DNA from: Schmidtea nova
Lineage: Eukaryota
Reading direction: 5' to 3'
NCBI GenBank assembly: GCA_044892505.1
Contig: CM097882.1
Location: forward strand, 445,036,001 to 445,100,000
DNA: 64,000 nt
In this document: piece after piece, positions 1 to 64,000 of the stretch
How positions within the stretch are numbered: the stretch's first letter is position 1
Layout: the number at the start of each line of letters is the position of its first letter
The notes under the pieces: generated by a model
Database searches by the model: none
Seen by the model: only the letters and a program-made list of their open reading frames with translations
What the model was told of the DNA's origin: nothing
Position numbers and translations under genes: made by a program

Positions 1-199
1 CATTTTGAGTAATTTTCACAATTTCAAACGATATAAAATATCTTAACAATTTAAAAAGTATAATAATTTGGGTAATTGTTATCTTTAGACTCATAAATTT
101 CCCTAAAAACAAACACGTAAATTAATTAAAATTTGTTTGTATGTTTATTTATTTATAGAGTATGAGTAAAGGTCACTTTTTCGTTAAATTAGAATTACA

Positions 200-470
200 G
201 ACATGCCTGGTGGATATTCTTCTGCACCAACTTTGATTGTGCCAGAAGAAGATATTTTAAGTCATGAAGCTATTCAGAATGAAGTATGGACAACACTTAC
301 CATCGTCCTTTGATCGCTAAACCACTTCAATGGATCAAATGGATCGCCCTTTATAGACTAAAATATCGGAAAAGTGAAGAATATTCTAATACAGTTGGAC
401 TATCAATATTAAAAAGTATGATTCGCATTCAGTGTCAAACAAAACATGAAGAAGTCAAGAAAGGCAAAAG

Positions 471-521
<51 letters not shown>

Positions 522-1450
522 TATCCAAAGAAAAGAAGCTATGGAAAAAAGTATTGGAGCAACAGCAGAAGGACATTAGGTTTTGAGAGTTAGGAGATTT
601 ATTGGGAAATGGATGCGCACAGGAAAAAAAGAATAGTTTCTTATTTAACGTAAGAATACACAAGTTGATGGAGGATTAATAACAGTATAAAGAACAAAAA
701 TATTTTAATGTTAGTTCCAGAAACCTTTACAGGCTTATTAAAAGCAACCCTACATGAAGAACTATGTCATATTCGAGTTAAGAAACTATTCCATTATATA
801 GAAAAGATTTTTTACTGGTCGAAGATGCAATAAACAATTCAACATTGTTTACGATGTTACGATATCGGCTCTAAGAGAAAGATTGATCAGACAAAACCCA
901 AGGAACTATTTATCCCAAGATGTAGCCCTGAATTCCTAGAACTGATTGTTATGGGTGTGGCCTACATGGAGAAAAATACCATTAAAATATATAGTAGTAA
1001 TGGTGGACCAGGTTAAAAATTTTATTTCTTTGACTACAATCACAAAGCAGACAAAGGGACAATTTTCAAGACGATACTTAATTGTTGGATCTATTGAATC
1101 GAAAAACCGAAGAACATTTTAACAGATAGAGGCCGTAATTTCGAAGGAAATTTTCTAAGACAGACTACTGAAACTTGGAATCAAACAAGAATTCAGCCCA
1201 TCTTACCAGCACCAATCCAGTGGATTAGCCGAACGAGCCATATGAACGATAAGAGATATTATTACAGCGGCATTGGCAGGTGGGTGTTAAGAGAAAAACT
1301 AGCATGAACTTTTACCTAGAATAGAGTTCAGTATAAATAGCAGTCTACAGAGTGCTACAGGTTTATTACCATTTGAGATAATTTATGGACGGAGTGTTAA
1401 CCTACATTCAAACCTGAAACAAGCAGAGATATCAAGAAGCGAATGGATGG
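200..1450 (+). pseudogene. Degraded Ty3/gypsy pol fragment (RNase H tail and integrase core)
   Basis: Fragments in shifting frames: NTYHRPL...KYRKSEEYSNTVGLS (RNase H tail), LTDRGRNFE (~1117), SYQHQSSGLAERA (~1201), EFSINSSLQSATGLLPFEIIYG (~1324). Many stops and frameshifts, plus a (TA)n insertion at ~474-520. Confidence 0.7.
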
Positions 1451-1939
1451 AAGACGCGAGTTTTAACTAGAGTAAAGTCGCAGACACTATGAGAGCTATA
1501 GATAAGACAAAGAGACACCCTCATGTTTTTGAGGTGGGGAGGATAAAATCAGATAAAATAAAAAGTATTAAGAATTATTACATATTAATCAATTTTTATT
1601 TGTAAAATGTAACACTATTTAAGTAAATATTACAATTTAAATGTTTAGTTCATTTTCAAACATTTTACATTTTAAAAATAGATATTTTAATTTTCCTACA
1701 GTCTAAATTTATAATAATTTCTCGAATTATTAAATATTTTCCATTTTAACAGTTTCAATATTTTAAAATCTTTTATGAAAATCTTTTGTAAAATAGTTTT
1801 TATTAAAGCAGATAATATAAAACATATTTTTTAACAAAGGAACGCAAGCATAGATATTTTGTTTAAATAACATAGAAAGTTTGAACTTATATAAAACTTA
1901 TATTTTAATATATATTATTTTTCAATTTTCTTATATTTT

Positions 1940-4900
1940 ATGCCACCCCTTTCATCAATTAGAGTTGGCGTGAGAGCACGCCCTTTAGCTTATATTGAAT
2001 TACGTGATGGTTGTCAATCTTGTGTTGGTTTTCCTGGCGGGAATGATATTATAATAGGTGGCACTAAACAGTTTACTTTTGATCATGTTTTTAGTGATCA
2101 AGCCACACAAGAAGAAATTTATAAATGCTCTGTTCGGGATATGATCAATAATTTATTTCTTGGCTATAATGTAACTGTATTGGCATACGGTCAAACCGGT
2201 AGCGGTAAAACATATACTATGGGAACTAATTTTTCTGATATTATTGTCACTCCTGAATCTGGAGTCATTCCGAGAGCTATAAGTGATATTTACGATTATC
2301 TTGATCCATTACGAGACACTGCAAGTGTTTGTGTTAAAGTTTCTTTTATTGAGGTAATTTTGTATTTTAAAATGAATTATTTCTTATTGATATTAGGTAT
2401 ATAATGAAGACATTTTTGATTTATTATCAAACGCTAAAGAAATGCGTCACATTAGGGAAGAAAACCAGGATATTAAAGTAATATTAAATTGTTCAAAATT
2501 AAATTATTTTTAGTTTGGAGATTTTTAATTTGATTACATGATTTCACTAAACTTTGTAATACTTAAAAATAATAAATAAACAAGCATTTTTTTGTTTTTA
2601 GATTCCGAATTTAATAGAAGAAAGTGTTAATTGTGCTCAAGATATTTTTAAATGTCTAATGAGGGGCAGTGATAATAGAGTAGTAGGGAGCACTGCAATG
2701 AATGAAACGTCCAGCAGGAGTCACGCGATATTTACTATCTATATAAATATTCTGCCTTTGCCGGGCGCCAATGAATGTGGAACTTTTGAACCTGTCTCGT
2801 CTAAACTACATTTAGTTGATTTAGCGGGATCTGAAAGGGCTAGTAAAACTTTAGCAACTGGAGATAGATTTAAAGAAGGTGTGAATATTAACAAGGGATT
2901 ATTAGTGTTGGGTAATGTCATAAGTTCATTGGTTGAGAAAGATAAACAGAAAAATAAACATGTACCATATCGGGAATCTAAACTTACACGGTTACTCCAA
3001 GACTCATTAGGTGGTAATACAAAAACTCTCATGCTTGCTTGCATAAGTCCAGCGGATTCGAATTTCGAAGAGACCTCCACAACTCTCAAGTAACGATTTG
3101 ATATTGAAATACAGTTGTTTAGTGTTTTCAGCTATGCTGCCCGCGCTAGACAAATCCAAAATAAACCCATCATTAACAAAGTAGATTCTGCTCAGGGAGA
3201 AATTTATCAACTTCGTGCTCAAGTGACAGCGCTTCAAGCCCAATTGAAGAGTATCGTGGGGAATGGCGTGGAAGCTTTACCAATAAAATCGCAAGCCGTT
3301 TCATCGTCTTATTTCTCGGAAATCTGTGAACTAAAAGCGGAAATTGTTGCCGCTCAGCGACAGAAAATTGATCTACTCGAAGAATTCGACGAGGAGCTCA
3401 CAAAGAAAGACGACTTATTGAGGCGAATTTGGGATAAAATCAATTATTCCGACATCGAAAAAGATGAGGCGTATTTGGAATTGGAGAAACTGATAGCCGA
3501 CATGAATAAATCGGAACATCTGGAAACATCTGAACAAGCCGATATGGCTGATCAATCGACAGAGGAAAACAAAACCGTAAATAAAGAGAAAACGGATTTT
3601 TTGAATTGTTTACGAGAAGAATTGCGCACAAAACAGGCGCATTTGCAGCAAATCGAAAGCACAGATTATGTTCTGTTGCAGCAATACGAAGAGAAAAATC
3701 GTGAATTATTGCAACGGATTAAGGAGTTAGAAGAGGAAAAGTAGGTATTTTTTAATAATTGAATTTAATCCGATTTTTAATTTCACTGACAAAGGAATTG
3801 AGGACAACGCTATAATTTTAATTATTAATAATCCATGTTAATTAATAATATATATATATATATATATAAATTTTGGATGCGCCATTGGGCCCTCTAGGGG
3901 CCGGACACCAATTCACGCTGGGCATGATTAACATGACAAATCGATAAAGACACAAAGCACTGACATATTTAGTATTGTGCTTTTAAAATCATTTTTAATT
4001 CTTTACCAGTCATTTTGGGGTTCTCGAAAACGCTCTTAATCTTACATATTTAATAATTGAAGGGACATTGTCTTTTTAAGCTATTAATATCCGCGCTTTA
4101 TTCTAGTATTTGCCACGAAAAGGAATGTATAAACTGTTATCATTTATATAAAAATGCGTAATTATCCAAGGTTTTGATCGAAAAATAACGATCCAAATGC
4201 CAACCTGATGATAAAGTACAAATATTTCGAGTACATATTACACAATTTAGCCCGCCAGGAATATATTATAATTCATCTGTATTTTAGGAATGGGAAAATC
4301 GGTTATATTCACTGCTGTTTTTCAATTTAGCACATACTAATGGAGACTTCCAAGGAGATATAATGCTATATTTCAACATTTCCTGGATTCATTTTTTTCC
4401 TGTTAAATCTACCGATTTTCGCCTTTCGTGCTTTAATAGTTAACCATTTACGCTCCATAGAATGCAGTCAAATCTGGAAATTATTTACTACCTCATCTTC
4501 ACTCATGTTATTATTAAATGATTTGTCCATAATTCCATTTACCTCATCTTCACATTTAATTTGTAGTAGCATTCCAAAGTTTTCAAGAAAATCTGTACCT
4601 CCTATTAACTTTGGGTTTAAAACGAATTCTACTTTTTTAATTTTACATTTAATATAGTTTTACCGAAAATGTCAATTCGGCTATTTTTCGCGCATCTTAA
4701 TTGTAAATTACATAGAAATATATTCAAATTATGATTTTTTATAAAAATATTGTAATCAATCACTTATTTTAGCTCCTGTATCTAATAGATATACTAATTT
4801 AATATTATTAATCATCATGCATTATTAATCCTTGCATTTTATCGTTTACTATTATATCATTTCATTTACCACGAAATAAGACATTTATTTCATTAGAAGT

Positions 4901-7900
4901 TTTAGGTTCTTTTTTAAAGAGTTCATCCATACAAATTTTCTCTCCCTAGCCCTCTCCTTCTCTCTCCCCTCTCTCTCCCTATCCCTCTCCTTCTCTCTCC
5001 CCTCTCTCTCCCTATCCCTCTCCTTCTCTCTCCCCTCTCTCTCCCTATCCCTCTCCTTCTCTCTCCCCTCTCTCTCCCTATCCCTCTCCTTCTCTCTCCC
5101 TATCCCTCTCCTTCTCTCTCCCTATCCCTCTCCTTCTCTCTCCCCTTCTCTCTCCCCTCTCCTTCGCTCCCTATCCCCCTTCTTTCCCCCTATCCCTCTC
5201 CTTCTCTCTCCCCCTCTCTCCATTTTCCTCTCTCTCCATATTCCTCTCTCCCTCCATCACTCNNNNNNNNNNNNNNNNNNNNNNNNNNNNNNNNNNNNNN
5301 NNNNNNNNNNNNNNNNNNNNNNNNNNNNNNNNNNNNNNNNNNNNNNNNNNNNNNNNNNNNNNNNNNNNNNNNNNNNNNNNNNNNNNNNNNNNNNNNNNNN
5401 NNNNNNNNNNNNNNNNNNNNNNNNNNNNNNNNNNNNNNNNNNNNNNNNNNNNNNNNNNNNNNNNNNNNNNNNNNNNNNNNNNNNNNNNNNNNNTTCAGCC
5501 ATTGGGTCCTCATCACCAAATGCAGGAGTTGATTTGAAGAATTTCCGTCGTCTTTCTGGAAATAAATCATGGCTTTGGAATGTTTGAAATGTTCTCATCT
5601 TTTATGACCTGCATCGTGCACGTCCAACATAGAAAATTTTGATTTGTTCGTCAATGAAATTCCCTGGTATTATAAAGATTACTATTCTATTCATAGATTT
5701 CCATTCGTTTGATATAGGTTGAAGTTCTCTTGTAAATTTCTCTTTGAATCTTGGATTAGATCCTCGTTCTCTATTTTCTCTGTTATCATAACCATTGCTT
5801 GATAAACACTATCAACTTAACTTTATGTTTTATTCATTGCAGTTGCATGACATACGTTACTTTCTTTTGAAACTTGATCGTGTTTCTTCAACTGAAATTT
5901 ATACCTTGCATTTTGAGATCCTTTATAACTTCTTTATCTTCGAGCGAATTTCTTCGAGAAATTTCTTCATCAAGTTTATGCTTCAAAATATTTTTTTCCT
6001 TCTTTCTCAATTTTTGAACAGAATTCATCGCCTGCATCATTTCCTTGACGATAATCTAGATCTTCATTTTGATGGTTGATCAGACTTCTGTTCTTTGCCA
6101 AAGTATTTCTTAATCTTTCTGTACAATGCAGAGTTTCATTTGTCAATTTATATTCCGTTCGTTGTTTCTATATTCATCGACAATATTTGTCATATCAAAG
6201 AATCCATGTCATATGTTTCTGGTGGCTTGATAAAATTAGCAATCGTAGTCGCCATATTAACTACAGAGTTTTATTAAATAAAGAATGAACTTACATGCAA
6301 AAGGGAATTGCATTTTAAAATACAACTGTATTGTCTGTGCGGATTTATGGCGTTTAACAATAACACTTATTCCTAAATCAGGGTAATCTTCACTAAGAAA
6401 ATTGTAAAAACTTCTTAAATTTTTGGTTAACAGTTTTTCGAAAGAACTTATGTATTATCTTATGCATTCAATACTTTTCCAAGTCGGTAATTTTTCTTCT
6501 ATTGTAACTTCTAGCAAAATTACTCCATCTAAGCATTTTTTGAAATTGCGCATTTCATTATGTCGAAGCTTCTGTTATATAAAATAAGATTTTAATCCTA
6601 ACAGAAATAAGTTCATAAAAGTTTAAAGGAGTGTTCAAATTTTCTCGAAATGCATATTCAAAAATTATCTTTTCAAGTTTAAAAATTTTTATTATAGTAA
6701 AATTTCTACACTTCACAAATTTACAGAGACAAAAAATAAAAGTCTTAGAATAAATAATTAATTTAGTGGAACCAAATTCACTATTATCATCAAGACAAAT
6801 GTGTGGGATTTATTTCTCAGCATAACTTCCATTAACACTGATGCACTTTTTCCAACGCTCCACCATTTATTTCGATATATATATATATCATCTCTGCCGT
6901 TAAATACCGTGGAATGGACATGACACATAATTTTCTGATTCCCAATTTATCTAGCATAAGCTGTATTGTTCTGTACTTTTTAATATTCTTATCCTTAGGC
7001 ACATTTTACTTCAATTTAGCAATTTTTTTCCCATAAAAATCTACCTATCTTCCACTTCTTTGACTGTTAAAAAACGCTTTTCTATGGGGCGAAAATTCCC
7101 GAATGTATCTATATATTGTTTCTCATGAATGATCCTTTCCTCCATATGCTTCTTCAATTTTTTAATCATTCCTTTCTTTTCTATCATCTTTAATAGTAAA
7201 AAACCGAAATCTTTATATTTGTCTTTTTTCTAATCGAGCCTTGCCTTTAGTTTCATGAATTTTCTCTGAATATTGACAATGGCGAATGAATCTTTTTGTA
7301 ATCAATAAAAGATTCTGATTTCATTCAAAGGGGATATTGCAAGCAATTTATATCAGTGTTGTCGAAACCTTTTAGTGAAATCAAATAGAACTCACTGTTT
7401 AAATTAATTGAATTATGTAAATATTAATCATAATATAACTCTTTCATAAATCGGGGTTGATTTTTAATGAAGTTTAAGGTTTGATTATACGAATTTATCC
7501 ATCGAACACTTCCTTAGGATTAATTGCAAACTTCAAGTAACATTGAAAGGCCATCTGTATGCATATATTTTAAACTGGGCATTTTTCACTGTAATAAGAC
7601 CAAAACATATTCATAAGATAACCTTGAATAGAGTTAACAAATACTTTCACAGAAACATTTAGTAAATACCTCAAGGTAATTAAAAAAATATGTTTAAAAA
7701 AATATTTATCACAAAGAAAGATTTGCTTCTTCTGGCGTATAGAACTATGACGTCATAGGTCACGAGCGTGTCCAATGAACAAAAAAAGTGTATTTTCCGA
7801 TACTTTTAGTGTTGATCTGAGTGTGTAACTGTCTATTATTTCCTTCAGTAGATACGTGGATATGATCTTTCTTGTCTTCTTGGCTGAAACTAATAACTCT

Positions 7901-10900
7901 ACAAATATACACTGCCCTTGTTTAAATTGGTAAGCATAAATTTAGCGAAAATCCTATTTTTACACATTTAATTAGTAAAAGTAAATACAGTAGATACCGC
8001 TTAAAGAGAACATTTTTGGGACTTGAAAAAATGTTCTCTATAACCGATACTTTTTAATAAGGATAATTTTAAAAATATTCAAAAAATTTTACTAACTAAC
8101 ACATTTATTTTTTTAAAATAAACTCAGTTATTTTCCGTTGCCTGGTTTTTTTCTTGAGTAAAATCTTCTCCAAATCTGATTCAATTGCTATTAAACTTTC
8201 TTGTATATGGCCAGTTTTATCCTGATTTGAATAAAAAAGAACTACTTGTTGCATGCACTCAAATGCTTTATGAATGTTGGGAAGCTCAACACATTGATTG
8301 TTATCTGACGTATCAGATAGCGACAAATTTAATTCTACTTCCTGTTCAGTGACATTTTCTGTTACTAAATTTTCTTCAGCATTAACAAAATCAGTAAACG
8401 AGTGTTGCTTTTCAAAATATTCCTCTATATCAGATGAAAATTTTTCATTTATTGCCATTCCTTCAACCACTTCGCCGAAACCAGCATGCCTAAAACAATT
8501 TTTTATAGTATTACAGCTAACTTTTGACCAAGCCGTTTTAGCCATACTAATTGCATCAAGAATACTTACTTTAAATTTTTCTTCTGGATAAGAATCATAA
8601 AAATGAATCATTTTTGTAACAATTCCTTTTTTATAATACTGCTTAAAAGCATTGATAACCCCGGCATCTAAAGGCTGTAACTTACTTGTGGTATTTGGAG
8701 GCATAAAAATTAGATCAATATTTGTTAAAGATTGACCTAACGGAGGATGGGAAGAACAATTATCTACTAATAAAATAATATTTCTTCCAATACTTCTTAA
8801 TTTAGAATCCCATGACACAATCCAATTTGAAAAAAGTATTGACGTCATCCATGCATTCTGATTGTTTTTATAATTTAGGGAAGTAATATCAACATTTTTA
8901 AAACATCGGGGATTTTTTGATTTTCCAATTATTAATGGAGGCAAAAAAAGTTATCCTATCCTTAGATAACTGATCTCCAACGCACCTTTCTCCTTTAACC
9001 TTAATTGTTTTATTTGGTAAAAGCCTGTAAAATAATCCCGTTTCGTCTGCATTAAAAATATCTTTGTTACCATAACCTTTCCTAATTTCCGGCCACTCAT
9101 TTTTAAGCTACGACGCCACCAACTCATTATTTACATCACCAGCTTCTCCAGAAATAGATCCGAAAACAAGAGAATGCCGAGTTTTAAAACGTTGGATCCA
9201 ACTCATTGTGCAAGTAAAATCTTGAATCTTTAGGTATTTGGCAATTTGATCAGCTTTTTCAATAAGTAATACACTGTTAATGGGAATCTTTTTGGATCGT
9301 TGCAGCAAATACCAATCCCTTAACTGAATATCTAAATCATCATAAAAAGATTGTTTCAGTTTCTTGGTTGATGAAGGCCTGGAACTGTAGGCCTCAAGTA
9401 TTTCTTCCCTTTTCTTGTGACAAATGTTTGATATTGATGAAGGTGATATTTTATATTTTCTGGCCAATGATGCTTGGCTTTCTCCTTTCTCAAAAAGTGC
9501 TATGATTTCAAATTTCTGTTTGAGTGTTAGAATTGTCCTAGAACTTGATTTCATTATGGCCTAAAATTTTTAAGTAAAATAATATTTTCAATTAATCAAA
9601 TAACCTTTAATCAGGTTACCATTTAATCAATTACCTTTTTAAAACAAAAATAATTAAATTATATGTTTACTGTCTAAAATAAACTGTATTTCGAAAAAAA
9701 TAAACCCAAAATAAAAAAATGTTCTCTTTAACCGATCATCGGTTAAAGAGAACATTTACACTGAAAAATTGGGGTAAATGCCGTTTTTAAACCAAAAAAT
9801 TCTCTTAACCCAATTTTGTTCTCTTTAAGCAAGTTCTCTATAAGCGAAATCAACAATATATCTAAAGAAATGGAGAAAAATAATCTTTAATCAATATCAT
9901 CTGATTTCTCTTGGGATTTCACATTTGATCACTTTTAATTCAATAATTTCCATATTAATTTATAAATTATTATCGAAATTATTGAATTAAATCCTCACGA
10001 TATTTTGGTTATAATATCAATTAGTGTAAAACTTAGACATGTGCATAAACTGCATTATTTTTGCATCAACTTTAAATATATAGAAATTATATCAAATTAT
10101 GTGAAAGAAAATAAAAGTCAATCTTTAGAATGCGTAATAACTCAAAAAATCGACAAGACGATTTAGAAGTTCGACTGAAAGAAGCTAGAAAGCAACTAAA
10201 CGAATTGAATATTTTAAAGAAAGAAAAAGAGCATTCGCATAACGAAGTGAAACAATTAAAAATGAAAATCGATGAGTTGAAAAGATCGATTTGTAAAGTC
10301 ACCAAAGAATTAGATAAGGAAAAAAGCAATTTTCGAAAGATTGCTGCAGAAAAAGATAAACAATTCAAAAATTTAATGAATAAGGATAGAATATTAAAAA
10401 CTCAGATGGAGAAACAAGCTGTACAGCACGCGAAGGAAACTGCGGTACTTCGTCGTAAGGTTGAAAGTTGTATGGCTGAAGGAAAGCGATTAAAGGACAA
10501 ATTGGATTGTAAAAAAGATTTTGCTGCCCAACGAGTAAATCGAGTCAATAATAAGTTTGTTGATCTTGATCGGTTAACTATATTTAATTTCCGGAAAATA
10601 GAAATATCTGTGGACAAGTCAAACATTGGATACGACAGAATCTCGAACAGGCAGCAGAACGATGTGAAACCAGGCAGCGTTTCAATTTATTAATCGAAGA
10701 ACGACGGAAATTGAGTGAACAATTAGATAATTTCACTGAGGTCGACAGCGAAGAGAAATATCAGCTACAAATGGAAATCAAGCGATTGAATGAATGCATT
10801 TCCCATTTGCAACAAGTCGAATTGACAGAGGGAATAGACGATATACAGGTCCAAGCATGCTGGAATCAATTGCGAAATATCAATGAATGTCGAATCGCTA

Positions 10901-13900
10901 TTAGATTCATGTTCAAGCAATTGGTCCATGAACGCGTCAACCATGTTATGGCCTTATCGGAACTCCAGCAAGAACGTGAGCTCGTTGAAACTCTACAGAA
11001 AACCAATGAAAAACTCGAAGGCGAGTTGGAAACTATTAGAACTGACAATGAGAAAACGTTAAATCAAAAGCTGAAAAAACGTCGAACATCGTCATCATGG
11101 GTAAGAGCCGTTCTGGCATTTTTATCGATTATGAAATAACCATCTCATTTTCAGGAACCTGAAAGGGAAAGACAGTCAAAACGACTGGTAAATATTTTTA
11201 TTTCATTATTATTATCATAATAATATGATTTGTAGCTGTCGATGTTTACAATTTACTCGGTGGATAATTTTTATATTATTATTATTATTATTATTAAGCC
11301 ATTTCAGCTGACATTTCCGTTTGCAGTTTTATGCTTTCGATGATTACTATTTTCTAATATAATAGCTATGCTCATGCTGGGTTATCTGGGAGTTGATGCA
11401 TTCCACATTTATATGGATTTGCGGGGGAGGGGCTTCTTTATAATATGCTAAAATGATCCGCATTAAAAAGATTAAAAATCAAAATTAACCAATTTAACCC
11501 TTTAACCACTGTCGGGACATAAATGTCCCAGTCAAATTAAAAAAAAACATAGATGCCTTACTCTCTGTGCTATTACAACCAACGCTTGTCCCACTCATGT
11601 TTATAGTATTTTCGACTAGTTTCGTCTATACTCGTTAATATACGTTCGGCCGGCTAGCAAACGTAACATTTTATTTCATTCGTTGTCACAGTTTACAGCA
11701 TGTGCTTTGTGAAATTCGTCGTTAAACGGTTAAAATAATAAAATAGCCATGGAAAAACAGCAATTTAACCCCTTTACTGCGGAGAAACGAGTGTCTCGTC
11801 ATGAAAGTTTTATTATAAAAAATGCTTTGTTTTAACAAAATTACATTACCAGATTATCCTGTCGCAAACAGCTTTCTATATGGTCGCAGCGAAGGGGTTA
11901 AAAGCAATTACATTTTTTAATTTAACATTATTAATAGTTGCATATTTATTTTTATTGGTAATTTATTAATATTTTTATTTATTAAGCCCATTCTCGATTA
12001 GTTCTTTTTGTTTTTATTCTTTTTCGATTGGCTCTATTTGCTTTTTACTCTTTTTGGCTTTACCATTTTTGTCTCTTTGGATTGGTTCATCTTGCCCTTG
12101 ACTCTTTTAGAATTGGTTCTTTTTGTTTTTAATTGGCTCTTTCCCTAATGGTCTTTTTTATTATTTTTTGGTTCTTTTTGCTTTGACTATTTTTAGAATT
12201 GATTGATTTTGTCTTTTTTAATTGGCTCTTTTCCGAATGGTCCTTTTCTACTCTGCTTTTTATCCTTTTTGGCTAATTGATCCCTTTTGTTTTTGACTTA
12301 ATTAAGATTTTTTCTATTAGCTTTTTGTTTTTTGCTTTTCCGATTGATCCTTTTGGTTTTTGACTTTTCTAGAATTGCTTCATTTCGCTTTGACTTTTTT
12401 TGGTTGGTCCTTTTTCAATTGGCTATTTCCGAAATTGTCCTTTTTTCACTTTGTGCCGTAGGTTTTTCGAAGTTGTGCTTTTTGGTTTCAATTTTTATTA
12501 AATGTAAAATAATATTTTTAATATAATAATTGCTAAGTGCGATCTATATATATATATATATATATATATAATTATATATATTCCATAATTCTCATAATGG
12601 ATGACTATAGATCAAAATTTCTTTAAATAGATAAATAAAAAAATTTCTTTAAATGTGTACATATTTAAAGAAATTTTGATCTAAAGTCATCCATTATGGG
12701 AATTATTAATATTAAAAAAGATCAAAAAATGTGAAACAAAAGATAATTATGATTATATATAATATTATACTTATACTACTTATTTTTAATAGTAGTATAT
12801 TAATAATTAAAATTACTTATAATTATTCCTGCAAAAATTATTTTATTAAGTGTGAAAATTATTTTTGTAGCAAAGGCTTATTTTGTTACTTATTTAATTC
12901 TTAATGCTGCCAGGGAATCACTATTTTATACTCAATTATATATCTATATATATATATATATATATCAAAATATCAATAATTCTCGTACAAACGACTCTAG
13001 ATCAAAATTTCTTTTAACCCCTTTACCGGTATATATTCCATAATTCTCATAATGGATGACTATAGATCAAAATTTCTTTAAATAGATAAATAAATAAATT
13101 TCTTTAAATGTGTACATATTTAAAGAAATTTTGATCTAAAGTCATCCATTATGGGAATTATTAATATTAAAAAAGATCAAAAAATGTGAAACAAAAGATA
13201 ATTATGATTATATATAATATTATACTTATACTACTTATTTTTAATAGTAGTATATTAATAATTAAAATTACTTATAATTATTCCTGCAAAAATTATTTTA
13301 TTAAGTGTGAAAATTATTTTTGTAGCAAAGGCTTATTTTGTTACTTATTTAATTCTTAATGCTGCCAGGGAATCACTATTTTATACTCAATTATATATCT
13401 ATATATATATATATATATATATCAAAATATCAATAATTCTCGTACAAACGACTCTAGATCAAAATTTCTTTTAACCCCTTTACCGGTAGACCCTAGTAAT
13501 TCGTCAAGCCGAAACCGGTAGACCCGAGTTATTTGTTATATGTTTTTTTTGTTATAAGTTAGTTAACTGTTATTAGTTGTTCGTTATTGTTGATAACAAT
13601 GATTGAAAAAAATTTAAAAATTAAATTTTTTTAAATCGCCAATTAAGGGTCGATTTCAAAAAAAAGTTGACGGTAAAGGTGTTAATAAGTAAATCAATAA
13701 ATTTCTTTAAATGTGTAATTATTTAAAGAAATTTTGATCTATAATCATCCATTATGGGAATTAATGATATTAATATTAAAAAAGATTAAAAAAAGGTGAA
13801 ACAAAAAGATAATTATGATTATATATATATATATATATATATAATTATACTACTTATTTTGAATAGTAGTATATTAATAACTAAAATTATTAATAATTAC

Positions 13901-14991
13901 AATTATATATATATATATATAATTATATTTATAATGATTTATATTATATAAATCTCAAGAACATGTGTATGACAATGTTGGAATTTATTATTCTACTACT
14001 ATTAAAAATAAGTAGTATAAATGTAATAATAATAAATTTTCTTCGAAAATCACTTAGCATATAATTTATTAATTCACCGCTTTCTAGACTTCTAAATAAG
14101 TTTCCTAATTTCCAGACTACATTTTCTATTACTTGTAATCATCTGAAATAATATAACGATTATTTAAAAAGCAGTAATTTTGCAGTTTTTCGTAGTTGTT
14201 ATTTAAAAAAAATGTCGACGAACTTAGTGTTAAAATGTCTAGATAAAGTTGATAAGTTCTGGTAAATTATAAATAATATTCTATTGTTGTAACATATACG
14301 GTAAATGGAAGGAATAATTACTTTTCGTGTGTCTGATACTTAATAAATTCAAAATATTTTGCTTCAGAAAACTTGCTGTATTAACTAGTTTATAATAAAA
14401 TATACCCTATGCTGATATTTATTAAATAACTAATTAAAAATTTATCAATTCATTTAGAAACGCTGCTCTGACACAGAATCGATTGCTTCCTCTGCCAACA
14501 GCCGTCAATCTACGAGGGTGTCTCAAGGCTGTCGCTGTAAAACCGGTTGTAAGCCCAGTCGTTGTGGATGTTTAAAATCATCAGCATCGTGCACTGACAA
14601 ATGTGCCTGTAAAGGTGAATGCTTAAGACTATCGATTTTACCTCAAATTGAAGAAGATTTAATTGAAAGGCCCACGCTAGATGTAGACGAGTATAAAAAT
14701 GACATTCTAAATCAAACATTCTGTATGCCAGATGATACAAATCAATCACATGTACTAAATCAATCTTTTACAATGGACAGAACTTCATCTACCGAATTCG
14801 TTATTCCCAATATTGACAATGATGACGACGATAAAGAAAATATCAATACAACTATAATCAATACAGACGAAACACTCACTGAATCACTACTTAAAAGGAG
14901 AACAGTTGTTATCTCAGATAACAGTGACATAATGAGATCAGAATCATCGAAAAAACAATATTTTGATAGTCTTTGTAATTTTACAAAATGA
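1940..14991 (+). CDS. KIF4: Kinesin-4 family chromokinesin (KIF4-like). Predicted exons 1940-2353, 2397-2477, 2602-3089, 3132-3740, 10129-10554 (or -10572), 10602-11100, 11155-11187, 14458-14991
   Basis: Motor motifs [56 protein letters not shown] junctions restore FIE|VYNE and TTLN|YAARAR with consistent phases. The stalk (AVLRRKVE..., [10 protein letters not shown]...LIEERRKL) resembles KIF4. The last exon has the Cys-rich [31 protein letters not shown] tail typical of KIF4. Confidence 0.88.
4150..6260 (-). pseudogene. Heavily degraded LTR-retrotransposon gag/protease remnant inside the KIF4 intron
   Basis: The minus strand gives a broken zinc knuckle (FLCWTC..GHKR, ~5590-5640) and a protease-flap-like [14 protein letters not shown] (~4560-4610). 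It is interrupted by a CT-rich repeat and an N gap. Confidence 0.4.
4945..5262. repeat. CT-rich minisatellite (ccctatccctctccttctctct-like units) running into an assembly gap
   Basis: Directly visible tandem pyrimidine repeats followed by Ns at 5263-5494. Confidence 0.9.
7988..9856 (-). mobile_element. pogo/Tigger-family DNA transposon, inactivated
   Basis: Imperfect TIRs (cagtagataccgcttaaagagaac / gttctctataagcgaaatcaacaa), each flanked by TA (7986-7987, 9857-9858). ORF 9554-9108 has HTH_psq/CENP-B-type HTH motifs. It is followed by [12 protein letters not shown] and ORF 8944-8105 with [23 protein letters not shown] and [14 protein letters not shown] (DDE_1). Confidence 0.92.
8105..9554 (-). 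pseudogene. pogo/Tigger transposase with an in-frame TAG at 9108-9110 and a deletion/frameshift near 8945
   Basis: [27 protein letters not shown] continues in frame past the stop. The usual stretch between RITF and PPLIIG is missing. Confidence 0.85.
11498..11729. mobile_element. piggyBac-like MITE (~232 bp)
   Basis: TTAA at 11494-11497 and 11730-11733. Termini ccctttaac / gttaaacgg are inverted with one mismatch. Confidence 0.6.
11769..11897. mobile_element. piggyBac-like MITE (129 bp)
   Basis: TTAA on both sides (11765-11768, 11898-11901). TIR cccctttactgcgg / tcgcagcgaagggg. Confidence 0.75.
12000..12500. repeat. T-rich degenerate minisatellite (tttttggttggtcctttt-like units)
   Basis: Low-complexity repeated units are visible; no credible ORF. 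Confidence 0.7.
12576..13487. repeat. ~455-bp direct tandem duplication; each unit contains an inverted repeat
   Basis: ttccataattctcataatgg at 12581 and 13036. Each unit has cataatggatgactatagatcaaaatttctttaaat paired with atttaaagaaattttgatctaaagtcatccattatg. A diverged partial copy lies at ~13690-13880. Confidence 0.9.
13475..13681. mobile_element. piggyBac-like MITE (~207 bp)
   Basis: TTAA at 13471-13474 and 13682-13685. Termini cccctttaccggt / gacggtaaaggtg. Confidence 0.65.
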
Positions 14992-15418
14992 ATTTATAAC
15001 GAGGAAATTGTACATATGAATATATTAATGTCACTTATTTTATATTTCTTCCAATGTCATTTGATGATAATAAATATTAAATCTGAGTTCATTTTTTAAA
15101 TCTAGTTTTCTATCTATTTATGTAAACATTAAATTATTGATTATTAATCAATTATTTTCAGACATTTTATGTTTGACCTTGAAAATATGTAGTATAATAT
15201 TTTCAAAGATGATTTTAAATAAATTAGAAGTTTTTAGTTTTAATATGCGTTGAATTTATAATTTTATATTTACAAAAAAATTCAAGTTTGTTAATAAAAG
15301 CATTTAAAACCGTTTTTTGACTAAATAAATATTTTTTAAATCTATATAGCGTGGTGTCGTAGTAATTTGTTTTAATTTTTTTGATAAACACAAAATTTGC
15401 TTTTACAGATATTTTTAA

Positions 15419-21453
<6,035 letters not shown>

Positions 21454-21551
21454 GTAAGTTTTAATAATTTGATTCATTATAAAATGTCTCCCAAAATTTT
21501 GGTTACCTGTTCAAATCAAATTGAACCACTGACAGTGCTGACGACCCAAAA

Positions 21552-21613
<62 letters not shown>

Positions 21614-22094
21614 ATATATAAATAGGCAACCGTCGCTTAACGCGGTTTACTGGCTCCGTGTTATCTAAAACCGGGTTAAATAAAACTAAAAATTTACATT
21701 TAAGAAAAAAATAATAATAAGATAAGAATTTTTTTATAAGTTTTCATTGAATAAACTTTTGGAAATTATAATCTTATTTAGTTGCGATTGAGTCAGATGA
21801 GTTGAACATGATAACAATTTATTCAAATCTAACGTAAAATTTTTATTTTAATAGGAAAAATGAGAAATTTGACATACCATACTGTGACATTAAATGATGA
21901 AATTAAATTGAATGATGGAATTAGTTTGGTGAAATTTAATAAATAAAAATATATTTTAAAAATTTTAAATATAATTTGTTAATAAATAATTATTTTAAAA
22001 TTAATTTGTGGTTTGATTCTTAATAAATTATAATTATATTTTAAAATAAGATTTTAAAAAGTTAACATCTTTATCTAATTATATTTTACTAGCG

Positions 22095-22345
22095 ATATCC
22101 CGTCAAAAATGACGAACGTTTTCAAAATTTATATAAACCAAAAATTAAATTCAAAAGTTCTCAATAATATTTTTGGTGAATGCTATTGAGTCATCAAAAT
22201 TATCATAGCAAATAATTATCCAATGAAACATCAATAGCACGTGTAAGAATTTGCAAGTTTTCCTATTGAAAAATCGGCCAATCAGCGCCCTTTAAAAGCA
22301 TTACATCCGGACAGACAGGCATTGTTACATAGCGAATTATAGATA
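22095..22345. mobile_element. Possible non-autonomous Helitron/Helentron-like short element
   Basis: actagc...cccgtcaaaaatgacg small hairpin near the left end and a cggacagaca microsatellite near the right end, as seen in such elements. Weak. Confidence 0.3.
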
Positions 22346-22599
22346 TTAATAATTTGTTTATTTAACTTGATTTTAGCATAGTTTTATGGATACCTGAAGA
22401 TTACAGGGAATCTGTCGAAATATATAGCCCATATGTTCTATAAATCACGTTATATATAATAGCGGGTCACATGTTTTTCATTCCTAATTTAAAGTATCGA
22501 TTTTAACAGTTCTTATCATTCTTTTCGACAGATAAAAGAGCCCGTCATAATTTTGATTATATTCCAGCCTCATGAATCTTTGAGTTAATTAAATTTTGA

Positions 22600-22850
22600 A
22601 ACAGGTGAAGCTTCTAAAAGAATTTTTGAACACTTGCATTAACTGTAAAATATTAACTCTTGCAATATTTTCCGAAATCTAACGGGGAAGATTTGTGTAT
22701 TCGGAATCCATTTTTCATGGAAGCAAACCCAGGAGGATTAAGTGCAAGTGATTACGAAAATCATATTAATTTAATAATCAACTCTGATTTTAAACAAAAA
22801 TACAAAGGTCAACCATTAAATGATTTCTGGACGAGAGTTTGTCAAAACAA
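22600..22850 (+). pseudogene. hAT (Buster/Charlie-like) transposase C-terminal remnant
   Basis: QYFPKSNGEDLCIRNPFF...LSASDYENHINL...DFKQKYKGQPLNDFW resembles the YFP..WIRNPF..L..FW segment of Buster-type transposases. Confidence 0.6.
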
Positions 22851-24562
22851 GCTATTATTATTGTTTTACTTCCCTTTGTTATAATATATTTATGTGAAAC
22901 GGGATTTTCGTATTAAGGTATTATGAAGTGGAAGTTCAGAAACAGACTCGACACTACAGAGATATAAGAATTCACCTTTCTGGTATTCGAACACCAAAAA
23001 TCATCGAAATCATCAAGAATTTTATTTATTTCTATTTTGTGTTATTTTTTAAAATAATTGCCACTAGAGCAGATATTTTCAACCTTTTTTGGCTTTTGGC
23101 AAACTAAATGAATGTAATTTTATGTAACACAGGTTTAAAAGGAATATTTGATTAAATTAGTTAAATTATGTATCGTTAGATATAGAAACTTGACGTTGAC
23201 GTTGATGGCCATATGAATCATATATGATCATTTCATGTTACTTTTAGAAAATTTTAAAAAAGTTGACCGAGGACCACAACATTTTTAACATTACGGTTGT
23301 TAACGTGTTAAAAAAACGTGGAACATTAAGAATTTTAAAATTTGTCATTTCGTATAGTTATGTATAAATTGGTCAATGTAATAGAAATAATGCGATTAAC
23401 ATTCATCCACACTAAATTTATTTTCAGTTATTTTGAAACCTATCAAGTTTACAAAGTGCCTTTAACGAGGAAATAAAAACGTTTTATTTCTAGGTTTAAA
23501 AATTTCAGTTTCAGGATTGAAATTGAAAACTCTTTATGAGTTTATTTTTATTTATTATCTGTTTTTGAAAAATGTTAACCATCATTTAAAACATTCATTC
23601 AAATACAAAGGTACCCTTGTATTTTTAATGAAATAAAATTTTTTTAAATATTACATAGATTATTAAATATTATTCTAAGCACATTTATATTAAATTAAAA
23701 AATTATTATTGCTAACAATGTGTGCAATGGGCCAATTCAACAGTTTACAATAATCAGTGTGTGCTTGATTTGTTTATTGCACAATACTTCTAATGTTTAC
23801 TTTATACATACGTCTATTCTATAACTAGTTCTTTCTGCCCGAATCAGTTTCCTCTTTGTTAGATGTATTAAATAAATGGTATGGTAATAATAACAAAAAA
23901 ATAACATTTCACAATATAGTTCAATTATTTATATGTTAACCTCAATACATAATGATATTTACTTCTATATGTAAGTAATCTTAAGGAAGACCGTCACAAA
24001 CTATTTCTATATAAAATGCTTGATTTTATAAATTAGTCATCCATTTTTCAATCTTCTATCTGAATCAATCCAATAATTTTTCAATATTTAGCTTGTTAAA
24101 CTCGGTTATTTTGTTTCTTTATTGAAATGAATTATTCCACTAACAATATTTTTTATTAATTACCCTGTTTTTCTGTTATAAGCCGCAATTTACTAACTGA
24201 TATTCTTAAAAAAAAGTTCCACTACTTCTAACAAGCCGCATCACGTTTTGCGAAAAATTATACTTAAATAGTATAATTTTCGAAGTGGAGTCATTTAAAA
24301 TTTGTCATATGTACAATTAATAATCCGCGATTTATAATGAAAAACCATGACAATTAGTTTGCAATTTTGCATTTGTCTTTTCTCTGAAAATATTGACTAT
24401 TCGGAATTTTTATTAATCTTTTGCTCTTACATATTGTATTTAAATTAATTTTTCAAAATTACGATTTATTTGTTCTCGAAATTTTAAGCATTTAAATTTT
24501 ATATACTTGTTTCCTGTTATATTGACATTTGTAATATTATTTTTAAATAAATATTTTTGTAG

Positions 24563-24901
24563 GAGTCCTTGGTTGCATTAATTCGCTTACATGCAAAATA
24601 TCTATCGAGATTTTATTCAGAAATTAAAAATGCTAAATTAACTGTTCCTGTGTGTATAAAAGAGTTATTTTCTCAAAATACTTGTACTGAACGAAAGTCA
24701 ATTGAACTATCCCGGATAAAAGACTTGTTCATAAACTTAACATATCTTCGCCGAGTAGGATATTGTCTGGAAGTTAATGTTGAATCTTATGTGGCAGTTC
24801 TGTCCATTCTTATTGATTGTATTAGCAATGACATCAATACATCTTCAGTCTATCATCACGATGTGAATATAGAAGCGAGTGTATCTTCTATTAATATATA
24901 A
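24563..24901 (+). CDS. Possible terminal exon of KDM5, or an unrelated exon
   Basis: ttttgtag acceptor at 24562, in phase 0 matching the donor at 21454. 112 open codons (ESLVALIRLHAKYLSRFY...). No recognisable motif. Confidence 0.3.
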   Translation, partial: ESLVALIRLHAKYLSRFYSEIKNAKLTVPVCIKELFSQNTCTERKSIELSRIKDLFINLTYLRRVGYCLEVNVESYVAVLSILIDCISNDINTSSVYHHDVNIEASVSSINI

Positions 24902-26419
24902 TTAATATAATTTTCATGTGTTTTGTAGATAATAAATTGTATTTAGAATTTATTATCTTATTACTATAACTTATTTTGATTCTTTCACATGGTATAATAT
25001 TTTTTTAGAAATTGAAATTCATTTATGGATTTTCATTAGATTTAGGCATTTGACTTTGAACTTTAAATTAAATAATTTATCTATTGAAAATGTATAAATT
25101 TCAGATTAAATATACTAGTAGTAAGTACTAAAGTTTGTGACAATGTGTGTACAATGCAGAATCTAATACTGGCAATAAACTAAATTTATATGCAAAAGTT
25201 GGTCACTAAAATTTATTTAAAACAAAATTGAATATATTTATGGATACATAATATTGCTTTATAAAAATAGTACAATTTGTGATATGTACTTGGTCGAGCC
25301 TAGCTGTGGCCATAGTTAAATTAAAATAAACTTAAATCGATGAGTTTTGGGATTTTGATTTGTATGATGGATTTAGAGGCGAACTTGAGATTATCAGTGA
25401 AATTTTTGTCGCGAGAACGAAATTGATGAATATTATAACACTAAAGCGTCTGCATGCCATGTTGTGCAAAAGTCATCTTAGATACAATGTTGAATAGCGA
25501 TGATTTAATTACAAGTATCTTCAAAACTAGAATATTTAATTGAAGCTAAAGATATAAACAGAAAATTCAATCCGACAAACGAATATTAAATCATAAATGC
25601 AGGTGATCGCTTGATATGATGTAGTCCGAATCAGTCGATTGGTCTTTCGAGTCCATTTGTGCCGGGACGGTTACGGAGTGCGGGTTGCTTGGGGCAGCTG
25701 ACTCGACGGGATGTATTTATTCAATGTACCCAAATCTCGATTAGTTACAAATTAAATTAAAAATTTCAGAAATTGCTAGTTTTTTAGGAAACTATCATAA
25801 ACTGAACGCTATTAACTGATTCTATTGCTCATACACAAATGGCATATTGGTATCTTATATTGTTAAGTTGGCAACAAATGTCAAATGAGACAATCATTTT
25901 TGTACAGAGGTAGTATTATAAATCTTACTTAATATTTGAATTTGAAATAAGCGTTTTCTAATGAACTTTAAAATAAAGAAATACGTGTTATATAAAAAAG
26001 TTGATGATTTAAAATTATTATATATTATTCGAAACTAAAAAAATCAAATTTCTTTAGTTTCTCGATTTATTAAAGTCAAAAAAATATTGCATAAGTTGTA
26101 TTTACATTGCATAAATGACTCATTGGGTTTATCACTTTATTATAAATTTTCACTACTATAATCATATCAACATTCCGTAACAAAATACTATTTCAATTAA
26201 CTATATATGGCATATTTTCGATTTATAGATTTTTGGTAAATAAACCAAATTAAATAATTTTTTATTTTATACTATAAATCTGGTTGTATTAAAAATAAGC
26301 CACTTCAGTACCGGTTTGAACAACCTGAGGATCGACTTTAATGTTGCGATATTTTCCACAGAATTACATGCCAACTAACTAACCGAGTCTAATAATACAA
26401 TCAGTTCTAAGTCTAATAT

Positions 26420-26560
26420 ACCATTCATTGATTTGTTGCTTGAAAAGAAAGATAAACATTTTGAAACCGAAATTTATTAGAAAACAATAGATAATGGTTT
26501 GTATACATCAACGGAAAGCTTTTTTGATTTCAAATATAATTGCCGTCAACTTATTGTAAA
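26420..26560 (+). pseudogene. Penelope-like RT thumb remnant
   Basis: NIPFIDLLLEKKDKHFETEIY*KTIDNGLYTSTESFFDFKY resembles the LPFLD..I.R....F.T.VYRKPT..GLY...SF motif of Penelope-like elements. Confidence 0.55.
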
Positions 26561-27279
26561 TATATAAATAAGATTGATAAATTACTTAAATTACTACAGA
26601 ATAACGGATATTGAAAATGTTTCTTGCGACGAATGGTGAGTGAAACTGTTGATAAGTGTATTATTAAGTTGAATGTGATTGATGACAAAATTTCTCCTGG
26701 TGTTGATGCATTTAACCTTGATAATGCTTCTTTAATTGTGTTGTGGTGTCATGGATGGGTTAAATTAAACAAAAAGAAAAAAAATATTCTACGGATGCCT
26801 TCATCCACGACCAAACATAAAATGCTTACGTGACACACAAGCACCCTTGACTATTTCCCTGGATAATCGAGCTGGAAATGTGCAAGGTGTTTGAACAATG
26901 ATGGGCAGGTGAGCTCAATTTCTAGAACTACTCCCCATTTTTGTTCGCGGGTCCATTGCTGCTGATAGAAGGACTTATGCTTTACTTTCACTTTACTTTA
27001 TCTGAATTCATTATCTTTATTTTATTATCCCTGCCCCCTTTTTACAATATCAACAGTTAATTTGAATAATTATTAGATATATTTTACTTTAAATCTTAAT
27101 GTTGATCTGCAATCTTTATTAATTATTTTATACCAGAATAATTTATACTGTAAAAACTCAATCATTTAATAATAATTTTTCTGTTAACTACTTTACTTAA
27201 CAGAAAATTAACAAATCAACGAGAAAAAAAATATTAATAACTATATTTACACAACTAATAAAGTTTTAAATTTCGGAAT

Positions 27280-27885
27280 TTAATCGAAGAATTTTAGAAA
27301 ATCTTCATCCAAGGCCATGAAATCTGTCGTCAGGTCGATTTCTGGCAGTTCATCAGTGTGATGGATTATTTGTTGTGCAAACTGCTTCTTCCATCTTCTC
27401 TGTCTTGCTCCCATTTTATTTTTCTTCTTCTTCTTCGCTTCTGTTGCAGATGAGATTTTTGGTGCGATTGATGGCTTAATCTCGGGGACTTGCGATGGCC
27501 CTTCAGTATTTGTTCCCTTGAAGCATACGGCTTTTTCCTCGGACCAGTGCTGGTAGGTAACTGGCCGTATTAGATGTTTTAACTCATTGCCAATGAAGGA
27601 CGTTGTGACTGCTTTGAGACATTTTCGTAACTCGATTTTCATCGCGTCGAGTTCGATGCGGTACTCTTCCCCCGCTCTCTGTGCCCGCTGATTTTTCATA
27701 AGTTGCTGCTTCATCTGCTCAGGACTGAACCAGCTCTTTCTAAGATGTAAATTTATTGTTTCAGATTTGACCAATTTTTCTTTTGTGATGTTGACTTCCT
27801 TTTCTAGGCTGCGAATGATTCGCCAAGCCTTATCTAATTCGGTTGATGGATGGGTTTGACTTGTCGACATTATTCTGGAAACCAA
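27280..27885 (-). CDS. Intronless orphan ORF, 201 aa (coiled coil, basic patch, acidic/hydrophobic tail)
   Basis: Uninterrupted ORF with higher GC than its flanks. No family recognised. Confidence 0.45.
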   Translation of the reverse strand: MVSRIMSTSQTHPSTELDKAWRIIRSLEKEVNITKEKLVKSETINLHLRKSWFSPEQMKQQLMKNQRAQRAGEEYRIELDAMKIELRKCLKAVTTSFIGNELKHLIRPVTYQHWSEEKAVCFKGTNTEGPSQVPEIKPSIAPKISSATEAKKKKKNKMGARQRRWKKQFAQQIIHHTDELPEIDLTTDFMALDEDFLKFFD

Positions 27886-29939
27886 TTGTGATTATTCATG
27901 ATTTATCTTAAATGATTGATAAAAAATGTAGTTAAGATTCTTTATGAATTAACGAGATTTGACAATATATTTCGTAACTCCGACAGACTTCACGCCATGG
28001 TTTAAATGACGATTCTATTTATGTTCATATAATTATTATTTTGAAATGAGGAAATGAAGAAAATATACTATTCATTTCAAACACTGTCGCTATGTACAGC
28101 GATCAGATCAATTTATTTTATTCATTTATACCTGTGCTATCTACAGCAATCAGGATAATTTTAATTTATAAAATAAGGTCTTCTGCCCTATGTAGAGGGA
28201 TCAGGATATTAAATTTATTCATAATTAAATTGACTTCAGTCTATAGTTGGCTGATTAATAAACATTTTTTATGTGATACGGTAGGTCATTGCAGGCTACC
28301 CACGCTGATGTAGAAATTGGAATGGTTCAAATTAGCGGTTACTCTGTTAAACATTTACTATGTATTAGAGTAGGCCATCGCATCTACCTACACTGATTTT
28401 TGCTGAATTATTGATTGTACCCTTCTACTCATTTGATGTATATTGACGGAATTGGAACTACAGACTAAACTGAAATCTCGGCGAACTACTTTAATTAGAG
28501 TTTGCTCTTTCTCTGCTGTTCGCTCATATTCTCTCCTACTCGGTATTCACACTATCAGATGGATTCTACAATTTGGTGTGTGGGTCACGTGTGTGATCAG
28601 AACTTTGAAGTACTCGCGTCTGTGCGCGAGTTGGTTTTTTCCATTGTTGCCGGAATTTAATTTTGGTATACTAATTAAAAGTTTTTATGATAATTAAGTT
28701 TTGTTGTTTTACCAGATCTTTTTTAGTAATTTAGTTTTTGGAGTTTGTGGGAGGTTCTTTTGGAAAGTTGTTTAAAAATTTTGAATTTGGTGAGTGATTT
28801 TCTTGTTTCTTTGTTGATCGACAATTAAAATCAACTTTTGTGAAAATGGAAAATAAAAAGATGGACAAAATTGATGGCAATGTCGCATTTGATTCTGGAA
28901 ATCGCGTAACAATGAAAAACAATATTCTTAGGATGTGTTATGGTTCAACGGGAAACGATTTATCAAATGAAACCAATATTGGGACGAACTGTGACAATAA
29001 GTCGTTAGAGTTCAACGTTGAAGAGAATATGAAAAAAGCCACAGCAAGTTTCATTCGTAGATGCCATGGGAATTATTTCAAATCAAATGAATGTCTTCAT
29101 TATCTTCGTGATTTAAATACAACAATCGTGGTAATGCTTTCGCGTGTCTCTGACGATAATCCACCCGAAGATCGCTTTAAAGTCTATCTAAATGGAAATT
29201 TCCGTAGATTATTGGCAAAAGAAACTTTACTGCGATCGCTATTTTCTCACCGTCAGTTTATATTGTTCTGTATATACAGTTTTGGCATTAGGTGGTTTGT
29301 TCTCATCTTGGTGAAGACGCATTATCTGCAAAAATTTACATTGTTTGGATGGACTCATGTGACACTGCTAATAATAGTCACTTCTTCGCATTTTATGATT
29401 AACAGTTTATTCAATGAAATTATGTGGTTTTCAATTACAGTTTCTATGANNNNNNNNNNNNNNNNNNNNNNNNNNNNNNNNNNNNNNNNNNNNNNNNNNN
29501 NNNNNNNNNNNNNNNNNNNNNNNNNNNNNNNNNNNNNNNNNNNNNNNNNNNNNNNNNNNNNNNNNNNNNNNNNNNNNCGCTAATTAAATTTTCTACATTG
29601 GGTTTTGTTTATCTTTTCTCTCAAGCAGTGATTAACTGGCCTGGATCAAATACAAATGTAATAAATTCGAATTAAAAGATAACTACATTCAATATAGATT
29701 GATAATTCTTTTCAAATTTATAACCAGTTACAAAATAACTATCTATCAATACCAAATAATTAAATAATCAACTACTAATCAAATAACTACTAATTAATAC
29801 CAACAAAACAACTAAAAAGCTAATTAGATTCTTGATAAATTCAAATATATTATCTCTCAATACATGAGTATTATTAGAAACTGACACAAATTAATTATTA
29901 ATAACTAGTTATTTCATTAATTCACTCTTTTCATATTAA

Positions 29940-30350
29940 GGTTCTGATACTAGGGTTCTGATACCAAAGATTCTCCTACTGGATATTACGATAAAAATAA
30001 TGGGATATTAGTGAAATATATAGTATGAAGCTTTTGCAGGTAAAAACCATTACAAAAGAGGTTCTGCTACTGGATAAAATTTGATGAAAATGTAACAATA
30101 TCGATATATAAGTGAAAATATAATATGAAACTTTTTCAGGCAAAAGCCATCACAAAAGAGGTTCTGATACCAAAGGTTCTGCTACGGGAAAAAATTGATG
30201 AAAATGTGACAATAGTGGTATATAAGTGAAAATACAATATGAATCGTTTTCAGACAAGAACCATCACAAAAGAGGTTCTGCTACCGGGGTTCTGCTACTT
30301 GATAAAAATGTAACAATATTGGTATTTAAGTCAAAATACATTATGAAGCT
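29940..30350. repeat. Degenerate ~110-bp tandem repeat (3-4 units), with a related inverted copy at ~53785-53880
   Basis: Recurring aaaaccatcacaaaagaggttctg(a/c)tac and gatgaaaatgt(a/g)acaata. The reverse complement (cagaacc...tgtgatggttttt) occurs at ~53815-53840. Confidence 0.8.
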
Positions 30351-31295
30351 TTTTTTAGAAATTTTGTTAGCAATCAACAAAGAAATACAATTTAATGAAG
30401 CTTTTACCTATGTGAATTGCAATAAAGATTGTAATTTGAAAAATCCTGATGAAAATTCGATATATCAAACCAAGATAATGTTTCAAGGCCTCAAAGAATT
30501 TAATGATGTAGTAAAACCTTTTTGGAAAATTATCAAAACAAATATATGTGAATAAAATTTATTTATAAATTCTTGTCTTTTCATTATAATTTTTGTTTTG
30601 GTTAATCAAAATTTTTAATAACAATTATTTAATGTGATAAATCTATTACCAAGTACTTAAATCGATTAGCTTTTTATTAAAAAGTAATTAATTTTTATTA
30701 TCATAATTATTCTAAATTGATTTTGTTTTAATAATCGATTATATATTTAAAACTAAAATTAATTTTCTCTAATAATTCCCAGGCAACAGTAATTAATTCG
30801 GAATTTAATATTATAAAATATACCAAATTCCGAATTACTTACTGTTGCCGGGGAATTATTATTATTTTTCCCCCAATTTTGTTCGCCGTTTAATTTTCAG
30901 TAGATCGCTATAAAAATTATTGAATTCTGACCATTTTTTAAAGTTTTAGAAAAAATGTTGAAAAATTAAGTAAAAATTAAAAATGTTCAGTATAATATTA
31001 TAAATTACGTAAGGAACAAAGTGTTATGTAATAGTCACATAAACTATGTAAAATATTACATACTGTATGAAGTACTATGTAACAGTTACATAATGGTTAC
31101 ATAATGCATTAAACATTGCACAATACATATAACATTACATCACGGTTTCATAACATTTACTTAATACACATATTACTATGTAATACTATGAGACCTTTAG
31201 TAGATGGGTTAAACTGTATATTTATTACATAATATATACTGCTTATGGATAAATGGGTTGTGCTAGACCGCTCCTTCCCCCTACTTATATGTGAT

Positions 31296-31973
31296 GGGTT
31301 GTTGAGAGTCAATATGACCTTTACATTACTATGACTCACATCAACAACTCAACACACAAAACATTAGTTAACCATCTTGTTGCCCGCTAAAGTGTAACTT
31401 TGGTACTGCAAAAAATGGATGGAGATTTGCAAACAGTGAGCGTCGAAAAATTCGAAACTATAATTGAACGAATAACGCGATAGGTTCAAGGGCGACCGCT
31501 AGAAGTTGCTTTGCAAATTTTAGTCGTGTAGTCGATTAAAACCTTGGCACAAAAATTAAAACAAATTGATTTTCATTAAATCCGTCTTTTTGCATGTTTG
31601 CAGCCCTATTGAATTTATTATTGTTTTTGGTTGAAGTAGAAATTTCATTGTCGGAATTAAATGTAGAAGTTTTCTTCATATGATCCTGCCATACGAGAGC
31701 TGCACAGAGTAAACAAAGAGATTTTCCTGAGCCGGTTCGAGATTTCAAACTTGCTTGTGGTGGGTTGTTGATCATCAATATGACCTTGACGTTGCTATGG
31801 CTCTCATCAACAACTCAACACATAAAACATTGAAATAACCATCTTGTTGCCCGTCACAATGTAAAGTTGGTAATGCAACAAATGGGTGGGTATTCGCAAT
31901 CAGTGAGCGTCGTCAATACGAAACTATGATTGACCGAATATCTCCTGGGTCCAAGGGCTACCGATAGAAGGTT
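31296..31973. repeat. Diverged ~210-bp direct repeats (31296-31507 and 31762-31973) flanking a unique insert
   Basis: Both copies read gggttgttga..caatatgacctt..catcaacaactcaacac..aaccatcttgttgcccg..cagtgagcgtcg. Confidence 0.85.
31540..31750 (-). pseudogene. Isolated FANCJ/RTEL1-type helicase motif-I fragment
   Basis: SRTGSGKSLCLLCAALVWQ matches the ESPTG(S/T)GK(S/T)L(A/C)LLC(S/A)(A/T)LAW motif of FANCJ/BRIP1 and RTEL1. No other exons were found nearby. Confidence 0.65.
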
Positions 31974-32361
31974 TAATGCCCATTTTCGTTCCTTCTCACA
32001 TGATTTATCTATAAGCATTCAGCAAAATTTTATCGGCAATTCAATATAAATGTTCTACATAACTATAAATTCATTATTGCATCCAAATAAGTTATTCCGA
32101 ACATTCCAAACACTAACAAAACATTAAATCTTACAAATATTGTAATTTATGTTAATTATTAATTAAATGCATTCTAAAGTAAAATTTTAATTTACATTTG
32201 AAAAAATAAAATAAAAACTTTAATTTTTAATTTGCAAACAATAATTTTATTTTTACATTTTATGTCTATGATTAATTTTCTCGGTTTAAATTATCGATTA
32301 CCAAAATTACATTTGTTTTAAATTAGTAATTTAATTAAATCAAAGGTCAATTCTATTTGAA

Positions 32362-32685
32362 ATGCGTTCAACTCCGATCAAGGAGGAATTCAGAAGACTC
32401 GACAATGGATTTTTTAAAAAAAAATTAGACCTCAGCTTCAACAAAATCTTTTAATTACCGAAATATTTGATTCCGACAACCATGGAAAGTGGATTTAAAA
32501 GAATTCATCTAAGGAATGTCACCGTCTTCTTTGACATTGATCGTGATGGATTTATTAGAAATGGCGAACTATTTCAGACACAAATAGCTGACAAAACGAT
32601 TCTGTTTGCAGTCAAAGATGGCAATGAATTTTGTGCAGTAGTCTCTAGAAAGGCTGTTTGTTCTAAAATGGCAATTGACATCTAA
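32362..32685 (+). pseudogene. PPP3R1: Calcineurin B regulatory subunit pseudogene, intronless and deletion-ridden
   Basis: Pieces in shifting frames: FRRLD, PQLQQNLL..EIFDSDNHG, VDLKEFI*GMS, FDIDRDGFIRNGELFQ, IADKTILFAVKDG, EFCAVV...KMAIDI*. These are colinear with calcineurin B (FKKLD, PELQQNPL, IFDTDGNG, VDFKEFIEGVS, YDMDKDGYISNGELFQ, IVDKTI..ADKDG, EFCAVV, KMVVDV). Confidence 0.85.
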
Positions 32686-33799
32686 TTTTATAAAATAAAA
32701 GTTAATTAGACATTATCTTTTTTCTTTTTAAAAAACATTTTGTCGACACGAAAATATATAAATTGACATCTCACTGTAAGTGGAGTGAATTATTTGAAAT
32801 CTCATGTTATAATATTAACAGTATTAATTTTAAATTATTTTTAATTGATTTTTTTTCTAAATAATTAGTGTTTTTCTCTATCTGTTTTTAGGCCTTAGTT
32901 TTGAGTTGTAAATAAAGATTAATTTTTAAGTGGCAATTTAATGGGAGTATTGGGGTGTTGAGAATGATATATGTAATTATTTATATCGAAACAGTACAAT
33001 GCTTTTGAATTGAATCGTTATAAAATAAAAACGAAAATTGAATGACTACACTGTATTTCACTCAATAAACTCACCTAATCGATTTTTTACTTTAGTTAAC
33101 ATTTTTCATAAAAATAATTACTGTTGTTGTTTTTTGTGGTTGTTAATCATCATTTTACCAGAGGTTTTAGACTGGTTTTATAAAAATAAAGATAATATTG
33201 TATTTTGGTTGAATAAAAATGGATAATATAATAGTACAAGAGTGAATGAAACTTTTGCATGGTTTTGTTAGAGGTATACCTTTTTATGTATGATGTGGGA
33301 ACAATGAACGCGAGTTTATGTGTTTATATACTTTTGGGTGTTGCTGAATAAGCTATTGTTATGATTATTTGCGATTGTATGTTGGGTGAAATAAGTGATT
33401 CAGTGAATGGGTGTGAATGCTTGTACAGTTTCTGGATGTATGATGCTAACTAACATAACTGGGTAGATTTTCGGTATGAATTGTCTGGGTGTATGATGCT
33501 AATGACTGTTATTGAGTGATACGGTGTGGTGTGTGTGTATTGTATTTTAAATAAATGTTGCATGTGGTACTAGTATGGATGGTGTTATTGAATGGAATGG
33601 ATGTATTGTTTTGCAAATATAGATGTAATATGACTTATGTGATATCGTGTGGGGGTACTTTATAAAATAATATATTTATATATAGATTATATAAAATATT
33701 TTTAGAATAATAAATAATAATTTTTATAATACTTTCTATAAATTTTAAATTTATCATCTTATGAAAGTTATATAATAAAATTTCTAATTTTTATAATAT

Positions 33800-34563
33800 T
33801 GTTGGGTTATTATTCTGTAAGATCGGTTTACTGACCTGACTCCTCGTGCTCTTTAATTTTCGAAATCAATGAACCCAACACAGAACAATCTTTTTATTCG
33901 CGATCAACACAAATTACAGTTTTAGTTACACACACGTTTGATTAATTTACGCTTTCTTTCGATTCGGATTTGACTCTTTAATTCACAGGATGCTTTCTTA
34001 CTTTGTCTGTTTAGTCGTTTCAGGATCCTTTTCTATTCGCTTTCACAGTCTTTTTAATAATCTCTCTTTTGACTGTCCACTCGTCGGCCCGGTCCTCTGT
34101 TTTGCGCTGCCTTTTATAGTTCTCGCAAATAGCAATTAGGTTTTATCGATACCTAAAAGTTAATCAATTTCGGGTTTAATTGTCTTGCTGACAATTAATT
34201 TTGATTACCCTCGAATTGATTTTCCCTAATTGCCCCGACTTTGATCTCTCGGGTCTTTTGGCGCTCGGGCTTTCTTCATCGCTCGGGTTTCCCATTGCCT
34301 CGGGCTTCCCATTGTCTCGGGTTTCCCATTGAGCGATTAATTAATTTTAATTATTTTGTTTTTATTAAATAACTTTCTCTGGGGACCCCTTATTAAATTT
34401 CTATTATTATTTTTGGGTTCGTCTTTTGATTTGGTATTCAACCATACCCATTTCCCCCAGTGAATATTAATTTTACATTTTTGATAAATTTTAATTAATT
34501 TTTGCATTTTAATTTATTTCGATATTTCTTGTTACTTTTGTGATTTTTATACTAACCCCAACA
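33800..34563 (-). repeat. 3' LTR (764 bp)
   Basis: Near-identical to 49564-50327. I found only two differences (ttagtcg/ttaatcg and cccggtc/ccccgtc). Confidence 0.97.
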
Positions 34564-34580
34564 TATCTCACCCCTTTATT
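34564..34580 (-). promoter_or_regulatory. Polypurine tract
   Basis: The minus strand reads aaataaaggggtgagata immediately before the TGTTGGGG start of the 3' LTR. Confidence 0.75.
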
Positions 34581-35098
34581 TAAGATTCGTCCTCGAATCT
34601 ATTTTTCCATTTTTCTTGTTAACATGGTGGAGTCTACTCAATACTATAGATGTGCGTAATGATAATTGTTAATAAAAATTTTGATTATAAATAAGACGGT
34701 AGAGAAATCTCAATACCAAATATTATACAATTTAATATAATAATTTTGCCACTATTCTACTTCTGATAATATTAATATCAATAATAATTATACTTATAAT
34801 TGGTAACGATAATAGTAATAATAGTAACAATACTAACGATAATGATAATTTAATAATACTAATACTAATACTAATACTAATAACAACAAATATTATTAAT
34901 AATAATTTATTATAATCCTTTCATATTGATTATAATAACAATAATAATTAATTATAATAACTGTAATAATTATACTTATAACGATACTAATAACAATTGC
35001 AATAATGATAATAATGCTAATAATTCTAATATTAATGATATAAAAATTCTAATAATTCCAACAACAATGTTGTAATAATAATGATAATAATAATAATA

Positions 35099-35153
<55 letters not shown>

Positions 35154-35438
35154 GAATTCGAATAATAAATTGTTAACGATAAAGTAACAATAATTCATTT
35201 ATTTATTTATATTTTTATTTATTTTTTTTTTGCAATGGTCATATAATAATAATACTAACAATAAGTTGATAATTAATAGTTAATACNNNNNNNNNNNNNN
35301 NNNNNNNNNNNNNNNNNNNNNNNNNNNNNNNNNNNNNNNNNNNNNNNNNNNNNNNNNNNNNNNNNNNNNNNNNNNNNNNNNNNNNNNNNNNNNNNNNNNN
35401 NNNNNNNNNNNNNNNNNNNNNNNNNNNNTAATTGTTAA

Positions 35439-35771
35439 ATCGGCTTTGCCGATGTTTACTTTAAAATCGGCTTTGCCGATAATTATTTGTGTTACTTGTT
35501 TTAAATCGGCTTTGCCGATTATTATTTATTGCAAAAGCATCATCAAAATTGATATAGAACAATTTGTCAGCTCTCATAGAATCAAGCAGTGAAAATCATT
35601 CGATATCATTACCAACATTAAAATTTTTAAAACTGCATCTGATTGGATTTGAAAAGTTTTCATGTAATTAATTTTATTTCAATGATCGGCTTTGCCGATA
35701 ATTATTTGTTTTTCTTGTTTTAAATCGGCTTTGCCGATTATTATTTATTCCCTTTGATCGGCATAGCCGAA
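35439..35771. repeat. Array of six ATCGGC-NNN-GCCGAT palindromes
   Basis: Exact atcggctttgccgat at 35439, 35466, 35505, 35685 and 35724; variant atcggcatagccgaa at 35757. Confidence 0.9.
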
Positions 35772-36049
35772 AATAGAGTCAATGTTGGGTTGGGTGTTGA
35801 CTTGATATATAACCATCAGATAGAACTCATGCGATTGCAGATTGCAGTTTGATTTTTTTTTTTGATAATATTTTTGGTAACTTTGACGAAAATGATTTTA
35901 TGGCAAATCACATATTTCCGGTTGTTGTCTCTGATTGATTTTCATTACAAATCTTTCAATTTCTCTTTATGATTTTATAAAAAGGAACTTTGCAGCAGCA
36001 GAAGAGAAAAAGAAAATAGCTGCTCTGAAATGGTTTTCTATTCACATTT

Positions 36050-36420
36050 GGTTTCAATTGTTGGGCTATTTTTGGAATTGTGAAAAGGATCGATGGAAAA
36101 TTGGTATGTAGTCAATTTTTTTTTTTTTTTGTTAATTTTAGATTTACATAAATAATTTTGATTAATTTGATTAACTGTAGTGAGAAGATCTATAAACATT
36201 TTTAATGTTAATGATGATGATGATAATAATAATAAGTTTCAATTGTTGGAATATTTTTGGAATTGTGAAAAGGATCGATGGAAAATTGGTATGTAATCAA
36301 TTTTTATTTCTGTTAATTTTAGATTTGCATAAATAATTTTGATTAATTTGATTAACTGTAATGAGAAGATCTATAAACATTTTTAATATTAATGATGATG
36401 ATGATAATAATAAAAATAAA
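36050..36420. repeat. ~185-bp tandem duplication in the element's 3' region, amid (AAT)n tracts
   Basis: ggaattgtgaaaaggatcgatggaaaattggtatgt and gagaagatctataaacatttttaat each occur twice. Confidence 0.85.
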
Positions 36421-36421
36421 A

Positions 36422-36478
<57 letters not shown>

Positions 36479-37111
36479 CATGATAATACTACTAATATTT
36501 TGATAATGATATTAATAATAACAATTATTCTTTTAATAATAATAATTATAACAATATGTTCTCACTAATAATACAAATTTTTTTTTTGAACAAGNNNNNN
36601 NNNNNNNNNNNNNNNNNNNNNNNNNNNNNNNNNNNNNNNNNNNNNNNNNNNNNNNNNNNNNNNNNNNNNNNNNNNNNNNNNNNNNNNNNNNNNNNNNNNN
36701 NNNNNNNNNNNNNNNNNNNNNNNCGTAATAATACCAATAATTATTTATAACGTCTTTTATAATTGATCATAATATAAATGATAATGAATATACGTTACCC
36801 CTACTAATAATAATTATAACAATACTTTGATACTAATAATAATAATAATGAATTAATAATTATAATGATGATAATAACAATAATAATAATACTCTTAATA
36901 ATGTTTCTAACAATTTTTTTTTTTTTTTTTTTTTTTTTTTACTGACTATGATGTTAATGCTCTCGTATTGTATGAGGGTTATTTTTTATCATATTCATAA
37001 TTTCTATATTATTATTTTTTTGGTTTATTTAACTTATTTTGGGATGGGACGCCAATATCAAAGACAATAAAATATTTATTAATTAACTAAAATATATATA
37101 CATATATGTTT

Positions 37112-38578
37112 TTAGTCCAGTTTTAGTTCGATTTTTCCAACTTCACTTTTGTAACGGATAAATGTTTTTTCACGCTGGTAAATAATCCCATTTACCGTTA
37201 TGGTTTCACTTGCTTCTATTTGTGAATATTTTCTTTTTCTATTTTCAAGGTGGAGTATCGGTCCATTTTCATATGATATTGAAACTCTTGCGATAGACAA
37301 ACCGGTTATTACCTCAACGCTTTCTTCAATTGCCTCGAGATCATTTTCTGTTGCCAACTTCAATTCCGATTTCCCAATTTCCAAATCAACTTCCATATCC
37401 TCTGTCAAATCGATTTGCTCTGCCATTTTCTCAATTCCCACAGACAGGGCAATGGTTTTCGTAATTGCCGTGCTCGTCGTTGGCATTGTGTTTATGGTAT
37501 GAACTTTTCGATATTCCTCCAATGAATACTTCTTTGATGGGGTTGCTTTGGGAATTTGGATATCATCAATCCATGAATTTTCAATTTTTAAATATATTTT
37601 CCGAATGTTTTTGACATCTTCCAGGGCTGAATGGATGCGCACTTGCGTTTGTTCTCCAAGCCTTTGTTCAACCACAGTTTTCAGTTTGAAAAATTCACCT
37701 TTTCTCGATATCCCTTGCAACTGAAGTGCCTTTGCTGTGGACAAGTCTCGAATGCCATATAATTGATTTGTCCAAATTTTCAAATACTGGAGTTCTGCAT
37801 GCAAATCATGGCCAACCAATATTTTCCCAACAGTTAAATTCTGAATTTGTTTCATCTCCAAATATTGGTCGCATTGGTTCCTACTCGCAACCTCTGTTAT
37901 GCCATGTATTCTCGATTGGAAATGTCTCATTTTTCCTCTCGGCGTGAGGTATATATTTTTAATTATTTTCCCAAAATAATTCATAATGGCGATTGACAAT
38001 GGCACCATTTGTCCATTTTCTGATGTGCCGTATTCTGCGTCGATAAACAATATCCTGCTTCTTATTTCTTCTTGGTTTAATTCTTTTCGAATGAAGGATA
38101 ATCTTCTTTTCATCATATTTTCTGATATTGGTAGTAACGTTGGATCTGATGGCAATCCTGGCTCAGTTTGCGGAACTTCTTCTTTACTGTTTCTGAACCT
38201 TGTTTCCAGCGCGATTAGTGCGTCTTCATTTGCCGATCTAAGTTGCTTCTTTAATGCTTCCTCTCGCATTCTCCACGATGAGTCTTTGTGCATTTCCCAC
38301 CATATCCGCTGATTTTCGTCGATCATTTCCACTTTTCCTTTCAACACATGTAGTGTGACTTCTTCTTCATTCATTACTTTGCTATTTTCCATCAACTTTA
38401 CTCCTCCTTTTCTGCTTACTCTCAGGATTCTTGTTTTCATTCTTCTGTCATCGCTTCTTAAATAATTCGGTATTTTTGTATTTTCATTAATTTGGAATGG
38501 GCCTTGTCCCATATAGTTTCGATGCAGTTTGAGGTAGGCATCATAGATATTTGGTATCCACTGAATTTGTTCCATCAC
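37112..38578 (-). CDS. Element accessory ORF, 488 aa, with a REX4/ISG20-like DEDDh 3'-5' exonuclease domain (~37580-38060)
   Basis: ExoI ILFIDAEYG, then SIAIMNYFGKII, SRIHGIT, ExoII-like GKILVGHDLHAELQYL, IRDLS, and ExoIII IHSALEDVK (H-x4-D). Confidence 0.85.
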   Translation of the reverse strand: MMEQIQWIPNIYDAYLKLHRNYMGQGPFQINENTKIPNYLRSDDRRMKTRILRVSRKGGVKLMENSKVMNEEEVTLHVLKGKVEMIDENQRIWWEMHKDSSWRMREEALKKQLRSANEDALIALETRFRNSKEEVPQTEPGLPSDPTLLPISENMMKRRLSFIRKELNQEEIRSRILFIDAEYGTSENGQMVPLSIAIMNYFGKIIKNIYLTPRGKMRHFQSRIHGITEVASRNQCDQYLEMKQIQNLTVGKILVGHDLHAELQYLKIWTNQLYGIRDLSTAKALQLQGISRKGEFFKLKTVVEQRLGEQTQVRIHSALEDVKNIRKIYLKIENSWIDDIQIPKATPSKKYSLEEYRKVHTINTMPTTSTAITKTIALSVGIEKMAEQIDLTEDMEVDLEIGKSELKLATENDLEAIEESVEVITGLSIARVSISYENGPILHLENRKRKYSQIEASETITVNGIIYQREKTFIRYKSEVGKIELKLD

Positions 38579-38909
38579 TGAAATATTTATAATTTAAAAT
38601 TTTGTTTAATTTAAAAATTTGACGCTATCGCCAAGGTGGAATACCTTGAGTACCCCATCCTGGCTGATAACGGTATAAATAATAAATATTTAATAAAATT
38701 AATTACCTATTTAATTTTCAGTTTTATTCTAATTTATTAATTTAGGGATTCCCTTATATTTTTAATTTTATCTCTCTTCAACCAATCAAATCCGTTTCCG
38801 ATCGAAAGCGCAAATTTTACAATGAATCACATAAATATGGATAAAAGAAAGTTCATACTATTACCGTACAAATAAATTATTATAGTTGCATGCAAAATTA
38901 AATGTCTCA

Positions 38910-41900
38910 CTATACAAACGTTTCCTCGTAGACAATCCACGGTCTTGGTGTCCTGGATTGACGTACTGCATGATTGTTCATTTTTTGAAAGCAAATCAGT
39001 AGTGAGAGAAGAATAACAATGAGAAATGGTGTTGCACTAATAACAATAGTCGATAAAATAATACATGTTTTTGCATTGTCGTTAGATGAAGATGATAAGT
39101 TTTTCAGAATTGTCACATCATAGATATGAGAAGGAATGATTGTCGTTTGAAGTTTTTTTGTCATATTTTTATATACATAATTGTTTTTTGAATCATCGCT
39201 ATCAGTAATGTTATATGAAACTCGAACAAGTTTGTTTTCGACAAGAGTGATCTGCCATTGTTTGGAATGAGAAGTAAATCGATAATATTTGATTTTCATC
39301 ATAACAAATTTTGAATTCGATATAGATCTTAATCTTTGAAAATTTAAAATTTGATGTGAAATGTTACTTGTTAATATTGCCTGAATTTTCCCGCAATAAT
39401 GAATTTCGACTTTTTTATTAACTTCCGCTTGTCGGGATGCGTTTAATTTCTGATTTTTATATTCAAAGATGACTCGATTTGTTTCATTCACCAATGTCAC
39501 GGATTGTTGAGTGGAATAGATCTTGAACCATTGATTATCAATTTCAGTACCATTTTTCCGTAATGCTTTTTCGTAATAATGAATGACGAGATTATATGTT
39601 TTATGCAATTCTAAATTAACATAATGTACATAAGGTTTCTTGAGATTTAACGTATCGATCGTGTACTTTTCGAAAATAATTTTCACTTGTTGGGATTCAT
39701 GGGGTTCCCAATATACATTGATACCTTTTATTATTGGTTCTATTGATACTTTGCTATTTAATTTTTTTGTCCAAATTTCAATTTCAAATTGATGTTGTAT
39801 TTTTGTATTATTTTCTTGATATTGTTGTTGGGTTATTAACCAGGGATATTTGTAATTCATTGTTAAATCATGCGCAACGTACATATTGTTGTTAAAATTC
39901 AACTTTATTGGTGGATCAAAATAATTTAATAAATTATTTACTTTTATTTCGTCTCTTGGTTCACAATGATAGACCCATACCATTTGGGTACATGTTGCAT
40001 ATATATCAAATTTTTCTAAAAGTGGAACTCTTTTTATTGCATACATTGGAAAGATTTTAGTCGAATTTGTTCCCAAAACATTAATCATCATTACTGTTGC
40101 AATCAGTAATACTTTATTGATATATCCCAATGATGCGGAGTTTTTTGGATCCCTCTGCTTGCTGATCGTTTCATCTTGCGACTTTTTCTTTTTTGATCTT
40201 AGCTGATATTTATTGTCATCCATAACTGGCACTTTTTTGCATCTATTAGCATGAATGATAATTGTTCCGGCCTTTTTATTATTTTGTGGCCGTAGTTTTA
40301 AATTAGTTTCAGTGGTATCGCATACCAGATATGGTCCTTTAAATGGTCTTTGTAGCTTTGGTGATAAACCCTTAGCTGGCTCTGGTTTGTTTACATAAAC
40401 CAAATCTCCTATTTCAATACCGTGCGCATGCGCTCGTTTGTCATAACACTCTTTATAACTTTCCTGTTGATGTTTTATTTTGAGTCCTGCTTGAACCCAT
40501 ACTGACTGTAGTCTTTCTTGCATGACAACTTTATAGTTCGATACATCCATATATTGCGATATAGGTGCTTGAAATTTTAAATCTATTGGCATATTATTCC
40601 GTCGTAGATACATAAGATAGAAAGGTGTTTCGCCAGTACTTTCATTTACTGAATTTCGATATGCGAATAAACACGGTTTAATGAATAGATCCCAATCTTT
40701 TTGCTTTCTGTTTACGTAAGATGATATCATATTGATTAATGTTCCGTTGAACCTTTCAACTAACCCATCTGTTTGCGGATGGTACGGTGATGTACTGAGT
40801 TTCAATATTCCGAATAATTCCGTTATTGAATTAAATAATTCGCTTTGAAAGTTTGTTCCTTGATCTGTAAGTAACTTCTTTGGTGCTCCATATCGAAAGA
40901 TAATGTTTTCTACAAATATTTTTGCAACTGTTTCTGCCTTTTGATTCTGCATTGCATAGGCTTCTGGCCATTTAGTTAGATAATCGCAAAATACAACGAT
41001 ATACTTATTGCCATTAATTGTTTCCGGTAGTGGACCAACAATGTCCATTGCTGTCATTTCCATTGGAGCTCCTGGTACAGGCATAGGCTTTAATGGTACT
41101 TTTATTTTCCTTCCTGTATTTCGTCTGGTCAGGCACACTCCACAAGATTGACACCATTGTCTAACGTCTTGTTCCATGGTGTCCCAATAATATTTCAATT
41201 TCAACCTTGACAATGTTTTTCTAGCTGATAAATGTCCTCCTAACGCCCCGTCATGGTATATCAACAGTAATGCTTTTCGATGTTTTGTTGGAACAATAAT
41301 TAACAAGTTTTCATTTTTAACACATTTTAACAGACCGTCATGGATAATATATTTATGTTTTTCTTTAACTATGTGTTTCCAGTCGCTCTCTTTTTTGATA
41401 GTGACTGCATTTTTCCGTATTTGTTTTAATTCATCATCATTTTCTTGATCATATTGTAATTCTTTCATATTGTTTGCGGTTTTAATTGCCATAAATATTG
41501 TGTCATTATAATTTGTTTCATTCTGATTATTATAATTTTCTTCAGGAATTCTCGATAAGGTATCCGCATTTGCATTTGATTTACCTGTGCGACATTTAAT
41601 TTCAAAATCATATTCCTGTAGAGCGATTGACCATCTTATCAGCTTACTGGCTGAATCTCTATGCTTCATGAGCCATTGTAGTGGATTATGATCTGTAAAT
41701 ACAATAAATTTCCTACCAATTAGATATTGTCTGAACGTGGTTATTCCATAAACTAGTGCTAACGTCTCCTTTTCAATGGTAGAATAATTCTTTTCATGAG
41801 GTTTCAATGTTCTACTAGCATAGGCAATAACGTGATCTTTCTCGCCGTTAACCTTTTGTCCGAGTACGGCGCCTAATGCAAAATTACTTGCGTCAGTCAT

Positions 41901-44396
41901 TAAGATGAAAGGTATTTTAAAATTTGGGCATCTCAAAATCGGCTTTTTAATTAGACTTTCTTTGAGCAAATCAAATGCTTCTTGCTGAGCTTTTGTCCAT
42001 TTAAATTGAGCTTGTTTCTTTAATAGCATATTCAAAGGCTGTGCCACGTTTGAAAAACTTTTAATAAATTTTCTATAATAACTAGCTAATCCAAGAAATT
42101 GTCGAACTTGATCTACATCTTTCGGAATTGGGTAATTTTTAATTTTCTCTACATTTTCTGGGTTTGGTTGTAATCCATTGCGTGAAATAATATGACCAAC
42201 ATAAACTACTTCTGATTTCCCCCATTCGCATTTCGAGGGTTTTATTTTCAAATTTGCTTCTAATAATCGTTTGAATACTGTTTCTACATCCTTTAGGTGT
42301 TCCTGAAAACTACTTGAAAATATTATTATATCATCAATATAAACTAATGCATGTGGAATGTCACGCAAGACAAAATTCATACCTCTTTGGAACGTGGCTG
42401 GCGCTCCTGTTAAGCCGAATGGTAATACATTGAATTCATACAAACCTTTGCCGTCTGAAAATGCTGTTTTTCTTCTATCTTCTTCTTTTACTTTAAACTG
42501 ATTATATCCTTTATTTAGATCAATTACTGTGAAGAATTTCACTTCTCCCATCTGATCAAACATTTCTTGTGGAACTGGAATTGGATACGTATCTTTTCTT
42601 GTAACCTGATTTAATTTTCGGTAGTCAACACAAAATCTTAAATCACCGTCTTTCTTTTTGACAACGACTATTGATGATGAGAATGGTGATGAACTATCTC
42701 GTATTATTTTAAATTCTTTCATTGCTTTGATTTGTCGATCACTTTCTTCTTGATGTATATATGGAATTCTATACGGTCTTAATTTGATAGGTGTTTCGTC
42801 GAGTAGTGGTATCTCGTGTTCTATCACTTGAGTAAGTCCCAAATCATATTCGTGCCTTGCAAACACTTTATCGTATCTTCTCAGTAACGCCATAAATTCT
42901 CGTTTTTGTACCTCAGTTAAATCGTTGCTAACAACTTGTGGTTTTTTATAGATTTTAATGTTCCTCGGTAACTTTTGATCCTTTTCTGTTCTAAACTTTG
43001 TTAACCTTCCCAACTTTGTTTTGGGTTTCATTTGAATGGCTTTTGCGCTATGATTTGCTATTCTTACTGGTACTGTTTGATCCTTGATTTTTACTATCTC
43101 ATCACACATTGGAATATCATATTTTTCTACTAGCTTCTGATTTGGCTCAAATATACATTCGTCATCTGATGCACCTGTTACATTTGCATAACATATTACT
43201 TCGCTTCTCGCTGGCAATTCCATTGCTTGATTTAGAAAGACTTCTTTGTTTGCAATTTTACTGGGCTGTTCCTTTATTAATTTCCCTGTAGTTAAATCAA
43301 GAGCAATTCCTTGTAATTGCCGCATAACATCCATCCCAACTAAACATATTACGGGACTTTTTCTTATAACTGTTACATTATGCGTTATTTCTTTATCACC
43401 GATAGTTAATTTAGCTTCTAATTTCCCAATTACATCTAAACAGTTCTGCGACATTGATTTGATCTTTTTACTCGTTGGTTTCATATTTACTCTTTCTTTA
43501 CGCGTTAACATTTTGTCTGACACTATTGTGTGACTTGAACCTGAATCCAACAAGGCTTCGACCGTTCTTTCATTAAACTGTATGTTTATCCGAGGTTGTT
43601 TGGCTTCTCTCCCCATGGTCATCAGCGCATAACTACATGGTAGACCAAGCATGTTTTTCCGTTCAATTTCCGCACTTGTTGGCTCGATATTTTCTAATTC
43701 ACATTTGATATGATTTACCGGTTTCATTTCCTTTAATCTTTCACTTGGATACATAGGTGCTGTTGGCACAAATGCTGGTGTATACCATTTTGTAAGAGTA
43801 TCAATTCCACTCAGCTTTGGTATTGGTTCAAGTAAAAATGTTGATTCTGGCTTTATTTCGCTTCCGACTCTTCCTTTTTGAAAATATTTCGGTTCATTTT
43901 TATTCTTATCATTACCGTCATTCTTGTTATTATTTCTGTCACCAAATTCACATAAGGATTCTTCGCTCTTTTGATCGCTTTTCAATTGTGCTTTCACACT
44001 TGCCATTTCTTTATATTGATGATGTGTAATAAAAAATTTTGCCAAAAATGGAATGCAACTAATGATAATTTTCCATGACCATCCTGATATTACGTATATT
44101 CTATGAGCAGATAGCACTTGAGATATGATTACCTTTAACGTTACTGCGACCACATAAATTCCAATTAAACCAGCACATGCTTGTCCTAAGAACATAAACT
44201 TTCCCCAAATCTTTTCCATCGTTTTATACGTGGCTCTTTTGAAATGATCAGGTGTTAATAAATATTCATAATTTATTTTATCCTCTCCATTTGGTAGTAT
44301 GGTGTCAATCATTTCTGAGATTATTCTCTCTTTCTTTGAAGGGAATAATAAATTTCTTTGGGCTTCTTCAATATCATCACTTGCATAAAACCCCAT
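38910..44396 (-). CDS. Env C-terminus/TM, aspartic protease, RT, RNase H, integrase, then a second type-I membrane protein (1828 aa frame)
   Basis: WGKFMFLGQACAGLIG TM; LLDSGSS; RFCVDYRKLN, LPFGLTGAP, VYIDDII; MTDASNFALGAVL; H..GGH..C..C, DIVGPLP, TDQG, GLVERFN, FKGPY; hydrophobic VLLIATVMMINVLG and CIILSTIVISATPFLIVILLSLLICF. Confidence 0.95.
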   Translation of the reverse strand: MGFYASDDIEEAQRNLLFPSKKERIISEMIDTILPNGEDKINYEYLLTPDHFKRATYKTMEKIWGKFMFLGQACAGLIGIYVVAVTLKVIISQVLSAHRIYVISGWSWKIIISCIPFLAKFFITHHQYKEMASVKAQLKSDQKSEESLCEFGDRNNNKNDGNDKNKNEPKYFQKGRVGSEIKPESTFLLEPIPKLSGIDTLTKWYTPAFVPTAPMYPSERLKEMKPVNHIKCELENIEPTSAEIERKNMLGLPCSYALMTMGREAKQPRINIQFNERTVEALLDSGSSHTIVSDKMLTRKERVNMKPTSKKIKSMSQNCLDVIGKLEAKLTIGDKEITHNVTVIRKSPVICLVGMDVMRQLQGIALDLTTGKLIKEQPSKIANKEVFLNQAMELPARSEVICYANVTGASDDECIFEPNQKLVEKYDIPMCDEIVKIKDQTVPVRIANHSAKAIQMKPKTKLGRLTKFRTEKDQKLPRNIKIYKKPQVVSNDLTEVQKREFMALLRRYDKVFARHEYDLGLTQVIEHEIPLLDETPIKLRPYRIPYIHQEESDRQIKAMKEFKIIRDSSSPFSSSIVVVKKKDGDLRFCVDYRKLNQVTRKDTYPIPVPQEMFDQMGEVKFFTVIDLNKGYNQFKVKEEDRRKTAFSDGKGLYEFNVLPFGLTGAPATFQRGMNFVLRDIPHALVYIDDIIIFSSSFQEHLKDVETVFKRLLEANLKIKPSKCEWGKSEVVYVGHIISRNGLQPNPENVEKIKNYPIPKDVDQVRQFLGLASYYRKFIKSFSNVAQPLNMLLKKQAQFKWTKAQQEAFDLLKESLIKKPILRCPNFKIPFILMTDASNFALGAVLGQKVNGEKDHVIAYASRTLKPHEKNYSTIEKETLALVYGITTFRQYLIGRKFIVFTDHNPLQWLMKHRDSASKLIRWSIALQEYDFEIKCRTGKSNANADTLSRIPEENYNNQNETNYNDTIFMAIKTANNMKELQYDQENDDELKQIRKNAVTIKKESDWKHIVKEKHKYIIHDGLLKCVKNENLLIIVPTKHRKALLLIYHDGALGGHLSARKTLSRLKLKYYWDTMEQDVRQWCQSCGVCLTRRNTGRKIKVPLKPMPVPGAPMEMTAMDIVGPLPETINGNKYIVVFCDYLTKWPEAYAMQNQKAETVAKIFVENIIFRYGAPKKLLTDQGTNFQSELFNSITELFGILKLSTSPYHPQTDGLVERFNGTLINMISSYVNRKQKDWDLFIKPCLFAYRNSVNESTGETPFYLMYLRRNNMPIDLKFQAPISQYMDVSNYKVVMQERLQSVWVQAGLKIKHQQESYKECYDKRAHAHGIEIGDLVYVNKPEPAKGLSPKLQRPFKGPYLVCDTTETNLKLRPQNNKKAGTIIIHANRCKKVPVMDDNKYQLRSKKKKSQDETISKQRDPKNSASLGYINKVLLIATVMMINVLGTNSTKIFPMYAIKRVPLLEKFDIYATCTQMVWVYHCEPRDEIKVNNLLNYFDPPIKLNFNNNMYVAHDLTMNYKYPWLITQQQYQENNTKIQHQFEIEIWTKKLNSKVSIEPIIKGINVYWEPHESQQVKIIFEKYTIDTLNLKKPYVHYVNLELHKTYNLVIHYYEKALRKNGTEIDNQWFKIYSTQQSVTLVNETNRVIFEYKNQKLNASRQAEVNKKVEIHYCGKIQAILTSNISHQILNFQRLRSISNSKFVMMKIKYYRFTSHSKQWQITLVENKLVRVSYNITDSDDSKNNYVYKNMTKKLQTTIIPSHIYDVTILKNLSSSSNDNAKTCIILSTIVISATPFLIVILLSLLICFQKMNNHAVRQSRTPRPWIVYEETFV

Positions 44397-45460
44397 TTGG
44401 GCAATTTTTTTAATGATGTAAAATTTACCAAGTATTCTAGAGTGATCAATTCTAATTTATCCGGCGTTTTTACTCCTCGGTAATCTGGTAACGCAATCCA
44501 ATGATCTGGTGCTAATCGGTATAACGGAGCAAGTAATCTATTGCATTGAAGAACCTTTGGTTTAACGTGCTCCTCCAATAGTATCCTAGTTATTGGTTCC
44601 ATAAACCGCATTTTTCCGTTCATGCTCACTGGTAATTCGTTTGTGCACTTTTCATATTTCATTATTTTTACTGTTACCTCTTTACATCTGTAGCTATACA
44701 AAGCTTCTCCAAATATCCTAGCAAATACTCCATTTTCTGATATCAACATAGGCGCAACTAAATTTGGGTTTGTAATTACCATTGCCATTCGATTTCGAAG
44801 TATCTCTTTATTTAATTTACAATCATTAAGGATCATTTCTCGATATATATTCTCCATGATGTTCTGGCTAAAATGAAACAAAAAATCAATTTTATTATTA
44901 AAATAGTGAGTTAATTTAATCTCTGTCGAATGTATTCTCGTTTTAGCTTCGTGCACCATCATTTTGGATACATAAACGCCTTTATAATTTGTTGCATATA
45001 CCATTTGACCGCATTTACTGGTGATATCCTTTTTTATGAAGCGCATGCTATCCGTTGGCATGGTCGACATCAAAACCGTTGCCGTTTTCTTCATCCATAT
45101 CGGCGTTGATCTAATTGTTATATTTGGGGCATAATTATTATTAAAATTGTCTGGTCGTTCTCGAAACTGTTCTCCACTCAATTCTTTGAAATTCATAGTT
45201 TTTAAGTGCGCTAAATTACATTCCTGGGTTTTGACATTATACACAAGAATGGACTCTCCTGTTTGGCAATTGGTTTGTTTCATGTTACAAAACGGATGTG
45301 TCTGTAATTTCCCCGTATCATCATCAAAAGCTCCTTCAAATTCTCTCAATTCCGTTAAATATTCCTCTATTACTACAGACTGTTTGATTATCTTCCCATC
45401 TACTTTGTATGGTTCTCCTTCACAATCTCCATCTTGTTTCATTACTCCTTTTACGACCAC
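44321..45460 (-). CDS. Middle part of a chuvirus-like glycoprotein ectodomain; in frame with the upstream ORF after a single TAA
   Basis: Cys-rich pattern GDCEGEPY, FCNMKQTNC, CGQMVYATNY, LNDCKLNKEILRN.L, GEALYSYRCKEV, CTNELPV, RFMEPITRIL, CNRLLAP.Y..DHW. Confidence 0.8.
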   Translation of the reverse strand: MVVKGVMKQDGDCEGEPYKVDGKIIKQSVVIEEYLTELREFEGAFDDDTGKLQTHPFCNMKQTNCQTGESILVYNVKTQECNLAHLKTMNFKELSGEQFRERPDNFNNNYAPNITIRSTPIWMKKTATVLMSTMPTDSMRFIKKDITSKCGQMVYATNYKGVYVSKMMVHEAKTRIHSTEIKLTHYFNNKIDFLFHFSQNIMENIYREMILNDCKLNKEILRNRMAMVITNPNLVAPMLISENGVFARIFGEALYSYRCKEVTVKIMKYEKCTNELPVSMNGKMRFMEPITRILLEEHVKPKVLQCNRLLAPLYRLAPDHWIALPDYRGVKTPDKLELITLEYLVNFTSLKKLPKWGFMQVMILKKPKEIYYSLQRKRE

Positions 45461-45463
45461 TGT

Positions 45464-48400
45464 TTATCTAATTCTATGATTTCGCTTTGCTTTTAATTTA
45501 ATTTCCGAATTTATTTTTAATTCTCCTGTTTGAAAAGCAGCGAGGCAATTTTCCGGCATTACTTCCACTGGCCGTGGGATTGTATACATTTTTATCATTG
45601 AAGTATGGCTCCACTTGCCACAGTAAAATATAAAGGAAGTGCGCTTAACTATACATTCTCTTACTGTTGTTCGTCGTAAGTCAGATTCTTGATATACATG
45701 ATATTTCACATCATTTTCTATCTTTAATTTTCTTGGATATGCGTCTGAACACTCTGCCATATCTACAACTGAATAAATTTTCCCCATTTCTGTTTTTGAA
45801 CAGTCATACGCTGTCATACTCGTTACCTGTGTGATTCCAGCACATAAAATAATTATCATAAAGATTGCCCAAGGAAACATTATTGTCTTCCTCTTTTCTG
45901 GACTAACTCTGACATTTAGCGATTTTTGAGGTAAACTTTCTTTATTACTTTCGTTTTCATTTATTATAAACATTTTCATCAACTTGTCCCAACCTCCAAT
46001 CTTTTTAACCCAGCTCATTAAGTATTCGTTTATATTTCGAGCAGCAGTATCTATTAAATTTTCTAACTCATCTGATTTCATGATCTTATGAGCACCAATT
46101 TCCAAAATTACATAAGCTAAGCTCATTAATGTTACTTCTGTAGTAATTCCATTTCTAGTTAATTTCTCGATTACATCTTTGTCACAAAATCTTTCATTTT
46201 TACCAAACCTTTGCATGATGCTAGGGAGTCTGTTTCTCACTTCATTTACTATGCCTCCCAATTCATATTTTTCATCTACCTCCATTTCACACATTGGGTA
46301 TACTGCTTTAGTCAAGCCTTTTAATAATGCTTTGGTTTTATCTACTTCCTGTTCCAATCGCACAAGACCTTTCTTTATTTCATATAAAGTTCTCGGCTTC
46401 TTAGTATTAATTTCATTATTCATTTCGCCTTTAAGCTCCGCCAATTCTTGCACTTTTGTTAATTTATACTCATTTTTGTTATTCTTTTTGGTTTCCTCAT
46501 CATCCTTTATTACTTCGTTTATTTCTTTGATTTCTTTAACCTCATTTTCATCATCATTTTCTCTGTCTGTATTTGATCCATCAGATTTGTCTATTAATTC
46601 AAATTTCTGTTCCTTAATCACTGTTACACAATTTATCAAATATCCATTTCCACTATCGGAACGTAAATATCCATTTTCATCTAACTCTTGTGGCACAAAT
46701 CCACAATCAAATAAATATTCATCATCATCTAATTCTTCTCCTTTAAACATAAATATAATAATTCCATCTTTTCCTATTCTTTCAGCAGCTCTTTTTCTTA
46801 ATTTCCGAACTTTTGTGCACCAATGCTCTACTATATATTCAGTTTTACCATAATCTTCGTAATCTAATGCTATTGTAAACGGATTCAATTCTATTGTAGT
46901 TTTTCTAAGTTTTTTGCCTAATTGTCGTACTAAATTTCTTAAATTTTCTCTATATTTTGATTTTTCATACATGTATGGCCTTATTGTATCTATAATATCT
47001 AATTTACTATCTCTCTCAATTTCAATTTCTTCTATCAATCTTAATTTTCTAATAATTTCATTTGCATCCCCTTTACACAAAATATCCTTTAATTCCCTAC
47101 AAATTTTCTGTGATTCATCTTTTATTATTTCATTGTTTCTATTCATAAATACTATCTGTACTCTGTTTTTATTCTCAGGTGTAATACCACAATCTATTAA
47201 TATTTCCTCGTCATTTAAACATCTATTTTTAAATTTTACTTCCTTTATCCATTTTCCACTATTTTCCTCTAATCTCTTTTTAAATTCCTTTACGCACTCT
47301 CCTATTTCACAACGAATACACATCACATCATTATTACTTTCATCAACAACATCAATAACAATAAAATCTAACCATGTTTTCTCTCTGAACAATTTTCCAA
47401 ATATTTTCATTATTTTCTCAGTTTCAGTTTTATCTTTTGAATTCTCATTATTATAATCAGCACACATTTCAATTACAGTTTTTAATTTTTGTATACTCAT
47501 CGGCATTTGACTCAATTTCTTTAGCATTGTCATTATTTTTGACGTCTCTTTTACTTTTGCCTCCATTAAAACTTTTGTTCTCGACAAAATCATTTTTATT
47601 TTTTCTGTTTCTAATTCATCATTTACTACTTCCTTCATTATATCTGTCTCTGACCCTTCTGATTGCGATTCATACATCATATGATTATCAGCTTCTTCGT
47701 CTGATTCAAATTTACACATTAATTGATCCAATCGTTTACCCATTTGCTTTATCTCTTTTTCAATTCTTTCGTTAGCATCATCGGGTTGTACAAAAGCCAC
47801 ATTATCAAATTTTGATTTATCATTTTGAAATCTGATTTTCTTTAATATAGGTCTTTGAAATTTTCCATTATTCTTTGGGCATGATCTAGCCATGTGTCCA
47901 TATCCTCTGCATGAGTGACATTGAATTTGTCCTTGGAGATTCACTCTATCTCTCTGTGGTGATGGTGATGTTGACGGAGATCTCGATCTTGCAAAGCAAT
48001 TTCGTGAAGAATGGCCTTTCCTTCCACAATTATAACACTGCATATTATCACTAGCTCTTTGATCATTGTTGCCCCTTCTCTTGAAGGTTTTCTCGACATT
48101 GTCTTTCAACCAATCTGGCCACATCTTTCTTGGACTCCGTTGCGAATTATTTTTAAACCAACATTGACTATTACTGTGCCCTTTTCGTTGGCAATTATCA
48201 CACTGAACAGGACTTGGGCTTCTTCGAGCGCTGTTTTTAAACCAACATTGATTTACTTGATGTCCCAATCTTTTACAATAACTACATTGAATTGGCCTTT
48301 CTCTCTCTTCATTTGGGCTGTTTGACGACTTTCTTGGCTCGAATTTCACTCTGAACTTTGGTGATGGACTAGTTGATTTTTGCAAAAGAGTCTCTCTAAC

Positions 48401-49066
48401 TGGAGTTACCGATTCATCTCTCGTTTCATTTACAATTGCAAAGGATTCTGTTGTCTGTTGTGTGGTTTTGAGATTCAATTCAATCTTCATGGCCTTTTTA
48501 ATCAATTCATCGAAATTGTTGAAATCTACATAACACAGTGCTTTTTTGATCTCTCTTTTTACTCCTGACAGAAATTGATCTTGTAGTAATTCTTTCACTT
48601 GTTTCGTCACATCCGGTTGTTCTGGTTTCGCTTCAAAGGCTTTTTCTGCAAGAGTTGTTAAATGATAAGCGAACTCACTTACCGATTCATTTGACTTTTG
48701 TACTCGGTTGTAAAATTTTTGGCGCATTATTCTTTTGATATCGCCACCGATTAACTTGGCTGCCAATGCATCTTTTAGCTTTGTCCAATCATTTGCGATA
48801 AGTCTTTTGTCGATCTGTTGCCAAGCTTCTCGTGCTGCACCTTTCAAATATAATGGCAACCTTTGTACCATAATTGATTGGCTCCATCCGTATGCTGTCG
48901 CGTACATATAGTAATCTGCCATGAAATCAACAAAATCAATTGGGTCTCCTCCGTATTGCTCTACTGGCAATTTCTGACAACTTGCAAAATCACTACCATT
49001 GTTTGTGGGAGTAGTAGACATGGGTATTTGATCATTATTATTTGAATTACTAGCCATATTTTCCAC
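45464..49066 (-). CDS. Gag (capsid-like region plus 4 CCHC knuckles), 2 ubiquitin-like domains, Bcl-2-like domain, TM/signal peptide and Env N-terminus (1200 aa)
   Basis: YGGDP..F...Y...A..YGW..LPLYLKGAAREAW (retrotransposon gag); four Cx2Cx4Hx4C; FKNRCLNDEEILIDCGI and FKGEELDDDEYLFDCGF; LMSWVKKIGGWDKLMKMF; PWAIFMIIILCAGITQVTS-MTAYDC. Confidence 0.92.
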   Translation of the reverse strand: MENMASNSNNNDQIPMSTTPTNNGSDFASCQKLPVEQYGGDPIDFVDFMADYYMYATAYGWSQSIMVQRLPLYLKGAAREAWQQIDKRLIANDWTKLKDALAAKLIGGDIKRIMRQKFYNRVQKSNESVSEFAYHLTTLAEKAFEAKPEQPDVTKQVKELLQDQFLSGVKREIKKALCYVDFNNFDELIKKAMKIELNLKTTQQTTESFAIVNETRDESVTPVRETLLQKSTSPSPKFRVKFEPRKSSNSPNEERERPIQCSYCKRLGHQVNQCWFKNSARRSPSPVQCDNCQRKGHSNSQCWFKNNSQRSPRKMWPDWLKDNVEKTFKRRGNNDQRASDNMQCYNCGRKGHSSRNCFARSRSPSTSPSPQRDRVNLQGQIQCHSCRGYGHMARSCPKNNGKFQRPILKKIRFQNDKSKFDNVAFVQPDDANERIEKEIKQMGKRLDQLMCKFESDEEADNHMMYESQSEGSETDIMKEVVNDELETEKIKMILSRTKVLMEAKVKETSKIMTMLKKLSQMPMSIQKLKTVIEMCADYNNENSKDKTETEKIMKIFGKLFREKTWLDFIVIDVVDESNNDVMCIRCEIGECVKEFKKRLEENSGKWIKEVKFKNRCLNDEEILIDCGITPENKNRVQIVFMNRNNEIIKDESQKICRELKDILCKGDANEIIRKLRLIEEIEIERDSKLDIIDTIRPYMYEKSKYRENLRNLVRQLGKKLRKTTIELNPFTIALDYEDYGKTEYIVEHWCTKVRKLRKRAAERIGKDGIIIFMFKGEELDDDEYLFDCGFVPQELDENGYLRSDSGNGYLINCVTVIKEQKFELIDKSDGSNTDRENDDENEVKEIKEINEVIKDDEETKKNNKNEYKLTKVQELAELKGEMNNEINTKKPRTLYEIKKGLVRLEQEVDKTKALLKGLTKAVYPMCEMEVDEKYELGGIVNEVRNRLPSIMQRFGKNERFCDKDVIEKLTRNGITTEVTLMSLAYVILEIGAHKIMKSDELENLIDTAARNINEYLMSWVKKIGGWDKLMKMFIINENESNKESLPQKSLNVRVSPEKRKTIMFPWAIFMIIILCAGITQVTSMTAYDCSKTEMGKIYSVVDMAECSDAYPRKLKIENDVKYHVYQESDLRRTTVRECIVKRTSFIFYCGKWSHTSMIKMYTIPRPVEVMPENCLAAFQTGELKINSEIKLKAKRNHRIR

Positions 49067-49542
49067 TTGTTTCTTATTTCGAAGATTATAAGATTTCTTT
49101 TGTACAACTTTTTCTCGTCTAAATTTTAAAATATTACAATTTTTAATTTTACCTTTTGTTTTAATTTTGACTTGATTTTTGGCAATTGGATTTTATCGAT
49201 TCTTTCTTTTCTGTTCAAGCTTTTTACTCTTTTATTTCAACTGATACAATTTATTTTCACTCTTTTTTTTTTTCAACAATTAATCTCGTTTTGTTTAGTT
49301 TTCTAACTTTAATTTCTCTTTTTACAATTATTCGATTTTACTTTTCAACAATTTTCTCTCTGATTTTATTCAATTATGTCGATTAATATCGTTTTCTTTA
49401 TTTATCAAATTCAATTTTCTATAGCAATTTATCTCTCCTTTTCTGTGATTCACTCCTTCACCGACCTTTAGATCACGTCGGTTATTATCGTAACAATTTT
49501 TCAACTATTCAATATTTTCACTATGCTCTCACCGACCCTCGA

Positions 49543-49560
49543 ATCACGTCGGGCTCACCA
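49543..49560 (-). promoter_or_regulatory. Primer-binding site, tRNA-Trp type
   Basis: The minus strand reads TGGTGAGCCCGACGTGAT, 3 nt inside the 5' LTR. It differs by one base from the avian retrovirus tRNA-Trp PBS TGGTGACCCCGACGTGAT. Confidence 0.85.
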
Positions 49561-49563
49561 AAA

Positions 49564-50327
49564 TGTTGGGTTATTATTCTGTAAGATCGGTTTACTGACC
49601 TGACTCCTCGTGCTCTTTAATTTTCGAAATCAATGAACCCAACACAGAACAATCTTTTTATTCGCGATCAACACAAATTACAGTTTTAGTTACACACACG
49701 TTTGATTAATTTACGCTTTCTTTCGATTCGGATTTGACTCTTTAATTCACAGGATGCTTTCTTACTTTGTCTGTTTAATCGTTTCAGGATCCTTTTCTAT
49801 TCGCTTTCACAGTCTTTTTAATAATCTCTCTTTTGACTGTCCACTCGTCGGCCCCGTCCTCTGTTTTGCGCTGCCTTTTATAGTTCTCGCAAATAGCAAT
49901 TAGGTTTTATCGATACCTAAAAGTTAATCAATTTCGGGTTTAATTGTCTTGCTGACAATTAATTTTGATTACCCTCGAATTGATTTTCCCTAATTGCCCC
50001 GACTTTGATCTCTCGGGTCTTTTGGCGCTCGGGCTTTCTTCATCGCTCGGGTTTCCCATTGCCTCGGGCTTCCCATTGTCTCGGGTTTCCCATTGAGCGA
50101 TTAATTAATTTTAATTATTTTGTTTTTATTAAATAACTTTCTCTGGGGACCCCTTATTAAATTTCTATTATTATTTTTGGGTTCGTCTTTTGATTTGGTA
50201 TTCAACCATACCCATTTCCCCCAGTGAATATTAATTTTACATTTTTGATAAATTTTAATTAATTTTTGCATTTTAATTTATTTCGATATTTCTTGTTACT
50301 TTTGTGATTTTTATACTAACCCCAACA
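49564..50327 (-). repeat. 5' LTR (764 bp) with TATA (TATAAAAG, 49875-49882), AATAAA (49657-49662) and ~18-bp U3 repeats (~50010-50095)
   Basis: Matches 33800-34563; motifs read on the minus strand. Confidence 0.97.
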
Positions 50328-51073
50328 ATATACATTTTTTTGAATTCAAATTTTTATATTTTAAGATTTTATATATTAATCGTAAATTTTTTCTATGAAA
50401 TTTCGAATTTGGAATTTTATAAAATGATAAAAATTTTTATATAATAACAATATTTTCGATTTGTAATTTTCATGGGTTTCAATATAATTTTTGATTTACA
50501 AACTCTTAGGAAAATTTTTGGTTTACAATTTTTTCATTATAAATTTTTCGCAATATAATAAAAAGTAAATTTTTATTTTTTATGATCAAAAACGAAATCT
50601 AAATAATAATAAATTTTTATCCACGAATTTCGCAATCCAAATAAGAATTCAATCTAAAAATTCTATATACTAAATAAAAATACAAGTAAAATAAATTGTA
50701 AATTTTTTCAAAGAATGGTTTTCGACATCAGGTAAGGTGAATTTCGGTTTCGTTCGAGCATGAATTTCCCAACCAAAGTACGCGCGAATTTTTCGAGACA
50801 CTTCACTTAGGAACTTCAGGCTCCCGAAAACAAGGTTCACTGGAGAAAATTATTTAGATAATGAATGAGGTTTAATTCAGATCAATCAATACTTGTCTTC
50901 ATAATTCGTTTCATTTCGTGATCATTATATCAGCTTTGAGCATTATATCAAACGATTCTCTTTTCAATGTTAACTTTTTATTCTACTTGTGTTTTCGGAT
51001 AAGATGGTAATTGTTGTGAGAGTGAAGGCGAATGACGGGTAACATATTCTTGTACAGTTAAATTATATAATGG

Positions 51074-51948
51074 TGCTGGGGTTGTTATAATCACAGAAAA
51101 TAAATTTAAAATTGCACAAATCAATAAAAATACAAAAAATTGGAAAAATAATAATTAATGTTCAAACATTAATTAAAAATTTACAAAAAATTAAAATAAA
51201 GTTTGAGCGGGGGAAACTGGTATGGGAGGATGCCAAACGACGAGACGAATTCGAATATGGGCATATAAAAATAAAAAGAAGCGCACAGAAGGAAATAATT
51301 AGAAAATACAAATTAATTAAAATAATTAAGTATTCTATAGGAAGCCCGAGCTAGTGGGAAACCCGAGCTAATGGGAGACCCGAGCTAATGGGAAACCCGA
51401 GCTAGTAGGAGATCCGAGCGATGTGGGAAACCCGGGGCATCAGCGAGGTCATTAAACTATCAAATTAAATTGAATGCCCCGGGGAGAGCCGGAAAAACCA
51501 TTAACGGCAAAGATCCAGTTACGACCATGCAGGGCTGATCAGATCCAATTACAACAGAGTGGACTCGATAGTATCCAATTACACCGACAGAATGGCAACA
51601 CAAAGATGGTATAAAAACGGAGAGCAAAGTGCCAAAATTGCCAGTTGGTCGAAGATAAAATTTAGGCGTAAAGTGAATCTCAAACCGTTAGAAGATATTT
51701 GGAGGAGACGTTGAAAGGAAATCAAAAGTAGAATTTAAACTTAATCTTTTACGCACCAGAGAGGGAGATATCCCATTGGGTGTTCTACCCTCACGCGAAG
51801 AGTGCAGAGCCTGAGTAACTTTTTGTGATAAAAAGAGTTGTGATCATTTGAAAAATAAAGAAAGTTATTGTGTTGGGTTTTGTTTATTTTGTAATTGAAA
51901 GAGAACACAGGAGTCAGAAACTACCGACTCAACACTAATAACCCAACA
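51074..51948 (+). mobile_element. Solo LTR (875 bp) of a related subfamily, in the opposite orientation
   Basis: TG(C)TGGGG...AATAACCCAACA termini homologous to the main LTR, ATGG TSD (51070-51073, 51949-51952), 18-bp gggaaacccgagc repeats, and TATAAAA at ~51610. Confidence 0.88.
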
Positions 51949-53519
51949 ATGGAAAATACATTGCTGGATGAATTGACATTTACGTTTTTATGTAGTATTA
52001 GGTTTTAAGTGCTCATTATGTAAAAAAATTATAATTCCAATAAAATACACTATTATAAATTATAGATCATTAATATAACACCTTGCCCTTGGCCAAACCA
52101 CTGTTCCCCAGTTGGGATGAAGTGATCATGGATGTTTTGGCGTATCACTTGAACTCGGAAATATGGGCTGATCGATTACGAATCGAACCAGCGATCCGCT
52201 CAGGCTACTTCCACCCGCTCGGCACAAGGCCAGAAACAGGTTTCAGGGGGTATGGAAGAAAAAGGAATTATTACTTTTATCTTGGTACAATAATTATTAT
52301 TATAAAATAAAATTTTTATTCCACCTGGGAATTTATGACATGATTAAATTCAAATAATGAAAAACAAAGAAAAACAACTTTCATTTAATATTTTGTATAA
52401 TAGTTAAAATTGATGATGATAATATAACAATAATAATCAATAATATAAAATTAACAATAATAAAATAATACTGGGTGCAGGGTAATTGAAGGGGAATGAT
52501 GTTCAATGACCCCGCACCGAACAAAAGAATGATACTTACAAATTTTTCCGGAAAATTCGAGTTCTTCAAAATTAAAATTTAAAAAATTTCTTTCATAAAA
52601 TTCTCACAAATTCTGATTATTGCCATTTTGATGGCGGTATATATATACCATCGATTGTGTGTTACCTTCACTAGTGCAGTAAAACAAATTGTTCTAGAAT
52701 GTTCTTTTTAATTTCTCAAAATTAATTCTAATAATTTTCCGCAAAATTAAATCCATATTTTTACGTAATAATTTTTATAAACTATAATTGATTTATTTTA
52801 ATCCAAAAATCTTTATTTTGAATCAAAATTCATTCAATTTGATTTAATTTGATATATTTCGATCAAAATTAGTTCTTTTTATCTTTAATGTGAAATTTTA
52901 TGATAAAATCACAATTTTCTTCTAAGATTTTTTTAATTTTTTCTGCACTGAAGTTTTATGACACAATTCTGTTCTAGATGGGCATTTTCAATGGGTTTTC
53001 CGCCTATTCTAACTTTCAAACGTTCTTCTTTTGACCACTTTTAATTTTTCTCGTGGTTTCAGTGTAAGGACTTGCAGATTCACAACTAGCGCGTTCTCTA
53101 CTGGTTGATGTGCTTGAGTCCACTTCACCTTTTTGACGTTTTTCACTCAATCGCTTCGGTTTCTAATGGATGTTTGGGTTAAAATTGAATCTTGCGCGCT
53201 CTCTACTTATGGGGTTACTGCTTTATTAAAACAATTTGCAGTTTTTGCCCAACACTTGTTTATTGCCTTTTATTGAATTAATAACCTTTTACACGTATAT
53301 TATCTGAGATGTATAAGGTTCAAAGTGAAGATTTATTGATGTCCCGAATAGTGATAGTCGACATTGATAAAAAATCCAAAACAAATTTAAAAAATCCGAA
53401 CCAAACTCAGCAATAATTTTTTTTCAAAAAATTCAAAAGTTTTTAAATCAAAACTAGCCCAGTCAAACACAAGAATTTTAAAGATAATATTTAAATGTAC
53501 ATTTTCTATGTTATCAAAC

Positions 53520-53720
53520 TATAGGATGATGGCATTTTGTGATGATATTTCATGTTTGTAAAGATACTTTGTGATGATATTTCATATATATGATAATATT
53601 TTGTGATGATATTCATTGTGTGTATGATGTATTTTGTGTGTAATTTGCACATTAATATGACAATATTTATTGCATGTGATTGTATTTCTATGTATTTTTG
53701 ATATTTTGTGTGTATTCTAT
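53520..53720. repeat. Degenerate ttttgtgatgatatttcat minisatellite
   Basis: Repeated units are directly visible. Confidence 0.7.
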
Positions 53721-53889
53721 CCTATAGTATATGTGTATAATGTGAAATATTCAATCATTCTCTTTATTTATTTATCATAGTCACAACACTTTGCTAGCAG
53801 AACATTTGGTAACAGAACCTATTCTGTGATGGTTTTTATCTGTAAAGCTTCATAATTGACCATATTTCATATAAAATTAATATCTTAAT

Positions 53890-56015
53890 TATTAGCCACA
53901 GCACTACGGGTATTAATTGAATCCATAAGACAAATTATAATAACACGTTTATTAATTAAAAATCCCAATCTTATTAAAACAAATTATAACGATAATTTGT
54001 TTGAGGAGTTTTTAAAAATAATAATTAATGTATAAGTAAGGATTTCAACATACAATCAAACACGCGCAGCATCATACCAATATATTTTAATTCAAATTAC
54101 AAAAACGCCTCACATTCCCCCTTTTTTAAAATTCTTTAACCACTCAATATTTCTCGTGACGACACTTCCATTTTCCAATTTTATTTCATAACTTCGATCA
54201 TAAATCTTTTTAGTAATTACACCTGAACCCATATATCTATTATCACCTTTATTTTGAACATTTACTTTGATCAACACGCAATCTCCAATTTGAAATTCAC
54301 GATTTATCGTCTGATTGATTTTTTCTTCTTCCAAAATTTCTGAGAACCATTCACTAAAGATCTTTTTCCCAAACACCATTTCAGCTGGAGTCTTTCTAAT
54401 AGTTTTTTGAAAAGTTGAATTCATCATAAACTGTACTTCGGGAAGAACATCTACCCATGATTTATGTCTTTTATCTTTGAGTGTTATCTGTATTGCATCT
54501 CTAATTGTACGGAATTGTCTCTCAATCTGTCCATTTGCTGAATGATGATATGGACTTGAATAATTAATTTCAATATTGTGGAATTCTGCAAAATCTTTCA
54601 TTAGCTTTGATTCAAATAATTTACCTATGTCACAGTTTATTATCCTTGGTGCTCCAAACTTCATTATCCACTCTTCTTTCAGTAATCTTACCACTGTATT
54701 TTCATCTTGCGATTTTGCTGCATGTAAAGAAATAAATTTACTATGATGATCTATATTCCCAAGAATATATCTTTCTCCTCTCATTGCAAGTTGTAATGGA
54801 CCACAAAAATCTACATAGATTTTTTCAAATTATTTCGAATCACTTTTGCAAATTATTTCTTCTTTTGTTTTAGTTGTATCAACCTTTCTTTTCTGGCAGT
54901 TTTCACAGGCTTGTACAACATTACGAATAGATTGCTCCAAATCTTTCATATGAAAATTATTTGATACATATATTTTTACTTTTTAAGCACCCGCGTGACA
55001 GAGCTTTTTATGATATTCTATGATGAATTTGAACTTGTTTTCTTCTGGAATCCAAATTTTATTATTATTGGTCATAATCGCTCCGTTGACATATTTAAAA
55101 AATGTTTTATCTGGCATCATACTAATATTTTCTTTTATATTTTCAATTTCTTTTGAGTTCTTTTGCCATTTATTTTCAATATTTTCAGTCATCAGTGTCA
55201 ACAATCTTGTTTTTAATTTACCCATTTTAGGATTTTCATGAATCATTTGACATTGAACACATGTCTCACATTCTTTTCTAGATAGAGCGTCGGCATTATT
55301 GTGGTTATCACTTTTTCTGTATTGAATCTCCATGTCCAGACCACTAAGATGGTTAATCCAAGTTTGAAATTGCGGAGTAATAGCTTTCTTTGTCTTCATC
55401 ATAAATGTAATGGCTTTGTGATCCGTTCTCAAAATAAACTTTTTACCATATAAATAATGCTTAAAATGAACAGTAAAATAAAATATAGATAATAATTCCT
55501 TTCTTGTTATACAATAGCCTAATTCGTGTTTATTCATAGCTCGGGATCCATATGCGATTACTCTTTCTTTATTTCCATCTTTTTGAGATAGAACAGCACC
55601 GATGCAGTCAAAACTTGCATCTGTATCCAAAATGAATGGTTTAGAAAAATCTGGAAACTTCAATAATGGTGTAGACGTTAATTTTAGTTTTAAATTTTGA
55701 AATGAAGTTTCACACTCATCAGTCCACATAAGCTTCTTTTGTTTACTTCCACATAACGCTTCTAATACTTTGGAATTTTTGGTGTAATTCTCTATAAATC
55801 TGCGATAGTAATTTGCCAGGCCTAAAAACCCTCTCAAGCTTTTACGCATTTAGGTCTTTCAAAATTTTTAATAGTTTCAATCTTGCTTTCATCCGTACGT
55901 ATTCCATTTTCACTAATGATATGACCCAAAAATTTTACTTCTTTCCTTTTGAATTGACATTTTGCTGGACTTATTTTAAGATTTGCTAATTTAATCATTT
56001 GAAAAACCTTTTCAA
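53890..56015 (-). mobile_element. 5'-truncated Ty3/gypsy element (RT end, RNase H, integrase, PPT, 3' LTR start), inactivated
   Basis: KCQFKRKEVKFLGHII, LRGFLGLANYYR, LDTDASFDCIGAVL, RTDHKA, VDFCGPL, ANGQIER. PPT aaaaaaggggggaa at 54115-54128 is followed by TGTGAGG at 54114. Frameshift at ~55850 and stops at 54983 and ~54830. The far LTR end is not resolved. Confidence 0.88.
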
Positions 56016-56197
56016 TGGTGCTATCATCGATGACTCATTTTAAATTTGAATTTTATGACGTCATCGATGACTCATTTCAAATTCAAATTTTAAATTTGAA
56101 TTTCCAAAGGTCAAATAAGGTCAAACATTCAAACAAGGATATCATTCGAAAGGTCTTGGAGAGGTCTATACAATGGTCATACCCTCAAGGGTTTATA

Positions 56198-56693
56198 AGT
56201 AGAGTAGGGGGAGCGCCCAAGAACAGGAACAGACCCCCCCTCCCCCCGGGGGGGGGGGGTAAAAAATTTTTTTTTGTTTAAATGAAGTGAATTTTTAAAA
56301 TTTTTTATTTTGTTTAAATTAAGTGAATTTTTAATTTTTATTTTGTTTAAATGAAGTGAATTTTTAAATTTAAATTTTTTGTTTAAATGAAGTCAATTTA
56401 ATTTATTATTTTNNNNNNNNNNNNNNNNNNNNNNNNNNNNNNNNNNNNNNNNNNNNNNNNNNNNNNNNNNNNNNNNNNNNNNNNNNNNNNNNNNNNNNNN
56501 NNNNNNNNNNNNNNNNNNNNNNNNNNNNNNNNNNNNNNNNNNNNNNNNNNNNNNNNNNNNNNNNNNNNNNNNNNNNNNNNNNNNNNNNNNNNNNNNNNNN
56601 NNNNNNNNNNNNNNNNNNNNNNNNNNNNNNNNNNNNNNNNNNNGTTTTGGGGGGGGGTCTCTTCCTGCTCTTGGGCGCTCCCCCTACTCTACT
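56198..56693. mobile_element. TIR-bounded MITE with internal ~38-bp tandem repeats (contains an N gap)
   Basis: agtagagtagggggagcgcccaagaacaggaacagaccccc versus gggggtctcttcctgctcttgggcgctccccctactctact. Superfamily and TSD not determined. Confidence 0.75.
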
Positions 56694-57519
56694 ATCAACA
56701 TTTTTAATTTTTCTTTTTTCTTTATTTATGCCTCAAATTGAAATTATTCGTTTTTCTCGCTGTAACAATGTATAGACAGAATTTTATTCTCTACAAGATG
56801 GCCAAAATGAAAATTTAAAATATTGTGTTTTGCGCGCTGCACACATGTTTTGTTGTTATTAATTGGTTTCAATTGAAAAAATTAATTTAAATTCATTTGA
56901 TGGAAAATTCGACATATTTTCGGGACGAAAACTGGCCAGGCGAATTTAACCTTTTGTCTCGCTTGGCAGAGATGGATAAATCGTTTTTGGAAATTAGCGG
57001 TAAGTTGAATTTTATTGTTAATTATTTAAATATCTCAAATGAAAATTTAAATAGTAATTTTGTACAAAGTAATTCGGGATATTTTGATAAAAGTAAAAAT
57101 AAATTTGCTAATGTAGATTCTGATAATAATGTTTTCATTTGATAACTATGAAGGTGATAACTATGTTGATGATTTTAAAATTCCTTATCCTAAAGTGTAT
57201 AATCTTTGCAATAAGCATAATAAAAATGAAACTTTTAATAAAACCTTCACAGAGACTAATCTATATCGAAATCTCAAAAACTCTGAATATAAGAATACTA
57301 CGATTAAGAAATTAAATGAACACAATGTAGAGAAAAATTTATTAGAAAATCAAAGTTTTGGAGGTCGATCTGATTCAGCTTTAGATCGAATTGTTTCTGT
57401 TTATGGTTCTTTGGAGTCCCCGGGCAGGGACATTCATGATCTGAAAATAACAATTTTTAATAAAAATCAAAAAAAATAAATCTAATTTACTTGATATTGA
57501 AAATTCTAATTTACTTGAA

Positions 57520-59532
57520 ATGAAATCAAGTAAATTAAACAATCAGAATTTTTATAATAATTCTAATGTTTCACATCAATCTGGTGAAACTGGAAATAAC
57601 TTTGAAAAAGTAAAATTATTTGATAAAGAAAATTCTAATTTGAATATAAACTTTAAAAATCAAAATAAATCAAATTCAAAATCTCGTTCTGGTTCCACTT
57701 ATAGAAATAGTTACTATAATAAAGATAGTTATTCTAAATTTAATGATAACAAACTTGAAATGAAATTTCCTAGATTATTAACCAAAAGGGAAAAAAATTC
57801 ATTAACACAATTATTCCCAAAATATCTTTCTCTTTTAAAGTTAAAGGAATCAGTCAGAAAATCTGATTTAATTAATAATGATTTGTTAAATATAAAAAAA
57901 GTGGATAATCCATTGGAGATTGCAGGTTTTGAGAGTTTCTTTTATAGAAACTATAACATATGTGTGTTTTTAAATTTTGAACCTCTTAAAGTAAAGGCAG
58001 TTAATAATAAAGCACAAATACCCACCGTGAAAACATTTTTGATTGGATCGAACATCTTGATGGTTAATAAAAAGCAGACTAAATTCATTCCTGCCCCATC
58101 AATTATTAAACGATTCTTATGTTCCTTTTCGTCAAAACTTGCAAGGACAGTCTCTATTAAAAATCCAAAGGCCAAGGAAATACAAATAAATAATATTCTT
58201 TTTGAAATGAGACAACGAAAAGAACTCCCTGATTACCTTATAAACTCAGAAATAAAATATGTTGCGGGTAACTTCATGATGTTGGATCTTCTTAGCGGTT
58301 CTGAATCGGAAGATACCAGTCCATACCAAGCTGCTACTGAACTGTCCCGGTCACAATTAGTTAACCTATTTAAGTCACACCCTGAACTTGAGGAGCTATG
58401 TTTTATTGAGAACACATATGCTAATCCCCAAAATATAAATAAATTAATTATGAAATTAAAACTAGAAAATAAATTTCCAGAGCAGATCTCATTTGTAGAG
58501 GGTAAATTTATTATTAGAAATTCAACAGCAAATGGAGTCAAAGTGCACGCAGTTGGTACATCTGATATAATGTTCAACTTAGGTTTGCTGAACTTTGTTG
58601 AGATGTCAAAAGATGACAGTGTGTTTAGTTCTCTTCTTGATGAACAGCCCTCATCTCAAAAGCTGGTTGATATCATTTTTTATTTAAATTATTTAAAATT
58701 AAAAGATTCCCTAAAATATAACTCAGAACCCAGCTTTGATGTATACGTACTGAACTATCTCAGAAATTGCTTCTTAATGCATTCGATCACGACTATTGAA
58801 GAGTCTTATAATTTTGACGTTGACACTATTTACATCTGGGGTTCAGAGATGGTCAGTAAGCTTAACAGTTCTTCATACTATTTCACTAGTTGTCAAGAAA
58901 GACTTTTGAAACTAAAACAAGTGAATCTCTCTGAGGAGATTGATAAAATTCATGACATCATCTCCCCCAAAACCATTTTAGAAATAAACAATTTCCTGGC
59001 AGTTGTCGATAATTCTCTACCTAAAAAGACAGACCAGATGAAGGCCTTAGTAAACATAAGCAATAAAATCAATGAATTTCAATCCGAGTTGAGTAATAGT
59101 GATGTTGTTAAAGCAAAACGACTCTTGTTCTTTGTAATTAGAGACAAGAAAAACTTTCTTAAAGCCAACAGAGTTAACTTCCGACTTCCTCGACATTGTA
59201 GAAAGATTTGTACTTCGAGTATGAGTGTCTACATTACAAAGCTTCTTGAGGTTCTGCTTCCGTTCACAACAACAAGTAATTTTCAACCTGATACCCTAAA
59301 TCTAGAGACTATCAACGAATCCATCGATAACATAGAAGACGAAAATCCTTCTCCTATAGTTGATGAAGATGACATAGATAATTTAAGAAAGAATCAAGTA
59401 AAGAAGCGTAAACTAGCATGTGATATCGATGAAATTCAGTCATCTGCAATAGAGAGCAAAAGTAATGAGGAACCTGAGCTTCCTTTGAAATCTTTTAAAT
59501 ATGGTAAGGGAACGGGAACAGGAAATAAATGA
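57520..59532 (+). CDS. N-terminal part of the non-LTR polyprotein, unknown domain(s)
   Basis: 670-aa ORF in the same frame as 59539, separated by one TGA (GNK*RCVP). Confidence 0.65.
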   Translation: MKSSKLNNQNFYNNSNVSHQSGETGNNFEKVKLFDKENSNLNINFKNQNKSNSKSRSGSTYRNSYYNKDSYSKFNDNKLEMKFPRLLTKREKNSLTQLFPKYLSLLKLKESVRKSDLINNDLLNIKKVDNPLEIAGFESFFYRNYNICVFLNFEPLKVKAVNNKAQIPTVKTFLIGSNILMVNKKQTKFIPAPSIIKRFLCSFSSKLARTVSIKNPKAKEIQINNILFEMRQRKELPDYLINSEIKYVAGNFMMLDLLSGSESEDTSPYQAATELSRSQLVNLFKSHPELEELCFIENTYANPQNINKLIMKLKLENKFPEQISFVEGKFIIRNSTANGVKVHAVGTSDIMFNLGLLNFVEMSKDDSVFSSLLDEQPSSQKLVDIIFYLNYLKLKDSLKYNSEPSFDVYVLNYLRNCFLMHSITTIEESYNFDVDTIYIWGSEMVSKLNSSSYYFTSCQERLLKLKQVNLSEEIDKIHDIISPKTILEINNFLAVVDNSLPKKTDQMKALVNISNKINEFQSELSNSDVVKAKRLLFFVIRDKKNFLKANRVNFRLPRHCRKICTSSMSVYITKLLEVLLPFTTTSNFQPDTLNLETINESIDNIEDENPSPIVDEDDIDNLRKNQVKKRKLACDIDEIQSSAIESKSNEEPELPLKSFKYGKGTGTGNK

Positions 59533-59538
59533 AGGTGC

Positions 59539-60285
59539 GTGCCTGCATCCGTCTCAACATCTGCTCTAATCTCTAAAGAGACTGATGCAGACAGCACAAA
59601 TGATGACAATTCTAAACTTTCAACAACACTGCGTGACCCTAAAATATGGTTTACTGATGATGATATAGATAATTACCTTGAACGTCACATCAGTAACCCA
59701 ACATTTGCACCGATAAAATGCTTTCAAATTGAAATCCTACTTGCAAATCTGTCTGAAGACATTTTCCCAATTCCGGAAAGAGTTTTCTCATCACAAATAA
59801 TATTATGCCCCTTAAACATTAACCAGGCTCACTGGATCTTGTTTGTCTACTGTAAGGCATCACTAACGTCTTACTTTATAGATCCAATTTTTGAAAATCG
59901 TCATTCAATGGGCAATAAAGCAACAGCACTTAAAACCAACATCGCTTTTAATCGATTATTTAACTTGAAAGCTGCGGTATTTTTCCATCCACATAAGAAC
60001 TTTATCTATCAGGACAATGACTATGACTGTGGTCCTTACATCTGTGCATATGCTATGATGATAAGTGGAGAATGGCAGAGATTTCCTGATAACTTTATTG
60101 AAACTATCCGCATAAATGCCCACCAATTTAAACTTACCTTGCAAAACATAGGCCCAAAAACATCGGGGGGTGGTGCACTGAAAATAAAAAGCTACAAACA
60201 ATATAAAAATGCAAGAAAGCAAATTACAATTACCGATAAAGAGCAGATATTTTTTCTCAAGAGAAATTCTGTGTGTCTTCCTTAA
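59539..60285 (+). CDS. Ulp1/SENP-like (C48) cysteine protease domain
   Basis: WFTDDDIDNYL, ILCPLNINQAHWILFVY, YFIDP, QDNDYDCGPYIC: His/Asp/Gln/Cys catalytic pattern. Confidence 0.85.
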   Translation: MPASVSTSALISKETDADSTNDDNSKLSTTLRDPKIWFTDDDIDNYLERHISNPTFAPIKCFQIEILLANLSEDIFPIPERVFSSQIILCPLNINQAHWILFVYCKASLTSYFIDPIFENRHSMGNKATALKTNIAFNRLFNLKAAVFFHPHKNFIYQDNDYDCGPYICAYAMMISGEWQRFPDNFIETIRINAHQFKLTLQNIGPKTSGGGALKIKSYKQYKNARKQITITDKEQIFFLKRNSVCLP

Positions 60286-63200
60286 TTGCTGAATGGTTTA
60301 AAGACTGTAAAAATATCACGGTCCTGTCACCTGAACTGACACTAAATGTCATATCACAGAACGATACATTTATTCGGGAAACTGTCTCGTTCAAACAATT
60401 TCTTGGGATTGACCATGTCATCAGCGTTATCCCAAATGAAACAAACTGGTGTTTATATCTTTATTCTACATCACATGGAACCAGCCATATTTTTAATAAC
60501 CAGGAAAAGCTCATTTCTGAACGACTATTTGGTATCGGCGAAAACATGACTGACTACTTGAATAAGTTTTTTCTTTCATCCAAAGCTGTATTCAACTCTC
60601 ATCACAACATAGAGCTCTTCCCTATGGTCTGCGATGATCCACATCTCTTTGCCTCTATCTTCATTGAATTACTAGAGAAATTAATATTTGACAAACAGTC
60701 TTCATTTGCAAGCATCCGCGAGTCTCTTAATTTATATAAAATCAAACAGACAAATGAGATCTCTCGGAATATAAACGTATTAAACTCTAAAATTAATGAT
60801 GAAGTCATAACAAAATATTTTAATAATTTAAATTTATCAAGTGATTTTCTATTATTAAATGCGACAATGTGCACAGCGATTCTGGATGATTGCATGCATC
60901 ATTTAAATGAATATTTAAACTATGAGCATTTAATTAAGGCGCAAGTTATCTTTGCAATTGTTGCACCCCATAAATATCGGGAAATTTTATTCATCCTCGA
61001 TTACCATTCAGATCAATACTACATCATCAACCCAACGACTCTGTTGGGAAATGAAAAATATGTCAAGATTTGTAAGAGTCTTAGAAACAAAATTAATGAA
61101 ATGAAAGAAACACCTGGGCGTGTCTTAAATCTTTGTGAATGTCCTCATGAAATTCGCGGTTCGGGACTTTTAAGTAAGATACTATTGTGCGCTTTCATAC
61201 ATAACTTCGCCAAAGATCTGCCCCTTGTAAATCTAAATTTGCGTGAGATAGGTAACACAGTCAGCGCTCTGCTTCCCATTGTCAAAGAAAGAAATGAAAT
61301 TGGAAGCTGGAGTAAAATTAAATTAAGTAAAAACAACGTAGAAAGCTTGAGTATCAAACAACGAAAGCTTAAAGCTGGTCAACTCTTAATTAAATGGGCG
61401 AATTTCAACATAAATCAAATCATTGATGCCATCAATGAACAATTCCCTGATCGGCTAAAATCAACAAATAAACCATACTTGGGAACCAGAACGAGACCTT
61501 CTAAAATAAATAAATATAAACTTATCGATAAATTCCTTACTGACATGAAATCAACAGTCAGCAAAGTCATCAACAATTTTGACACATCTGCTAGACCAGA
61601 ATATCAAAACATTATCAAAAACTTTACTCATAAATCTCCTTTGCAAAGACACTGGCAAAATCTTTTTACTTTTTGTAAACAATCACAAAAAGCACTTTTT
61701 CTAGAATCTCTATTAAGTGATGAAGTAATGTATGAACTCAGGAGAGCTGACAACACTAGTCCTGGTATTGATGGCATACAATATCGAGACTTGTTGCGTC
61801 TGGATCCAGAGGGTAATATACTTACTTTCTTGTTTAATAAGATTATTTTAGAAAAATCCATACCTGACAGTTGGAAGACTTACAAAACTCTTCTAACTCC
61901 TAAACCTGACAAAGAAAATAAATATGAGGATGTTTCGTCTTGGCGACCAATCGCCTTGCTTTCCGTCATTTATAAGGTTTTTGCTTCTTGTCTAGCTAGA
62001 CGCCTCACACACTGGATAGACTTGAATAATCTTTTACATGTCGGTCAAAAAGGTGGTTCTCAACATGATGGATGTGCTGAGCACAATTCGATTCTGTCTG
62101 CCGCGCTTGAACACTCTAAATATAGCAGAAATTGTCCTCTTTCAATTGCTTGGCTGGACATAAAAGATGCTTTTGGTAGTGTTCCACATGATTACATGTG
62201 GTCCCTACTTCGATATATTGGAGTAGGTGAGGAATTTACATCAATTCTGCAGATGCTTTACTCCAACACGAGCACCTTTTATAGTTGTGGTCCTATTTTG
62301 ACGCCAAACATTCCAATTAGACAGGGTGTTAAACAAGGATGTCCATTATCAATGATTCTGTTTTCTTTGGCGATTAACCCTGTTCTTGAAGCTGTATCCA
62401 GATCAGACTGTCAACCTTTTATGATTGGAGAATCGCCTGTTAAGATTCTTGCATACGCAGATGATATTGCTCTTGTTGCAAAATCTGTTGAAGACCTGCA
62501 GAAAATAACTGAAATAGCTGTTGCAACTGCTGCTGAAATCGGGTTCTTATATCGTCCTGAAAAATGTGGATATCTCCAACTACCAAAAGTCCACATTGAC
62601 AGCGAAATCTCTATCAATGGCGTCAAAATTAAGAAGTTGCTGTCTAATGAATTCTATCAGTACCTCGGTGTGCCTGTAGGTGAGGAAACTGATCAGAGTC
62701 CATATGACATTCTTAAAAAAGTAGTCGCTGACACTAAAAAACTTGCTGACTCTGACTTACTTGGCTGGCAAAAGCTAAAGGCTTATAAGATATTTATTCA
62801 TTCTCGGTTAATCTTTCCCTTTAGAACTCGAGAGATAAAAACCAGTGCTCTTTCTATATCTCGAGGCAACAGTAACCTTTCTGTCAACATTACCAGTCAA
62901 TTAAGATATCATCTTCGGAAAATACTACTTTTGCCTCATTATTCTGAAATAAGCTACTTTTACACTTCAACTGAAAACGGAGGAGCAAACTGTGTTGATT
63001 TGTTAGACGAATATCATACACAGACAATCACACACTTTTTCCGATTATTAACTGCCAAATGTGACTTTGCGAGAAAGATTAACATCGATTCTTTATCCTT
63101 TGTCACCGGTCCACGACTTGGGATATTGGAGCCCACACTTCAAGAAAGTCTTGACTGGCTCAATGGCACAGAGTGTAAATCCCGCCATTCCGGGAGAAAA

Positions 63201-64000
63201 ACTCGATTTCAAAGAGTCAGAACTTCAATTGCTTACTTTGAAAAAATCCATAAAATAAATATTACCTTCACTGTCACTAATCGCGAACCCTCACTATATA
63301 TAACAACAGAAGCGCGAGGTACATGCATTTTGACTTCTGATTTACATCAGACGACATCTAAAGTCTTGCATATTGCACTCTGTAACTCTTATATGTCGAA
63401 ATGGGAGAAGAGCTGCGTCTCAAGCATATTTGCTTCAGCAATCAAACTTTCACCGATTGTTAACAAGGCCATCTATCGTAGTGAATTGTCTGAGTTTGCT
63501 TGGAATTTTATTCATCGAGCTCGCACTAACACTCTCTCTATTCTCGCGAAGCCTTACAATCGAGATGAAAAAAGACTTTGTCGTCGGTGTCATCTTGCAG
63601 ATGAGACGATGTCACACGCTATTCAATCGTGTAAAGTCCATCTTACTCTTGGTTCTGAGCGACACGACGACTGTCTAAAGATTATTGCTACTCATCTTCA
63701 GAGAATTCCGAATTTGATTGTTGTTATTGATCATGCCTGTTCACTTGTTCCGAACTCTAAAGAACGAGTTGACTTGATGATAACAGACTTGTCAAAAAAG
63801 AAAATCTTTCTAATTGACTTGAAATGTCCGACAGACTCTATTGCTGGTTTTGAACAAGTTGACTTACTAAACTTGGCGAAATATGATTCGTTGAAAAACG
63901 AGATACAAGCTGTCAAGCCAGACTTTAGAGTTGAACTTGATACTTGCATTATTGGTGCTTTGGGATCTTTTCCTTCGAAAACTTCCGATATTCTTTTGAA
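60252..64000 (+). CDS. Open frame of ~1250 aa absent from the ORF track (no stop before the window end): degenerate Ulp1-like repeats, RT, CCHC and RLE endonuclease
   Basis: Read manually: SPGIDG, SWRPIALLSVIYK, QKG, GCAEH, WLDIKDAFGSVPH, GVKQGCPLS, LAYADDI (62451), YQYLGV, CRRC..ETMSHAIQSC, RHD, RVDL..IDLKCP, KY..L, IGALG. Confidence 0.92.

Follow-up and report, generated by a model that had tools for sequence, protein, structure and literature searches.

Described elements with env between gag and pol

Planarian Burro/GYPSM1 elements carry an env in frame between gag and pol, together with Ubl and BCL2 motifs (Arkhipova & Yushenova 2019, PMC6431247). The accessible text of that account describes Burro1-4/GYPSM1 as one huge frame consisting of a gag with CCHC motifs, a Ubi/SUMO-like part, a BCL2-like part, an env related to mononegavirus fusion proteins, and PR-RT-RH-IN, with env placed in frame between the BCL2-like motif and the protease. 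GAG-ENV-POL errantiviruses of the gB type have been reported from flatworms, nematodes and bryozoans (Chary & Hayashi, eLife 2026, PMC13524379), and the accessible part of the same paper cites non-canonical GAG-ENV-POL elements of nematodes in which the env/pol order is flipped (Sacco et al. 2022). Smed_errantivirus_1 (and _2 to _6) of Schmidtea mediterranea combine a Ty3/gypsy pol with a gB/chuvirus-type env between gag and pol, and they occur as many near-identical copies, 45 being listed there for Smed_errantivirus_1 (PMC13524379).

The element described here lies on the minus strand at 33800-50327 of a 64-kb stretch of Schmidtea nova DNA (the window). It agrees with the Burro arrangement in the position of env in the single ORF, with putative Ubl and Bcl-2-like parts after gag, and resembles Smed_errantivirus_1 in its many near-identical copies. 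A sequence-only reading of the window had known of no described element with such a layout; Burro/GYPSM1 and the gB-type errantiviruses share the gag-env-pol order in the accessible text of both papers (PMC6431247, PMC13524379), and the element is therefore not a new class. The label 'giant' is likewise misplaced, as the element is 16.5 kb long and its frame encodes about 3,380 aa, compared to more than 30 kb and 4,873-5,140 aa for Burro as given in the accessible text (PMC6431247). Burro-type MATH, BIR, ankyrin and dUTPase domains gave no Pfam match at E <= 1 in the window element. Conversely, the accessible portion of the Burro account mentions neither a fibronectin type III (FN3) membrane protein nor an exonuclease ORF (PMC6431247). 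For the Smed errantiviruses, the accessible text describes no exonuclease, polyprotein, post-integrase membrane protein or cargo (PMC13524379).

Judged by its predicted domains, namely a PF24664 env, the gag-env-pol order and an ectodomain between a signal/TM segment and an anchor, the window element belongs to the gB-type GAG-ENV-POL errantiviruses. We consider it probable that it is a recently copied member of this group and a compact Burro relative, likely made as one chain with four predicted crossings of the ER membrane.

Termini and reading frame of the element

The element is bounded by the following features:
49564..50327, minus strand: 5' LTR, 764 bp, TG...CA ends, two mismatches against the 3' LTR
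33800..34563, minus strand: 3' LTR, 764 bp, TG...CA ends
50328..50331 and 33796..33799, strand not applicable: target-site duplication ATAT on both flanks of the element
49539..49560, minus strand: primer-binding site of 22 nt, matching by complementarity the 3' terminus of host tRNA-Trp(CCA), added CCA counted
34564..34581, minus strand: polypurine tract, read from the sequence
34582..37111, minus strand: non-coding 3' region, AT-rich, in which (TTA)n tracts and short internal repeats occur

The intact LTRs, target-site duplication, primer-binding site and polypurine tract proposed earlier were thus all recovered. The primer-binding site was assigned to tRNA-Trp, for which matching host genes exist; for Smed_errantivirus_1, the accessible text leaves the tRNA primer unassigned (PMC13524379). 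The AT-rich 3' region differs in length from copy to copy.

Three minus-strand frames (49192-45464, 45463-44321 and 44456-38910) together form a single reading frame of about 3,380 aa. In the window copy it is interrupted twice, by a TAA (45466-45464) and by a shift of one base near 44405, both of which are private to this copy when compared with other genomic copies. The sequence-only reading had drawn this frame from 49066 to 38910; its two breaks and its length hold, while the first ATG is located at 49057. The single frame encodes, in order, gag, two putative Ubl units, a Bcl-2-like domain, env, PR-RT-RH-IN and a predicted membrane protein. The Pfam matches came in the order gag, CCHC, Bcl-2 (weak), the fusion glycoprotein of Monjiviricetes and then protease, RT, RNase H and integrase, in agreement with the earlier placement of a fusion glycoprotein between gag and protease in one chain.

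Copies and integrity of the layout

The element family has been recently and heavily copied. LTR pairs are 99.6-100% identical in 8/10 copies, and 4-bp target duplications accompany all seven copies with both flanks resolved. Of 121 scored copies, 24 have a frame that runs for 3,380 codons or more without a stop. Three further families share the domain order of the window element, giving four families in all; the frames of the sister families span 3,345-3,401 codons, and 6/7 of their LTR pairs are 99.5-100% identical. Comparison between families indicates purifying selection on every module, with several dS values saturated: dN/dS amounts to 0.10-0.54 for the Ubl, Bcl-2, FN3 and N-terminal ORF2 parts, and to 0.03-0.09 for env and IN where dS is not saturated.

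These copies also bear on whether env could represent a nested insertion, or the layout a chimera of the assembly, a notion suggested by the location of both frame breaks of the window copy within env. At the junction between the gag tail and env, where 40 places were scored of 1301 candidates, the full 2.6 kb was matched at 97-100% in 39/39 other places. Five of nine other retrieved copies have no stops across 5.6 kb, from upstream of env into pol, and the 24 copies mentioned above are open from end to end. The same order in three more families and its prior publication, as far as the accessible texts go (PMC13524379, PMC6431247), point the same way, as do contigs of four public runs, which span all 30 bins of the stretch and stem from one study that is possibly the source of the assembly and hence not independent. 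An insertion or chimera is extremely improbable, and the intact junctions and open frames in other copies rule it out.

Gag, ubiquitin-like and Bcl-2-like domains

The N-terminal part of the polyprotein comprises:
47879..49057, minus strand: gag, ATG at 49057, capsid-type domain PF03732, four CCHC zinc knuckles PF00098
47141..47374, minus strand: putative ubiquitin/SUMO-like unit 1, whose alignment reads as a repeat of unit 2
46676..46888, minus strand: ubiquitin/SUMO-like unit 2, PF00240 at E 0.0046, under the curated cut-off
45956..46408, minus strand: Bcl-2-like helical domain, BH2-like W..GGW kept, BH1 degenerate

For the Ubl/Bcl-2 module reported earlier after gag, consistent matches below the Pfam cut-offs were obtained, with two putative ubiquitin-like units in place of one; the part of P0008 to which unit 2 aligns is also matched by the region of unit 1 (E 5e-4). 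In anti-apoptotic Bcl-2 proteins, BH1 is defined by the motif NWGR and BH2 by a motif of the W-x(5)-GGW type. PF00452 was matched in 3/3 (best E 6e-4, under the Pfam cut-off), and 25 of 28 weak PDB rows for the Bcl-2-like domain were named Bcl-2 family proteins (E 0.1-2). The BH2-like motif is retained in 3/3 families, in which the BH1 NWGR is not. The proposal of an anti-apoptotic module consequently stands as a borderline Bcl-2-like match, and is weak as to anti-apoptotic function given the degenerate BH1 motif.

The env fusion glycoprotein

The env region comprises three consecutive parts:
45818..45889, minus strand: internal signal-peptide-like segment 1, from hydropathy, predicted cleavage before MTAYDC
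44202..45817, minus strand: env ectodomain, chuvirus/HSV-gB-type fusion glycoprotein, PF24664
44103..44201, minus strand: env transmembrane anchor, from hydropathy, followed by an amphipathic tail

PF24664 scored above cut-off in all three env pieces (E 4e-36 to 6e-16), and the env profile gave no meaningful match among PDB sequences. Segment 1 was found in 7/7 sister copies. The ectodomain has 537 aa and 14 Cys in all six unbroken copies, only 1-2 sequons, and a dN/dS of 0.06-0.09. By an eye count, 206 of 251 aligned env positions (~82%) are the same as in Smed_errantivirus_1.

The pol enzymes

The enzymes follow in the order expected of the group:
43308..43601, minus strand: aspartic protease (DSG), PF00077
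41610..42839, minus strand: reverse transcriptase (YIDD) and RNase H, from Pfam, Ty3 Gag-Pol as best solved relative
40212..41294, minus strand: integrase (H2C2, core and C-terminal part), from Pfam

For RT-RH-IN, Ty3 Gag-Pol is the best solved relative (E 1e-119, 404 bits), compared to 105 bits for the best retrovirus. With its LTRs and target-site duplication, primer-binding site and polypurine tract, PR-RT-RH-IN and Ty3-type RT, the element is assigned by sequence features to Ty3/gypsy (Metaviridae).

A predicted FN3 membrane protein after integrase

Downstream of integrase, the frame continues with:
40065..40130, minus strand: internal signal-peptide-like segment 2, from hydropathy, above threshold in 6/7 sister copies
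39204..40031, minus strand: post-integrase ectodomain, predicted to form three fibronectin type III domains in tandem, with many N-glycosylation sequons
38910..39074, minus strand: C-terminal transmembrane anchor from hydropathy, short tail and polyprotein stop

This succession of a signal-like segment, an ectodomain and a C-terminal anchor bears out, at the level of prediction, the second membrane protein proposed after integrase. No Pfam family was found for the ectodomain in the window, and the sole PDB sequence to match it, weakly, was an FN3 domain of neogenin (E 0.4). An AlphaFold2 model built with a 12-sequence alignment is all-beta with a mean pLDDT of 76 and confident over residues 12-287; a single-sequence fold reached only pLDDT 31. 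The model predicts beta-sandwich domains in tandem, each some 90 aa long, as is typical of fibronectin type III. Its top Foldseek matches were three-domain fibronectin fragments (FN10-12; E 1e-10, whole-chain TM about 0.3), and it was likened to cell-surface receptor ectodomains and FNDC/cytokine-receptor clusters. A viral fold library yielded nothing beyond phage and virus proteins of a generic FN3/Ig type.

The predicted three-FN3 protein is kept in four families. Among 1.8 billion proteins, the domain has four distant representatives, and longer homologues were not found. Two of three distant polyproteins with complete pol (2,855-3,036 aa, open across the junctions) carry a signal-ectodomain-anchor slot after integrase that is occupied by other ectodomains; the third, P0007, has no membrane segment there. 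The FN3 profile did not match the post-integrase parts of P0006 and P0011. By eye, P0006 gives the impression of an FN3-like motif. No prior description of a post-integrase type I membrane protein of three FN3 domains was found. A prediction of an env-FN3 complex scored 0.00 in two runs, in which alignments were unused and env was entered as a monomer, and speaks neither for nor against binding.

ORF2 and its RNA signals

A separate gene lies between the polyprotein and the AT-rich region:
38623..38672, minus strand: conserved RNA hairpin upstream of ORF2, supported by two-sided changes and folding z scores
38578..38585, minus strand: splice-acceptor-like T-rich tract ending in AG, directly ahead of the ORF2 ATG
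37112..38575, minus strand: ORF2, 487 aa, ISG20/REX4-like DEDDh exonuclease core at 38065-37562

The exonuclease noted earlier alongside the polyprotein corresponds to this putative ISG20-like ORF2, which matches ISG20L2 (E 1.5e-7) and ISG20 (E 1.2e-6). Its core keeps D-x-E and H...D, with E replacing the second D, and ORF2 probably trims RNA. It is full length in 7/10 copies and missing from one family; as that family is active, ORF2 appears to be accessory. In the hairpin, 6 of 19 pairs show two-sided changes in a comparison of three distinct families, and z scores of -6.0, -5.6 and -3.2 were obtained. An Rfam scan over the element returned a single chance match (E 0.47). The acceptor-like tract is present in the window and in all four sister copies shown. 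Since this site and the hairpin precede ORF2 in three families, the element probably makes use of RNA processing.

In bdelloid rotifers, the LTR retrotransposons Vesta and Juno likewise encode an exonuclease of the DEDD family on a separate 3' ORF, and there, too, DEDD has become DEED (Rodriguez et al. 2017, PMC5408684). As far as the accessible text goes, theirs is RNase D-like DEDDy and they mostly have no true env, in contrast to the ISG20/REX4-like DEDDh and the env of the window element (PMC5408684). We found no prior description of an ORF for an ISG20-like exonuclease that is preceded by a conserved hairpin; nor did the literature on gypsy elements yield one of an FN3 protein, of an ISG20-like exonuclease, as judged by titles and the openings of abstracts, or of a signal-peptidase-cut polyprotein.

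Proposed model of membrane threading and expression

Topology was derived from a simple hydropathy scan with a threshold, not from a trained predictor. Four hydrophobic segments of the long frame lie above the threshold with the right in/out parity; all four occur in 6/7 sister copies and recur in distant relatives. The core helix of the Bcl-2-like domain also exceeds the threshold in 5/7 sister copies. Nine sequons fall within the roughly 330 aa of the post-integrase ectodomain, compared to eight in the roughly 1,320 aa from the env anchor to segment 2. The four conserved segments fit a membrane-threaded polyprotein as predicted.

We postulate that gag-Ubl-Ubl-Bcl2 would remain cytosolic and that segment 1 would open the membrane for env, staying behind after the signal peptidase cut as a tail anchor of the Bcl-2-like domain. 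The env anchor would bring the chain back to the cytosol for PR-RT-RH-IN, and the element's own protease would free these enzymes. Segment 2 would direct the three-FN3 protein into the lumen, where the last helix would anchor it. Two surface proteins would then be present on particles: a gB-like fusogen and, as its likely partner in attachment or immune modulation, the FN3 protein. For ORF2, a separate RNA, spliced or trans-spliced, is the likely message.

A single frame implies gag, env and pol at 1:1:1, which is unusual for particle assembly and hints at unseen splicing or recoding. Contigs of unrecorded type from four public runs of one study gave no usable splice evidence at 15 of 199 joints. 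Ordinary errantiviruses express env from spliced subgenomic RNAs. The single frame could likewise reflect genomic economy, env and the FN3 protein being made mainly from subgenomic RNAs produced by splicing or trans-splicing, and pol from a gag-pol RNA that is spliced as well, so that the threaded chain is rare. Such a scheme would resolve the stoichiometry and draws on the acceptor-like site and hairpin before ORF2 in three families, and on the FN3-protein homologue P0004, recorded as a stand-alone protein of 410 aa that starts just before its signal segment. Yet the frame is open across all junctions in four families with near-saturated synonymous sites, and likewise in the distant polyproteins of 2,855-3,036 aa; a fusion that serves no purpose should have acquired junction stops. 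We regard predominantly spliced expression as unlikely, and favour the threaded chain.

The outcome of threading may also differ. The membrane proteins could tether Gag/Pol to the ER or vesicles and pass RNA or capsids on to cells in direct contact, forming no free infectious particles, or the FN3 protein could act as a receptor decoy that alters host signalling and would then be no virion protein. The resemblance of the FN3 model to fibronectin, receptor ectodomains and FNDC/cytokine-receptor clusters would suit this, and the cargo domains suggest host control; the transmission route of most such elements is unknown according to the accessible text of PMC13524379. The strong constraint on env (dN/dS 0.06-0.09, 14 Cys in 6/6) is, however, as for a working fusogen, and we hold a particle-free life style or a decoy role to be quite improbable. 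Either could be combined with the threading model, from which only the outcome would differ.

As a tentative extension of the threading model, which we put forward as possible but doubtful, entry in this clade of LTR retroelements would involve two proteins: a conserved gB-like fusogen encoded ahead of pol and an exchangeable post-integrase attachment protein, with three FN3 domains here and unrelated ectodomains in distant members, both cut by signal peptidase from a four-pass polyprotein whose env signal anchors a Bcl-2-like death blocker.

Implications

This work extends the known components of a very active virus-like family of planarians by a membrane protein of predicted FN3 fold in a slot held by other ectodomains in distant relatives, an optional ISG20-like gene with its RNA signal, and a tRNA-Trp primer. 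Should both membrane proteins cooperate on particles, separate attachment and fusion proteins would arise from one polyprotein, for which no description was found, and there would be a handle on how the element spreads among planarian stem cells. If the two-protein reading is true, a reverse-transcribing virus would build itself and enter cells like a flavivirus/herpesvirus hybrid, and would be active in a model animal of regeneration.

Element structure and coding frame

The element, a Ty3/gypsy GAG-ENV-POL errantivirus, is bounded by two long terminal repeats (LTRs) of 764 bp each, which differ at two positions and are flanked by ATAT.

33800-34563, minus strand: LTR
49564-50327, minus strand: LTR

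Behind the 5' LTR lies a primer site of 22 nt complementary to the host tRNA-Trp(CCA), and a purine tract directly precedes the 3' LTR. Genome-wide, the pattern matching the primer site occurs 1,984 times, all on one strand. The first 100 places listed for the tRNA-Trp pattern all fall in a single tandem array, in one 3-kb piece of which ARAGORN finds 10 tRNA-Trp genes. This tRNA-Trp(CCA) gene array is very large, with a unit of ~282 bp, and begins at ~128,022,000 of G000:C3, a contig of the genome. tRNA-Trp is the primer tRNA of the abundant elements, and the expansions of array and elements may be linked. Within 49560-49460 (minus strand), and at the same place in sister families, a short CCGAC...GTCGG hairpin encloses the primer site. 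Its motif recurs ~80 nt further downstream, both in the window and in one of the sister families, and may serve in packaging or priming.

Three frames combine into one reading of ~3,380 amino acids that starts with the ATG at 49057 and ends with the stop at 38910. In the window copy, a TAA (45466-45464) and a frameshift of one base near 44405 interrupt it. Pfam places gag, CCHC, a weak Bcl-2 match, a Monjiviricetes fusion glycoprotein (matched in 3/3 frame pieces), protease, RT, RNase H, and integrase in this order. ORF2, of 487 amino acids, follows the polyprotein in a separate frame.

Copies in the genome

A 2.6-kb query spanning the Bcl-2/env/linker junction matches at full length, with 97-100% identity, at all 40 places scored out of 1,301 candidates. 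Five of nine other fetched copies are stop-free across 5.6 kb. A query with the post-integrase domain gave 121 scored places, 24 of them within stop-free frames of 3,380 codons or more; this count omits three equally long frames in which a stop interrupts the match. Because stop-free copies exist elsewhere, the TAA and frameshift are private to the window copy; together with the full junction matches, these copies rule out an artefactual layout.

Ten further copies were picked from the top and bottom of the 121-place list. Their LTR pairs are 99.6-100% identical in eight, with one partial pair at 98.6% and one copy without a pair; 4-bp duplications flank all seven copies whose two flanks could be resolved, and seven of the ten have a full-length ORF2. 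The element is real, well formed, and recently active, and its family is young and abundant. Copy flanks (fetched loci L140-L155; window 33794-33799 and 50328-50333) show TA-NNNN-TA, or near it, around the duplication, a tendency that suggests a target preference of insertion.

The window also contains:

1895-3744 and 10115-11139, plus strand: host kinesin gene exons (motor domain, KIF21-like stalk match)
8105-9560, minus strand: pogo/Tigger-type transposase between the kinesin exons
12575-13900: MITE-like 455-bp tandem units with internal palindromes
16320-21037, plus strand: host KDM5/JARID1-type histone demethylase exons (ARID, PHD, JmjC, C5HC2)
51355-51415: 61 nt, 80% like the element's LTR, opposite orientation
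54110-55849, minus strand: second, broken gypsy pol (RNase H, integrase)
57451-60285, plus strand: 693-codon frame without Pfam match, then a frame resembling Ulp1 (SUMO protease); candidate DNA transposon

Accessory domains

Between zinc knuckles and env lie two ubiquitin-like (Ubl) units and a Bcl-2-like domain. The Ubl region has a weak PF00240 match (E 0.005); the Bcl-2-like domain matches PF00452 weakly in 3/3 families (best E 6e-4), and its weak PDB matches are nearly all Bcl-2 proteins. BH1 is degenerate and a BH2-like motif is retained. Support for Ubl and Bcl-2 identities is consistent but weak.

The post-integrase protein combines a signal-like segment and a C-terminal anchor with an ectodomain rich in sequons. 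AlphaFold2, from a 12-sequence alignment, confidently predicts an all-beta ectodomain (mean pLDDT 76), whose best structural matches are three-domain fibronectin type III (FN3) fragments (E 1e-10, ~10% identity). An Atlas search with the homologue P0004 points in the same direction at a borderline score.

The ORF2 core resembles ISG20/ISG20L2-like DEDDh exonucleases (E 1.5e-7), with the second D replaced by E. A hairpin precedes ORF2 in three families (z -6.0, -5.6, and -3.2). Two-sided changes affect 6/19 of its pairs, a count based on no more than three distinct families. An AG resembling a splice acceptor adjoins the ORF2 ATG.

Sister families and selection

The env family search yields 95 matches, in frames of up to ~3,400 codons (68 scored of 3,412 candidates). 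Seven copies from three further families, with upstream and downstream stretches taken separately, all share the window's domain order. Compared with the window, their integrase is 81-93% identical, env 70-84%, the Ubl/Bcl-2 region 34-53%, and the post-integrase protein 36-51%. In six of the seven copies, the two LTRs are 99.5-100% identical to each other. ORF2 homologues occur in 5/5 copies of two sister families; neither copy of the most distant family has ORF2, and one of these stretches reaches the 3' LTR. By the Nei-Gojobori method, env and integrase have dN/dS values of 0.03-0.09, and the Ubl, Bcl-2, and post-integrase parts and the N-terminus of ORF2 have values of 0.10-0.54, with 8 of 22 comparisons saturated.

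Proposed membrane topology

The polyprotein contains four hydrophobic segments, all above threshold in six of seven sister copies. Both signal-like segments terminate in small residues, which at this position suit signal peptidase. We postulate that the polyprotein is probably threaded through the membrane, with signal peptidase and the protease of the element itself cutting it. Gag, Ubl, and Bcl-2 would face the cytosol, env the lumen, pol the cytosol, the FN3 protein the lumen, and the tail the cytosol. It is unlikely that subgenomic RNAs instead do most of the work, and slightly less likely still that the membrane proteins serve a non-virion role. Within the threaded polyprotein, a two-protein entry system of gB-like fusogen (env) and separate attachment protein (FN3 protein) is a tentative, rather doubtful proposal.

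Relation to known elements

The layout had been taken as undescribed from sequence alone; this does not hold, as GAG-ENV-POL gB-type errantiviruses are in print. PMC13524379 describes such elements in nematodes, bryozoans, and flatworms, and its list includes six from Schmidtea mediterranea. The element belongs to this group. By eye, its env agrees with the printed stretch of Smed_errantivirus_1 at 206 of 251 positions, which makes a planarian host very likely.

For the planarian Burro/GYPSM1 elements, PMC6431247 describes Ubl and BCL2 motifs together with an env in frame between gag and pol. The element works like Burro, except in two Burro features, size and extra domains. PMC8532177 reports transcription of Burro elements upon loss of PIWI silencing, PMC11410931 an expansion of gypsy elements in some planarian genomes, and PMC5408684 rotifer LTR elements with DEDD exonuclease ORFs, of a different DEDD subtype from ORF2. 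The literature covered, partly in excerpt, yielded no description of the FN3 protein, the ISG20-like ORF, or the threading model; Grohme 2018, Sacco 2022, Repbase, and figures lay outside this search and may cover some of these.

Distant relatives

Eight public proteins carry a related env, seven of them at 35-42% identity. The Ubl-like parts match two distant proteins (P0007, P0008) and the Bcl-2-like part a third (P0005). Six GAG-ENV-POL polyproteins (P0005-P0009, P0011) have 2-4 aspartic-protease domains, some of them beyond integrase, as well as C2H2 zinc fingers in the stretch from env to RT. Pol is complete in three of the eight (P0006, P0007, P0011), each with an additional aspartic protease after integrase. 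P0006 and P0011 continue beyond integrase with a signal-like segment, ectodomain, and anchor, and the FN3 profile does not match these two ectodomains; P0007 has no such segment after integrase. Judged from these sequences, the post-integrase slot is older than the FN3 occupant now in it.

What the first reader, a model, noticed from the sequence alone, without database searches (positions are those of the whole stretch)
37112..38578. LTR element carries a REX4/ISG20-like DEDDh exonuclease as a separate intact ORF
ExoI (DAE), an ExoII-like GHDLHAEL (Glu where Asp is usual) and ExoIII (HSALED) are present, flanked by unique N- and C-terminal extensions. From memory, DEDDy-type exonucleases have been reported in some rotifer and nematode LTR elements; this one has the DEDDh His and resembles ISG20/REX4, ISG20 being an antiviral RNase in vertebrates. 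It could act against small-RNA silencing or process element nucleic acids (inference).
Basis: partly seen in the sequence, partly recalled or inferred. Interest (0 to 1): 0.7.

Follow-up and report, generated by a model that had tools for sequence, protein, structure and literature searches.

The report
Retrovirus-like element carries two-domain RNA nuclease
A young envelope-bearing jumping gene, most likely of a planarian flatworm, carries an extra gene for an RNA-trimming enzyme like the animal antiviral protein ISG20, fused to a barrel-shaped domain, which may help the element blunt its host's RNA defences.

Summary
Confirmed and extended. An open 487-codon ORF (ATG 38575, stop 37112, minus strand) lies 334 bp behind pol inside a 16.5-kb LTR element with 99.7% identical LTRs. 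Sequence, profile and fold searches all rank ISG20/ISG20L2 first; the active site is D-E-E-H-D. The 'unique' N-terminal extension is a conserved double-stranded beta-helix (cupin/AlkB-like) domain without the AlkB metal triad. This two-domain protein defines a family (49 sequences examined; of 47 complete, 33 keep the catalytic set and 14 have lost it) whose tails are enriched in basic, NLS-like runs. The element is a defective copy of the published planarian GAG-ENV-POL, gB-type errantivirus group (env about 82% identical to Smed_errantivirus_1, by eye) with Burro-like Bcl-2/ubiquitin-like cargo. Exonuclease ORF3s in LTR elements are known (rotifer DEDDy); I found no report of a DEDDh one or of this fusion in nine literature searches. 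Best guess (0.45): a separately spliced, nuclear RNA nuclease/RNA binder acting against host RNA silencing. Main gap: only this one family member has known genomic context, and no activity was tested. New variant of a known kind; interest 0.5.

The parts
49564..50327 (-). 5' LTR, 764 bp, TG..CA; TATAAA at 49882
49543..49560 (-). primer-binding site (tRNA-Trp-like; the tRNA assignment is recalled, not from a call)
45464..49057 (-). gag (Retrotrans_gag, CCHC knuckles), spacer, and N-terminal part of gB-type env; ends at an in-frame stop at 45464-45466
46553..47365 (-). two ubiquitin-like stretches in the gag-env spacer (weak; second one shared with related polyproteins)
45923..46315 (-). Bcl-2-like stretch in the gag-env spacer (sub-threshold)
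44321..45463 (-). middle part of env (PF24664, E 4e-36); frame changes within 44321-44456
38910..44456 (-). env C-terminus, protease, RT, RNase H, integrase, then a ~400-aa membrane-protein-like tail
38623..38672 (-). stable RNA hairpin in the pol-exo spacer (-28.7 kcal/mol, z -5.8; chosen after folding the whole spacer, which gave z -1.5)
38578..38583 (-). candidate 3' splice acceptor TTTCAG, 2 bases before the ATG
37112..38575 (-). accessory ORF, 487 aa: cupin-like domain + DEDDh (DEEDh) exonuclease + tail
38189..38575 (-). N-terminal double-stranded beta-helix (cupin/AlkB-like) domain; conserved His 38348-38350 and Glu 38204-38206
37559..38065 (-). exonuclease domain, catalytic set D-E-E-H-D
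37229..37240 (-). RKRK basic run (NLS-like)
37115..37222 (-). short C-terminal beta module shared with 3 other members of 37 tails examined
34564..37111 (-). AT-rich, low-complexity 3' region with an A27 run (36914-36940) and two scaffold gaps
34564..34581 (-). polypurine-tract-like sequence next to the 3' LTR
33800..34563 (-). 3' LTR, 99.74% identical to the 5' LTR; 4-bp ATAT duplication on the outer flanks

Best explanation
The ORF is a long-resident accessory gene of a planarian-type GAG-ENV-POL errantivirus, captured once from a host REX4/ISG20L2-like gene and fused to a cupin-like barrel. It is made apart from Gag-Env-Pol, from a spliced subgenomic mRNA that uses the TTTCAG acceptor just before its ATG (inferred). 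The protein goes to the nucleus through its basic tail (inferred), binds RNA 3' ends with the exonuclease domain and, in members with D-E-(D/E)-H-D such as this one, trims them 3' to 5' with two metal ions (inferred from fold and residues). The barrel, which keeps a His/Glu/Asn pocket but no dioxygenase triad, selects the substrate or a partner (inferred). Most likely purpose: counter-defence, degrading or sequestering small RNAs, their precursors or element-derived RNA that would trigger PIWI silencing. Shown: ORF, position in the element, fold, residues, family, repeated catalytic loss. Not shown: expression, splicing, location, activity, target. My odds by step: accessory gene of the element 0.9; active nuclease 0.75; counter-defence role 0.45.
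For: Residence: A-rich sense strand like the element's other genes (A 0.41, A3 0.43, T3 0.21; pol A 0.40, A3 0.45) and unlike host KDM5 exons (A 0.31-0.35, T3 0.35-0.44); 20-35% identity among relatives with both domains kept. Separate expression: never fused in 29 of 29 long polyproteins examined, no hit among 3225 candidates of 1198-3420 aa (weak evidence by the tool's own note); TTTCAG occurs 4 times in 16,257 sense bases, one of them at this spot (chance about 0.003-0.006 for a 10-base window). Nucleus: runs of 4 or more K/R in 15 of 37 tails against 1.7 expected. Binding matters beyond catalysis: 14 of 47 complete members lost the catalytic set yet keep the barrel Glu/Asp (14 of 14) and the GIRDL-type motif, on at least three separate branches. 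Context: the element also carries Bcl-2-like and ubiquitin-like cargo as Burro does; planarian gypsy elements are held down by the nuclear PIWI SMEDWI-2 (PMC8532177, passages); the plant small-RNA nuclease SDN1 is the next closest solved relative; arenavirus ExoN serves immune evasion (PMC7968707, passages).
Against: No direct evidence of target or activity. Only 1 of 49 family members has known genomic context; no polyprotein hit shared a contig length with an exo homolog, so the others could be host genes or belong to other mobile elements. An open frame in this copy is not evidence of selection: only about 0.1 nonsense change is expected since insertion. Two of the degenerate rows that argue for separate losses (P0044, P0057) are long branches of unsure place. 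In rotifers the DEDDy ORF3s showed no clear link with copy number or transcription (PMC5408684). piRNA 3' ends are normally 2'-O-methylated, which hinders DEDDh enzymes (recalled). This copy's env is broken at two places upstream of pol.
Confidence: 0.45

Rival explanations
1. Replication helper: the nuclease clears RNA left in RNA:DNA hybrids, trims the tRNA primer or cDNA ends, or removes R-loops at the provirus, working with the element's RNase H.
For: REXO4 degrades the RNA strand of R-loops together with RNase H1 (PMC12915616, start of abstract in listing); ISG20 cuts ssRNA and ssDNA (PMC7756014, passages); 3'-end processing was proposed for rotifer ORF3s.
Against: Not fused to pol in 29 of 29 polyproteins, no evident route into the particle; 14 of 47 members lack the catalytic set; most gypsy elements replicate without such a gene (established knowledge).
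Confidence: 0.2
2. Weapon against competitors or a self-limiting brake: like ISG20, it degrades or blocks foreign RNA (viruses, other retroelements) or surplus element RNA, to the benefit of the host cell.
For: Closest solved relatives are ISG20 and ISG20L2; ISG20 has nuclease-dependent and nuclease-independent antiviral effects, which would fit dead members; host DEDDh enzymes restrict LINE-1 (PMC10123124, abstract start).
Against: Likeness to ISG20 is by fold and 22% identity, with no orthology shown; self-limiting elements are expected to be out-competed (argument in PMC5408684).
Confidence: 0.12
3. Passenger: a host gene or retrocopy that landed in the 3' region (or a scaffolding join), with no role for the element; the relatives are host genes.
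For: A27 run 170 bases after the stop, one of only 2 such runs in the window; two gaps before the 3' LTR; context of relatives unknown.
Against: No target-site duplication around ORF plus A-run; no gap between pol and the ORF; matching ATAT flanks (chance about 0.02); element-like composition; no such two-domain protein among solved structures, Pfam or Atlas clusters.
Confidence: 0.1
4. The barrel is the working part (metal or small-molecule binding, or reading a modified base) and the nuclease is mainly a scaffold.
For: His in 43 of 49 and Glu/Asp in 45 of 49 outlast the nuclease residues; AlkB-family folds tie for first; orchid gypsy elements carry an m6A demethylase (PMC9289625, title and abstract start).
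Against: No HxD..H triad or second and third His; 33 of 47 members still keep all five nuclease residues.
Confidence: 0.08
5. Proofreading for an oversized retroelement genome, as nidovirus ExoN does.
For: 16.5-kb element; D/E at ExoII as in nidoviral ExoN.
Against: Separate ORF; many dead members; nsp14 ranks 39th-40th (Z 9.7) against ISG20 Z 17.3; relatives are RNA-processing enzymes.
Confidence: 0.05

Closest known systems
Human ISG20 (PDB 1wlj) and ISG20L2 (7yw5); REX4-like DEDDh exoribonucleases
   Same: Fold (Z 17.3, rmsd 2.5 A, 158 residues), ExoI/II/III layout with catalytic His, best sequence and profile hits; Atlas neighbours are eukaryotic RNase_T clusters including ISG20.
   Different: Only 21-25% identical; Glu at ExoII; fused N-terminal cupin-like domain; element-encoded and intronless here; many relatives catalytically degenerate.
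DEDDy ORF3 of bdelloid Juno/Vesta LTR elements and Athena/Terminons (PMC5408684)
   Same: Separate exonuclease ORF behind pol in a gypsy-type element; DEED change of the motif.
   Different: RNase D-like DEDDy there, His-type REX4-like here, so an independent capture; those elements mostly lack env, this one has a gB-type env as well; no cupin domain reported.
Smed_errantivirus_1 and the GAG-ENV-POL gB-type errantiviruses of flatworms, nematodes and bryozoans (PMC13524379)
   Same: Gene order and env type; env about 82% identical to Smed_errantivirus_1 (44 differences in 250 positions, counted by eye, the broken codon left out); that family has 45 intact copies, family 2 has 215.
   Different: The paper's main text has no occurrence of exonuclease, DEDD, ISG20 or nuclease. 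It looked 3 kb past pol for LTRs and found none for 6 of 6 Schmidtea elements; here the 3' LTR is 4,347 bases past pol. This copy's env is interrupted.
Burro/GYPSM1 giant planarian gypsy elements (review PMC6431247)
   Same: CCHC gag, ubiquitin/SUMO-like and BCL2-like motifs, mononegavirus-like env in frame between gag and pol.
   Different: Half the size; no MATH, BIR, ankyrin or dUTPase by Pfam; no exonuclease is named for Burro in that section.
Arabidopsis SDN1 (5z9x), arenavirus NP ExoN, Maelstrom/Exuperantia-type pseudonucleases
   Same: DEDDh enzymes acting on small RNAs or in immune evasion; loss of catalysis with kept RNA binding.
   Different: More distant than ISG20; functional analogies only.

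Membership tests
DEDDh (DnaQ-like) 3'-5' exonuclease superfamily | ExoI Asp and Glu | tested here: met
DEDDh (DnaQ-like) 3'-5' exonuclease superfamily | Acidic ExoII residue (Asp, or Glu in DEED variants) | tested here: met
   Glu here; 19 of 33 intact relatives have Glu, 14 Asp; D/E variation is on record
DEDDh (DnaQ-like) 3'-5' exonuclease superfamily | ExoIII His...Asp | tested here: met
DEDDh (DnaQ-like) 3'-5' exonuclease superfamily | DnaQ-like fold | tested here: met
   predicted model
DEDDh (DnaQ-like) 3'-5' exonuclease superfamily | Metal-dependent 3'-5' nuclease activity | not testable with these tools
   needs assay
REX4/ISG20/ISG20L2 subfamily | Closer to this subfamily than to SDN/REX1, PAN2, ERI1, TREX, DnaQ | tested here: met
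   profile E 6e-33 and 2.5e-19 against SDN1 2.4e-17, PolC 2.5e-8, PAN2 1.8e-4; Z 17.3 against 14.9 next; limited to proteins with solved structures
REX4/ISG20/ISG20L2 subfamily | Nested within the subfamily in a tree with named REXO4, ISG20L2, AEN, REX1 | not tested
   no named cellular sequences were at hand
Bdelloid DEDDy ORF3 | Tyr-type ExoIII, RNase D-like | tested here: not met
   His-type; RNase D ranks 31st (Z 10.2)
GAG-ENV-POL gB-type errantivirus (Metaviridae) | LTRs, PBS, PPT, gypsy-order PR-RT-RH-IN | tested here: met
GAG-ENV-POL gB-type errantivirus (Metaviridae) | gB/Monjiviricetes-type env between gag and pol | tested here: met
   PF24664 in three consecutive pieces; close to Smed_errantivirus_1
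'Intact' errantivirus in the sense of PMC13524379 | Uninterrupted ORFs | tested here: not met
   stop and frame change in env: filed as a defective copy
Burro | Length above 30 kb | tested here: not met
   16,528 bases
Burro | Ubiquitin-like and BCL2-like motifs before env | tested here: inconclusive
   Pfam Bcl-2 E 0.024, ubiquitin E 0.16, both under cut-off; shared with related polyproteins
Double-stranded beta-helix (cupin/AlkB) fold, N-domain | DSBH barrel | tested here: met
   model pLDDT 89.5; ALKBH1 Z 9.4 rmsd 3.2/124, ALKBH6 Z 9.4 rmsd 5.5/133, cupin NMB1881 Z 9.2 rmsd 3.0/93, tied, and the 50 rows shown are dominated by this fold; Z values are middling
2OG-Fe(II)/AlkB dioxygenase | HxD/E...H metal triad | tested here: not met
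   one conserved His, one Glu/Asp, one Asn
Nidovirus ExoN | Zinc fingers within the ExoN domain | tested here: not met
   no conserved Cys in the family consensus; feature from PMC7968707

The most novel reading that the evidence does not exclude
A whole clade of envelope-bearing flatworm retroelements encodes a dedicated anti-piRNA protein: a cupin-like barrel that reads a modified small-RNA end or a PIWI-pathway partner, coupled to a REX4-derived nuclease that trims or, in the dead versions, sequesters the guide RNA. It would be an animal LTR-element suppressor of PIWI silencing with a defined enzyme, evolving in an arms race, and testable in Schmidtea where close relatives have tens to hundreds of copies.
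Probability: 0.2. Interest if true: 0.85.

Novelty: new variant of a known kind. Interest (0 to 1): 0.5.

Why it matters
Whether animal retroelements encode suppressors of small-RNA silencing is an open question with few candidates. This gives a concrete, two-domain candidate with natural active and dead versions, in an element family of a model animal with routine RNAi and a known nuclear PIWI pathway. It also shows a second, independent capture of a 3'-5' exonuclease by LTR elements (His-type, beside the rotifer Tyr-type) and suggests that the published planarian errantiviruses have an unannotated 3' gene.

Tried and rejected
Fused forms: none among 3225 long candidates or in 29 related polyproteins. 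Accession numbers and names of the homologs could not be had, so host range and context are open. Prokaryotic or phage origin: no match in 50,697 phage records and none of 113 pattern matches in GTDB genomes confirmed (single protein, close relatives only). Second copy in the window: none. Atlas search of the N-domain: no usable hit. Viral fold library: only weak cupin/2OG-type matches. Rfam: 0 matches in 33000-52000. Retrocopy signature: no duplication around ORF and A-run. C-terminal module: only 4 of 37 tails, at a relaxed threshold. One search labelled the ExoII column one residue off; the counts come from the corrected, and the intact/degenerate split is unchanged. 105 of the 150 rows (family fragments without the N-domain and exonuclease-only proteins) were left out of all counts; no tree with cellular proteins was built. 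Sacco et al. 2022 (nematode ERVs) and Grohme et al. 2018 (Burro) were not held; Repbase was not searchable; figures and bioRxiv supplements were not seen; any of these may already note this ORF. No complex prediction was run.

Full report
Observation. The minus-strand frame 37112-38578 is open. Its first ATG is at 38575, giving 487 residues; 1000 shuffles of the same DNA gave at most 136 open codons. Pfam RNase_T is below cut-off (E 0.027), but phmmer against solved structures gives ISG20L2 (E 1.5e-7), ISG20 (1.2e-6) and SDN1 (0.014); a 45-sequence family profile gives 6e-33, 2.5e-19 and 2.4e-17. The predicted model matches ISG20 first by Foldseek (TM 0.79 of the target) and by VIA-align (Z 17.3, rmsd 2.5, 158 aligned; RNase D Z 10.2, nsp14 Z 9.7). 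Atlas neighbours of the domain are eukaryotic RNase_T clusters, one named ISG20.

The element. Two 764-bp LTRs (33800-34563, 49564-50327) differ at 2 positions, end TG..CA and are flanked by ATAT on both sides (chance about 0.02); a PBS and a purine tract are in place. The order on the minus strand is gag, a long spacer, a gB/Monjiviricetes-type env, protease, RT, RNase H, integrase, a membrane-protein-like tail, then after 334 bases the exonuclease ORF. Env is interrupted by an in-frame stop at 45464-45466 and a frame change within 44321-44456, while related polyproteins of 2,600-4,100 aa run through; these are lesions or assembly errors (about 0.9 nonsense change is expected over the coding span since insertion). 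Two scaffold gaps lie between the ORF and the 3' LTR, none on the pol side. PMC13524379 (abstract, sections 5 part 1 and 15, passages, two supplementary tables) describes GAG-ENV-POL gB-type errantiviruses in flatworms, nematodes and bryozoans. The env segment it lists for Smed_errantivirus_1 differs from this one at 44 of 250 positions by my eye count, so the host is most likely a Schmidtea-like planarian (inference). The spacer holds sub-threshold Bcl-2-like and ubiquitin-like stretches, as described for Burro (PMC6431247, section 7 read), but the element is half Burro's size.

The protein has three parts. The N-terminal 130 residues fold with high confidence (pLDDT 89.5) into a double-stranded beta-helix; ALKBH1, ALKBH6 and a cupin tie at Z 9.2-9.4 and the list is dominated by that fold. 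These Z values are middling and show a fold, not a function. Conserved polar positions are one His (43 of 49), one Glu/Asp (45 of 49) and an Asn (37 of 49); the AlkB triad is absent. The nuclease follows. The tail is predicted disordered, with an RKRK run and a short terminal beta module shared by 4 of 37 tails.

The family. A word-based search found 8 relatives among 8000 candidates; a full profile search listed 150 best hits, of which 45 rows with the N-domain, plus 4 sequences, made a set of 49. Of 47 complete over the active site, 33 keep all five residues (19 DEEHD, 14 DEDHD) and 14 do not. The degenerate ones fall on at least three branches, two of them long single rows inside well-supported clades of intact members. 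Basic runs occur in 15 of 37 tails against 1.7 by shuffle. No fusion to pol was seen, nor relatives in phages or prokaryotes. The genomic context and hosts of the 48 relatives are unknown: this is the largest gap.

Expression. The ORF shares the element's A-rich strand bias and differs from the neighbouring host KDM5 exons, which points to long residence. TTTCAG ends 2 bases before the ATG; it occurs 4 times in the element's 16,257 sense bases. A candidate donor lies at 49765, behind the LTR TATA box, and a stable hairpin sits 45 bases upstream of the ATG (picked after folding the spacer). A spliced subgenomic mRNA is inferred, not shown. The open frame in this very young copy is no evidence of selection by itself; conservation across 20-35% identical relatives is.

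Mechanism. A gene made apart from pol, probably nuclear, dispensable in most gypsy elements, and repeatedly turned into a non-catalytic form fits an RNA-binding or RNA-trimming counter-defence protein better than a core replication enzyme. Planarian gypsy elements are silenced by nuclear SMEDWI-2 (PMC8532177, passages); SDN1 and arenavirus ExoN are functional precedents (SDN1's role is from its PDB title and recall). I give this 0.45. Rivals: replication clean-up as REXO4 does with RNase H1 (0.2; listing), ISG20-like action on competitors or self (0.12; PMC7756014 passages), passenger or join (0.1), barrel-centred function (0.08), proofreading (0.05).

Novelty. Exonuclease ORF3s are known in bdelloid LTR elements and Terminons, where they are DEDDy/RNase D-like with a DEED motif (PMC5408684, passages; PMC6338049, first quarter read). 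Nine library searches showed no paper that, by title or abstract start, reports a DEDDh/REX4-like ORF or a cupin-exonuclease fusion in an LTR element; the errantivirus paper has 0 occurrences of the relevant words and the Schmidtea genome paper PMC11410931 0 of 'exonuclease'. Two key papers and Repbase could not be read. The errantivirus paper found no LTRs for 6 of 6 Schmidtea elements within 3 kb of pol and 14 kb total; this element's 3' LTR is 4.3 kb away, which would fit an overlooked 3' gene there (inference). Verdict: real, a new variant of a known kind, interest 0.5; 0.85 if it proves to be a PIWI-pathway suppressor (probability 0.2).

Noticed in passing
window 45923-46315 (-): Bcl-2-like stretch in the gag-env spacer: Pfam E 0.024, weak PDB hits almost all Bcl-2/Bcl-xL, matches in related polyproteins P0161 and P0168.
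   Followed up: partly
window 46553-46885 and 47063-47365 (-): Two ubiquitin-like stretches; the 46553-46885 one matches 8 of 29 related polyproteins at E below 1e-4.
   Followed up: partly
window 38913-40196 (-): About 400-aa tail after integrase with an N-terminal and a C-terminal hydrophobic stretch, like a type I membrane protein; no Pfam hit; related polyproteins P0157, P0158, P0162 end in tails of similar layout but no significant similarity.
   Followed up: partly
P0156, P0158, P0159, P0160, P0162, P0163, P0164, P0171: Related polyproteins carry extra aspartic-protease-like repeats before and after pol.
   Followed up: no
window 44321-44456 and 45464-45466: Both coding lesions of this young copy fall in env; gag, pol and the exonuclease are open.
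   Followed up: partly
window 38623-38672 (-): 22-bp RNA hairpin, z -5.8, between pol and the exonuclease ORF; no Rfam match.
   Followed up: partly
window 36914-36940: A27 run on the element strand 170 bases after the stop, downstream of two AATAAA sites.
   Followed up: partly
window 51124-51402: Inverted stretch 69% identical to part of the LTR, probably an LTR remnant of a related family.
   Followed up: no
window 54110-56016 (-): Decayed second gypsy pol (RT end, RNase H, integrase), 28% identical to the main one.
   Followed up: no
window 57451-60285 (+): 693-aa frame without Pfam match followed directly by a Ulp1 (C48) protease frame, possibly a DNA transposon.
   Followed up: no
window 15443-21600 (+): Host KDM5-like gene (ARID, PHD, JmjC, C5HC2) with short AT-rich introns.
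   Followed up: partly
window 8105-9560 (-): DDE_1 (pogo/Tigger-type) transposase frame.
   Followed up: no
P0047 and other rows: The best-scoring exonuclease-only hits include tandem REX4-like proteins with 2-4 matched stretches.
   Followed up: no
P0165: A gB-env/pol polyprotein is filed in NCBI as a hypothetical protein of a Flavobacteriaceae MAG, probably eukaryotic contamination of that bin.
   Followed up: no

Follow-up and report, generated by a model that had tools for sequence, protein, structure and literature searches.

A selected, predicted FN3-array membrane glycoprotein after the integrase of a planarian errantivirus with a gB-type fusogen

A Ty3/gypsy retrotransposon of Schmidtea nova, which belongs to a known envelope-bearing lineage, encodes a real, selected protein that we predict to be a second surface glycoprotein and the function of which we infer. 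This conserved, predicted type I FN3 protein has a PDZ-type tail and ends a polyprotein of about 3,400 residues; in our preferred reading, to which we give about as much credence as doubt, the host's signal peptidase likely cuts it loose, and it likely serves adhesion or targeting beside a gB-type fusogen. The copy described here lies in a 64,000-nucleotide stretch of contig CM097882.1 (assembly GCA_044892505.1, positions 445,036,001 to 445,100,000), hereafter the window, to whose positions all coordinates refer.

The element occupies 33800-50327 of the minus strand, 16.5 kb between its LTR ends, in the order gag, weak ubiquitin-like and Bcl-2-like stretches, gB-type fusogen, PR-RT-RH-IN, FN3 membrane protein and a separate DEDD-exonuclease-like ORF; its parts, given below, are all on that strand. 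The 5' LTR (49564-50327, 764 nt) and the 3' LTR (33800-34563) agree at 762 of 765 compared letters, and an ATAT target-site duplication flanks the element, which together indicate a young insertion. Directly after the 5' LTR comes a primer-binding site (PBS; about 49539-49560), which we take to resemble the 3' end of tRNA-Trp. Gag, with CCHC knuckles, shares 45890-49057 with the ubiquitin-like and Bcl-2-like stretches that follow it, both below the Pfam cut-off (E 0.24-0.35 for the Bcl-2-like stretch). The next product is a gB-type (Monjiviricetes-like) fusion glycoprotein (44103-45889), matched by PF24664 in three pieces (E 6e-16, 4e-36 and 1e-21) and, by hydropathy, bearing its own internal signal and a TM segment at 44201-44103; in the window copy a stop (45464-45466) and a shift of frame somewhere in 44321-44456 break it. 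The pol enzymes, from protease through RT and RNase H to integrase (H2C2, rve and GPY/F; all by Pfam), share one frame at 40221-43601. With its LTRs, PBS, PR-RT-RH-IN order and a PF24664 glycoprotein between gag and pol, the element fits the published planarian GAG-ENV-POL errantivirus lineage of HSV/gB type, as a Ty3/gypsy member, and its fusogen is identical to a supplement row for Smed_errantivirus_1 at 70 of 84 residues, counted by eye (PMC13524379, in part). Some 2.5 kb between the exonuclease ORF and the 3' LTR (34600-37050) are AT-rich and non-coding, and include AAT microsatellites as well as short repeats. Elsewhere in the window, a remnant of an unrelated gypsy element (54110-55849, minus strand; RNase H and integrase) has no membrane tail, and the plus strand (57451-60285) holds a 693-aa frame, one stop and then a 250-aa frame that by eye resembles a Ulp1-type protease.

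This is a high-copy element, with 3,923 candidate places in the genome. Twenty-four of the 104 best-scoring copies lie in open frames of 3,387-3,442 codons, which suggests that the native product is one polyprotein; in the window, a frame of 1848 aa (44456-38910, minus strand) is open from the fusogen end through PR-RT-RH-IN to a stop at 38912-38910. Sequence near-identical to window 36900-44500 also occurs in sequencing runs of three organism codes from one study, at depths of 4-20 in two and hundreds to thousands in the third; these depths, and those given below for the exonuclease ORF, come from four runs, as contigs of that study, and indicate presence only. The sharing across three codes reflects either low-copy sharing between species or cross-sample carry-over.

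Past the integrase the frame continues for about 400 codons; counted from the hydrophobic core, 400 aa precede the stop. An earlier, sequence-only reading had proposed a further type I membrane protein at this place, joined to the integrase and unlike a fusogen, and the open frame, a signal/TM pair in hydropathy and the lack of a fusogen fold bear that proposal out. Pfam assigns no family to the last 436 residues of the 1848-aa frame, over whose whole length hydropathy picks out three segments: the fusogen TM, a signal-like stretch and a TM helix. The stretch begins with a basic linker (40131-40220) that leads from the integrase end, with its YxLR motif, to an internal signal sequence (40062-40130); the metagenome homologue P0003 begins with the same integrase end. 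The signal has a basic n-side, an h-region at 40115-40074 (KD19 maximum 1.77 and KD11 2.4 over 40130-40074) and a predicted signal-peptidase site before 40061, where cleavage would be expected. The 31 residues preceding the h-region hold 7-9 K/R versus 1-2 D/E in all six subfamilies (A to F, introduced below), and 13 of the 15 rows extending to the aligned site carry small residues at its -3/-1 positions; of the exceptions, L045 breaks the pattern and P0003 has its site a few residues on. Between subfamily A and subfamilies B, C and E, signal and basic linker are 67-72% identical.

Three predicted FN3 domains follow (39762-40028, 39489-39761 and 39210-39488), then a Ser/Thr/Asn-rich disordered stalk (39075-39209; pLDDT under 50, 20-42% identity between subfamilies), a transmembrane helix (38985-39068, KD11 3.5; hydropathy segment 39074-38976, KD19 2.79) that is found in all six subfamilies and in the homologues P0002 and P0004, and a cytoplasmic tail with its stop (38910-38984). 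Eight of the nine N-x-S/T sequons fall in the ectodomain, versus 4.0 expected (5000 shuffles, p 0.03), and one, the NGT of domain 2, is kept in all six subfamilies. The signal-like segment, several sequons, TM and short tail first read from the letters all stand. Domain 3 is net basic (+11 in the window, +6 to +13 in subfamilies A-E, +9 in P0002, +4 in P0004), with a charge of 0 in subfamily F. The signal and TM calls rest on hydropathy, the aligned (-3,-1) site and the AlphaFold helix of a homologue, and a type I membrane glycoprotein is what we predict, in agreement with hydropathy, cleavage site, charge bias and the sequons that are conserved. A luminal ectodomain is the most likely arrangement, given the kept signal-peptidase pattern, the basic integrase-facing side and the invariant sequon. 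Comparison of the subfamilies revealed no conserved start codon or splice acceptor before the signal, which, unlike the situation at the exonuclease ORF, fits expression as part of a polyprotein.

AlphaFold, run on a 17-row alignment, places three beta-sandwiches at residues 10-285 (pLDDT at least 70 at 260 of 329 residues and about 90 for the three predicted FN3 domains; pTM 0.69). These predicted folds match the seven-stranded sandwich of FN3 structures. The FN3-like segment noticed earlier corresponds to the second of the predicted domains; that there are three in total had been missed. VIA aligns domain 1 at Z 8.2 (rmsd 3.2, 86 residues, model 13-103) and domain 2 at Z 9.0 (rmsd 2.0, 77 residues, to fibronectin FN6, 6msv), and gives Z 10.0 (rmsd 4.7, 166 aligned residues) to fibronectin FN9-10; domain 3 comes from AlphaFold and from three-domain VIA rows with 227-250 aligned residues. 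The best Foldseek rows were three-domain fibronectin fragments (FN10-12, E 5e-10), then neogenin, PTPRD, Tie2, CD45 and contactins, with low whole-chain TM-scores (0.2-0.3) because the domain angles differ. In a viral structure library the named rows were mostly phage or algal-virus FN3 and tail proteins. The model of P0004, 22% identical, repeats the three-FN3 picture, in partial dependence on the first since its alignment shared rows. Language-model features also point to fn3 as a lead (score 0.89), and L-x5-Y, an FN3 motif, is visible in the alignment in domains 1 and 2.

Sequence searches were largely silent on this fold: the Pfam fn3 profile (PF00041) matches none of the 17 alignment members at E 10, and PDB sequence searches returned nothing with A1 and a single match with A4, a neogenin domain against domain 2 (E 1.8). 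Neither WSxWS (absent in 17 of 17 rows) nor RGD occurs, and the alignment has no invariant cysteine and no cytokine-receptor cysteine pattern. No fusogen appears among the named Foldseek, viral-library or VIA rows, PF24664 does not match the post-integrase stretch, and a fusion protein of class I, II or III is rejected since the model consists of three FN3 sandwiches. The ectodomain is a predicted FN3 array and not a fusogen, with no single cellular family standing out. FN3 is a generic fold (Z 8-10; also cytokine receptors and phage tail fibres), so it names no function.

The tail ends in ETFV (38924-38913), a pattern (S/T-x-V/I/L at the C-end) that we take to be that of class I PDZ ligands; of the tail, the sequence-only reading had recognized the shortness, which holds, and overlooked this conserved motif. 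ETFV ends subfamilies A, B and C, ETIV or ETIL subfamily E, ETRV subfamily F, VTQV P0002 and STLV P0004, so that an S/T-x-V/L end is present in five of six subfamilies and in both metagenome homologues that reach the C-end, with varying neighbouring tail residues. The chance of a PDZ-type end is about 0.026 per C-end, for sequences that are related and hence for dependent trials. The motif is lost in subfamily D, some copies of which nonetheless have open frames of 3,345 codons. A YxxPhi sorting motif was also considered for the tail and rejected, as it is not conserved. The same five residues, EETFV, end a 527-aa coiled-coil accessory ORF (L118:1125-2705 and L122:1124-2704, plus strand) of another high-copy, apparently non-autonomous element with SUMO-like/protease/ankyrin, RING-TRAF-MATH and BIR-RING parts, in the stretches read of which there was no RT, IN or fusogen. 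Such a match would arise by chance at about 5e-7 per C-end, and reflects either a common PDZ target or module exchange. Two elements with one C-end, compared as sequences, are hinting at repeated addressing of a host PDZ scaffold.

The FN3 module is present in all 104 best-scoring, near-identical copies among the 3,923 places (400 of 400 residues at 97-100%), stop-free in 95 of them, and in all 12 loci chosen by their fusogen, where it is once frame-shifted and once six residues short. Distant homologues used as queries revealed six subfamilies in this genome, A (that of the window) to F, with 30-52% identity to A overall (B, C and E about 50%, D about 35%, F about 30%). Two of the checks proposed with the sequence-only reading, AlphaFold with Foldseek and conservation among copies, returned a predicted three-FN3 ectodomain and a module spread over copies and subfamilies; the predicted signal/TM pair, the predicted folded domain and the presence in other copies, on the lack of any of which that reading was to fall, were each found.

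Between subfamilies A, B and C, dN/dS of the FN3 module is 0.16-0.23 in 11 of 11 pairs (0.02-0.05 for pol), rough ratios because dS is near saturation (1.5-1.9); within subfamilies it is 0.30-0.81 on few changes, which look near-neutral. These sequence comparisons indicate that the module is under purifying selection between subfamilies. Its subfamily identities (34-64%) are lower than those of fusogen (71-93%) and integrase (77-92%), with a dN that is 2-6 times that of the fusogen, as would be expected for a host-facing surface protein. Farther afield, three matches among 1.84 billion protein representatives (E 3e-6 to 2.5e-5, 22-27% identity) are all metagenome singletons; P0004 is a full signal-to-tail protein, and the integrase C-end with which P0003 begins suggests that the integrase-FN3 fusion is old. 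Word-indexed protein searches, for the protein alone or within longer ones, found nothing, the profile recovered only its own member P0004, and a scan of metagenome contigs gave 100 pattern matches, none of them confirmed.

A second downstream product, the separate DEDD-type 3'-5' exonuclease-like ORF (37112..38575), has D-x-E and H-x4-D motifs by eye and an RNase_T match below the cut-off (E 0.027). In all four subfamilies examined (A, B, C and E), a splice-acceptor-like site (window 38576-38600) consists of a T-rich tract and an AG 2-6 nt before the ATG, and two donor-like sites lie just after the PBS (about 49455-49535); the exonuclease is thus probably made from spliced RNA. Contigs from runs X2 and X4, amounting to about 1-2% of the local depth, join across the whole ORF (37107-38581), and these are a natural variant without it. 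In a subfamily D copy (L085:2896-3350), an 86-aa coiled-coil frame replaces the exonuclease.

In the preferred reading, genomic RNA would be translated into one chain that the ribosome threads through the ER membrane at two internal signals, yielding Gag, fusogen, Pol and FN3 protein in a 1:1 ratio, with Gag and Pol cytosolic and the two glycoproteins luminal. Pol would stay tethered in the cytosol, to the fusogen tail on one side and the FN3 signal stub on the other, until released by the element's own protease, and host signal peptidase would release the FN3 protein. Its ETFV end may then bind a host PDZ scaffold, keeping the protein where cells touch or membranes are polarised; there the ectodomain, with its basic membrane-proximal domain, could bind a surface glycan, matrix or receptor. 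Particles or producer cells would thereby be brought to host-cell surfaces for attachment or cell-to-cell passage, and fusion would be left to the gB-type protein. An adhesion role is suggested by the best fold matches, which come from FN3 arrays of receptors and of matrix and adhesion proteins (fibronectin, neogenin, PTPRD, contactin and Tie2); the missing RGD, subfamily D without a PDZ motif and subfamily F without a basic domain 3 speak against it. A bolder version is possible, though we hold it tentatively and think it more probably wrong than right: the lineage would be an invertebrate endogenous retrovirus with two-protein entry, in which fusion falls to a class III fusogen and attachment to an FN3 protein dedicated to it, directed to cell junctions by its PDZ tail. 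Like flaviviruses, the lineage would release both of them, along with Gag and Pol, from a single polyprotein by means of internal signals. If true, this would be a division of labour of the herpes- or paramyxovirus type, undescribed for LTR retroelements.

Alternatively, the FN3 protein may be a receptor decoy, captured from the host as the sequence-only reading had offered, or a signalling modulator: on the producer cell it would either sequester a host ligand or block the entry receptor by occupying it (interference). We think this role unlikely without finding it far-fetched. The fold matches include class I/II cytokine receptors, Tie2, the insulin receptor and neogenin, and the module evolves fast, as a decoy might, but the cytokine-receptor hallmarks noted above (WSxWS and the cysteine pattern) are missing. 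Likewise, the Bcl-2-like and ubiquitin-like stretches of the same polyprotein recall Burro, as anti-apoptotic, host-modulating cargo of the lineage (PMC6431247, in part), and poxvirus cytokine decoys are on record (PMC5998005, in part), but no host FN3 donor emerged in an exon-wise profile search of 837 frames from 30 of 92 host fn3 loci (best E 0.012). The kept membrane anchor and PDZ tail, and expression tied 1:1 to virion proteins, also argue against a decoy.

A receptor-binding partner of the fusogen was the other function offered by the sequence-only reading; a dedicated physical partner of this kind, which would also trigger the gB-type protein, seems to us quite improbable. Herpesvirus gB requires such partners, of gH/gL or gD type, though to our knowledge gH/gL are not FN3 proteins. 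The module does accompany the fusogen at all 12 loci and in all six subfamilies, and the two would be made in equal amounts; against this, it evolves much faster than the fusogen, and a survey of 1,512 errantiviruses, in the portions available to us, describes gB-type elements without a partner protein (PMC13524379). The histories of the two parts also differ, weakly, in trees of five taxa (subfamily E integrase being taken from a same-copy slice without a stop): in the fusogen tree B joins E (support 99/92), and the AU test rejects each of the three C+E trees (p 0.01 or less), whereas integrase and FN3 trees prefer C+E (support 54-77), with FN3 not rejecting B+E (p 0.19-0.35). This suggests that the fusogen was swapped on its own, a weak indication since FN3 does not reject B+E. 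Subfamily E (L079-L083 versus L006, L021, L025, L085 and L086) combines a B-like fusogen with a C-like integrase, which points to probable recombination between subfamilies. In a search for a fusogen-bearing sister lineage without the FN3 module, an ankyrin query led mostly to host-like genes and a BIR query to a non-autonomous element that had no RT, no IN and no fusogen.

We regard it as highly doubtful that signal and TM serve chiefly as a topological anchor, securing Pol at the membrane by its integrase end so that it is packaged, with the ectodomain secondary. The well-kept signal and linker would suit this, as would the separation of Gag and Pol by the fusogen, so that Pol presumably cannot enter as Gag-Pol; the fusogen TM already tethers Pol, however, and a 280-residue folded ectodomain, a conserved sequon and a PDZ tail, all under selection, would be superfluous for anchoring. 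A neutral passenger or chance open frame, to which AT-rich sequence (29% GC), the lack of a Pfam match and near-neutral changes among very recent copies might have pointed, is refuted by a between-subfamily dN/dS of about 0.2 over saturated synonymous distance and by the confident AlphaFold fold, with the signal/TM/PDZ architecture kept down to 22% identity.

A single envelope protein is the usual assumption for envelope-bearing retroelements. A long-kept, predicted second surface glycoprotein with a PDZ motif suggests attachment or targeting separate from fusion. Its ectodomain ligand and PDZ partner would offer a handle on the passage of gB-type errantiviruses from cell to cell, both on its occurrence and on its mechanism, which is of interest in animals in which the germ line is supplied by stem cells. 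With a family this young and this abundant in the genome, the question can be tested on native material.

Among cellular proteins, the FN3 protein is most like tandem FN3 arrays such as fibronectin FN9-14, neogenin, LAR/PTPRD, contactins, Tie2 and CD45. Type I topology and PDZ tails are common among such surface proteins. It differs from them in its low identity (8-14%), in having no Ig, catalytic or signalling domain, and in being intron-free and encoded in a polyprotein. PDZ-linked or contact-seeking membrane proteins of retroelements provide functional parallels: hDlg1 colocalises with Gag and Env of HTLV-1, whose Env tail it binds (PMC3395148, in part), and Drosophila MDG1-group sORF2 is a membrane protein at cell contacts that aids spread (PMC11952523, in part). 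Both are fusogens themselves, whereas the window's PDZ motif sits on a separate non-fusogenic protein; the likeness is one of working and not of homology. A planarian nidovirus carries FN2, a fold different from FN3 (PMC6211748, in part). We found no description of an FN3 module or PDZ-binding motif in LTR/Ty3 elements in the literature covered, which included portions of PMC6431247 and PMC5408684 and lay outside Repbase, subscription journals and preprint supplements.

The closest known elements are Smed_errantivirus_1-6, GAG-ENV-POL Ty3/gypsy elements with an HSV/gB-type env and listed spans of 14.5-18 kb (Chary and Hayashi 2026, PMC13524379, in part), with which the window element shares the gag-env-pol order, gB-type fusogen and multi-copy state. 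By description, the post-integrase membrane protein sets it apart: the terms 'fibronectin', 'FN3' and 'exonuclease' do not occur in the searchable main text and seven supplements of that paper, figures aside, nor 'accessory' in its main text. The element family and gene order are already published, and the post-integrase FN3 module is apparently undescribed. Burro1-4/GYPSM1 likewise encode one polyprotein, with gag, SUMO/ubiquitin-like, BCL2-like and env parts in frame before PR-RT-RH-IN, plus accessory ORFs (PMC6431247, in part), and the BCL2-like, env, PR order fits the window element, though its Bcl-2 match is the weak one given above. At 16.5 kb and about 3,400 aa it is around half the size of Burro (>30 kb, 4,873-5,140 aa), has no Pfam match to MATH, BIR, ankyrin or dUTPase, unlike Burro, and carries an FN3 membrane protein after the integrase, the word 'fibronectin' being absent from the portions of the Burro review available to us (PMC6431247). 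In the bdelloid LTR elements Juno, Vesta and TelKA, ORF3 after pol encodes a DEDD exonuclease or small TM proteins; it is a separate ORF and an alternative to env, with TM ORFs of 210-230 aa (PMC5408684, in part). The window element, unlike these, has all three together: a fusogen, an in-frame FN3 protein and an exonuclease.

Follow-up and report, generated by a model that had tools for sequence, protein, structure and literature searches.

A high-copy Ty3/gypsy element family of Schmidtea nova with a predicted class III fusion glycoprotein between Gag and Pol

Glycoproteins of chuvirus type have been described within LTR retroelements of more than one backbone. For example, the Anakin elements of mosquitoes, which are BEL/Pao elements, bear a chuvirus-derived glycoprotein (Dezordi et al., PMC7642597). 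The planarian Burro elements were reported in 2019 to carry their genes in an in-frame gag-env-pol order (Arkhipova and Yushenova, PMC6431247). Errantiviruses with the order GAG-ENV-POL and an env of the herpesvirus gB type have been described from nematodes, bryozoans and flatworms (Chary and Hayashi, PMC13524379), a study that also counts 114 elements in which a Pao-associated glycoprotein adjoins a gypsy pol. Its POL tree does not unite the GAG-ENV-POL elements in one clade, and several origins of this order are therefore possible.

Here we describe a 16.5-kb Ty3/gypsy LTR element on the minus strand (33800-50327) of a window of Schmidtea nova DNA, by which we mean the whole 64,000-nucleotide stretch that was analysed. 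The element encloses a segment (44030..45817) that the original prediction, made from the sequence alone, had taken for a chuvirus-like glycoprotein lying 5' of the protease in a gypsy element, and the protease does follow it on the same strand (Table 1). The terminal features of Ty3/gypsy elements (TG...CA LTRs, target-site duplication, tRNA primer-binding site and polypurine tract) are all present, and the two LTRs are 99.7% identical. Intact copies have one frame of ~3,400 codons, running from gag through two probably ubiquitin-like repeats, a Bcl-2-like domain, env and PR-RT-RH-IN to a second predicted membrane domain, and an ORF for an ISG20-like exonuclease comes 3' of this frame. The start methionine of the polyprotein is inferred at 49055-49057. 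The env is a domain within the polyprotein, not a separate gene; the methionine of the motif MTAYDC is no start codon and sits after a hydrophobic segment, with the reading frame already open from gag onwards.

Table 1. Features of the element in the window copy (positions in the window)
Feature	Position	Strand	Remark
5' LTR, 764 bp, TG...CA ends	49564..50327	-	2 mismatches to 3' LTR
3' LTR	33800..34563	-	
Target-site duplication, 4 bp	50328..50331		second copy 33796-33799
Primer-binding site, 22 nt	49539..49560	-	matches 3' end of tRNA-Trp(CCA)
Polypurine tract	34564..34581	-	
gag	47879..49057	-	Retrotrans_gag capsid domain and four CCHC knuckles
Two tandem repeats	46613..47692	-	likely ubiquitin-like domain in each (weak)
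Bcl-2-like domain (BH1-BH2 part)	45989..46180	-	under Pfam cut-off
Hydrophobic segment 5' of env	45830..45886	-	predicted internal signal sequence, from hydropathy
env, class III fusion glycoprotein	43887..45865	-	span of Pfam PF24664
Predicted membrane anchor of env	44103..44198	-	
Aspartic protease	43308..43601	-	LDSG
Reverse transcriptase and RNase H	41610..42662	-	YIDD; Ty3-like
Integrase	40293..41294	-	H2C2 finger, core, GPY motif
Post-integrase domain	38910..40130	-	in polyprotein frame
Splice-acceptor-like TTTCAG	38578..38583	-	2 nt 5' of exonuclease ATG
Separate ORF, 487 aa	37112..38575	-	ISG20-like DEDDh exonuclease domain at 37562-38065

With a Ty3/gypsy pol, an env between gag and pol and many copies, the element has the marks of the gB-type GAG-ENV-POL group. 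Smed_errantivirus_1 and Smed_errantivirus_2 of Schmidtea mediterranea, listed at 45 and 215 copies (PMC13524379), share its order, gB-type env and multi-copy state and have a similar span of about 14.8 kb, but they belong to another genome and to a different family; over domains I-II, the env of the former agrees with the present one at about 82% of positions (206/251, counted by hand), a distance the same as that between sister families in the present genome. A primer-binding site is not listed for the Smed elements in the table of that study, whereas the present element has a clear one. Its likeness to the Burro elements (PMC6431247) lies in an env placed in frame between gag and pol within one ORF; BCL2-like and Ubi/SUMO-like domains ahead of env may be a further likeness, with which sub-threshold sequence matches are consistent. 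Giant gypsy elements of the Burro group (Burro1-4/GYPSM1) are described as exceeding 30 kb and encoding 4,873-5,140 aa (PMC6431247), whereas the present element, with its 16.5 kb and 764-bp LTRs, encodes ~3,400 aa, and BIR, ankyrin, MATH and dUTPase, which are Burro cargo, had no Pfam match in it; on grounds of this smaller size and the missing cargo matches, we class it as Burro-like, not as Burro1. An in-frame gag-env-pol order is thus already in print (PMC6431247, PMC13524379), and the expectation of a new gene order was not borne out; the segment is ordinary for its group, and the element is one further family of a published kind.

Several motifs named for the segment are found on the minus strand where they had been placed: MTAYDC at 45800-45817, YCGKWSHTS at 45599-45625, GDCEGEPY at 45407-45430, LNDC at 44819-44830, CTNELPV at 44627-44647, FMEPITRIL at 44579-44605 and GFY at 44385-44393. 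The dotted patterns GEALYSYRC.V, GFY...D..FP and WGKF..LG..AG.IG do not match literally because their spacing had been shortened, and their residues are present. The env region of the window copy is interrupted at 45464-45466 by an in-frame stop and near 44,405 by a frameshift; its three pieces score 58, 125 and 77 bits against the Pfam profile PF24664, Monjiviricetes_fusion (cut-off 27 bits), and together span positions 5-646 of the 653 in the model. In its present form, this copy cannot produce env or pol.

An unbroken natural copy (L007) matches the same profile over the full length (284 bits, E 2.7e-84), and the prediction of a chuvirus-type glycoprotein is upheld by the agreement of Pfam profile, homologue matches and predicted fold, all of which point to the chuvirus-type (Monjiviricetes) class III family. 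A monomer model of L007, comprising the Bcl-2-like region and env, is predicted to adopt a class III fusogen fold, with 451 of 763 residues at a pLDDT of at least 90. The best structural match of this model in BFVD is a chuvirus G (E 9e-41), and the best in the PDB is herpes gB (Foldseek E 2e-14; VIA Z 10.2, rmsd 7.5, 396 aligned); by sequence, env had no meaningful match in the PDB, so the likeness to gB is visible from the fold alone. Fourteen ectodomain cysteines are conserved in at least 90% of 104 sequences. The L007 stretch contains only two N-glycan sequons in the env ectodomain and no furin-type R-x-K/R-R site. Chuvirus and other Monjiviricetes G proteins, with named ones among the stand-alone matches from Tacheng tick virus 4 (E 1.8e-39, 28% identity) and Lishi spider virus 1 (E 5.9e-36), share with env and with herpesvirus gB the class III fusogen family, the cysteine pattern and the predicted fold, but chuvirus G and gB are stand-alone proteins of ~650 aa with 22-28% identity to env, and they lie outside the retroelement polyprotein group.

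The nearest relatives of the env, at 28-44% identity, are all envs of retroelement polyproteins. These form one group (SH-like 98) in a FastTree tree of 119 rows, from which 36 of 154 proteins had been removed as short or partial, with the stand-alone proteins and the two named chuvirus G sequences outside; this grouping arises partly by construction, because the rows are the query's own best matches, and the tree is not truly rooted and includes no Pao env by name. One protein that a length rule had labelled as stand-alone (P0003) is a fragment that opens with a Bcl-2-like motif. Outside relatives have single proteins in which env is joined either to gag or to PR-RT.

The Ty3/gypsy assignment of the backbone, as against BEL/Pao, likewise holds. 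The order PR-RT-RH-IN and a GPY/F motif beyond the integrase core follow the Ty3/gypsy pattern, and the best match of RT-RH in the PDB is Ty3 RT (292 bits, E 6e-86), with foamy virus at 107 bits and HIV at 47 bits; a control BEL RT from the same genome had no PDB match at E 0.01. Against the element RT, all 12 BEL loci score only 31-35 bits, and a tree that includes one BEL family and no named gypsy reference splits the element from the in-genome BEL RTs (100/99). Pao-type domains (Peptidase_A17, DUF1758/1759) were absent from the Pfam matches of the element ORFs at E 1; a single DUF1759 match, far under the cut-off (E 0.099), fell across the Bcl-2-like stretch. The Ty3-like RT sets the element apart from Anakin, which has the same glycoprotein family on a BEL/Pao backbone (PMC7642597).

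What else does the polyprotein carry? The internal repeat upstream of env was detected at E 6e-9, and its profile finds ISG15 as best PDB match (E 0.013), at the head of a list whose top rows are ubiquitin-like chains; a single-sequence PDB search gave chance matches only, and atlas leads score below 0.9. The Bcl-2-like domain reaches E 0.0013, and seven of eight family members match, the best at E 1.7e-5. In the two-domain model this region has low pLDDT, and no Bcl-2 structure appeared among its 50 VIA rows or its listed Foldseek rows.

Beyond the integrase, the frame continues into a domain with a predicted signal (40074-40130), ~335 aa bearing nine N-glycan sequons, a predicted anchor (38991-39047) and a short tail ending in E-T-F-V, a conserved PDZ-type motif. 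This domain had no Pfam match, and its profile had no PDB match at E 10; its fold model has a pLDDT of 30.7, and atlas hits to fibronectin-III and cytokine-receptor-like proteins (all <0.9, low recognition) serve as leads only. The separate ORF likely encodes an RNA-trimming enzyme of the ISG20-like DEDDh type, judging from the motifs FIDAE (Exo I D-x-E), GHDLHAEL (Exo II) and HSALED (Exo III H...D) and from a profile match to ISG20L2 (E 4e-23), in which the acidic Exo II residue is Asp where the element has Glu. A similar splice-acceptor-like site precedes the exonuclease in 9 of 13 rows of the same element type. Bdelloid rotifer LTR elements likewise encode a DEDD exonuclease in an ORF of its own, 3' of pol (Rodriguez et al., PMC5408684), but theirs is DEDDy, whereas the present one is DEDDh, ISG20-like and part of an env-bearing element. 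For elements of the present kind, our literature search turned up neither the predicted post-integrase glycoprotein nor the exonuclease; the Burro section of PMC6431247 mentions neither, and the words "Bcl", "exonuclease", "accessory" and "polyprotein" are absent from the main text of PMC13524379, but Grohme 2018, a Burro1 functional paper or supplements may describe either of them.

The element belongs to a young, high-copy family. We scored 108 genomic copies, including that of the window, at 97-100% amino acid identity; 22 of them (by hand count) keep the frame open for 3,400 codons or more, and among 30 fetched loci the whole 4.1 kb around env is open in 15. Env is under strong purifying selection: between sister families, dN/dS is 0.033-0.051 for env and 0.025-0.039 for integrase, ratios with a rough dS as synonymous sites are near saturation. 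The full order from Bcl-2-like domain through exonuclease is retained in 11 of 14 fetched sister-family stretches; the layout is old, as it recurs in families whose synonymous sites are saturated.

We think it probable that the segment is the env of a Burro-like GAG-ENV-POL Ty3/gypsy element, made as part of a polyprotein in intact copies and predicted to mediate membrane fusion for cell-to-cell spread; in old sister families env is constrained almost as strongly as integrase, which supports a real use for the fusogen. From a simple hydropathy scan, the part of the polyprotein ahead of the hydrophobic segment before env (Gag, ubiquitin-like repeats, Bcl-2-like domain) would remain cytosolic, the segment itself would direct the env ectodomain to the ER lumen, and the env anchor would bring PR-RT-RH-IN back to the cytosol; a third and fourth hydrophobic segment would act likewise on the post-integrase glycoprotein. 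The parts could then be freed by signal peptidase and the element protease, and env trimers may give particles entry to neighbouring cells or to germ-line/stem cells. The exonuclease would probably be translated from a spliced RNA. With a single polyprotein, Gag, Env and Pol would be made in equal amounts unless splicing occurs, which is unusual and counts against this reading, as do the two sequons and the missing furin-type site of the L007 stretch.

The stop and frameshift in the window copy could suggest that env is a passenger, that is, a chuvirus fragment in a single copy or a decaying relic, but the frameshift is missing from 28 of the 29 other loci and many copies are open; these open copies, the layout kept among sister families and purifying selection refute this extremely improbable reading. 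The independent capture that the original prediction proposed, taken as a recent gain of a chuvirus glycoprotein by a gypsy element, would fit the named chuvirus G proteins among the stand-alone matches, the chuvirus G at the head of the viral fold search and the several origins that the POL tree allows. It is nevertheless decidedly improbable and not borne out, given that the closest relatives are retroelement envs forming one group, albeit in an unrooted tree, that the layout is old and that the gene order has precedents. It is also unlikely that env is retained for a non-infectious job, such as an ER assembly anchor or intracellular vesicle fusion, in an element that spreads within the cell only: by its position in the polyprotein, env would hold Gag and Pol at a membrane whatever the ectodomain did, and the discussion in PMC13524379 notes no fusion data for such elements, but ectodomain, cysteines and predicted class III fold are kept nearly as tightly as integrase, which exceeds a tether's needs.

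Returning to the fusogen reading, a tentative extension, which we regard as possible at best, is that these compact elements are two-glycoprotein enveloped flatworm viruses with a four-pass polyprotein, in which the post-integrase glycoprotein would serve the gB-like fusogen as a partner for attachment or for modulating the host, and the exonuclease, Bcl-2-like and ubiquitin-like cargo may act against the host's RNA defence and against cell death. What this family adds to those already described is env selection near the integrase level, together with a second predicted surface glycoprotein and the ISG20-like exonuclease, for neither of which we found a description. Attachment and cell entry by gB-type retroelement envs are stated to be unknown (PMC13524379), and a high-copy planarian family is a tractable place to study them.

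What the original prediction described at window 44030-45817, a chuvirus-like glycoprotein (env), is a real feature and its family identity is correct, as its Pfam match, predicted fold and named chuvirus relatives attest. The minus strand there carries the motifs listed in that prediction (three dotted patterns are abbreviated and have no literal match), and the Met of MTAYDC is internal to the frame. An in-frame stop and a frameshift divide the stretch among three frames; the three env pieces each exceed the cut-off of Pfam PF24664 (Monjiviricetes_fusion) and jointly cover model positions 5-646 of 653, and L007, a natural unbroken copy of the env region from the same genome, matches PF24664 at 284 bits (E 2.7e-84).

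An AlphaFold2 model of the natural env copy (104-row alignment; pLDDT at least 90 in 451 of 763 residues) matches the chuvirus G of Tacheng tick virus 4 in BFVD (E 9e-41) and herpesvirus gB in the PDB (E 2e-14; VIA Z 10.2, rmsd 7.5, 396 aligned), and conservation reaches at least 90% at fourteen env cysteines. A sequence search at E 0.001 gives 1,374 representatives, led by retroelement polyproteins (28-44% identity); stand-alone proteins of ~650 aa (22-28%), two of them named chuvirus glycoproteins, come next. A FastTree covering 119 rows, with 36 of 154 proteins left out as short, places 16 polyprotein envs and one fragment in one group (support 98), apart from the two named chuvirus proteins; because the tree is midpoint-rooted and named Pao envs are absent from it, it gives no donor. 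The independent capture that the original prediction also proposed stays a conjecture. Among these outside relatives, P0005, P0006, P0009 and P0010 have two to four tandem aspartic-protease domains 3' of env, one of them also with ankyrin repeats; P0070 has a gypsy-type RNase H domain directly joined to a stand-alone-type glycoprotein; and P0011, an env-PR-RT-RH-IN polyprotein of similar kind labelled as a Flavobacteriaceae MAG protein, likely stems from animal DNA binned with a bacterium.

The element around env is Ty3/gypsy, as had been proposed. Its RT-RH scores 292 bits against Ty3 RT, far higher than against foamy and HIV RTs, and only 31-35 bits against the same genome's BEL/Pao loci (12 of 12 loci); a control BEL RT from this genome had no PDB match, and a small RT tree, built without named references, splits the element from the BEL/Pao group at 100/99. 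The coding order is gag (capsid and four CCHC knuckles), two repeats that likely carry ubiquitin-like domains, a Bcl-2-like stretch, a hydrophobic segment, env, an anchor, PR, RT, RH, IN and a post-integrase domain, which is flanked by two hydrophobic segments; 3' of the polyprotein frame, an ORF of its own (487 aa) encodes an ISG20-like exonuclease.

Features of the element and its surroundings in the window
Feature	Position (strand)	Detail
Whole element	33800-50327 (-)	
LTRs		764 bp each; two mismatches between them
Target duplication		4 bp
Primer site		22 nt; matches tRNA-Trp(CCA)
Polypurine tract		present in element
In-frame stop in env	45464-45466	
Frameshift in env	near 44,405	
E-[S/T]-x-[V/L] tail	38913-38924	also in loci L101-L107, L111, L113, L114
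PBS-like sequence	49460-49481	imperfect second copy, ~60 nt downstream of primer site
LTR-like stretch	51355-51415	inverted; resembles part of the element's LTR at 75-80%; probably remnant of a related LTR in opposite orientation
RNase H and integrase pieces	54113-55849 (-)	second gypsy-type element, unrelated
Non-LTR retroelement	57451-64000 (+)	resembles NeSL-type elements; Ulp1/C48 protease domain (59533-60282) upstream of RT
Host kinesin gene pieces and KDM5-type demethylase gene (ARID, PHD, JmjC)	1895-14988 and 16320-21034	
pogo/Tigger-type DDE transposase	8108-9560 (-)	amid kinesin pieces

How representative is this copy? By hand count, 22 of 108 scored genomic matches (97-100% identical, the window's own copy included; a lower bound) sit in a frame that is open for 3,400 codons or more, the 4.1 kb around env are open throughout in 15 of 30 fetched loci, and the frameshift is missing from 28 of 29 other loci. 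Thus, the window holds a young but disrupted copy from a family that, when intact, encodes a single polyprotein. In 82 of 88 scored copies no internal stop interrupts the exonuclease ORF. As for the family's primer tRNA, ARAGORN finds tRNA-Trp(CCA) genes in an array at G000:C3, ~128.02-128.07 Mb and beyond (L115-L122), where 1,984 exact tRNA-Trp 3' pattern matches lie on one strand, the 100 listed falling within a tandem array of period ~282 bp.

Fourteen stretches of diverged relatives were fetched from the same genome. The full order from Bcl-2-like domain to exonuclease is kept in 11 of 14, and four have a single open frame from 5' of the Bcl-2-like domain through the end of the post-integrase domain. 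Identity to the element's family is 87-96% in RT, 83-91% in IN, 74-85% in env, 51-71% in the exonuclease core, 23-55% in the Bcl-2-like domain and about 50% in the post-integrase domain (27% in the most distant family). Where computable, and with rough dS, dN/dS is 0.018-0.026 for RT, 0.025-0.039 for IN, 0.027-0.051 for env, 0.085-0.20 for the Bcl-2-like domain and 0.16-0.22 for the post-integrase domain (rising to 0.51 in comparison with the most distant family); in the exonuclease, synonymous sites have reached saturation (pN 0.17-0.34). The shared layout and low dN/dS rule out env as a passenger and mark it as a long-standing component of the element that evolves under constraint.

How might such a polyprotein work? 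Its four hydrophobic segments would thread it through the ER membrane, with Gag and the cargo domains cytosolic, env in the lumen, PR-RT-RH-IN returned to the cytosol and the post-integrase domain, a predicted membrane glycoprotein, again in the lumen. The latter placement is in line with sequon density (9 in 335 aa versus 8 in the 1,171-aa pol region), and several of these sequons are also kept in sister families. Signal peptidase and the element's protease would cleave the polyprotein, and env, as a trimer, would mediate fusion of particles with other cells. In each of the 11 complete post-integrase sequences, even in a family with 24% identity, the polyprotein finishes with E-[S/T]-x-[V/L] right before the stop, a tail that resembles a class I PDZ-binding motif. 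Of 13 rows representing this element type, 9 have TTTYAG at most 8 nt upstream of the exonuclease ATG, which suggests that the exonuclease is made from a spliced message.

The gene order, predicted to be new, has already been published: PMC6431247 reports env in frame between gag and pol for the planarian Burro elements, and PMC13524379 describes Ty3/gypsy elements of GAG-ENV-POL order with gB-type env from nematodes, bryozoans and flatworms, with six listed for S. mediterranea, and reports the Pao-type glycoprotein adjoining gypsy pol in 114 elements. Its Smed_errantivirus_1 is the same as the window copy at 206 of 251 positions of env domains I-II (hand count), a likeness that makes a planarian host likely. 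The element is a further family of a published kind. It differs in size from Burro1 and lacks Pfam matches to Burro1's BIR, ankyrin, MATH and dUTPase cargo. PMC5408684 reports DEDD exonuclease ORFs, of DEDDy type, in rotifer LTR elements. Nothing in the literature searched describes the predicted post-integrase glycoprotein, or an exonuclease carried by flatworm elements; Grohme 2018, Repbase, the Burro1 functional paper and supplements may hold one. In closing, the remaining interest of this element lies in its predicted second membrane protein and its exonuclease.

Follow-up and report, generated by a model that had tools for sequence, protein, structure and literature searches.

Can an LTR retroelement carry a Bcl-2 protein within its own polyprotein, and what would such a domain do there? 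The question is raised by a stretch of 64,000 nucleotides of Schmidtea nova DNA (hereafter the window), in which a sequence-only reading had placed a Bcl-2-like domain inside Gag, followed by a tail anchor doubling as the signal peptide of the envelope protein (Env). Taken as a whole, the best explanation of the locus, to which we give a probability of about one half, is a host-derived Bcl-2 domain in a retroelement polyprotein that favours survival of the host cell.

The domain belongs to a Ty3/gypsy LTR retroelement of 16.5 kb on the minus strand (33800-50327), delimited by LTR comparison and Pfam matches (Table 1). A four-base target-site copy, ATAT, flanks both LTRs (33796-33799 and 50328-50331), and the primer-binding site may resemble a tRNA-Trp site. 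Domains follow the order Gag-Ubl-Ubl-Bcl-2-Env-Pol (Ubl, ubiquitin-like domain) along one Gag-Env-Pol polyprotein; between the LTRs, no coding ORFs were seen beyond those listed in Table 1. The Gag zinc knuckles, read in the translation, are four CX2CX4HX4C motifs, and the six-row Ubl profile matches ISG15 at E 2e-4 and poly-ubiquitin at E 9e-11 summed over repeats. In the window copy Env is interrupted twice, some 118 codons from its start by an in-frame stop and farther on by a frameshift; the frame from Gag to Bcl-2 is intact. At least 150 copies, all 94-100% identical, are present in the same genome (the best 150 of 2954 candidates were scored); among the 150 listed, 22 have open frames of 3405-3442 aa and 7 contain a stop inside the 217-residue query. 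With this identity and these long frames, the element family is young, abundant, and built as one polyprotein.

Table 1. Features of the retroelement, in order along its minus strand apart from the LTRs; coordinates are window positions.
Feature	Position	Strand	Remarks
5' LTR	49564..50327	-	TGTTGGG...CCCAACA on the plus strand; 765 of 767 aligned bases equal to the other LTR
3' LTR	33800..34563	-	adjoined by a purine tract; ATAT target-site copy 33796-33799 before it on the plus strand
Primer-binding site	49543..49560	-	18-mer starting TGG
Gag, capsid-like region and four CCHC zinc knuckles	47860..49057 (lower bound approximate)	-	PF03732 E 9e-7, PF00098 E 1e-8
Ubiquitin-like domain 1	47150..47413 (approximate)	-	six-row profile; Atlas 0.80 (lead only)
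Ubiquitin-like domain 2	46628..46903 (approximate)	-	profile; 71% identity in sister family A2
Bcl-2-fold domain, helices 1 to 8 (predicted)	45959..46351	-	BH2 kept; BH1 degenerate, BH3 probably so
Polar linker	45896..45958	-	length differs among families
Internal Env signal peptide (predicted)	45818..45895	-	basic n-region KRK, hydrophobic core, V-x-S before predicted cut
Env, gB/mononegavirus-type fusion glycoprotein	43887..45817	-	PF24664 in three pieces, E 6e-16, 4e-36, 1e-21
Pol: protease, RT, RNase H, integrase and C-terminal extension	38913..43601	-	Pfam; hydropathy
Accessory ORF, ISG20-like DEDDh exonuclease domain	37112..38593	-	E 1.5e-7 (PDB)

Several further parts of the element deserve description in their own right. 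A helical segment stands before each ubiquitin-like domain (46900-47125 and about 47400-47700, minus strand), and a comparable segment precedes the Ubl in the related proteins P0003 and P0005 and in the sister families B and C described below. Between protease and RT, where Burro elements carry a dUTPase-like domain, lies a conserved segment of 97 residues, for which a four-row profile found no PDB match. The Pol extension (38913-40130, minus strand; ~400 residues) has a signal-like helix at one end and a transmembrane helix at the other, and resembles a second type I membrane protein; Pfam and Atlas gave no match for it. The accessory ORF is ISG20/REX4-like, and family C has a comparable frame after Pol; the Burro section of PMC6431247 makes no mention of such an exonuclease ORF. 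Elsewhere in the window, at 1895-14991 and 16320-21037 on the plus strand, exons were assigned by eye to a KIF4-like kinesin and a KDM5-like demethylase; there are also a Tigger/pogo-like transposase (8105-9560, minus strand) and a non-LTR retroelement (57451-64000, plus strand). In this retroelement RT is preceded by an Ulp1-like cysteine-protease region at the N-terminus and followed by a restriction-like endonuclease at the C-terminus, and by eye it is presumably NeSL-like.

The peptide quoted in the sequence-only reading is encoded on the minus strand in a single open frame of 1242 codons (45467-49192). On its own, the window protein matches PF00452 at E 0.07 and 12-14 bits, below the curated cut-off of 31.4 bits, and the best matches of the window domain among PDB sequences are Bcl-2 chains at E 0.05; a fold predicted from the single sequence was discarded at pLDDT 48. 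As these matches are weak and the alignment-free fold is poor, the single sequence is insufficient as proof. The PF00452 check that had been suggested gives its significant results at the level of families. Sister families exceed the cut-off at the same polyprotein position, reaching up to 34.9 bits, and the protein P0004 passes as well. When the same genome was searched with PF00452 (150 of 1679 candidates scored), the matches comprised host genes and many frames close to 3000 aa in length, the longest reaching about 3080 aa. We assign these frames to two sister families of the element, B and C, in which the domain is likewise followed by the helix and the AYDC motif; families C', D and A2 were found in addition. 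The window domain matches families B/C/D at E 3.5e-5 over 129 columns and is 44-51% identical to that of A2, and a profile built from elements only detects Bcl-xL at E 4e-7, the match covering the half with BH1 and BH2, or at 9e-9 with more rows. Among the PF00452 genome matches listed are also about a dozen host Bcl-2-family loci. Exons of two adjacent Bax/Bak-like host genes lie at L166:6395-6575 (minus strand) and L035/L037, one of them with a clear BH3, LASIADTL.

An HMM search with the element profile over 1.84 billion proteins returned 11 matches. Element context is seen in four (P0003, P0005, P0006 and P0009), P0004, P0007 and P0010 are short fragments that group with elements, and P0008, P0011 and P0012 are host-type Bcl-2 proteins; P0002, which had the best E-value, was dropped as a repeat artefact. 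Word-based protein searches with the domain gave nothing at E 0.001 (1130 and 2047 candidates), which is weak evidence because the HMM search later gave these 11 matches. We regard the domain as almost certainly a Bcl-2 homologue.

Folding with an alignment of 14 non-host rows, from which the host-type P0008, P0011 and P0012 were left out, gave a model with pLDDT 84 and pTM 0.77. All 46 rows shown by Foldseek against the PDB are Bcl-2 family members, none of them at E 0.001. Realignment to Bcl-2A1, which re-examines Foldseek's own matches, runs from helix 1 to helix 8 with an rmsd of 2.4 A over 128 of 146 residues (residues 20-150 of the predicted model with 4-151 of Bcl-2A1) and a Z of 14.8, on a scale where helical bundles can score about 13 by chance. 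In a search of viral structures the top rows are viral Bcl-2 homologues, with a best E of 9e-3, and sequence identity in the structure matches is 11-19% to the cellular Bcl-2 family. The model is not fully independent of the profiles because both use the same sequence signal. We are nonetheless confident in the predicted eight-helix Bcl-2 fold, and the structure prediction with Foldseek comparison, a check suggested beforehand, gave the helical bundle that had been proposed. The limits proposed for it (45815..46270) fare less well: the predicted fold spans 45959-46351, and an edge at 46270 removes helix 1. Its placement inside Gag holds for the reading frame, in which ~500 residues separate the domain from the zinc knuckles upstream and two ubiquitin-like domains stand before it.

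Motif conservation within this predicted fold is uneven. BH2 (WVKKIGGWDKLMKMF, starting at 46012 on the minus strand) had been called convincing, and rightly so: its residues W133, G138, G139 and W140 are invariant in alignment A1 and align to BH2 of Bcl-xL. BH1, described from the outset as degenerate and without NWGR, reads LTRNGITTEV here against LFRDGVNWGR in Bcl-2, so that NWGR is wholly replaced by TTEV in the window family. The NWGR glycine survives in 1 of 19 element rows, and the position of the BH1 arginine is K/R in 13 of 14 rows outside the window family and its sister A2. An apparent retained BH1 at L041, INWDR, was rejected as a single-copy change, since other copies of its family read INRDR. 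The helix at the BH3 position is LGGIVNEV in the window family and ISSLADNI in family C (alignment A1), with a shift of register in alignment A5. From BH3 to BH1 the stretch is ~7 residues shorter than in Bcl-xL, by our own count, so the peptide groove may be altered. The window domain misses the strict marks of Bcl-2 proteins, namely the Pfam cut-off, NWGR, and a tail anchor of its own.

With regard to origin, the suggested phylogeny against host Bcl-2 genes places the 14 element domains in one group against 12 host rows (support 97/93), which fits a likely single capture of the domain from a host gene. Support for placing the element group with host rows L036/L038/P0012/L039 is no higher than 94/79, and two host rows of this tree, P0008 and P0012, had entered it through the element profile. 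A search with the Env alignment returned 10 polyproteins, 2 with the Bcl-2 domain, 1 with a trace seen by eye (P0019), and 7 with none. On an Env tree of 16 elements the distribution of the domain needs at least 3 changes on well-supported branches, and its history is most simply read as one gain followed by repeated loss. Two kinds of relatives may be mentioned here. A copy of sister family A2 (L158:3448 onward) has a 3107-aa open frame with an in-frame internal deletion in Env, and P0020, P0021 and P0022 are related Gag-Env-Pol polyproteins lacking Bcl-2, with two to four aspartyl-protease-like stretches after Env and, in two of them, C2H2 fingers there as well.

Selection was examined in 50 copies, comprising the window copy, its 29 closest others and 20 hand-picked lower among the 150 listed. 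Counting variants present in at least 3 of the 50, and bearing in mind that all these numbers are small, the domain has 10 synonymous and 8 non-synonymous variants (w 0.20), the acidic linker 3 and 11, and the start of Env 4 and 0. Between families, w is about 0.3 for the domain and 0.04-0.18 for Env; the Env rows of old C' copies and of L158, which are frameshifted or deleted, were ignored. Between C and D the domain (about 0.3) is below the linker (0.48); between the window family, A, and A2 it equals the linkers (0.30 vs 0.30-0.32, at a dS of 1.3-2.1, near saturation), with Env at 0.04. This last comparison, together with the repeated loss on the Env tree and the nearly erased version in P0019, would suit a decaying passenger, formerly useful and now retained solely through the need for an open polyprotein frame whose product folds. 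We consider that highly unlikely, as all eight helices are modelled confidently, protein identity is 48-49% in the domain vs 32-38% in the linkers, and shared variants are skewed to synonymous changes. Overall, the comparisons suggest moderate selection on the domain.

What, then, is the hydrophobic helix behind it? The open frame 45467-49192 contains a single strongly hydrophobic segment, residues 1103-1121 (mean Kyte-Doolittle 2.21), which stops just before TQVTS/MTAYDC at 45817, exactly where the sequence-only reading had seen it; the PF24664 Env model begins at residue 1110. In all 17 elements compared, including 7 without the Bcl-2 domain, the helix starts 19-26 residues before the A[YF]DC motif (A[YFG]-type), and in 16 of them small residues occupy -3/-1 of a site two residues before the AYDC-type motif, cleavage being judged by hydropathy and the -3/-1 rule only. 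The helix is found in 10/10 Env-related polyproteins, the 7 without a Bcl-2 domain among them, and its distance to BH2 ranges over 29-61 residues in elements, vs 14 and 19 in the host proteins P0008 and P0012. It travels with Env rather than with the Bcl-2 domain, and because its spacing to Env is fixed, also where the domain is missing, we take it to be the internal signal peptide of Env. The design recurs in the element: behind integrase stands another signal-like helix, with a transmembrane helix after it.

The proposal that a tail anchor doubles as the Env signal peptide therefore survives in its second half, with a predicted signal-peptidase site before Env, and not in its first. That the captured gene brought its own tail anchor, later taken over by Env, would account for a helix placed after the Bcl-2 domain, as in cellular Bcl-2 proteins. 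It is largely refuted, and very improbable, in view of the 7 relatives that have the helix and no Bcl-2 domain (among them the three that branch farthest away in the Env tree), of a spacing that is fixed to Env and variable to BH2, and of the repeated arrangement behind integrase.

If the helix is the signal peptide of Env, it would route Env into the ER, where signal peptidase would cut before M-T-A-Y-D-C. The part preceding the helix would remain cytosolic and, by this topology, retain the helix after cleavage as a C-terminal anchor, holding the Gag-Ubl-Ubl-Bcl-2 product on the cytosolic face of the ER. Very probably, then, the Env signal peptide leaves the Bcl-2 domain tethered to the ER; anchoring by the retained helix would apply equally to relatives without the domain. 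This side of the ER is also a site of action of cellular Bcl-2 proteins. The position of the domain, always directly before the Env signal peptide, and a hydrophobic core that is conserved while motif residues drift could also point to a structural role: a helical bundle close to the membrane that, during particle assembly, would position Gag at the ER next to Env, as a spacer or as a docking site. With 7/10 related polyproteins doing without the domain and a linker to the helix of anywhere from 29 to 61 residues, such a role seems distinctly unlikely.

Under the reading we prefer, in which the domain favours host-cell survival, the captured Bcl-2-fold domain, the last Gag-side domain of the polyprotein, would likely keep the host cell alive during expression of the element, dampening Bax/Bak-type death or ER-stress signalling as viral Bcl-2 proteins do. 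Such dampening would probably not use the textbook NWGR contact, which the window family has lost. We judge a death-blocking role of the domain to be evenly poised: doubt arises because NWGR is lost and because many relatives are without the domain, and in its favour the Burro1 RING-BIR protein, an IAP, protects stem cells from caspase death, a result cited second-hand in PMC13465017. A complex was also predicted between the domain and 35 residues, BH3 included, encoded by a Bax-like exon of the same genome; run with the alignment unused and controls not folded, it gave a score of 0.01 and a mark of 0.34 and speaks for neither side.

A Bcl-2 fold need not serve apoptosis. The poxvirus proteins A46, A52, K7 and B14 are Bcl-2-fold scaffolds that block immune or stress signalling, and a comparable scaffold against innate-immune or stress signalling would be compatible with the missing NWGR, with the shortened helix 3-4 region, and with a cargo of two ubiquitin-like domains and an ISG20-like exonuclease that points to host defence. 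We hold it unlikely, since the structures most like the domain are cellular and herpesviral regulators of apoptosis, BH2 is kept, and the basic residue of BH1 is kept in most families.

The viral Bcl-2 homologues compared here (gammaherpesvirus v-Bcl-2/BALF1, iridovirus, ASFV, adenovirus E1B-19K and the amphioxus adintovirus Bcl2) share with the element domain a compact eight-helix fold and divergent BH motifs. They are free-standing genes of DNA viruses, whereas the element domain is embedded in the polyprotein of a retroelement and lacks its own tail. Bcl-2A1/BFL-1 and Bcl-xL resemble it in fold and in BH2, and differ in NWGR, in the length of the helix 3-4 region and in having their own tail anchor.

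The sequence-only reading knew of no Bcl-2 domain in a retrotransposon Gag. This novelty does not stand: the Burro section of PMC6431247 notes a BCL2-like motif in Burro-2, -3 and -4, with a Ubi2/SUMO-like domain before it and a mononegavirus-like Env in frame between BCL2 and protease, and calls the function of the motif worth testing. As in the planarian Burro/GYPSM1 elements described there, which are giant and gypsy-like, one frame holds Gag with CCHC knuckles, ubiquitin/SUMO-like domain, BCL2-like motif, mononegavirus-like Env and protease, a layout seen here in the 22 open frames among the 150 copies listed, the window copy being broken within Env. In contrast to the >30 kb and 4873 aa given there for Burro, the element measures 16.5 kb and about 3440 aa; its Ubl domains number two and its knuckles four, an exonuclease ORF lies toward its 3' end, and at E up to 1 its four ORFs show no MATH, BIR or ankyrin Pfam match. 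We would class it as a compact Burro-like errantivirus, with the layout of Burro and not its size or other cargo. According to PMC8532177, Burro elements are PIWI-silenced.

Six GAG-ENV-POL errantiviruses of Schmidtea mediterranea are listed in PMC13524379, among them Smed_errantivirus_1 with an HSV/gB-type Env. The likeness to gB-type Env errantiviruses extends to a Ty3/gypsy Pol, Env between Gag and Pol, LTRs with a primer site and many near-identical copies; Smed_errantivirus_1 has the same gene order over a span of about 14.8 kb and an Env stretch in which 70/84 residues equal those of the window (by eye), a match that by itself points to a planarian host. A Bcl-2 cargo is not described there, 'Bcl' being absent from the main text and 7 supplements of PMC13524379. 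In the literature covered we found neither the anchor/signal-peptide idea nor an experiment on what the BCL2-like domain does; both may be treated in Grohme 2018 and Lee 2026 (Dev Cell), which lay outside that coverage. What is new here is the full predicted fold, one probable origin with repeated loss, and the loss of NWGR, the domain arrangement itself having been published.

A BIR search of this genome gave at least 150 matches, most of them in 399-aa frames. At L120 and L125 (G000:C1, about 54.62 Mb and 487.52 Mb) lies a multicopy element with a RING-type ORF, a BIR ORF and a third ORF that combines a Ubl with a DTGA protease-like part. We rejected these two copies as a Burro1-like element with a further Bcl-2 family, as no RT or Env motif occurs in the 50-kb region around either.

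A more ambitious account, which we put forward tentatively and think rather doubtful, would have one ancient capture arm a clade of planarian Gag-Env-Pol retroviruses with an ER-anchored death inhibitor, made together with Env and without NWGR in the window family. If it were true, thousands of copies would constitute a second anti-apoptotic cargo beside the Burro IAP, tuning stem-cell survival. A direct test would be straightforward with the domain limits, the predicted fold, families that differ in whether the BH1 arginine is retained, and naturally occurring relatives in which the domain is absent. If it does block cell death, the domain would amount to a retroelement-borne mimic of Bcl-2 and give these abundant elements a second means of influencing stem-cell survival in planarians.

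Follow-up and report, generated by a model that had tools for sequence, protein, structure and literature searches.

We found that the polyprotein of a Burro-like Ty3/gypsy element in Schmidtea nova contains two tandem copies of a unit made of a four-helix bundle followed by a ubiquitin-like (Ubl) domain, and we propose that this unit probably has no catalytic role and serves to dock host proteins or to act as a decoy for them, and is not a BAG1-type Hsp70 cofactor. The element is high-copy, measures 16.5 kb and lies on the minus strand of the stretch analysed, hereafter the window (64,000 nucleotides; GCA_044892505.1, contig CM097882.1, positions 445,036,001 to 445,100,000). GC content is ~30%. 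The following features, given in window coordinates, were assigned to it.

49564..50327, minus strand: 5' LTR, 764 bp, with TG...CA ends
49539..49560, minus strand: primer-binding site, TGG-initiated
45464..49057, minus strand: 5' part of the polyprotein, 1197 aa, with Gag CA, four knuckles of CCHC type, the module, the Bcl-2-like domain, the hydrophobic segment and the beginning of Env
47378..47626, minus strand: helical bundle 1, aa 478-560, tentatively TFIIS-N/LEDGF-IBD-like
47141..47377, minus strand: Ubl 1, aa 561-639, lacking di-Gly and with Lys at the position equivalent to Ile44; fold assigned from unit 2
46898..47140, minus strand: helical bundle 2, aa 640-720, the putative BAG domain of the preliminary description; four predicted helices, paralog of bundle 1
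46622..46897, minus strand: Ubl 2, aa 721-812, predicted beta-grasp, lacking di-Gly and with Met at the position equivalent to Ile44
46403..46621, minus strand: acidic, fast-evolving linker, aa 813-885 (22 D/E, 13 K/R)
45953..46402, minus strand: Bcl-2-like domain, aa 886-1035, by profile match
45830..45886, minus strand: hydrophobic segment, aa 1058-1076, by hydropathy; the PF24664 match starts at aa 1065
44321..45463, minus strand: middle piece of a Monjiviricetes-type fusion glycoprotein (PF24664, E 6e-35), a separate ORF in this broken copy
38910..44456, minus strand: last part of Env, protease, RT, RNase H and integrase, with a C-terminal segment flanked by two hydrophobic stretches; the frame differs from that of the preceding piece
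37112..38575, minus strand: downstream ORF with a weak DEDDh-type exonuclease match (PF00929, E 0.027)
33800..34563, minus strand: 3' LTR, 764 bp, with a purine-rich tract ahead of it

The two LTRs align with 765 matches, 2 mismatches and 1 gap, and a 4-bp ATAT borders both outer flanks; because the LTRs are near-identical and flanked in this way, we conclude that the insertion is young. The primer-binding site is presumably that for tRNA-Trp. An inverted copy of the LTR-internal 17-bp repeat array lies 1 kb outside the 5' LTR (51337-51421). Elsewhere, the window contains exons of a host KDM5-like gene (16455-21621, plus strand; ARID/PHD, JmjC and C-helical), other mobile pieces at 8105-8848, 54110-55849 and 60240-63998 (a DDE_1 transposase, gypsy RNase H/integrase fragments and a long LINE-like RT frame) and a 670-aa region at 57520-59532 that has no Pfam match.

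Pfam searches of the window ORFs identified Gag, zinc knuckles, a weak Bcl-2 match, the Monjiviricetes-type fusion glycoprotein, protease, RT, RNase H and integrase. The polyprotein frame of the window copy is split into three ORFs by a stop codon within env (45464-45466), where the 5' part terminates, and by a frame change near 44.3-44.5 kb. When the genome was searched with a 266-aa query, all 144 copies scored among 2176 candidates covered the query at 95-100% identity, 133 of them had no internal stop, and 19 sit in a single frame of 3427 or 3442 aa. Past the integrase, ~400 aa (38910-40100, minus strand) flanked by two hydrophobic segments have no Pfam match and, judged from this arrangement, could be a second membrane protein in the same frame. 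ORFs similar to the one at 37112..38575 are also found behind pol in two of the related families described below (D and E).

This organization places the element among Burro-like elements, as it has Gag, Ubl, Bcl-2, Env, PR, RT, RH and IN in frame. According to the available text of PMC6431247, Burro elements of planarians have Gag and CCHC knuckles, a Ubi2/SUMO-like domain that precedes BCL-2, and an Env resembling that of mononegaviruses, placed in frame between gag and pol, so the neighbourhood of Ubl and Bcl-2 is already known for this lineage. The giant Burro/GYPSM1 elements share the single frame Gag-CCHC-Ubl-Bcl-2-fusion glycoprotein-PR-RT-RH-IN, but they exceed 30 kb and encode 4873-5140 aa, and the window ORFs contain no Pfam match to MATH, BIR, ankyrin or dUTPase. 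We therefore rejected an identity with Burro1-4 and regard the element as a smaller relative without the giant-size cargo; its RT is 51% identical to that of a giant element of the same genome. Unlike the published Burro elements, it carries two Ubls, and each of them is preceded by a helical bundle, a feature not mentioned in the available text of PMC6431247. According to the available text of PMC13465017, Burro1 carries anti-apoptotic RING+BIR cargo, and the stem cells of planarians are reportedly protected by one Burro cargo. The window element shares with Burro1 B-IAP the presence of cell-death-related cargo in a planarian gypsy element, but B-IAP is a RING+BIR protein of tested function, whereas the window element lacks a BIR match and is known here from its sequence. 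In the same genome, we observed a high-copy cluster of plus-strand ORFs that encode a BIR protein of 399-405 aa with a RING-like motif at its end; three 40-kb regions contained no Gag-Pol frame beside it and no match to the unit.

The preliminary description had placed two Ubl domains with a possible BAG domain between them at 46690..47370, a span that leaves out bundle 1. We found that the helices between the Ubls belong to the second copy of the [four-helix bundle + Ubl] unit and are homologous to the helices ahead of Ubl 1: unit 1 (aa 478-639) and unit 2 (aa 640-812) are 25% identical over 134 aa by blastp (E 2e-6), in an alignment that spans both helices and Ubl. Genome searches with the Bcl-2 and fusion-protein families recovered four further families, which we call B (polyprotein of 3059-3082 aa), C (2992 aa), D (3401 aa) and E (3393 aa), with the window element as family A. 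RT identity is 94-96% among A, D and E and 49-54% to B and C. Families A, D and E carry the unit twice; B and C have one helical segment and one Ubl, followed by the acidic linker, with no helical bundle after the Ubl, and then by Bcl-2. When the region upstream of env was scanned with a profile of the unit, 10 of 10 D/E loci retrieved had two full units, and B and C had one. In an unrooted tree of the eight unit types, all first units group together (support 100), B groups with C (100) and the second units stand apart (99). With this support, the duplication predates the split of A, D and E, and the unrooted tree is silent on whether a unit was gained or lost.

In a giant, ankyrin-bearing Burro-type element of the same genome, several helix+Ubl-like segments are visible by eye; the one nearest Bcl-2 supplied the top three of 186 windows scored against the bundle profile (P 6e-4 to 1e-3), and the other two matched weakly (P 0.04 and 0.26). 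This element also has Bcl-2, Env, Pol and ankyrins, and a 476-aa MATH frame is present in many copies. The high-copy gypsy families with an envelope in this one genome, from which all known relatives of the helix+Ubl unit come, have the unit singly, in duplicate or in several copies. Protein database searches yielded no match for the 266-aa piece (candidates of 146-466 aa), for the region aa 430-1060 (candidates of 2096-5000 aa) or for a four-row profile (candidates of 304-2000 aa), each of which we count as weak evidence. Comparison of single sequences with PDB by phmmer gave nothing useful, and the ESM Atlas gave leads only (best score 0.79), with two Ubl clusters among them and no usable match for bundle 1. 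[quoted passage not shown]

Both Ubl domains proposed in the preliminary description are real, and they lie between NC and Bcl-2 as it had stated. Ubl 2 is predicted to adopt a beta-grasp fold (AlphaFold pLDDT 77), with Foldseek TM scores of ~0.8 to SUMO, ISG15 and NEDD8 and a low-confidence loop ahead of the last strand, and the Ubl profile matches ISG15 at E 3e-4. The fold of Ubl 1 is assigned by homology to Ubl 2 and from a low-confidence model; a single-sequence AlphaFold prediction of aa 555-820 had a pLDDT of 39.6. In a profile test of the BH1/BH2 region, the neighbouring Bcl-2-like domain matches the Bcl-2 family (Bcl-xL at E 3e-7 with a six-row profile, compared with E 0.04 for a single sequence). 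With integral ubiquitin-fold domains (ISG15 domains, UHRF1 Ubl, Rad60 SLD, SUMO and NEDD8) the element Ubl shares the beta-grasp at an rmsd of 1.5-2 A over ~72 residues, but identity to all of them is 13-24%, no single donor can be named, and the element Ubl is not conjugatable. Indeed, as the preliminary description had noted for the window copy, no Ubl of families A-E ends in GG, and we rejected a conjugatable ubiquitin-like modifier on this ground. Proteasome-binding Ubls of the Rad23/BAG1 type use a hydrophobic Ile44 patch. The residue at the Ile44-equivalent position is M, K, K, R, R, R, Y and Y in the eight unit types (one row aligned by eye), and since our map, which covers the Ile44 place of the patch, lacks this residue in 8 of 8 types, we do not assign the Ubls to this class either. 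The Ubls are net acidic and the bundles net basic. Elsewhere in the genome, a high-copy element that appears by eye to be of BEL/Pao type (C3, 157.79 Mb) has, in frame ahead of Gag, a fragment that we take to be Hsp70-like, a fragment of a ubiquitin tail and a ubiquitin that is nearly canonical and has a terminal di-Gly; long frames of this kind account for most of the 150 rows listed for PF00240.

The middle helices and Ubl 1 had also been read as a captured BAG1-like Hsp70 co-chaperone that acts with the Bcl-2 domain. Such a module would place a Ubl beside a small helical bundle near a Bcl-2 protein, and family A does have the local order Ubl-helices-(Ubl)-Bcl-2; in addition, one Asp, one Arg and one Gln occur at roughly BAG-like spacing in the window copy. 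According to the available text of PMC8755836, the BAG domain has three helices and contacts Hsp70 through Glu212, Asp222, Arg237 and Gln245. The model of bundle 2 contains four helices (residues 2-23, 26-38, 43-56 and 64-80, or 22, 13, 14 and 17 residues; pLDDT 83-92), and the candidate Asp, Arg and Gln are each present in only 1 of 8 unit types by eye. The basic order of the unit, helices and then Ubl, is the reverse of that in BAG1. No BAG chain was found among the PDB rows of the bundle profiles (32 and 29 rows, to E 10), and a genome search with PF02179, in which HMMER filters limit weak matches, returned two places, a host WW+BAG (BAG3-like) gene and a decayed copy, neither of them an element copy. 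This search, which works exon by exon, found no Ubl+BAG gene in the genome, and a comparison of the bundle profile with a host BAG profile, a weak test, gave P 0.68. In a wide fold search with the unit-2 model, Ubl-fold matches filled all 50 rows listed, so that these lists covered the Ubl half of the unit; for the bundle they held neither BAG nor TND, and AtBAG1 appeared through its Ubl only. Because of the reversed order, the helix count, the unconserved contacts and the missing profile match, we consider the BAG1 reading largely refuted and its truth very improbable. Of the anti-apoptotic and proteostasis module that had been suggested, the adjacency of Ubl and Bcl-2 holds and the BAG1 chaperone part does not. 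A PYRIN identity for the bundle (2 of 12 members, E 0.047) was rejected as well, since the bundle has four helices and not six.

We also considered that the bundle is a captured TND, of the family that includes the LEDGF integrase-binding domain (IBD), which, once cut free, would bind host elongation-factor motifs or the element's own integrase and steer integration or transcription. The TND likeness was proposed first and tested afterwards. The TND is a right-handed bundle in which two hydrophobic pockets and a basic patch bind TIM peptides, and it has five helices according to the available text of PMC9987994. With members of this family (TFIIS, MED26, IWS1 and the LEDGF/HRP2 IBD) the element bundle shares a length of ~80 residues, a net basic charge and a weak match over the last three or four helices, with an aromatic at the place of the conserved Trp in unit 1 and in families B and C; it differs in having four predicted helices and in its fusion to a Ubl within a retroelement polyprotein. 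For a TND profile we took 30 rows of host matches to PF08711 and PF11467, of which 14 sequences remained once near-duplicates had been removed. With this profile, unit-1 or single bundles made up 5 of the top 6 among 155 non-overlapping polyprotein windows (best 15.6 bits), of which the family C window spans the last helix only. In profile-profile scoring these bundles came first among 79 windows, with a score of 25.2 (P 4e-4) against 17.7 for the best unrelated window, and the bundle alignment to TND scored 23.3 (P 9e-4), compared with a maximum of 13.05 in 100 column shuffles, a lenient null that destroys the helical period, and 14.1 for the reversed alignment.

Against these ranks, the HHalign probability is only 24% (1-5% with smaller profiles), and in the PDB rows of the bundle profiles the LEDGF IBD (4 of 32 rows, E 0.45-3.1) and the MED26 TND (2 of 29 rows, E 0.35-0.38) appear at non-significant values, outranked by IcmQ, LYAR and designed bundles. 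Bundle 2 has four modelled helices where TND has five, is missing from the top TND lists, and the TND alignment has a five-residue gap across alpha3-alpha4. For a unit of the giant element, the register of its alignment to the bundle conflicts with that of its alignment to TND, and genome searches with PF08711 and PF11467 listed no element copy. A search with PF14632 (SPT6) found no match anywhere, and six polyprotein pieces scanned contained no FxGF motif; a predicted complex of bundle 1 with a host IWS1-like acidic peptide scored 0.01, in a run that used no alignments and folded no controls, and speaks neither for nor against binding. A membrane anchor would also suit a nuclear role badly unless the linker were cut. 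Taken at the level of sequence profiles, a TND origin of the bundle is possible, if short of probable; the nuclear role built on it we consider unlikely. HIV borrows LEDGF as a scaffold. That a TFIIS-N/LEDGF-type bundle was captured, fused to a Ubl and amplified as the element's own LEDGF-like scaffold is likewise doubtful, and we found no report of such an element-encoded counterpart in the literature searched, primary Burro papers and supplements excepted. The host genome also contains a tandem array of TFIIS-N-domain ORFs with a ~1.2-kb period (C1, 216.19-216.25 Mb) and clustered IWS1-like paralogs that lack introns and bear acidic helix motifs (C1, 28.8 Mb, and C2, 284 Mb).

Comparison of families A, D and E indicated that the module is under purifying selection, less tight than that on Gag or Env. 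Pairwise identity is 42-55% for the bundles, 48-73% for the Ubls, 25-32% for the linker and 85-91% for Gag CA, and pN is 0.15-0.32 against a pS of 0.33-0.82 for the module, with synonymous sites near saturation. Within family A (24-29 of 29 copies), pN/pS is 0.28-0.35 for both bundles, Ubl 2 and Bcl-2 and 0.77 for the linker. Constraint on Ubl 1 is weaker (0.62 on 8 variants within family A; pN 0.28 and pS 0.33 for A versus D). A possible caspase site in the linker of the window copy is by eye not kept in D and E, and we rejected it.

Two homologous units, their occurrence as one or two copies across five families, the beta-grasp model, the missing di-Gly and Ile44 residue, purifying selection, and the order NC-units-linker-Bcl-2-hydrophobic segment-Env are established, and on them we base the following model. 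The element protease would cut behind NC, near aa 422; a short word at aa 419-424 is conserved in A, D and E, similar words occur in B and C, and from their position and conservation these are candidate protease sites. Signal peptidase would cut in front of Env. As Bcl-2 proteins are tail-anchored, the hydrophobic segment at aa 1058-1076 likely has a dual role, as the tail anchor of Bcl-2 and as the signal sequence of Env. Processing would yield a Bcl-2-like protein that is anchored in a membrane and has two units in the cytosol, in which the Ubls could neither be conjugated nor be clipped by ubiquitin proteases and probably would not use the Ile44-patch receptors of the proteasome, and the basic bundle may bind acidic host motifs. 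The units may instead serve particle assembly or folding, and the weaker constraint on Ubl 1 also counts against host docking. A further reading is that they are structural spacers, or aid folding and solubility of the Gag-Env precursor much as an internal SUMO tag would, and bind no host partner. A poorly conserved surface, a copy number that changes freely (1, 2, several) and loss of the Ile44 residue and di-Gly would fit such spacers, but bundle and Ubl have been duplicated together, the bundle remains constrained, and the nearby cargo (Bcl-2, with MATH and ankyrin in relatives) is of the host-interaction type. We therefore regard spacers as quite unlikely and favor a docking or decoy module.

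Together, these analyses remove a false lead, as the element holds no captured BAG1 and its real building block is the helix-bundle+Ubl unit. If the bundle is TND-derived, the unit would be an element-encoded counterpart of LEDGF. As a compact, conserved and easily expressed unit beside Bcl-2, it offers a testable handle on the interaction between element and host.
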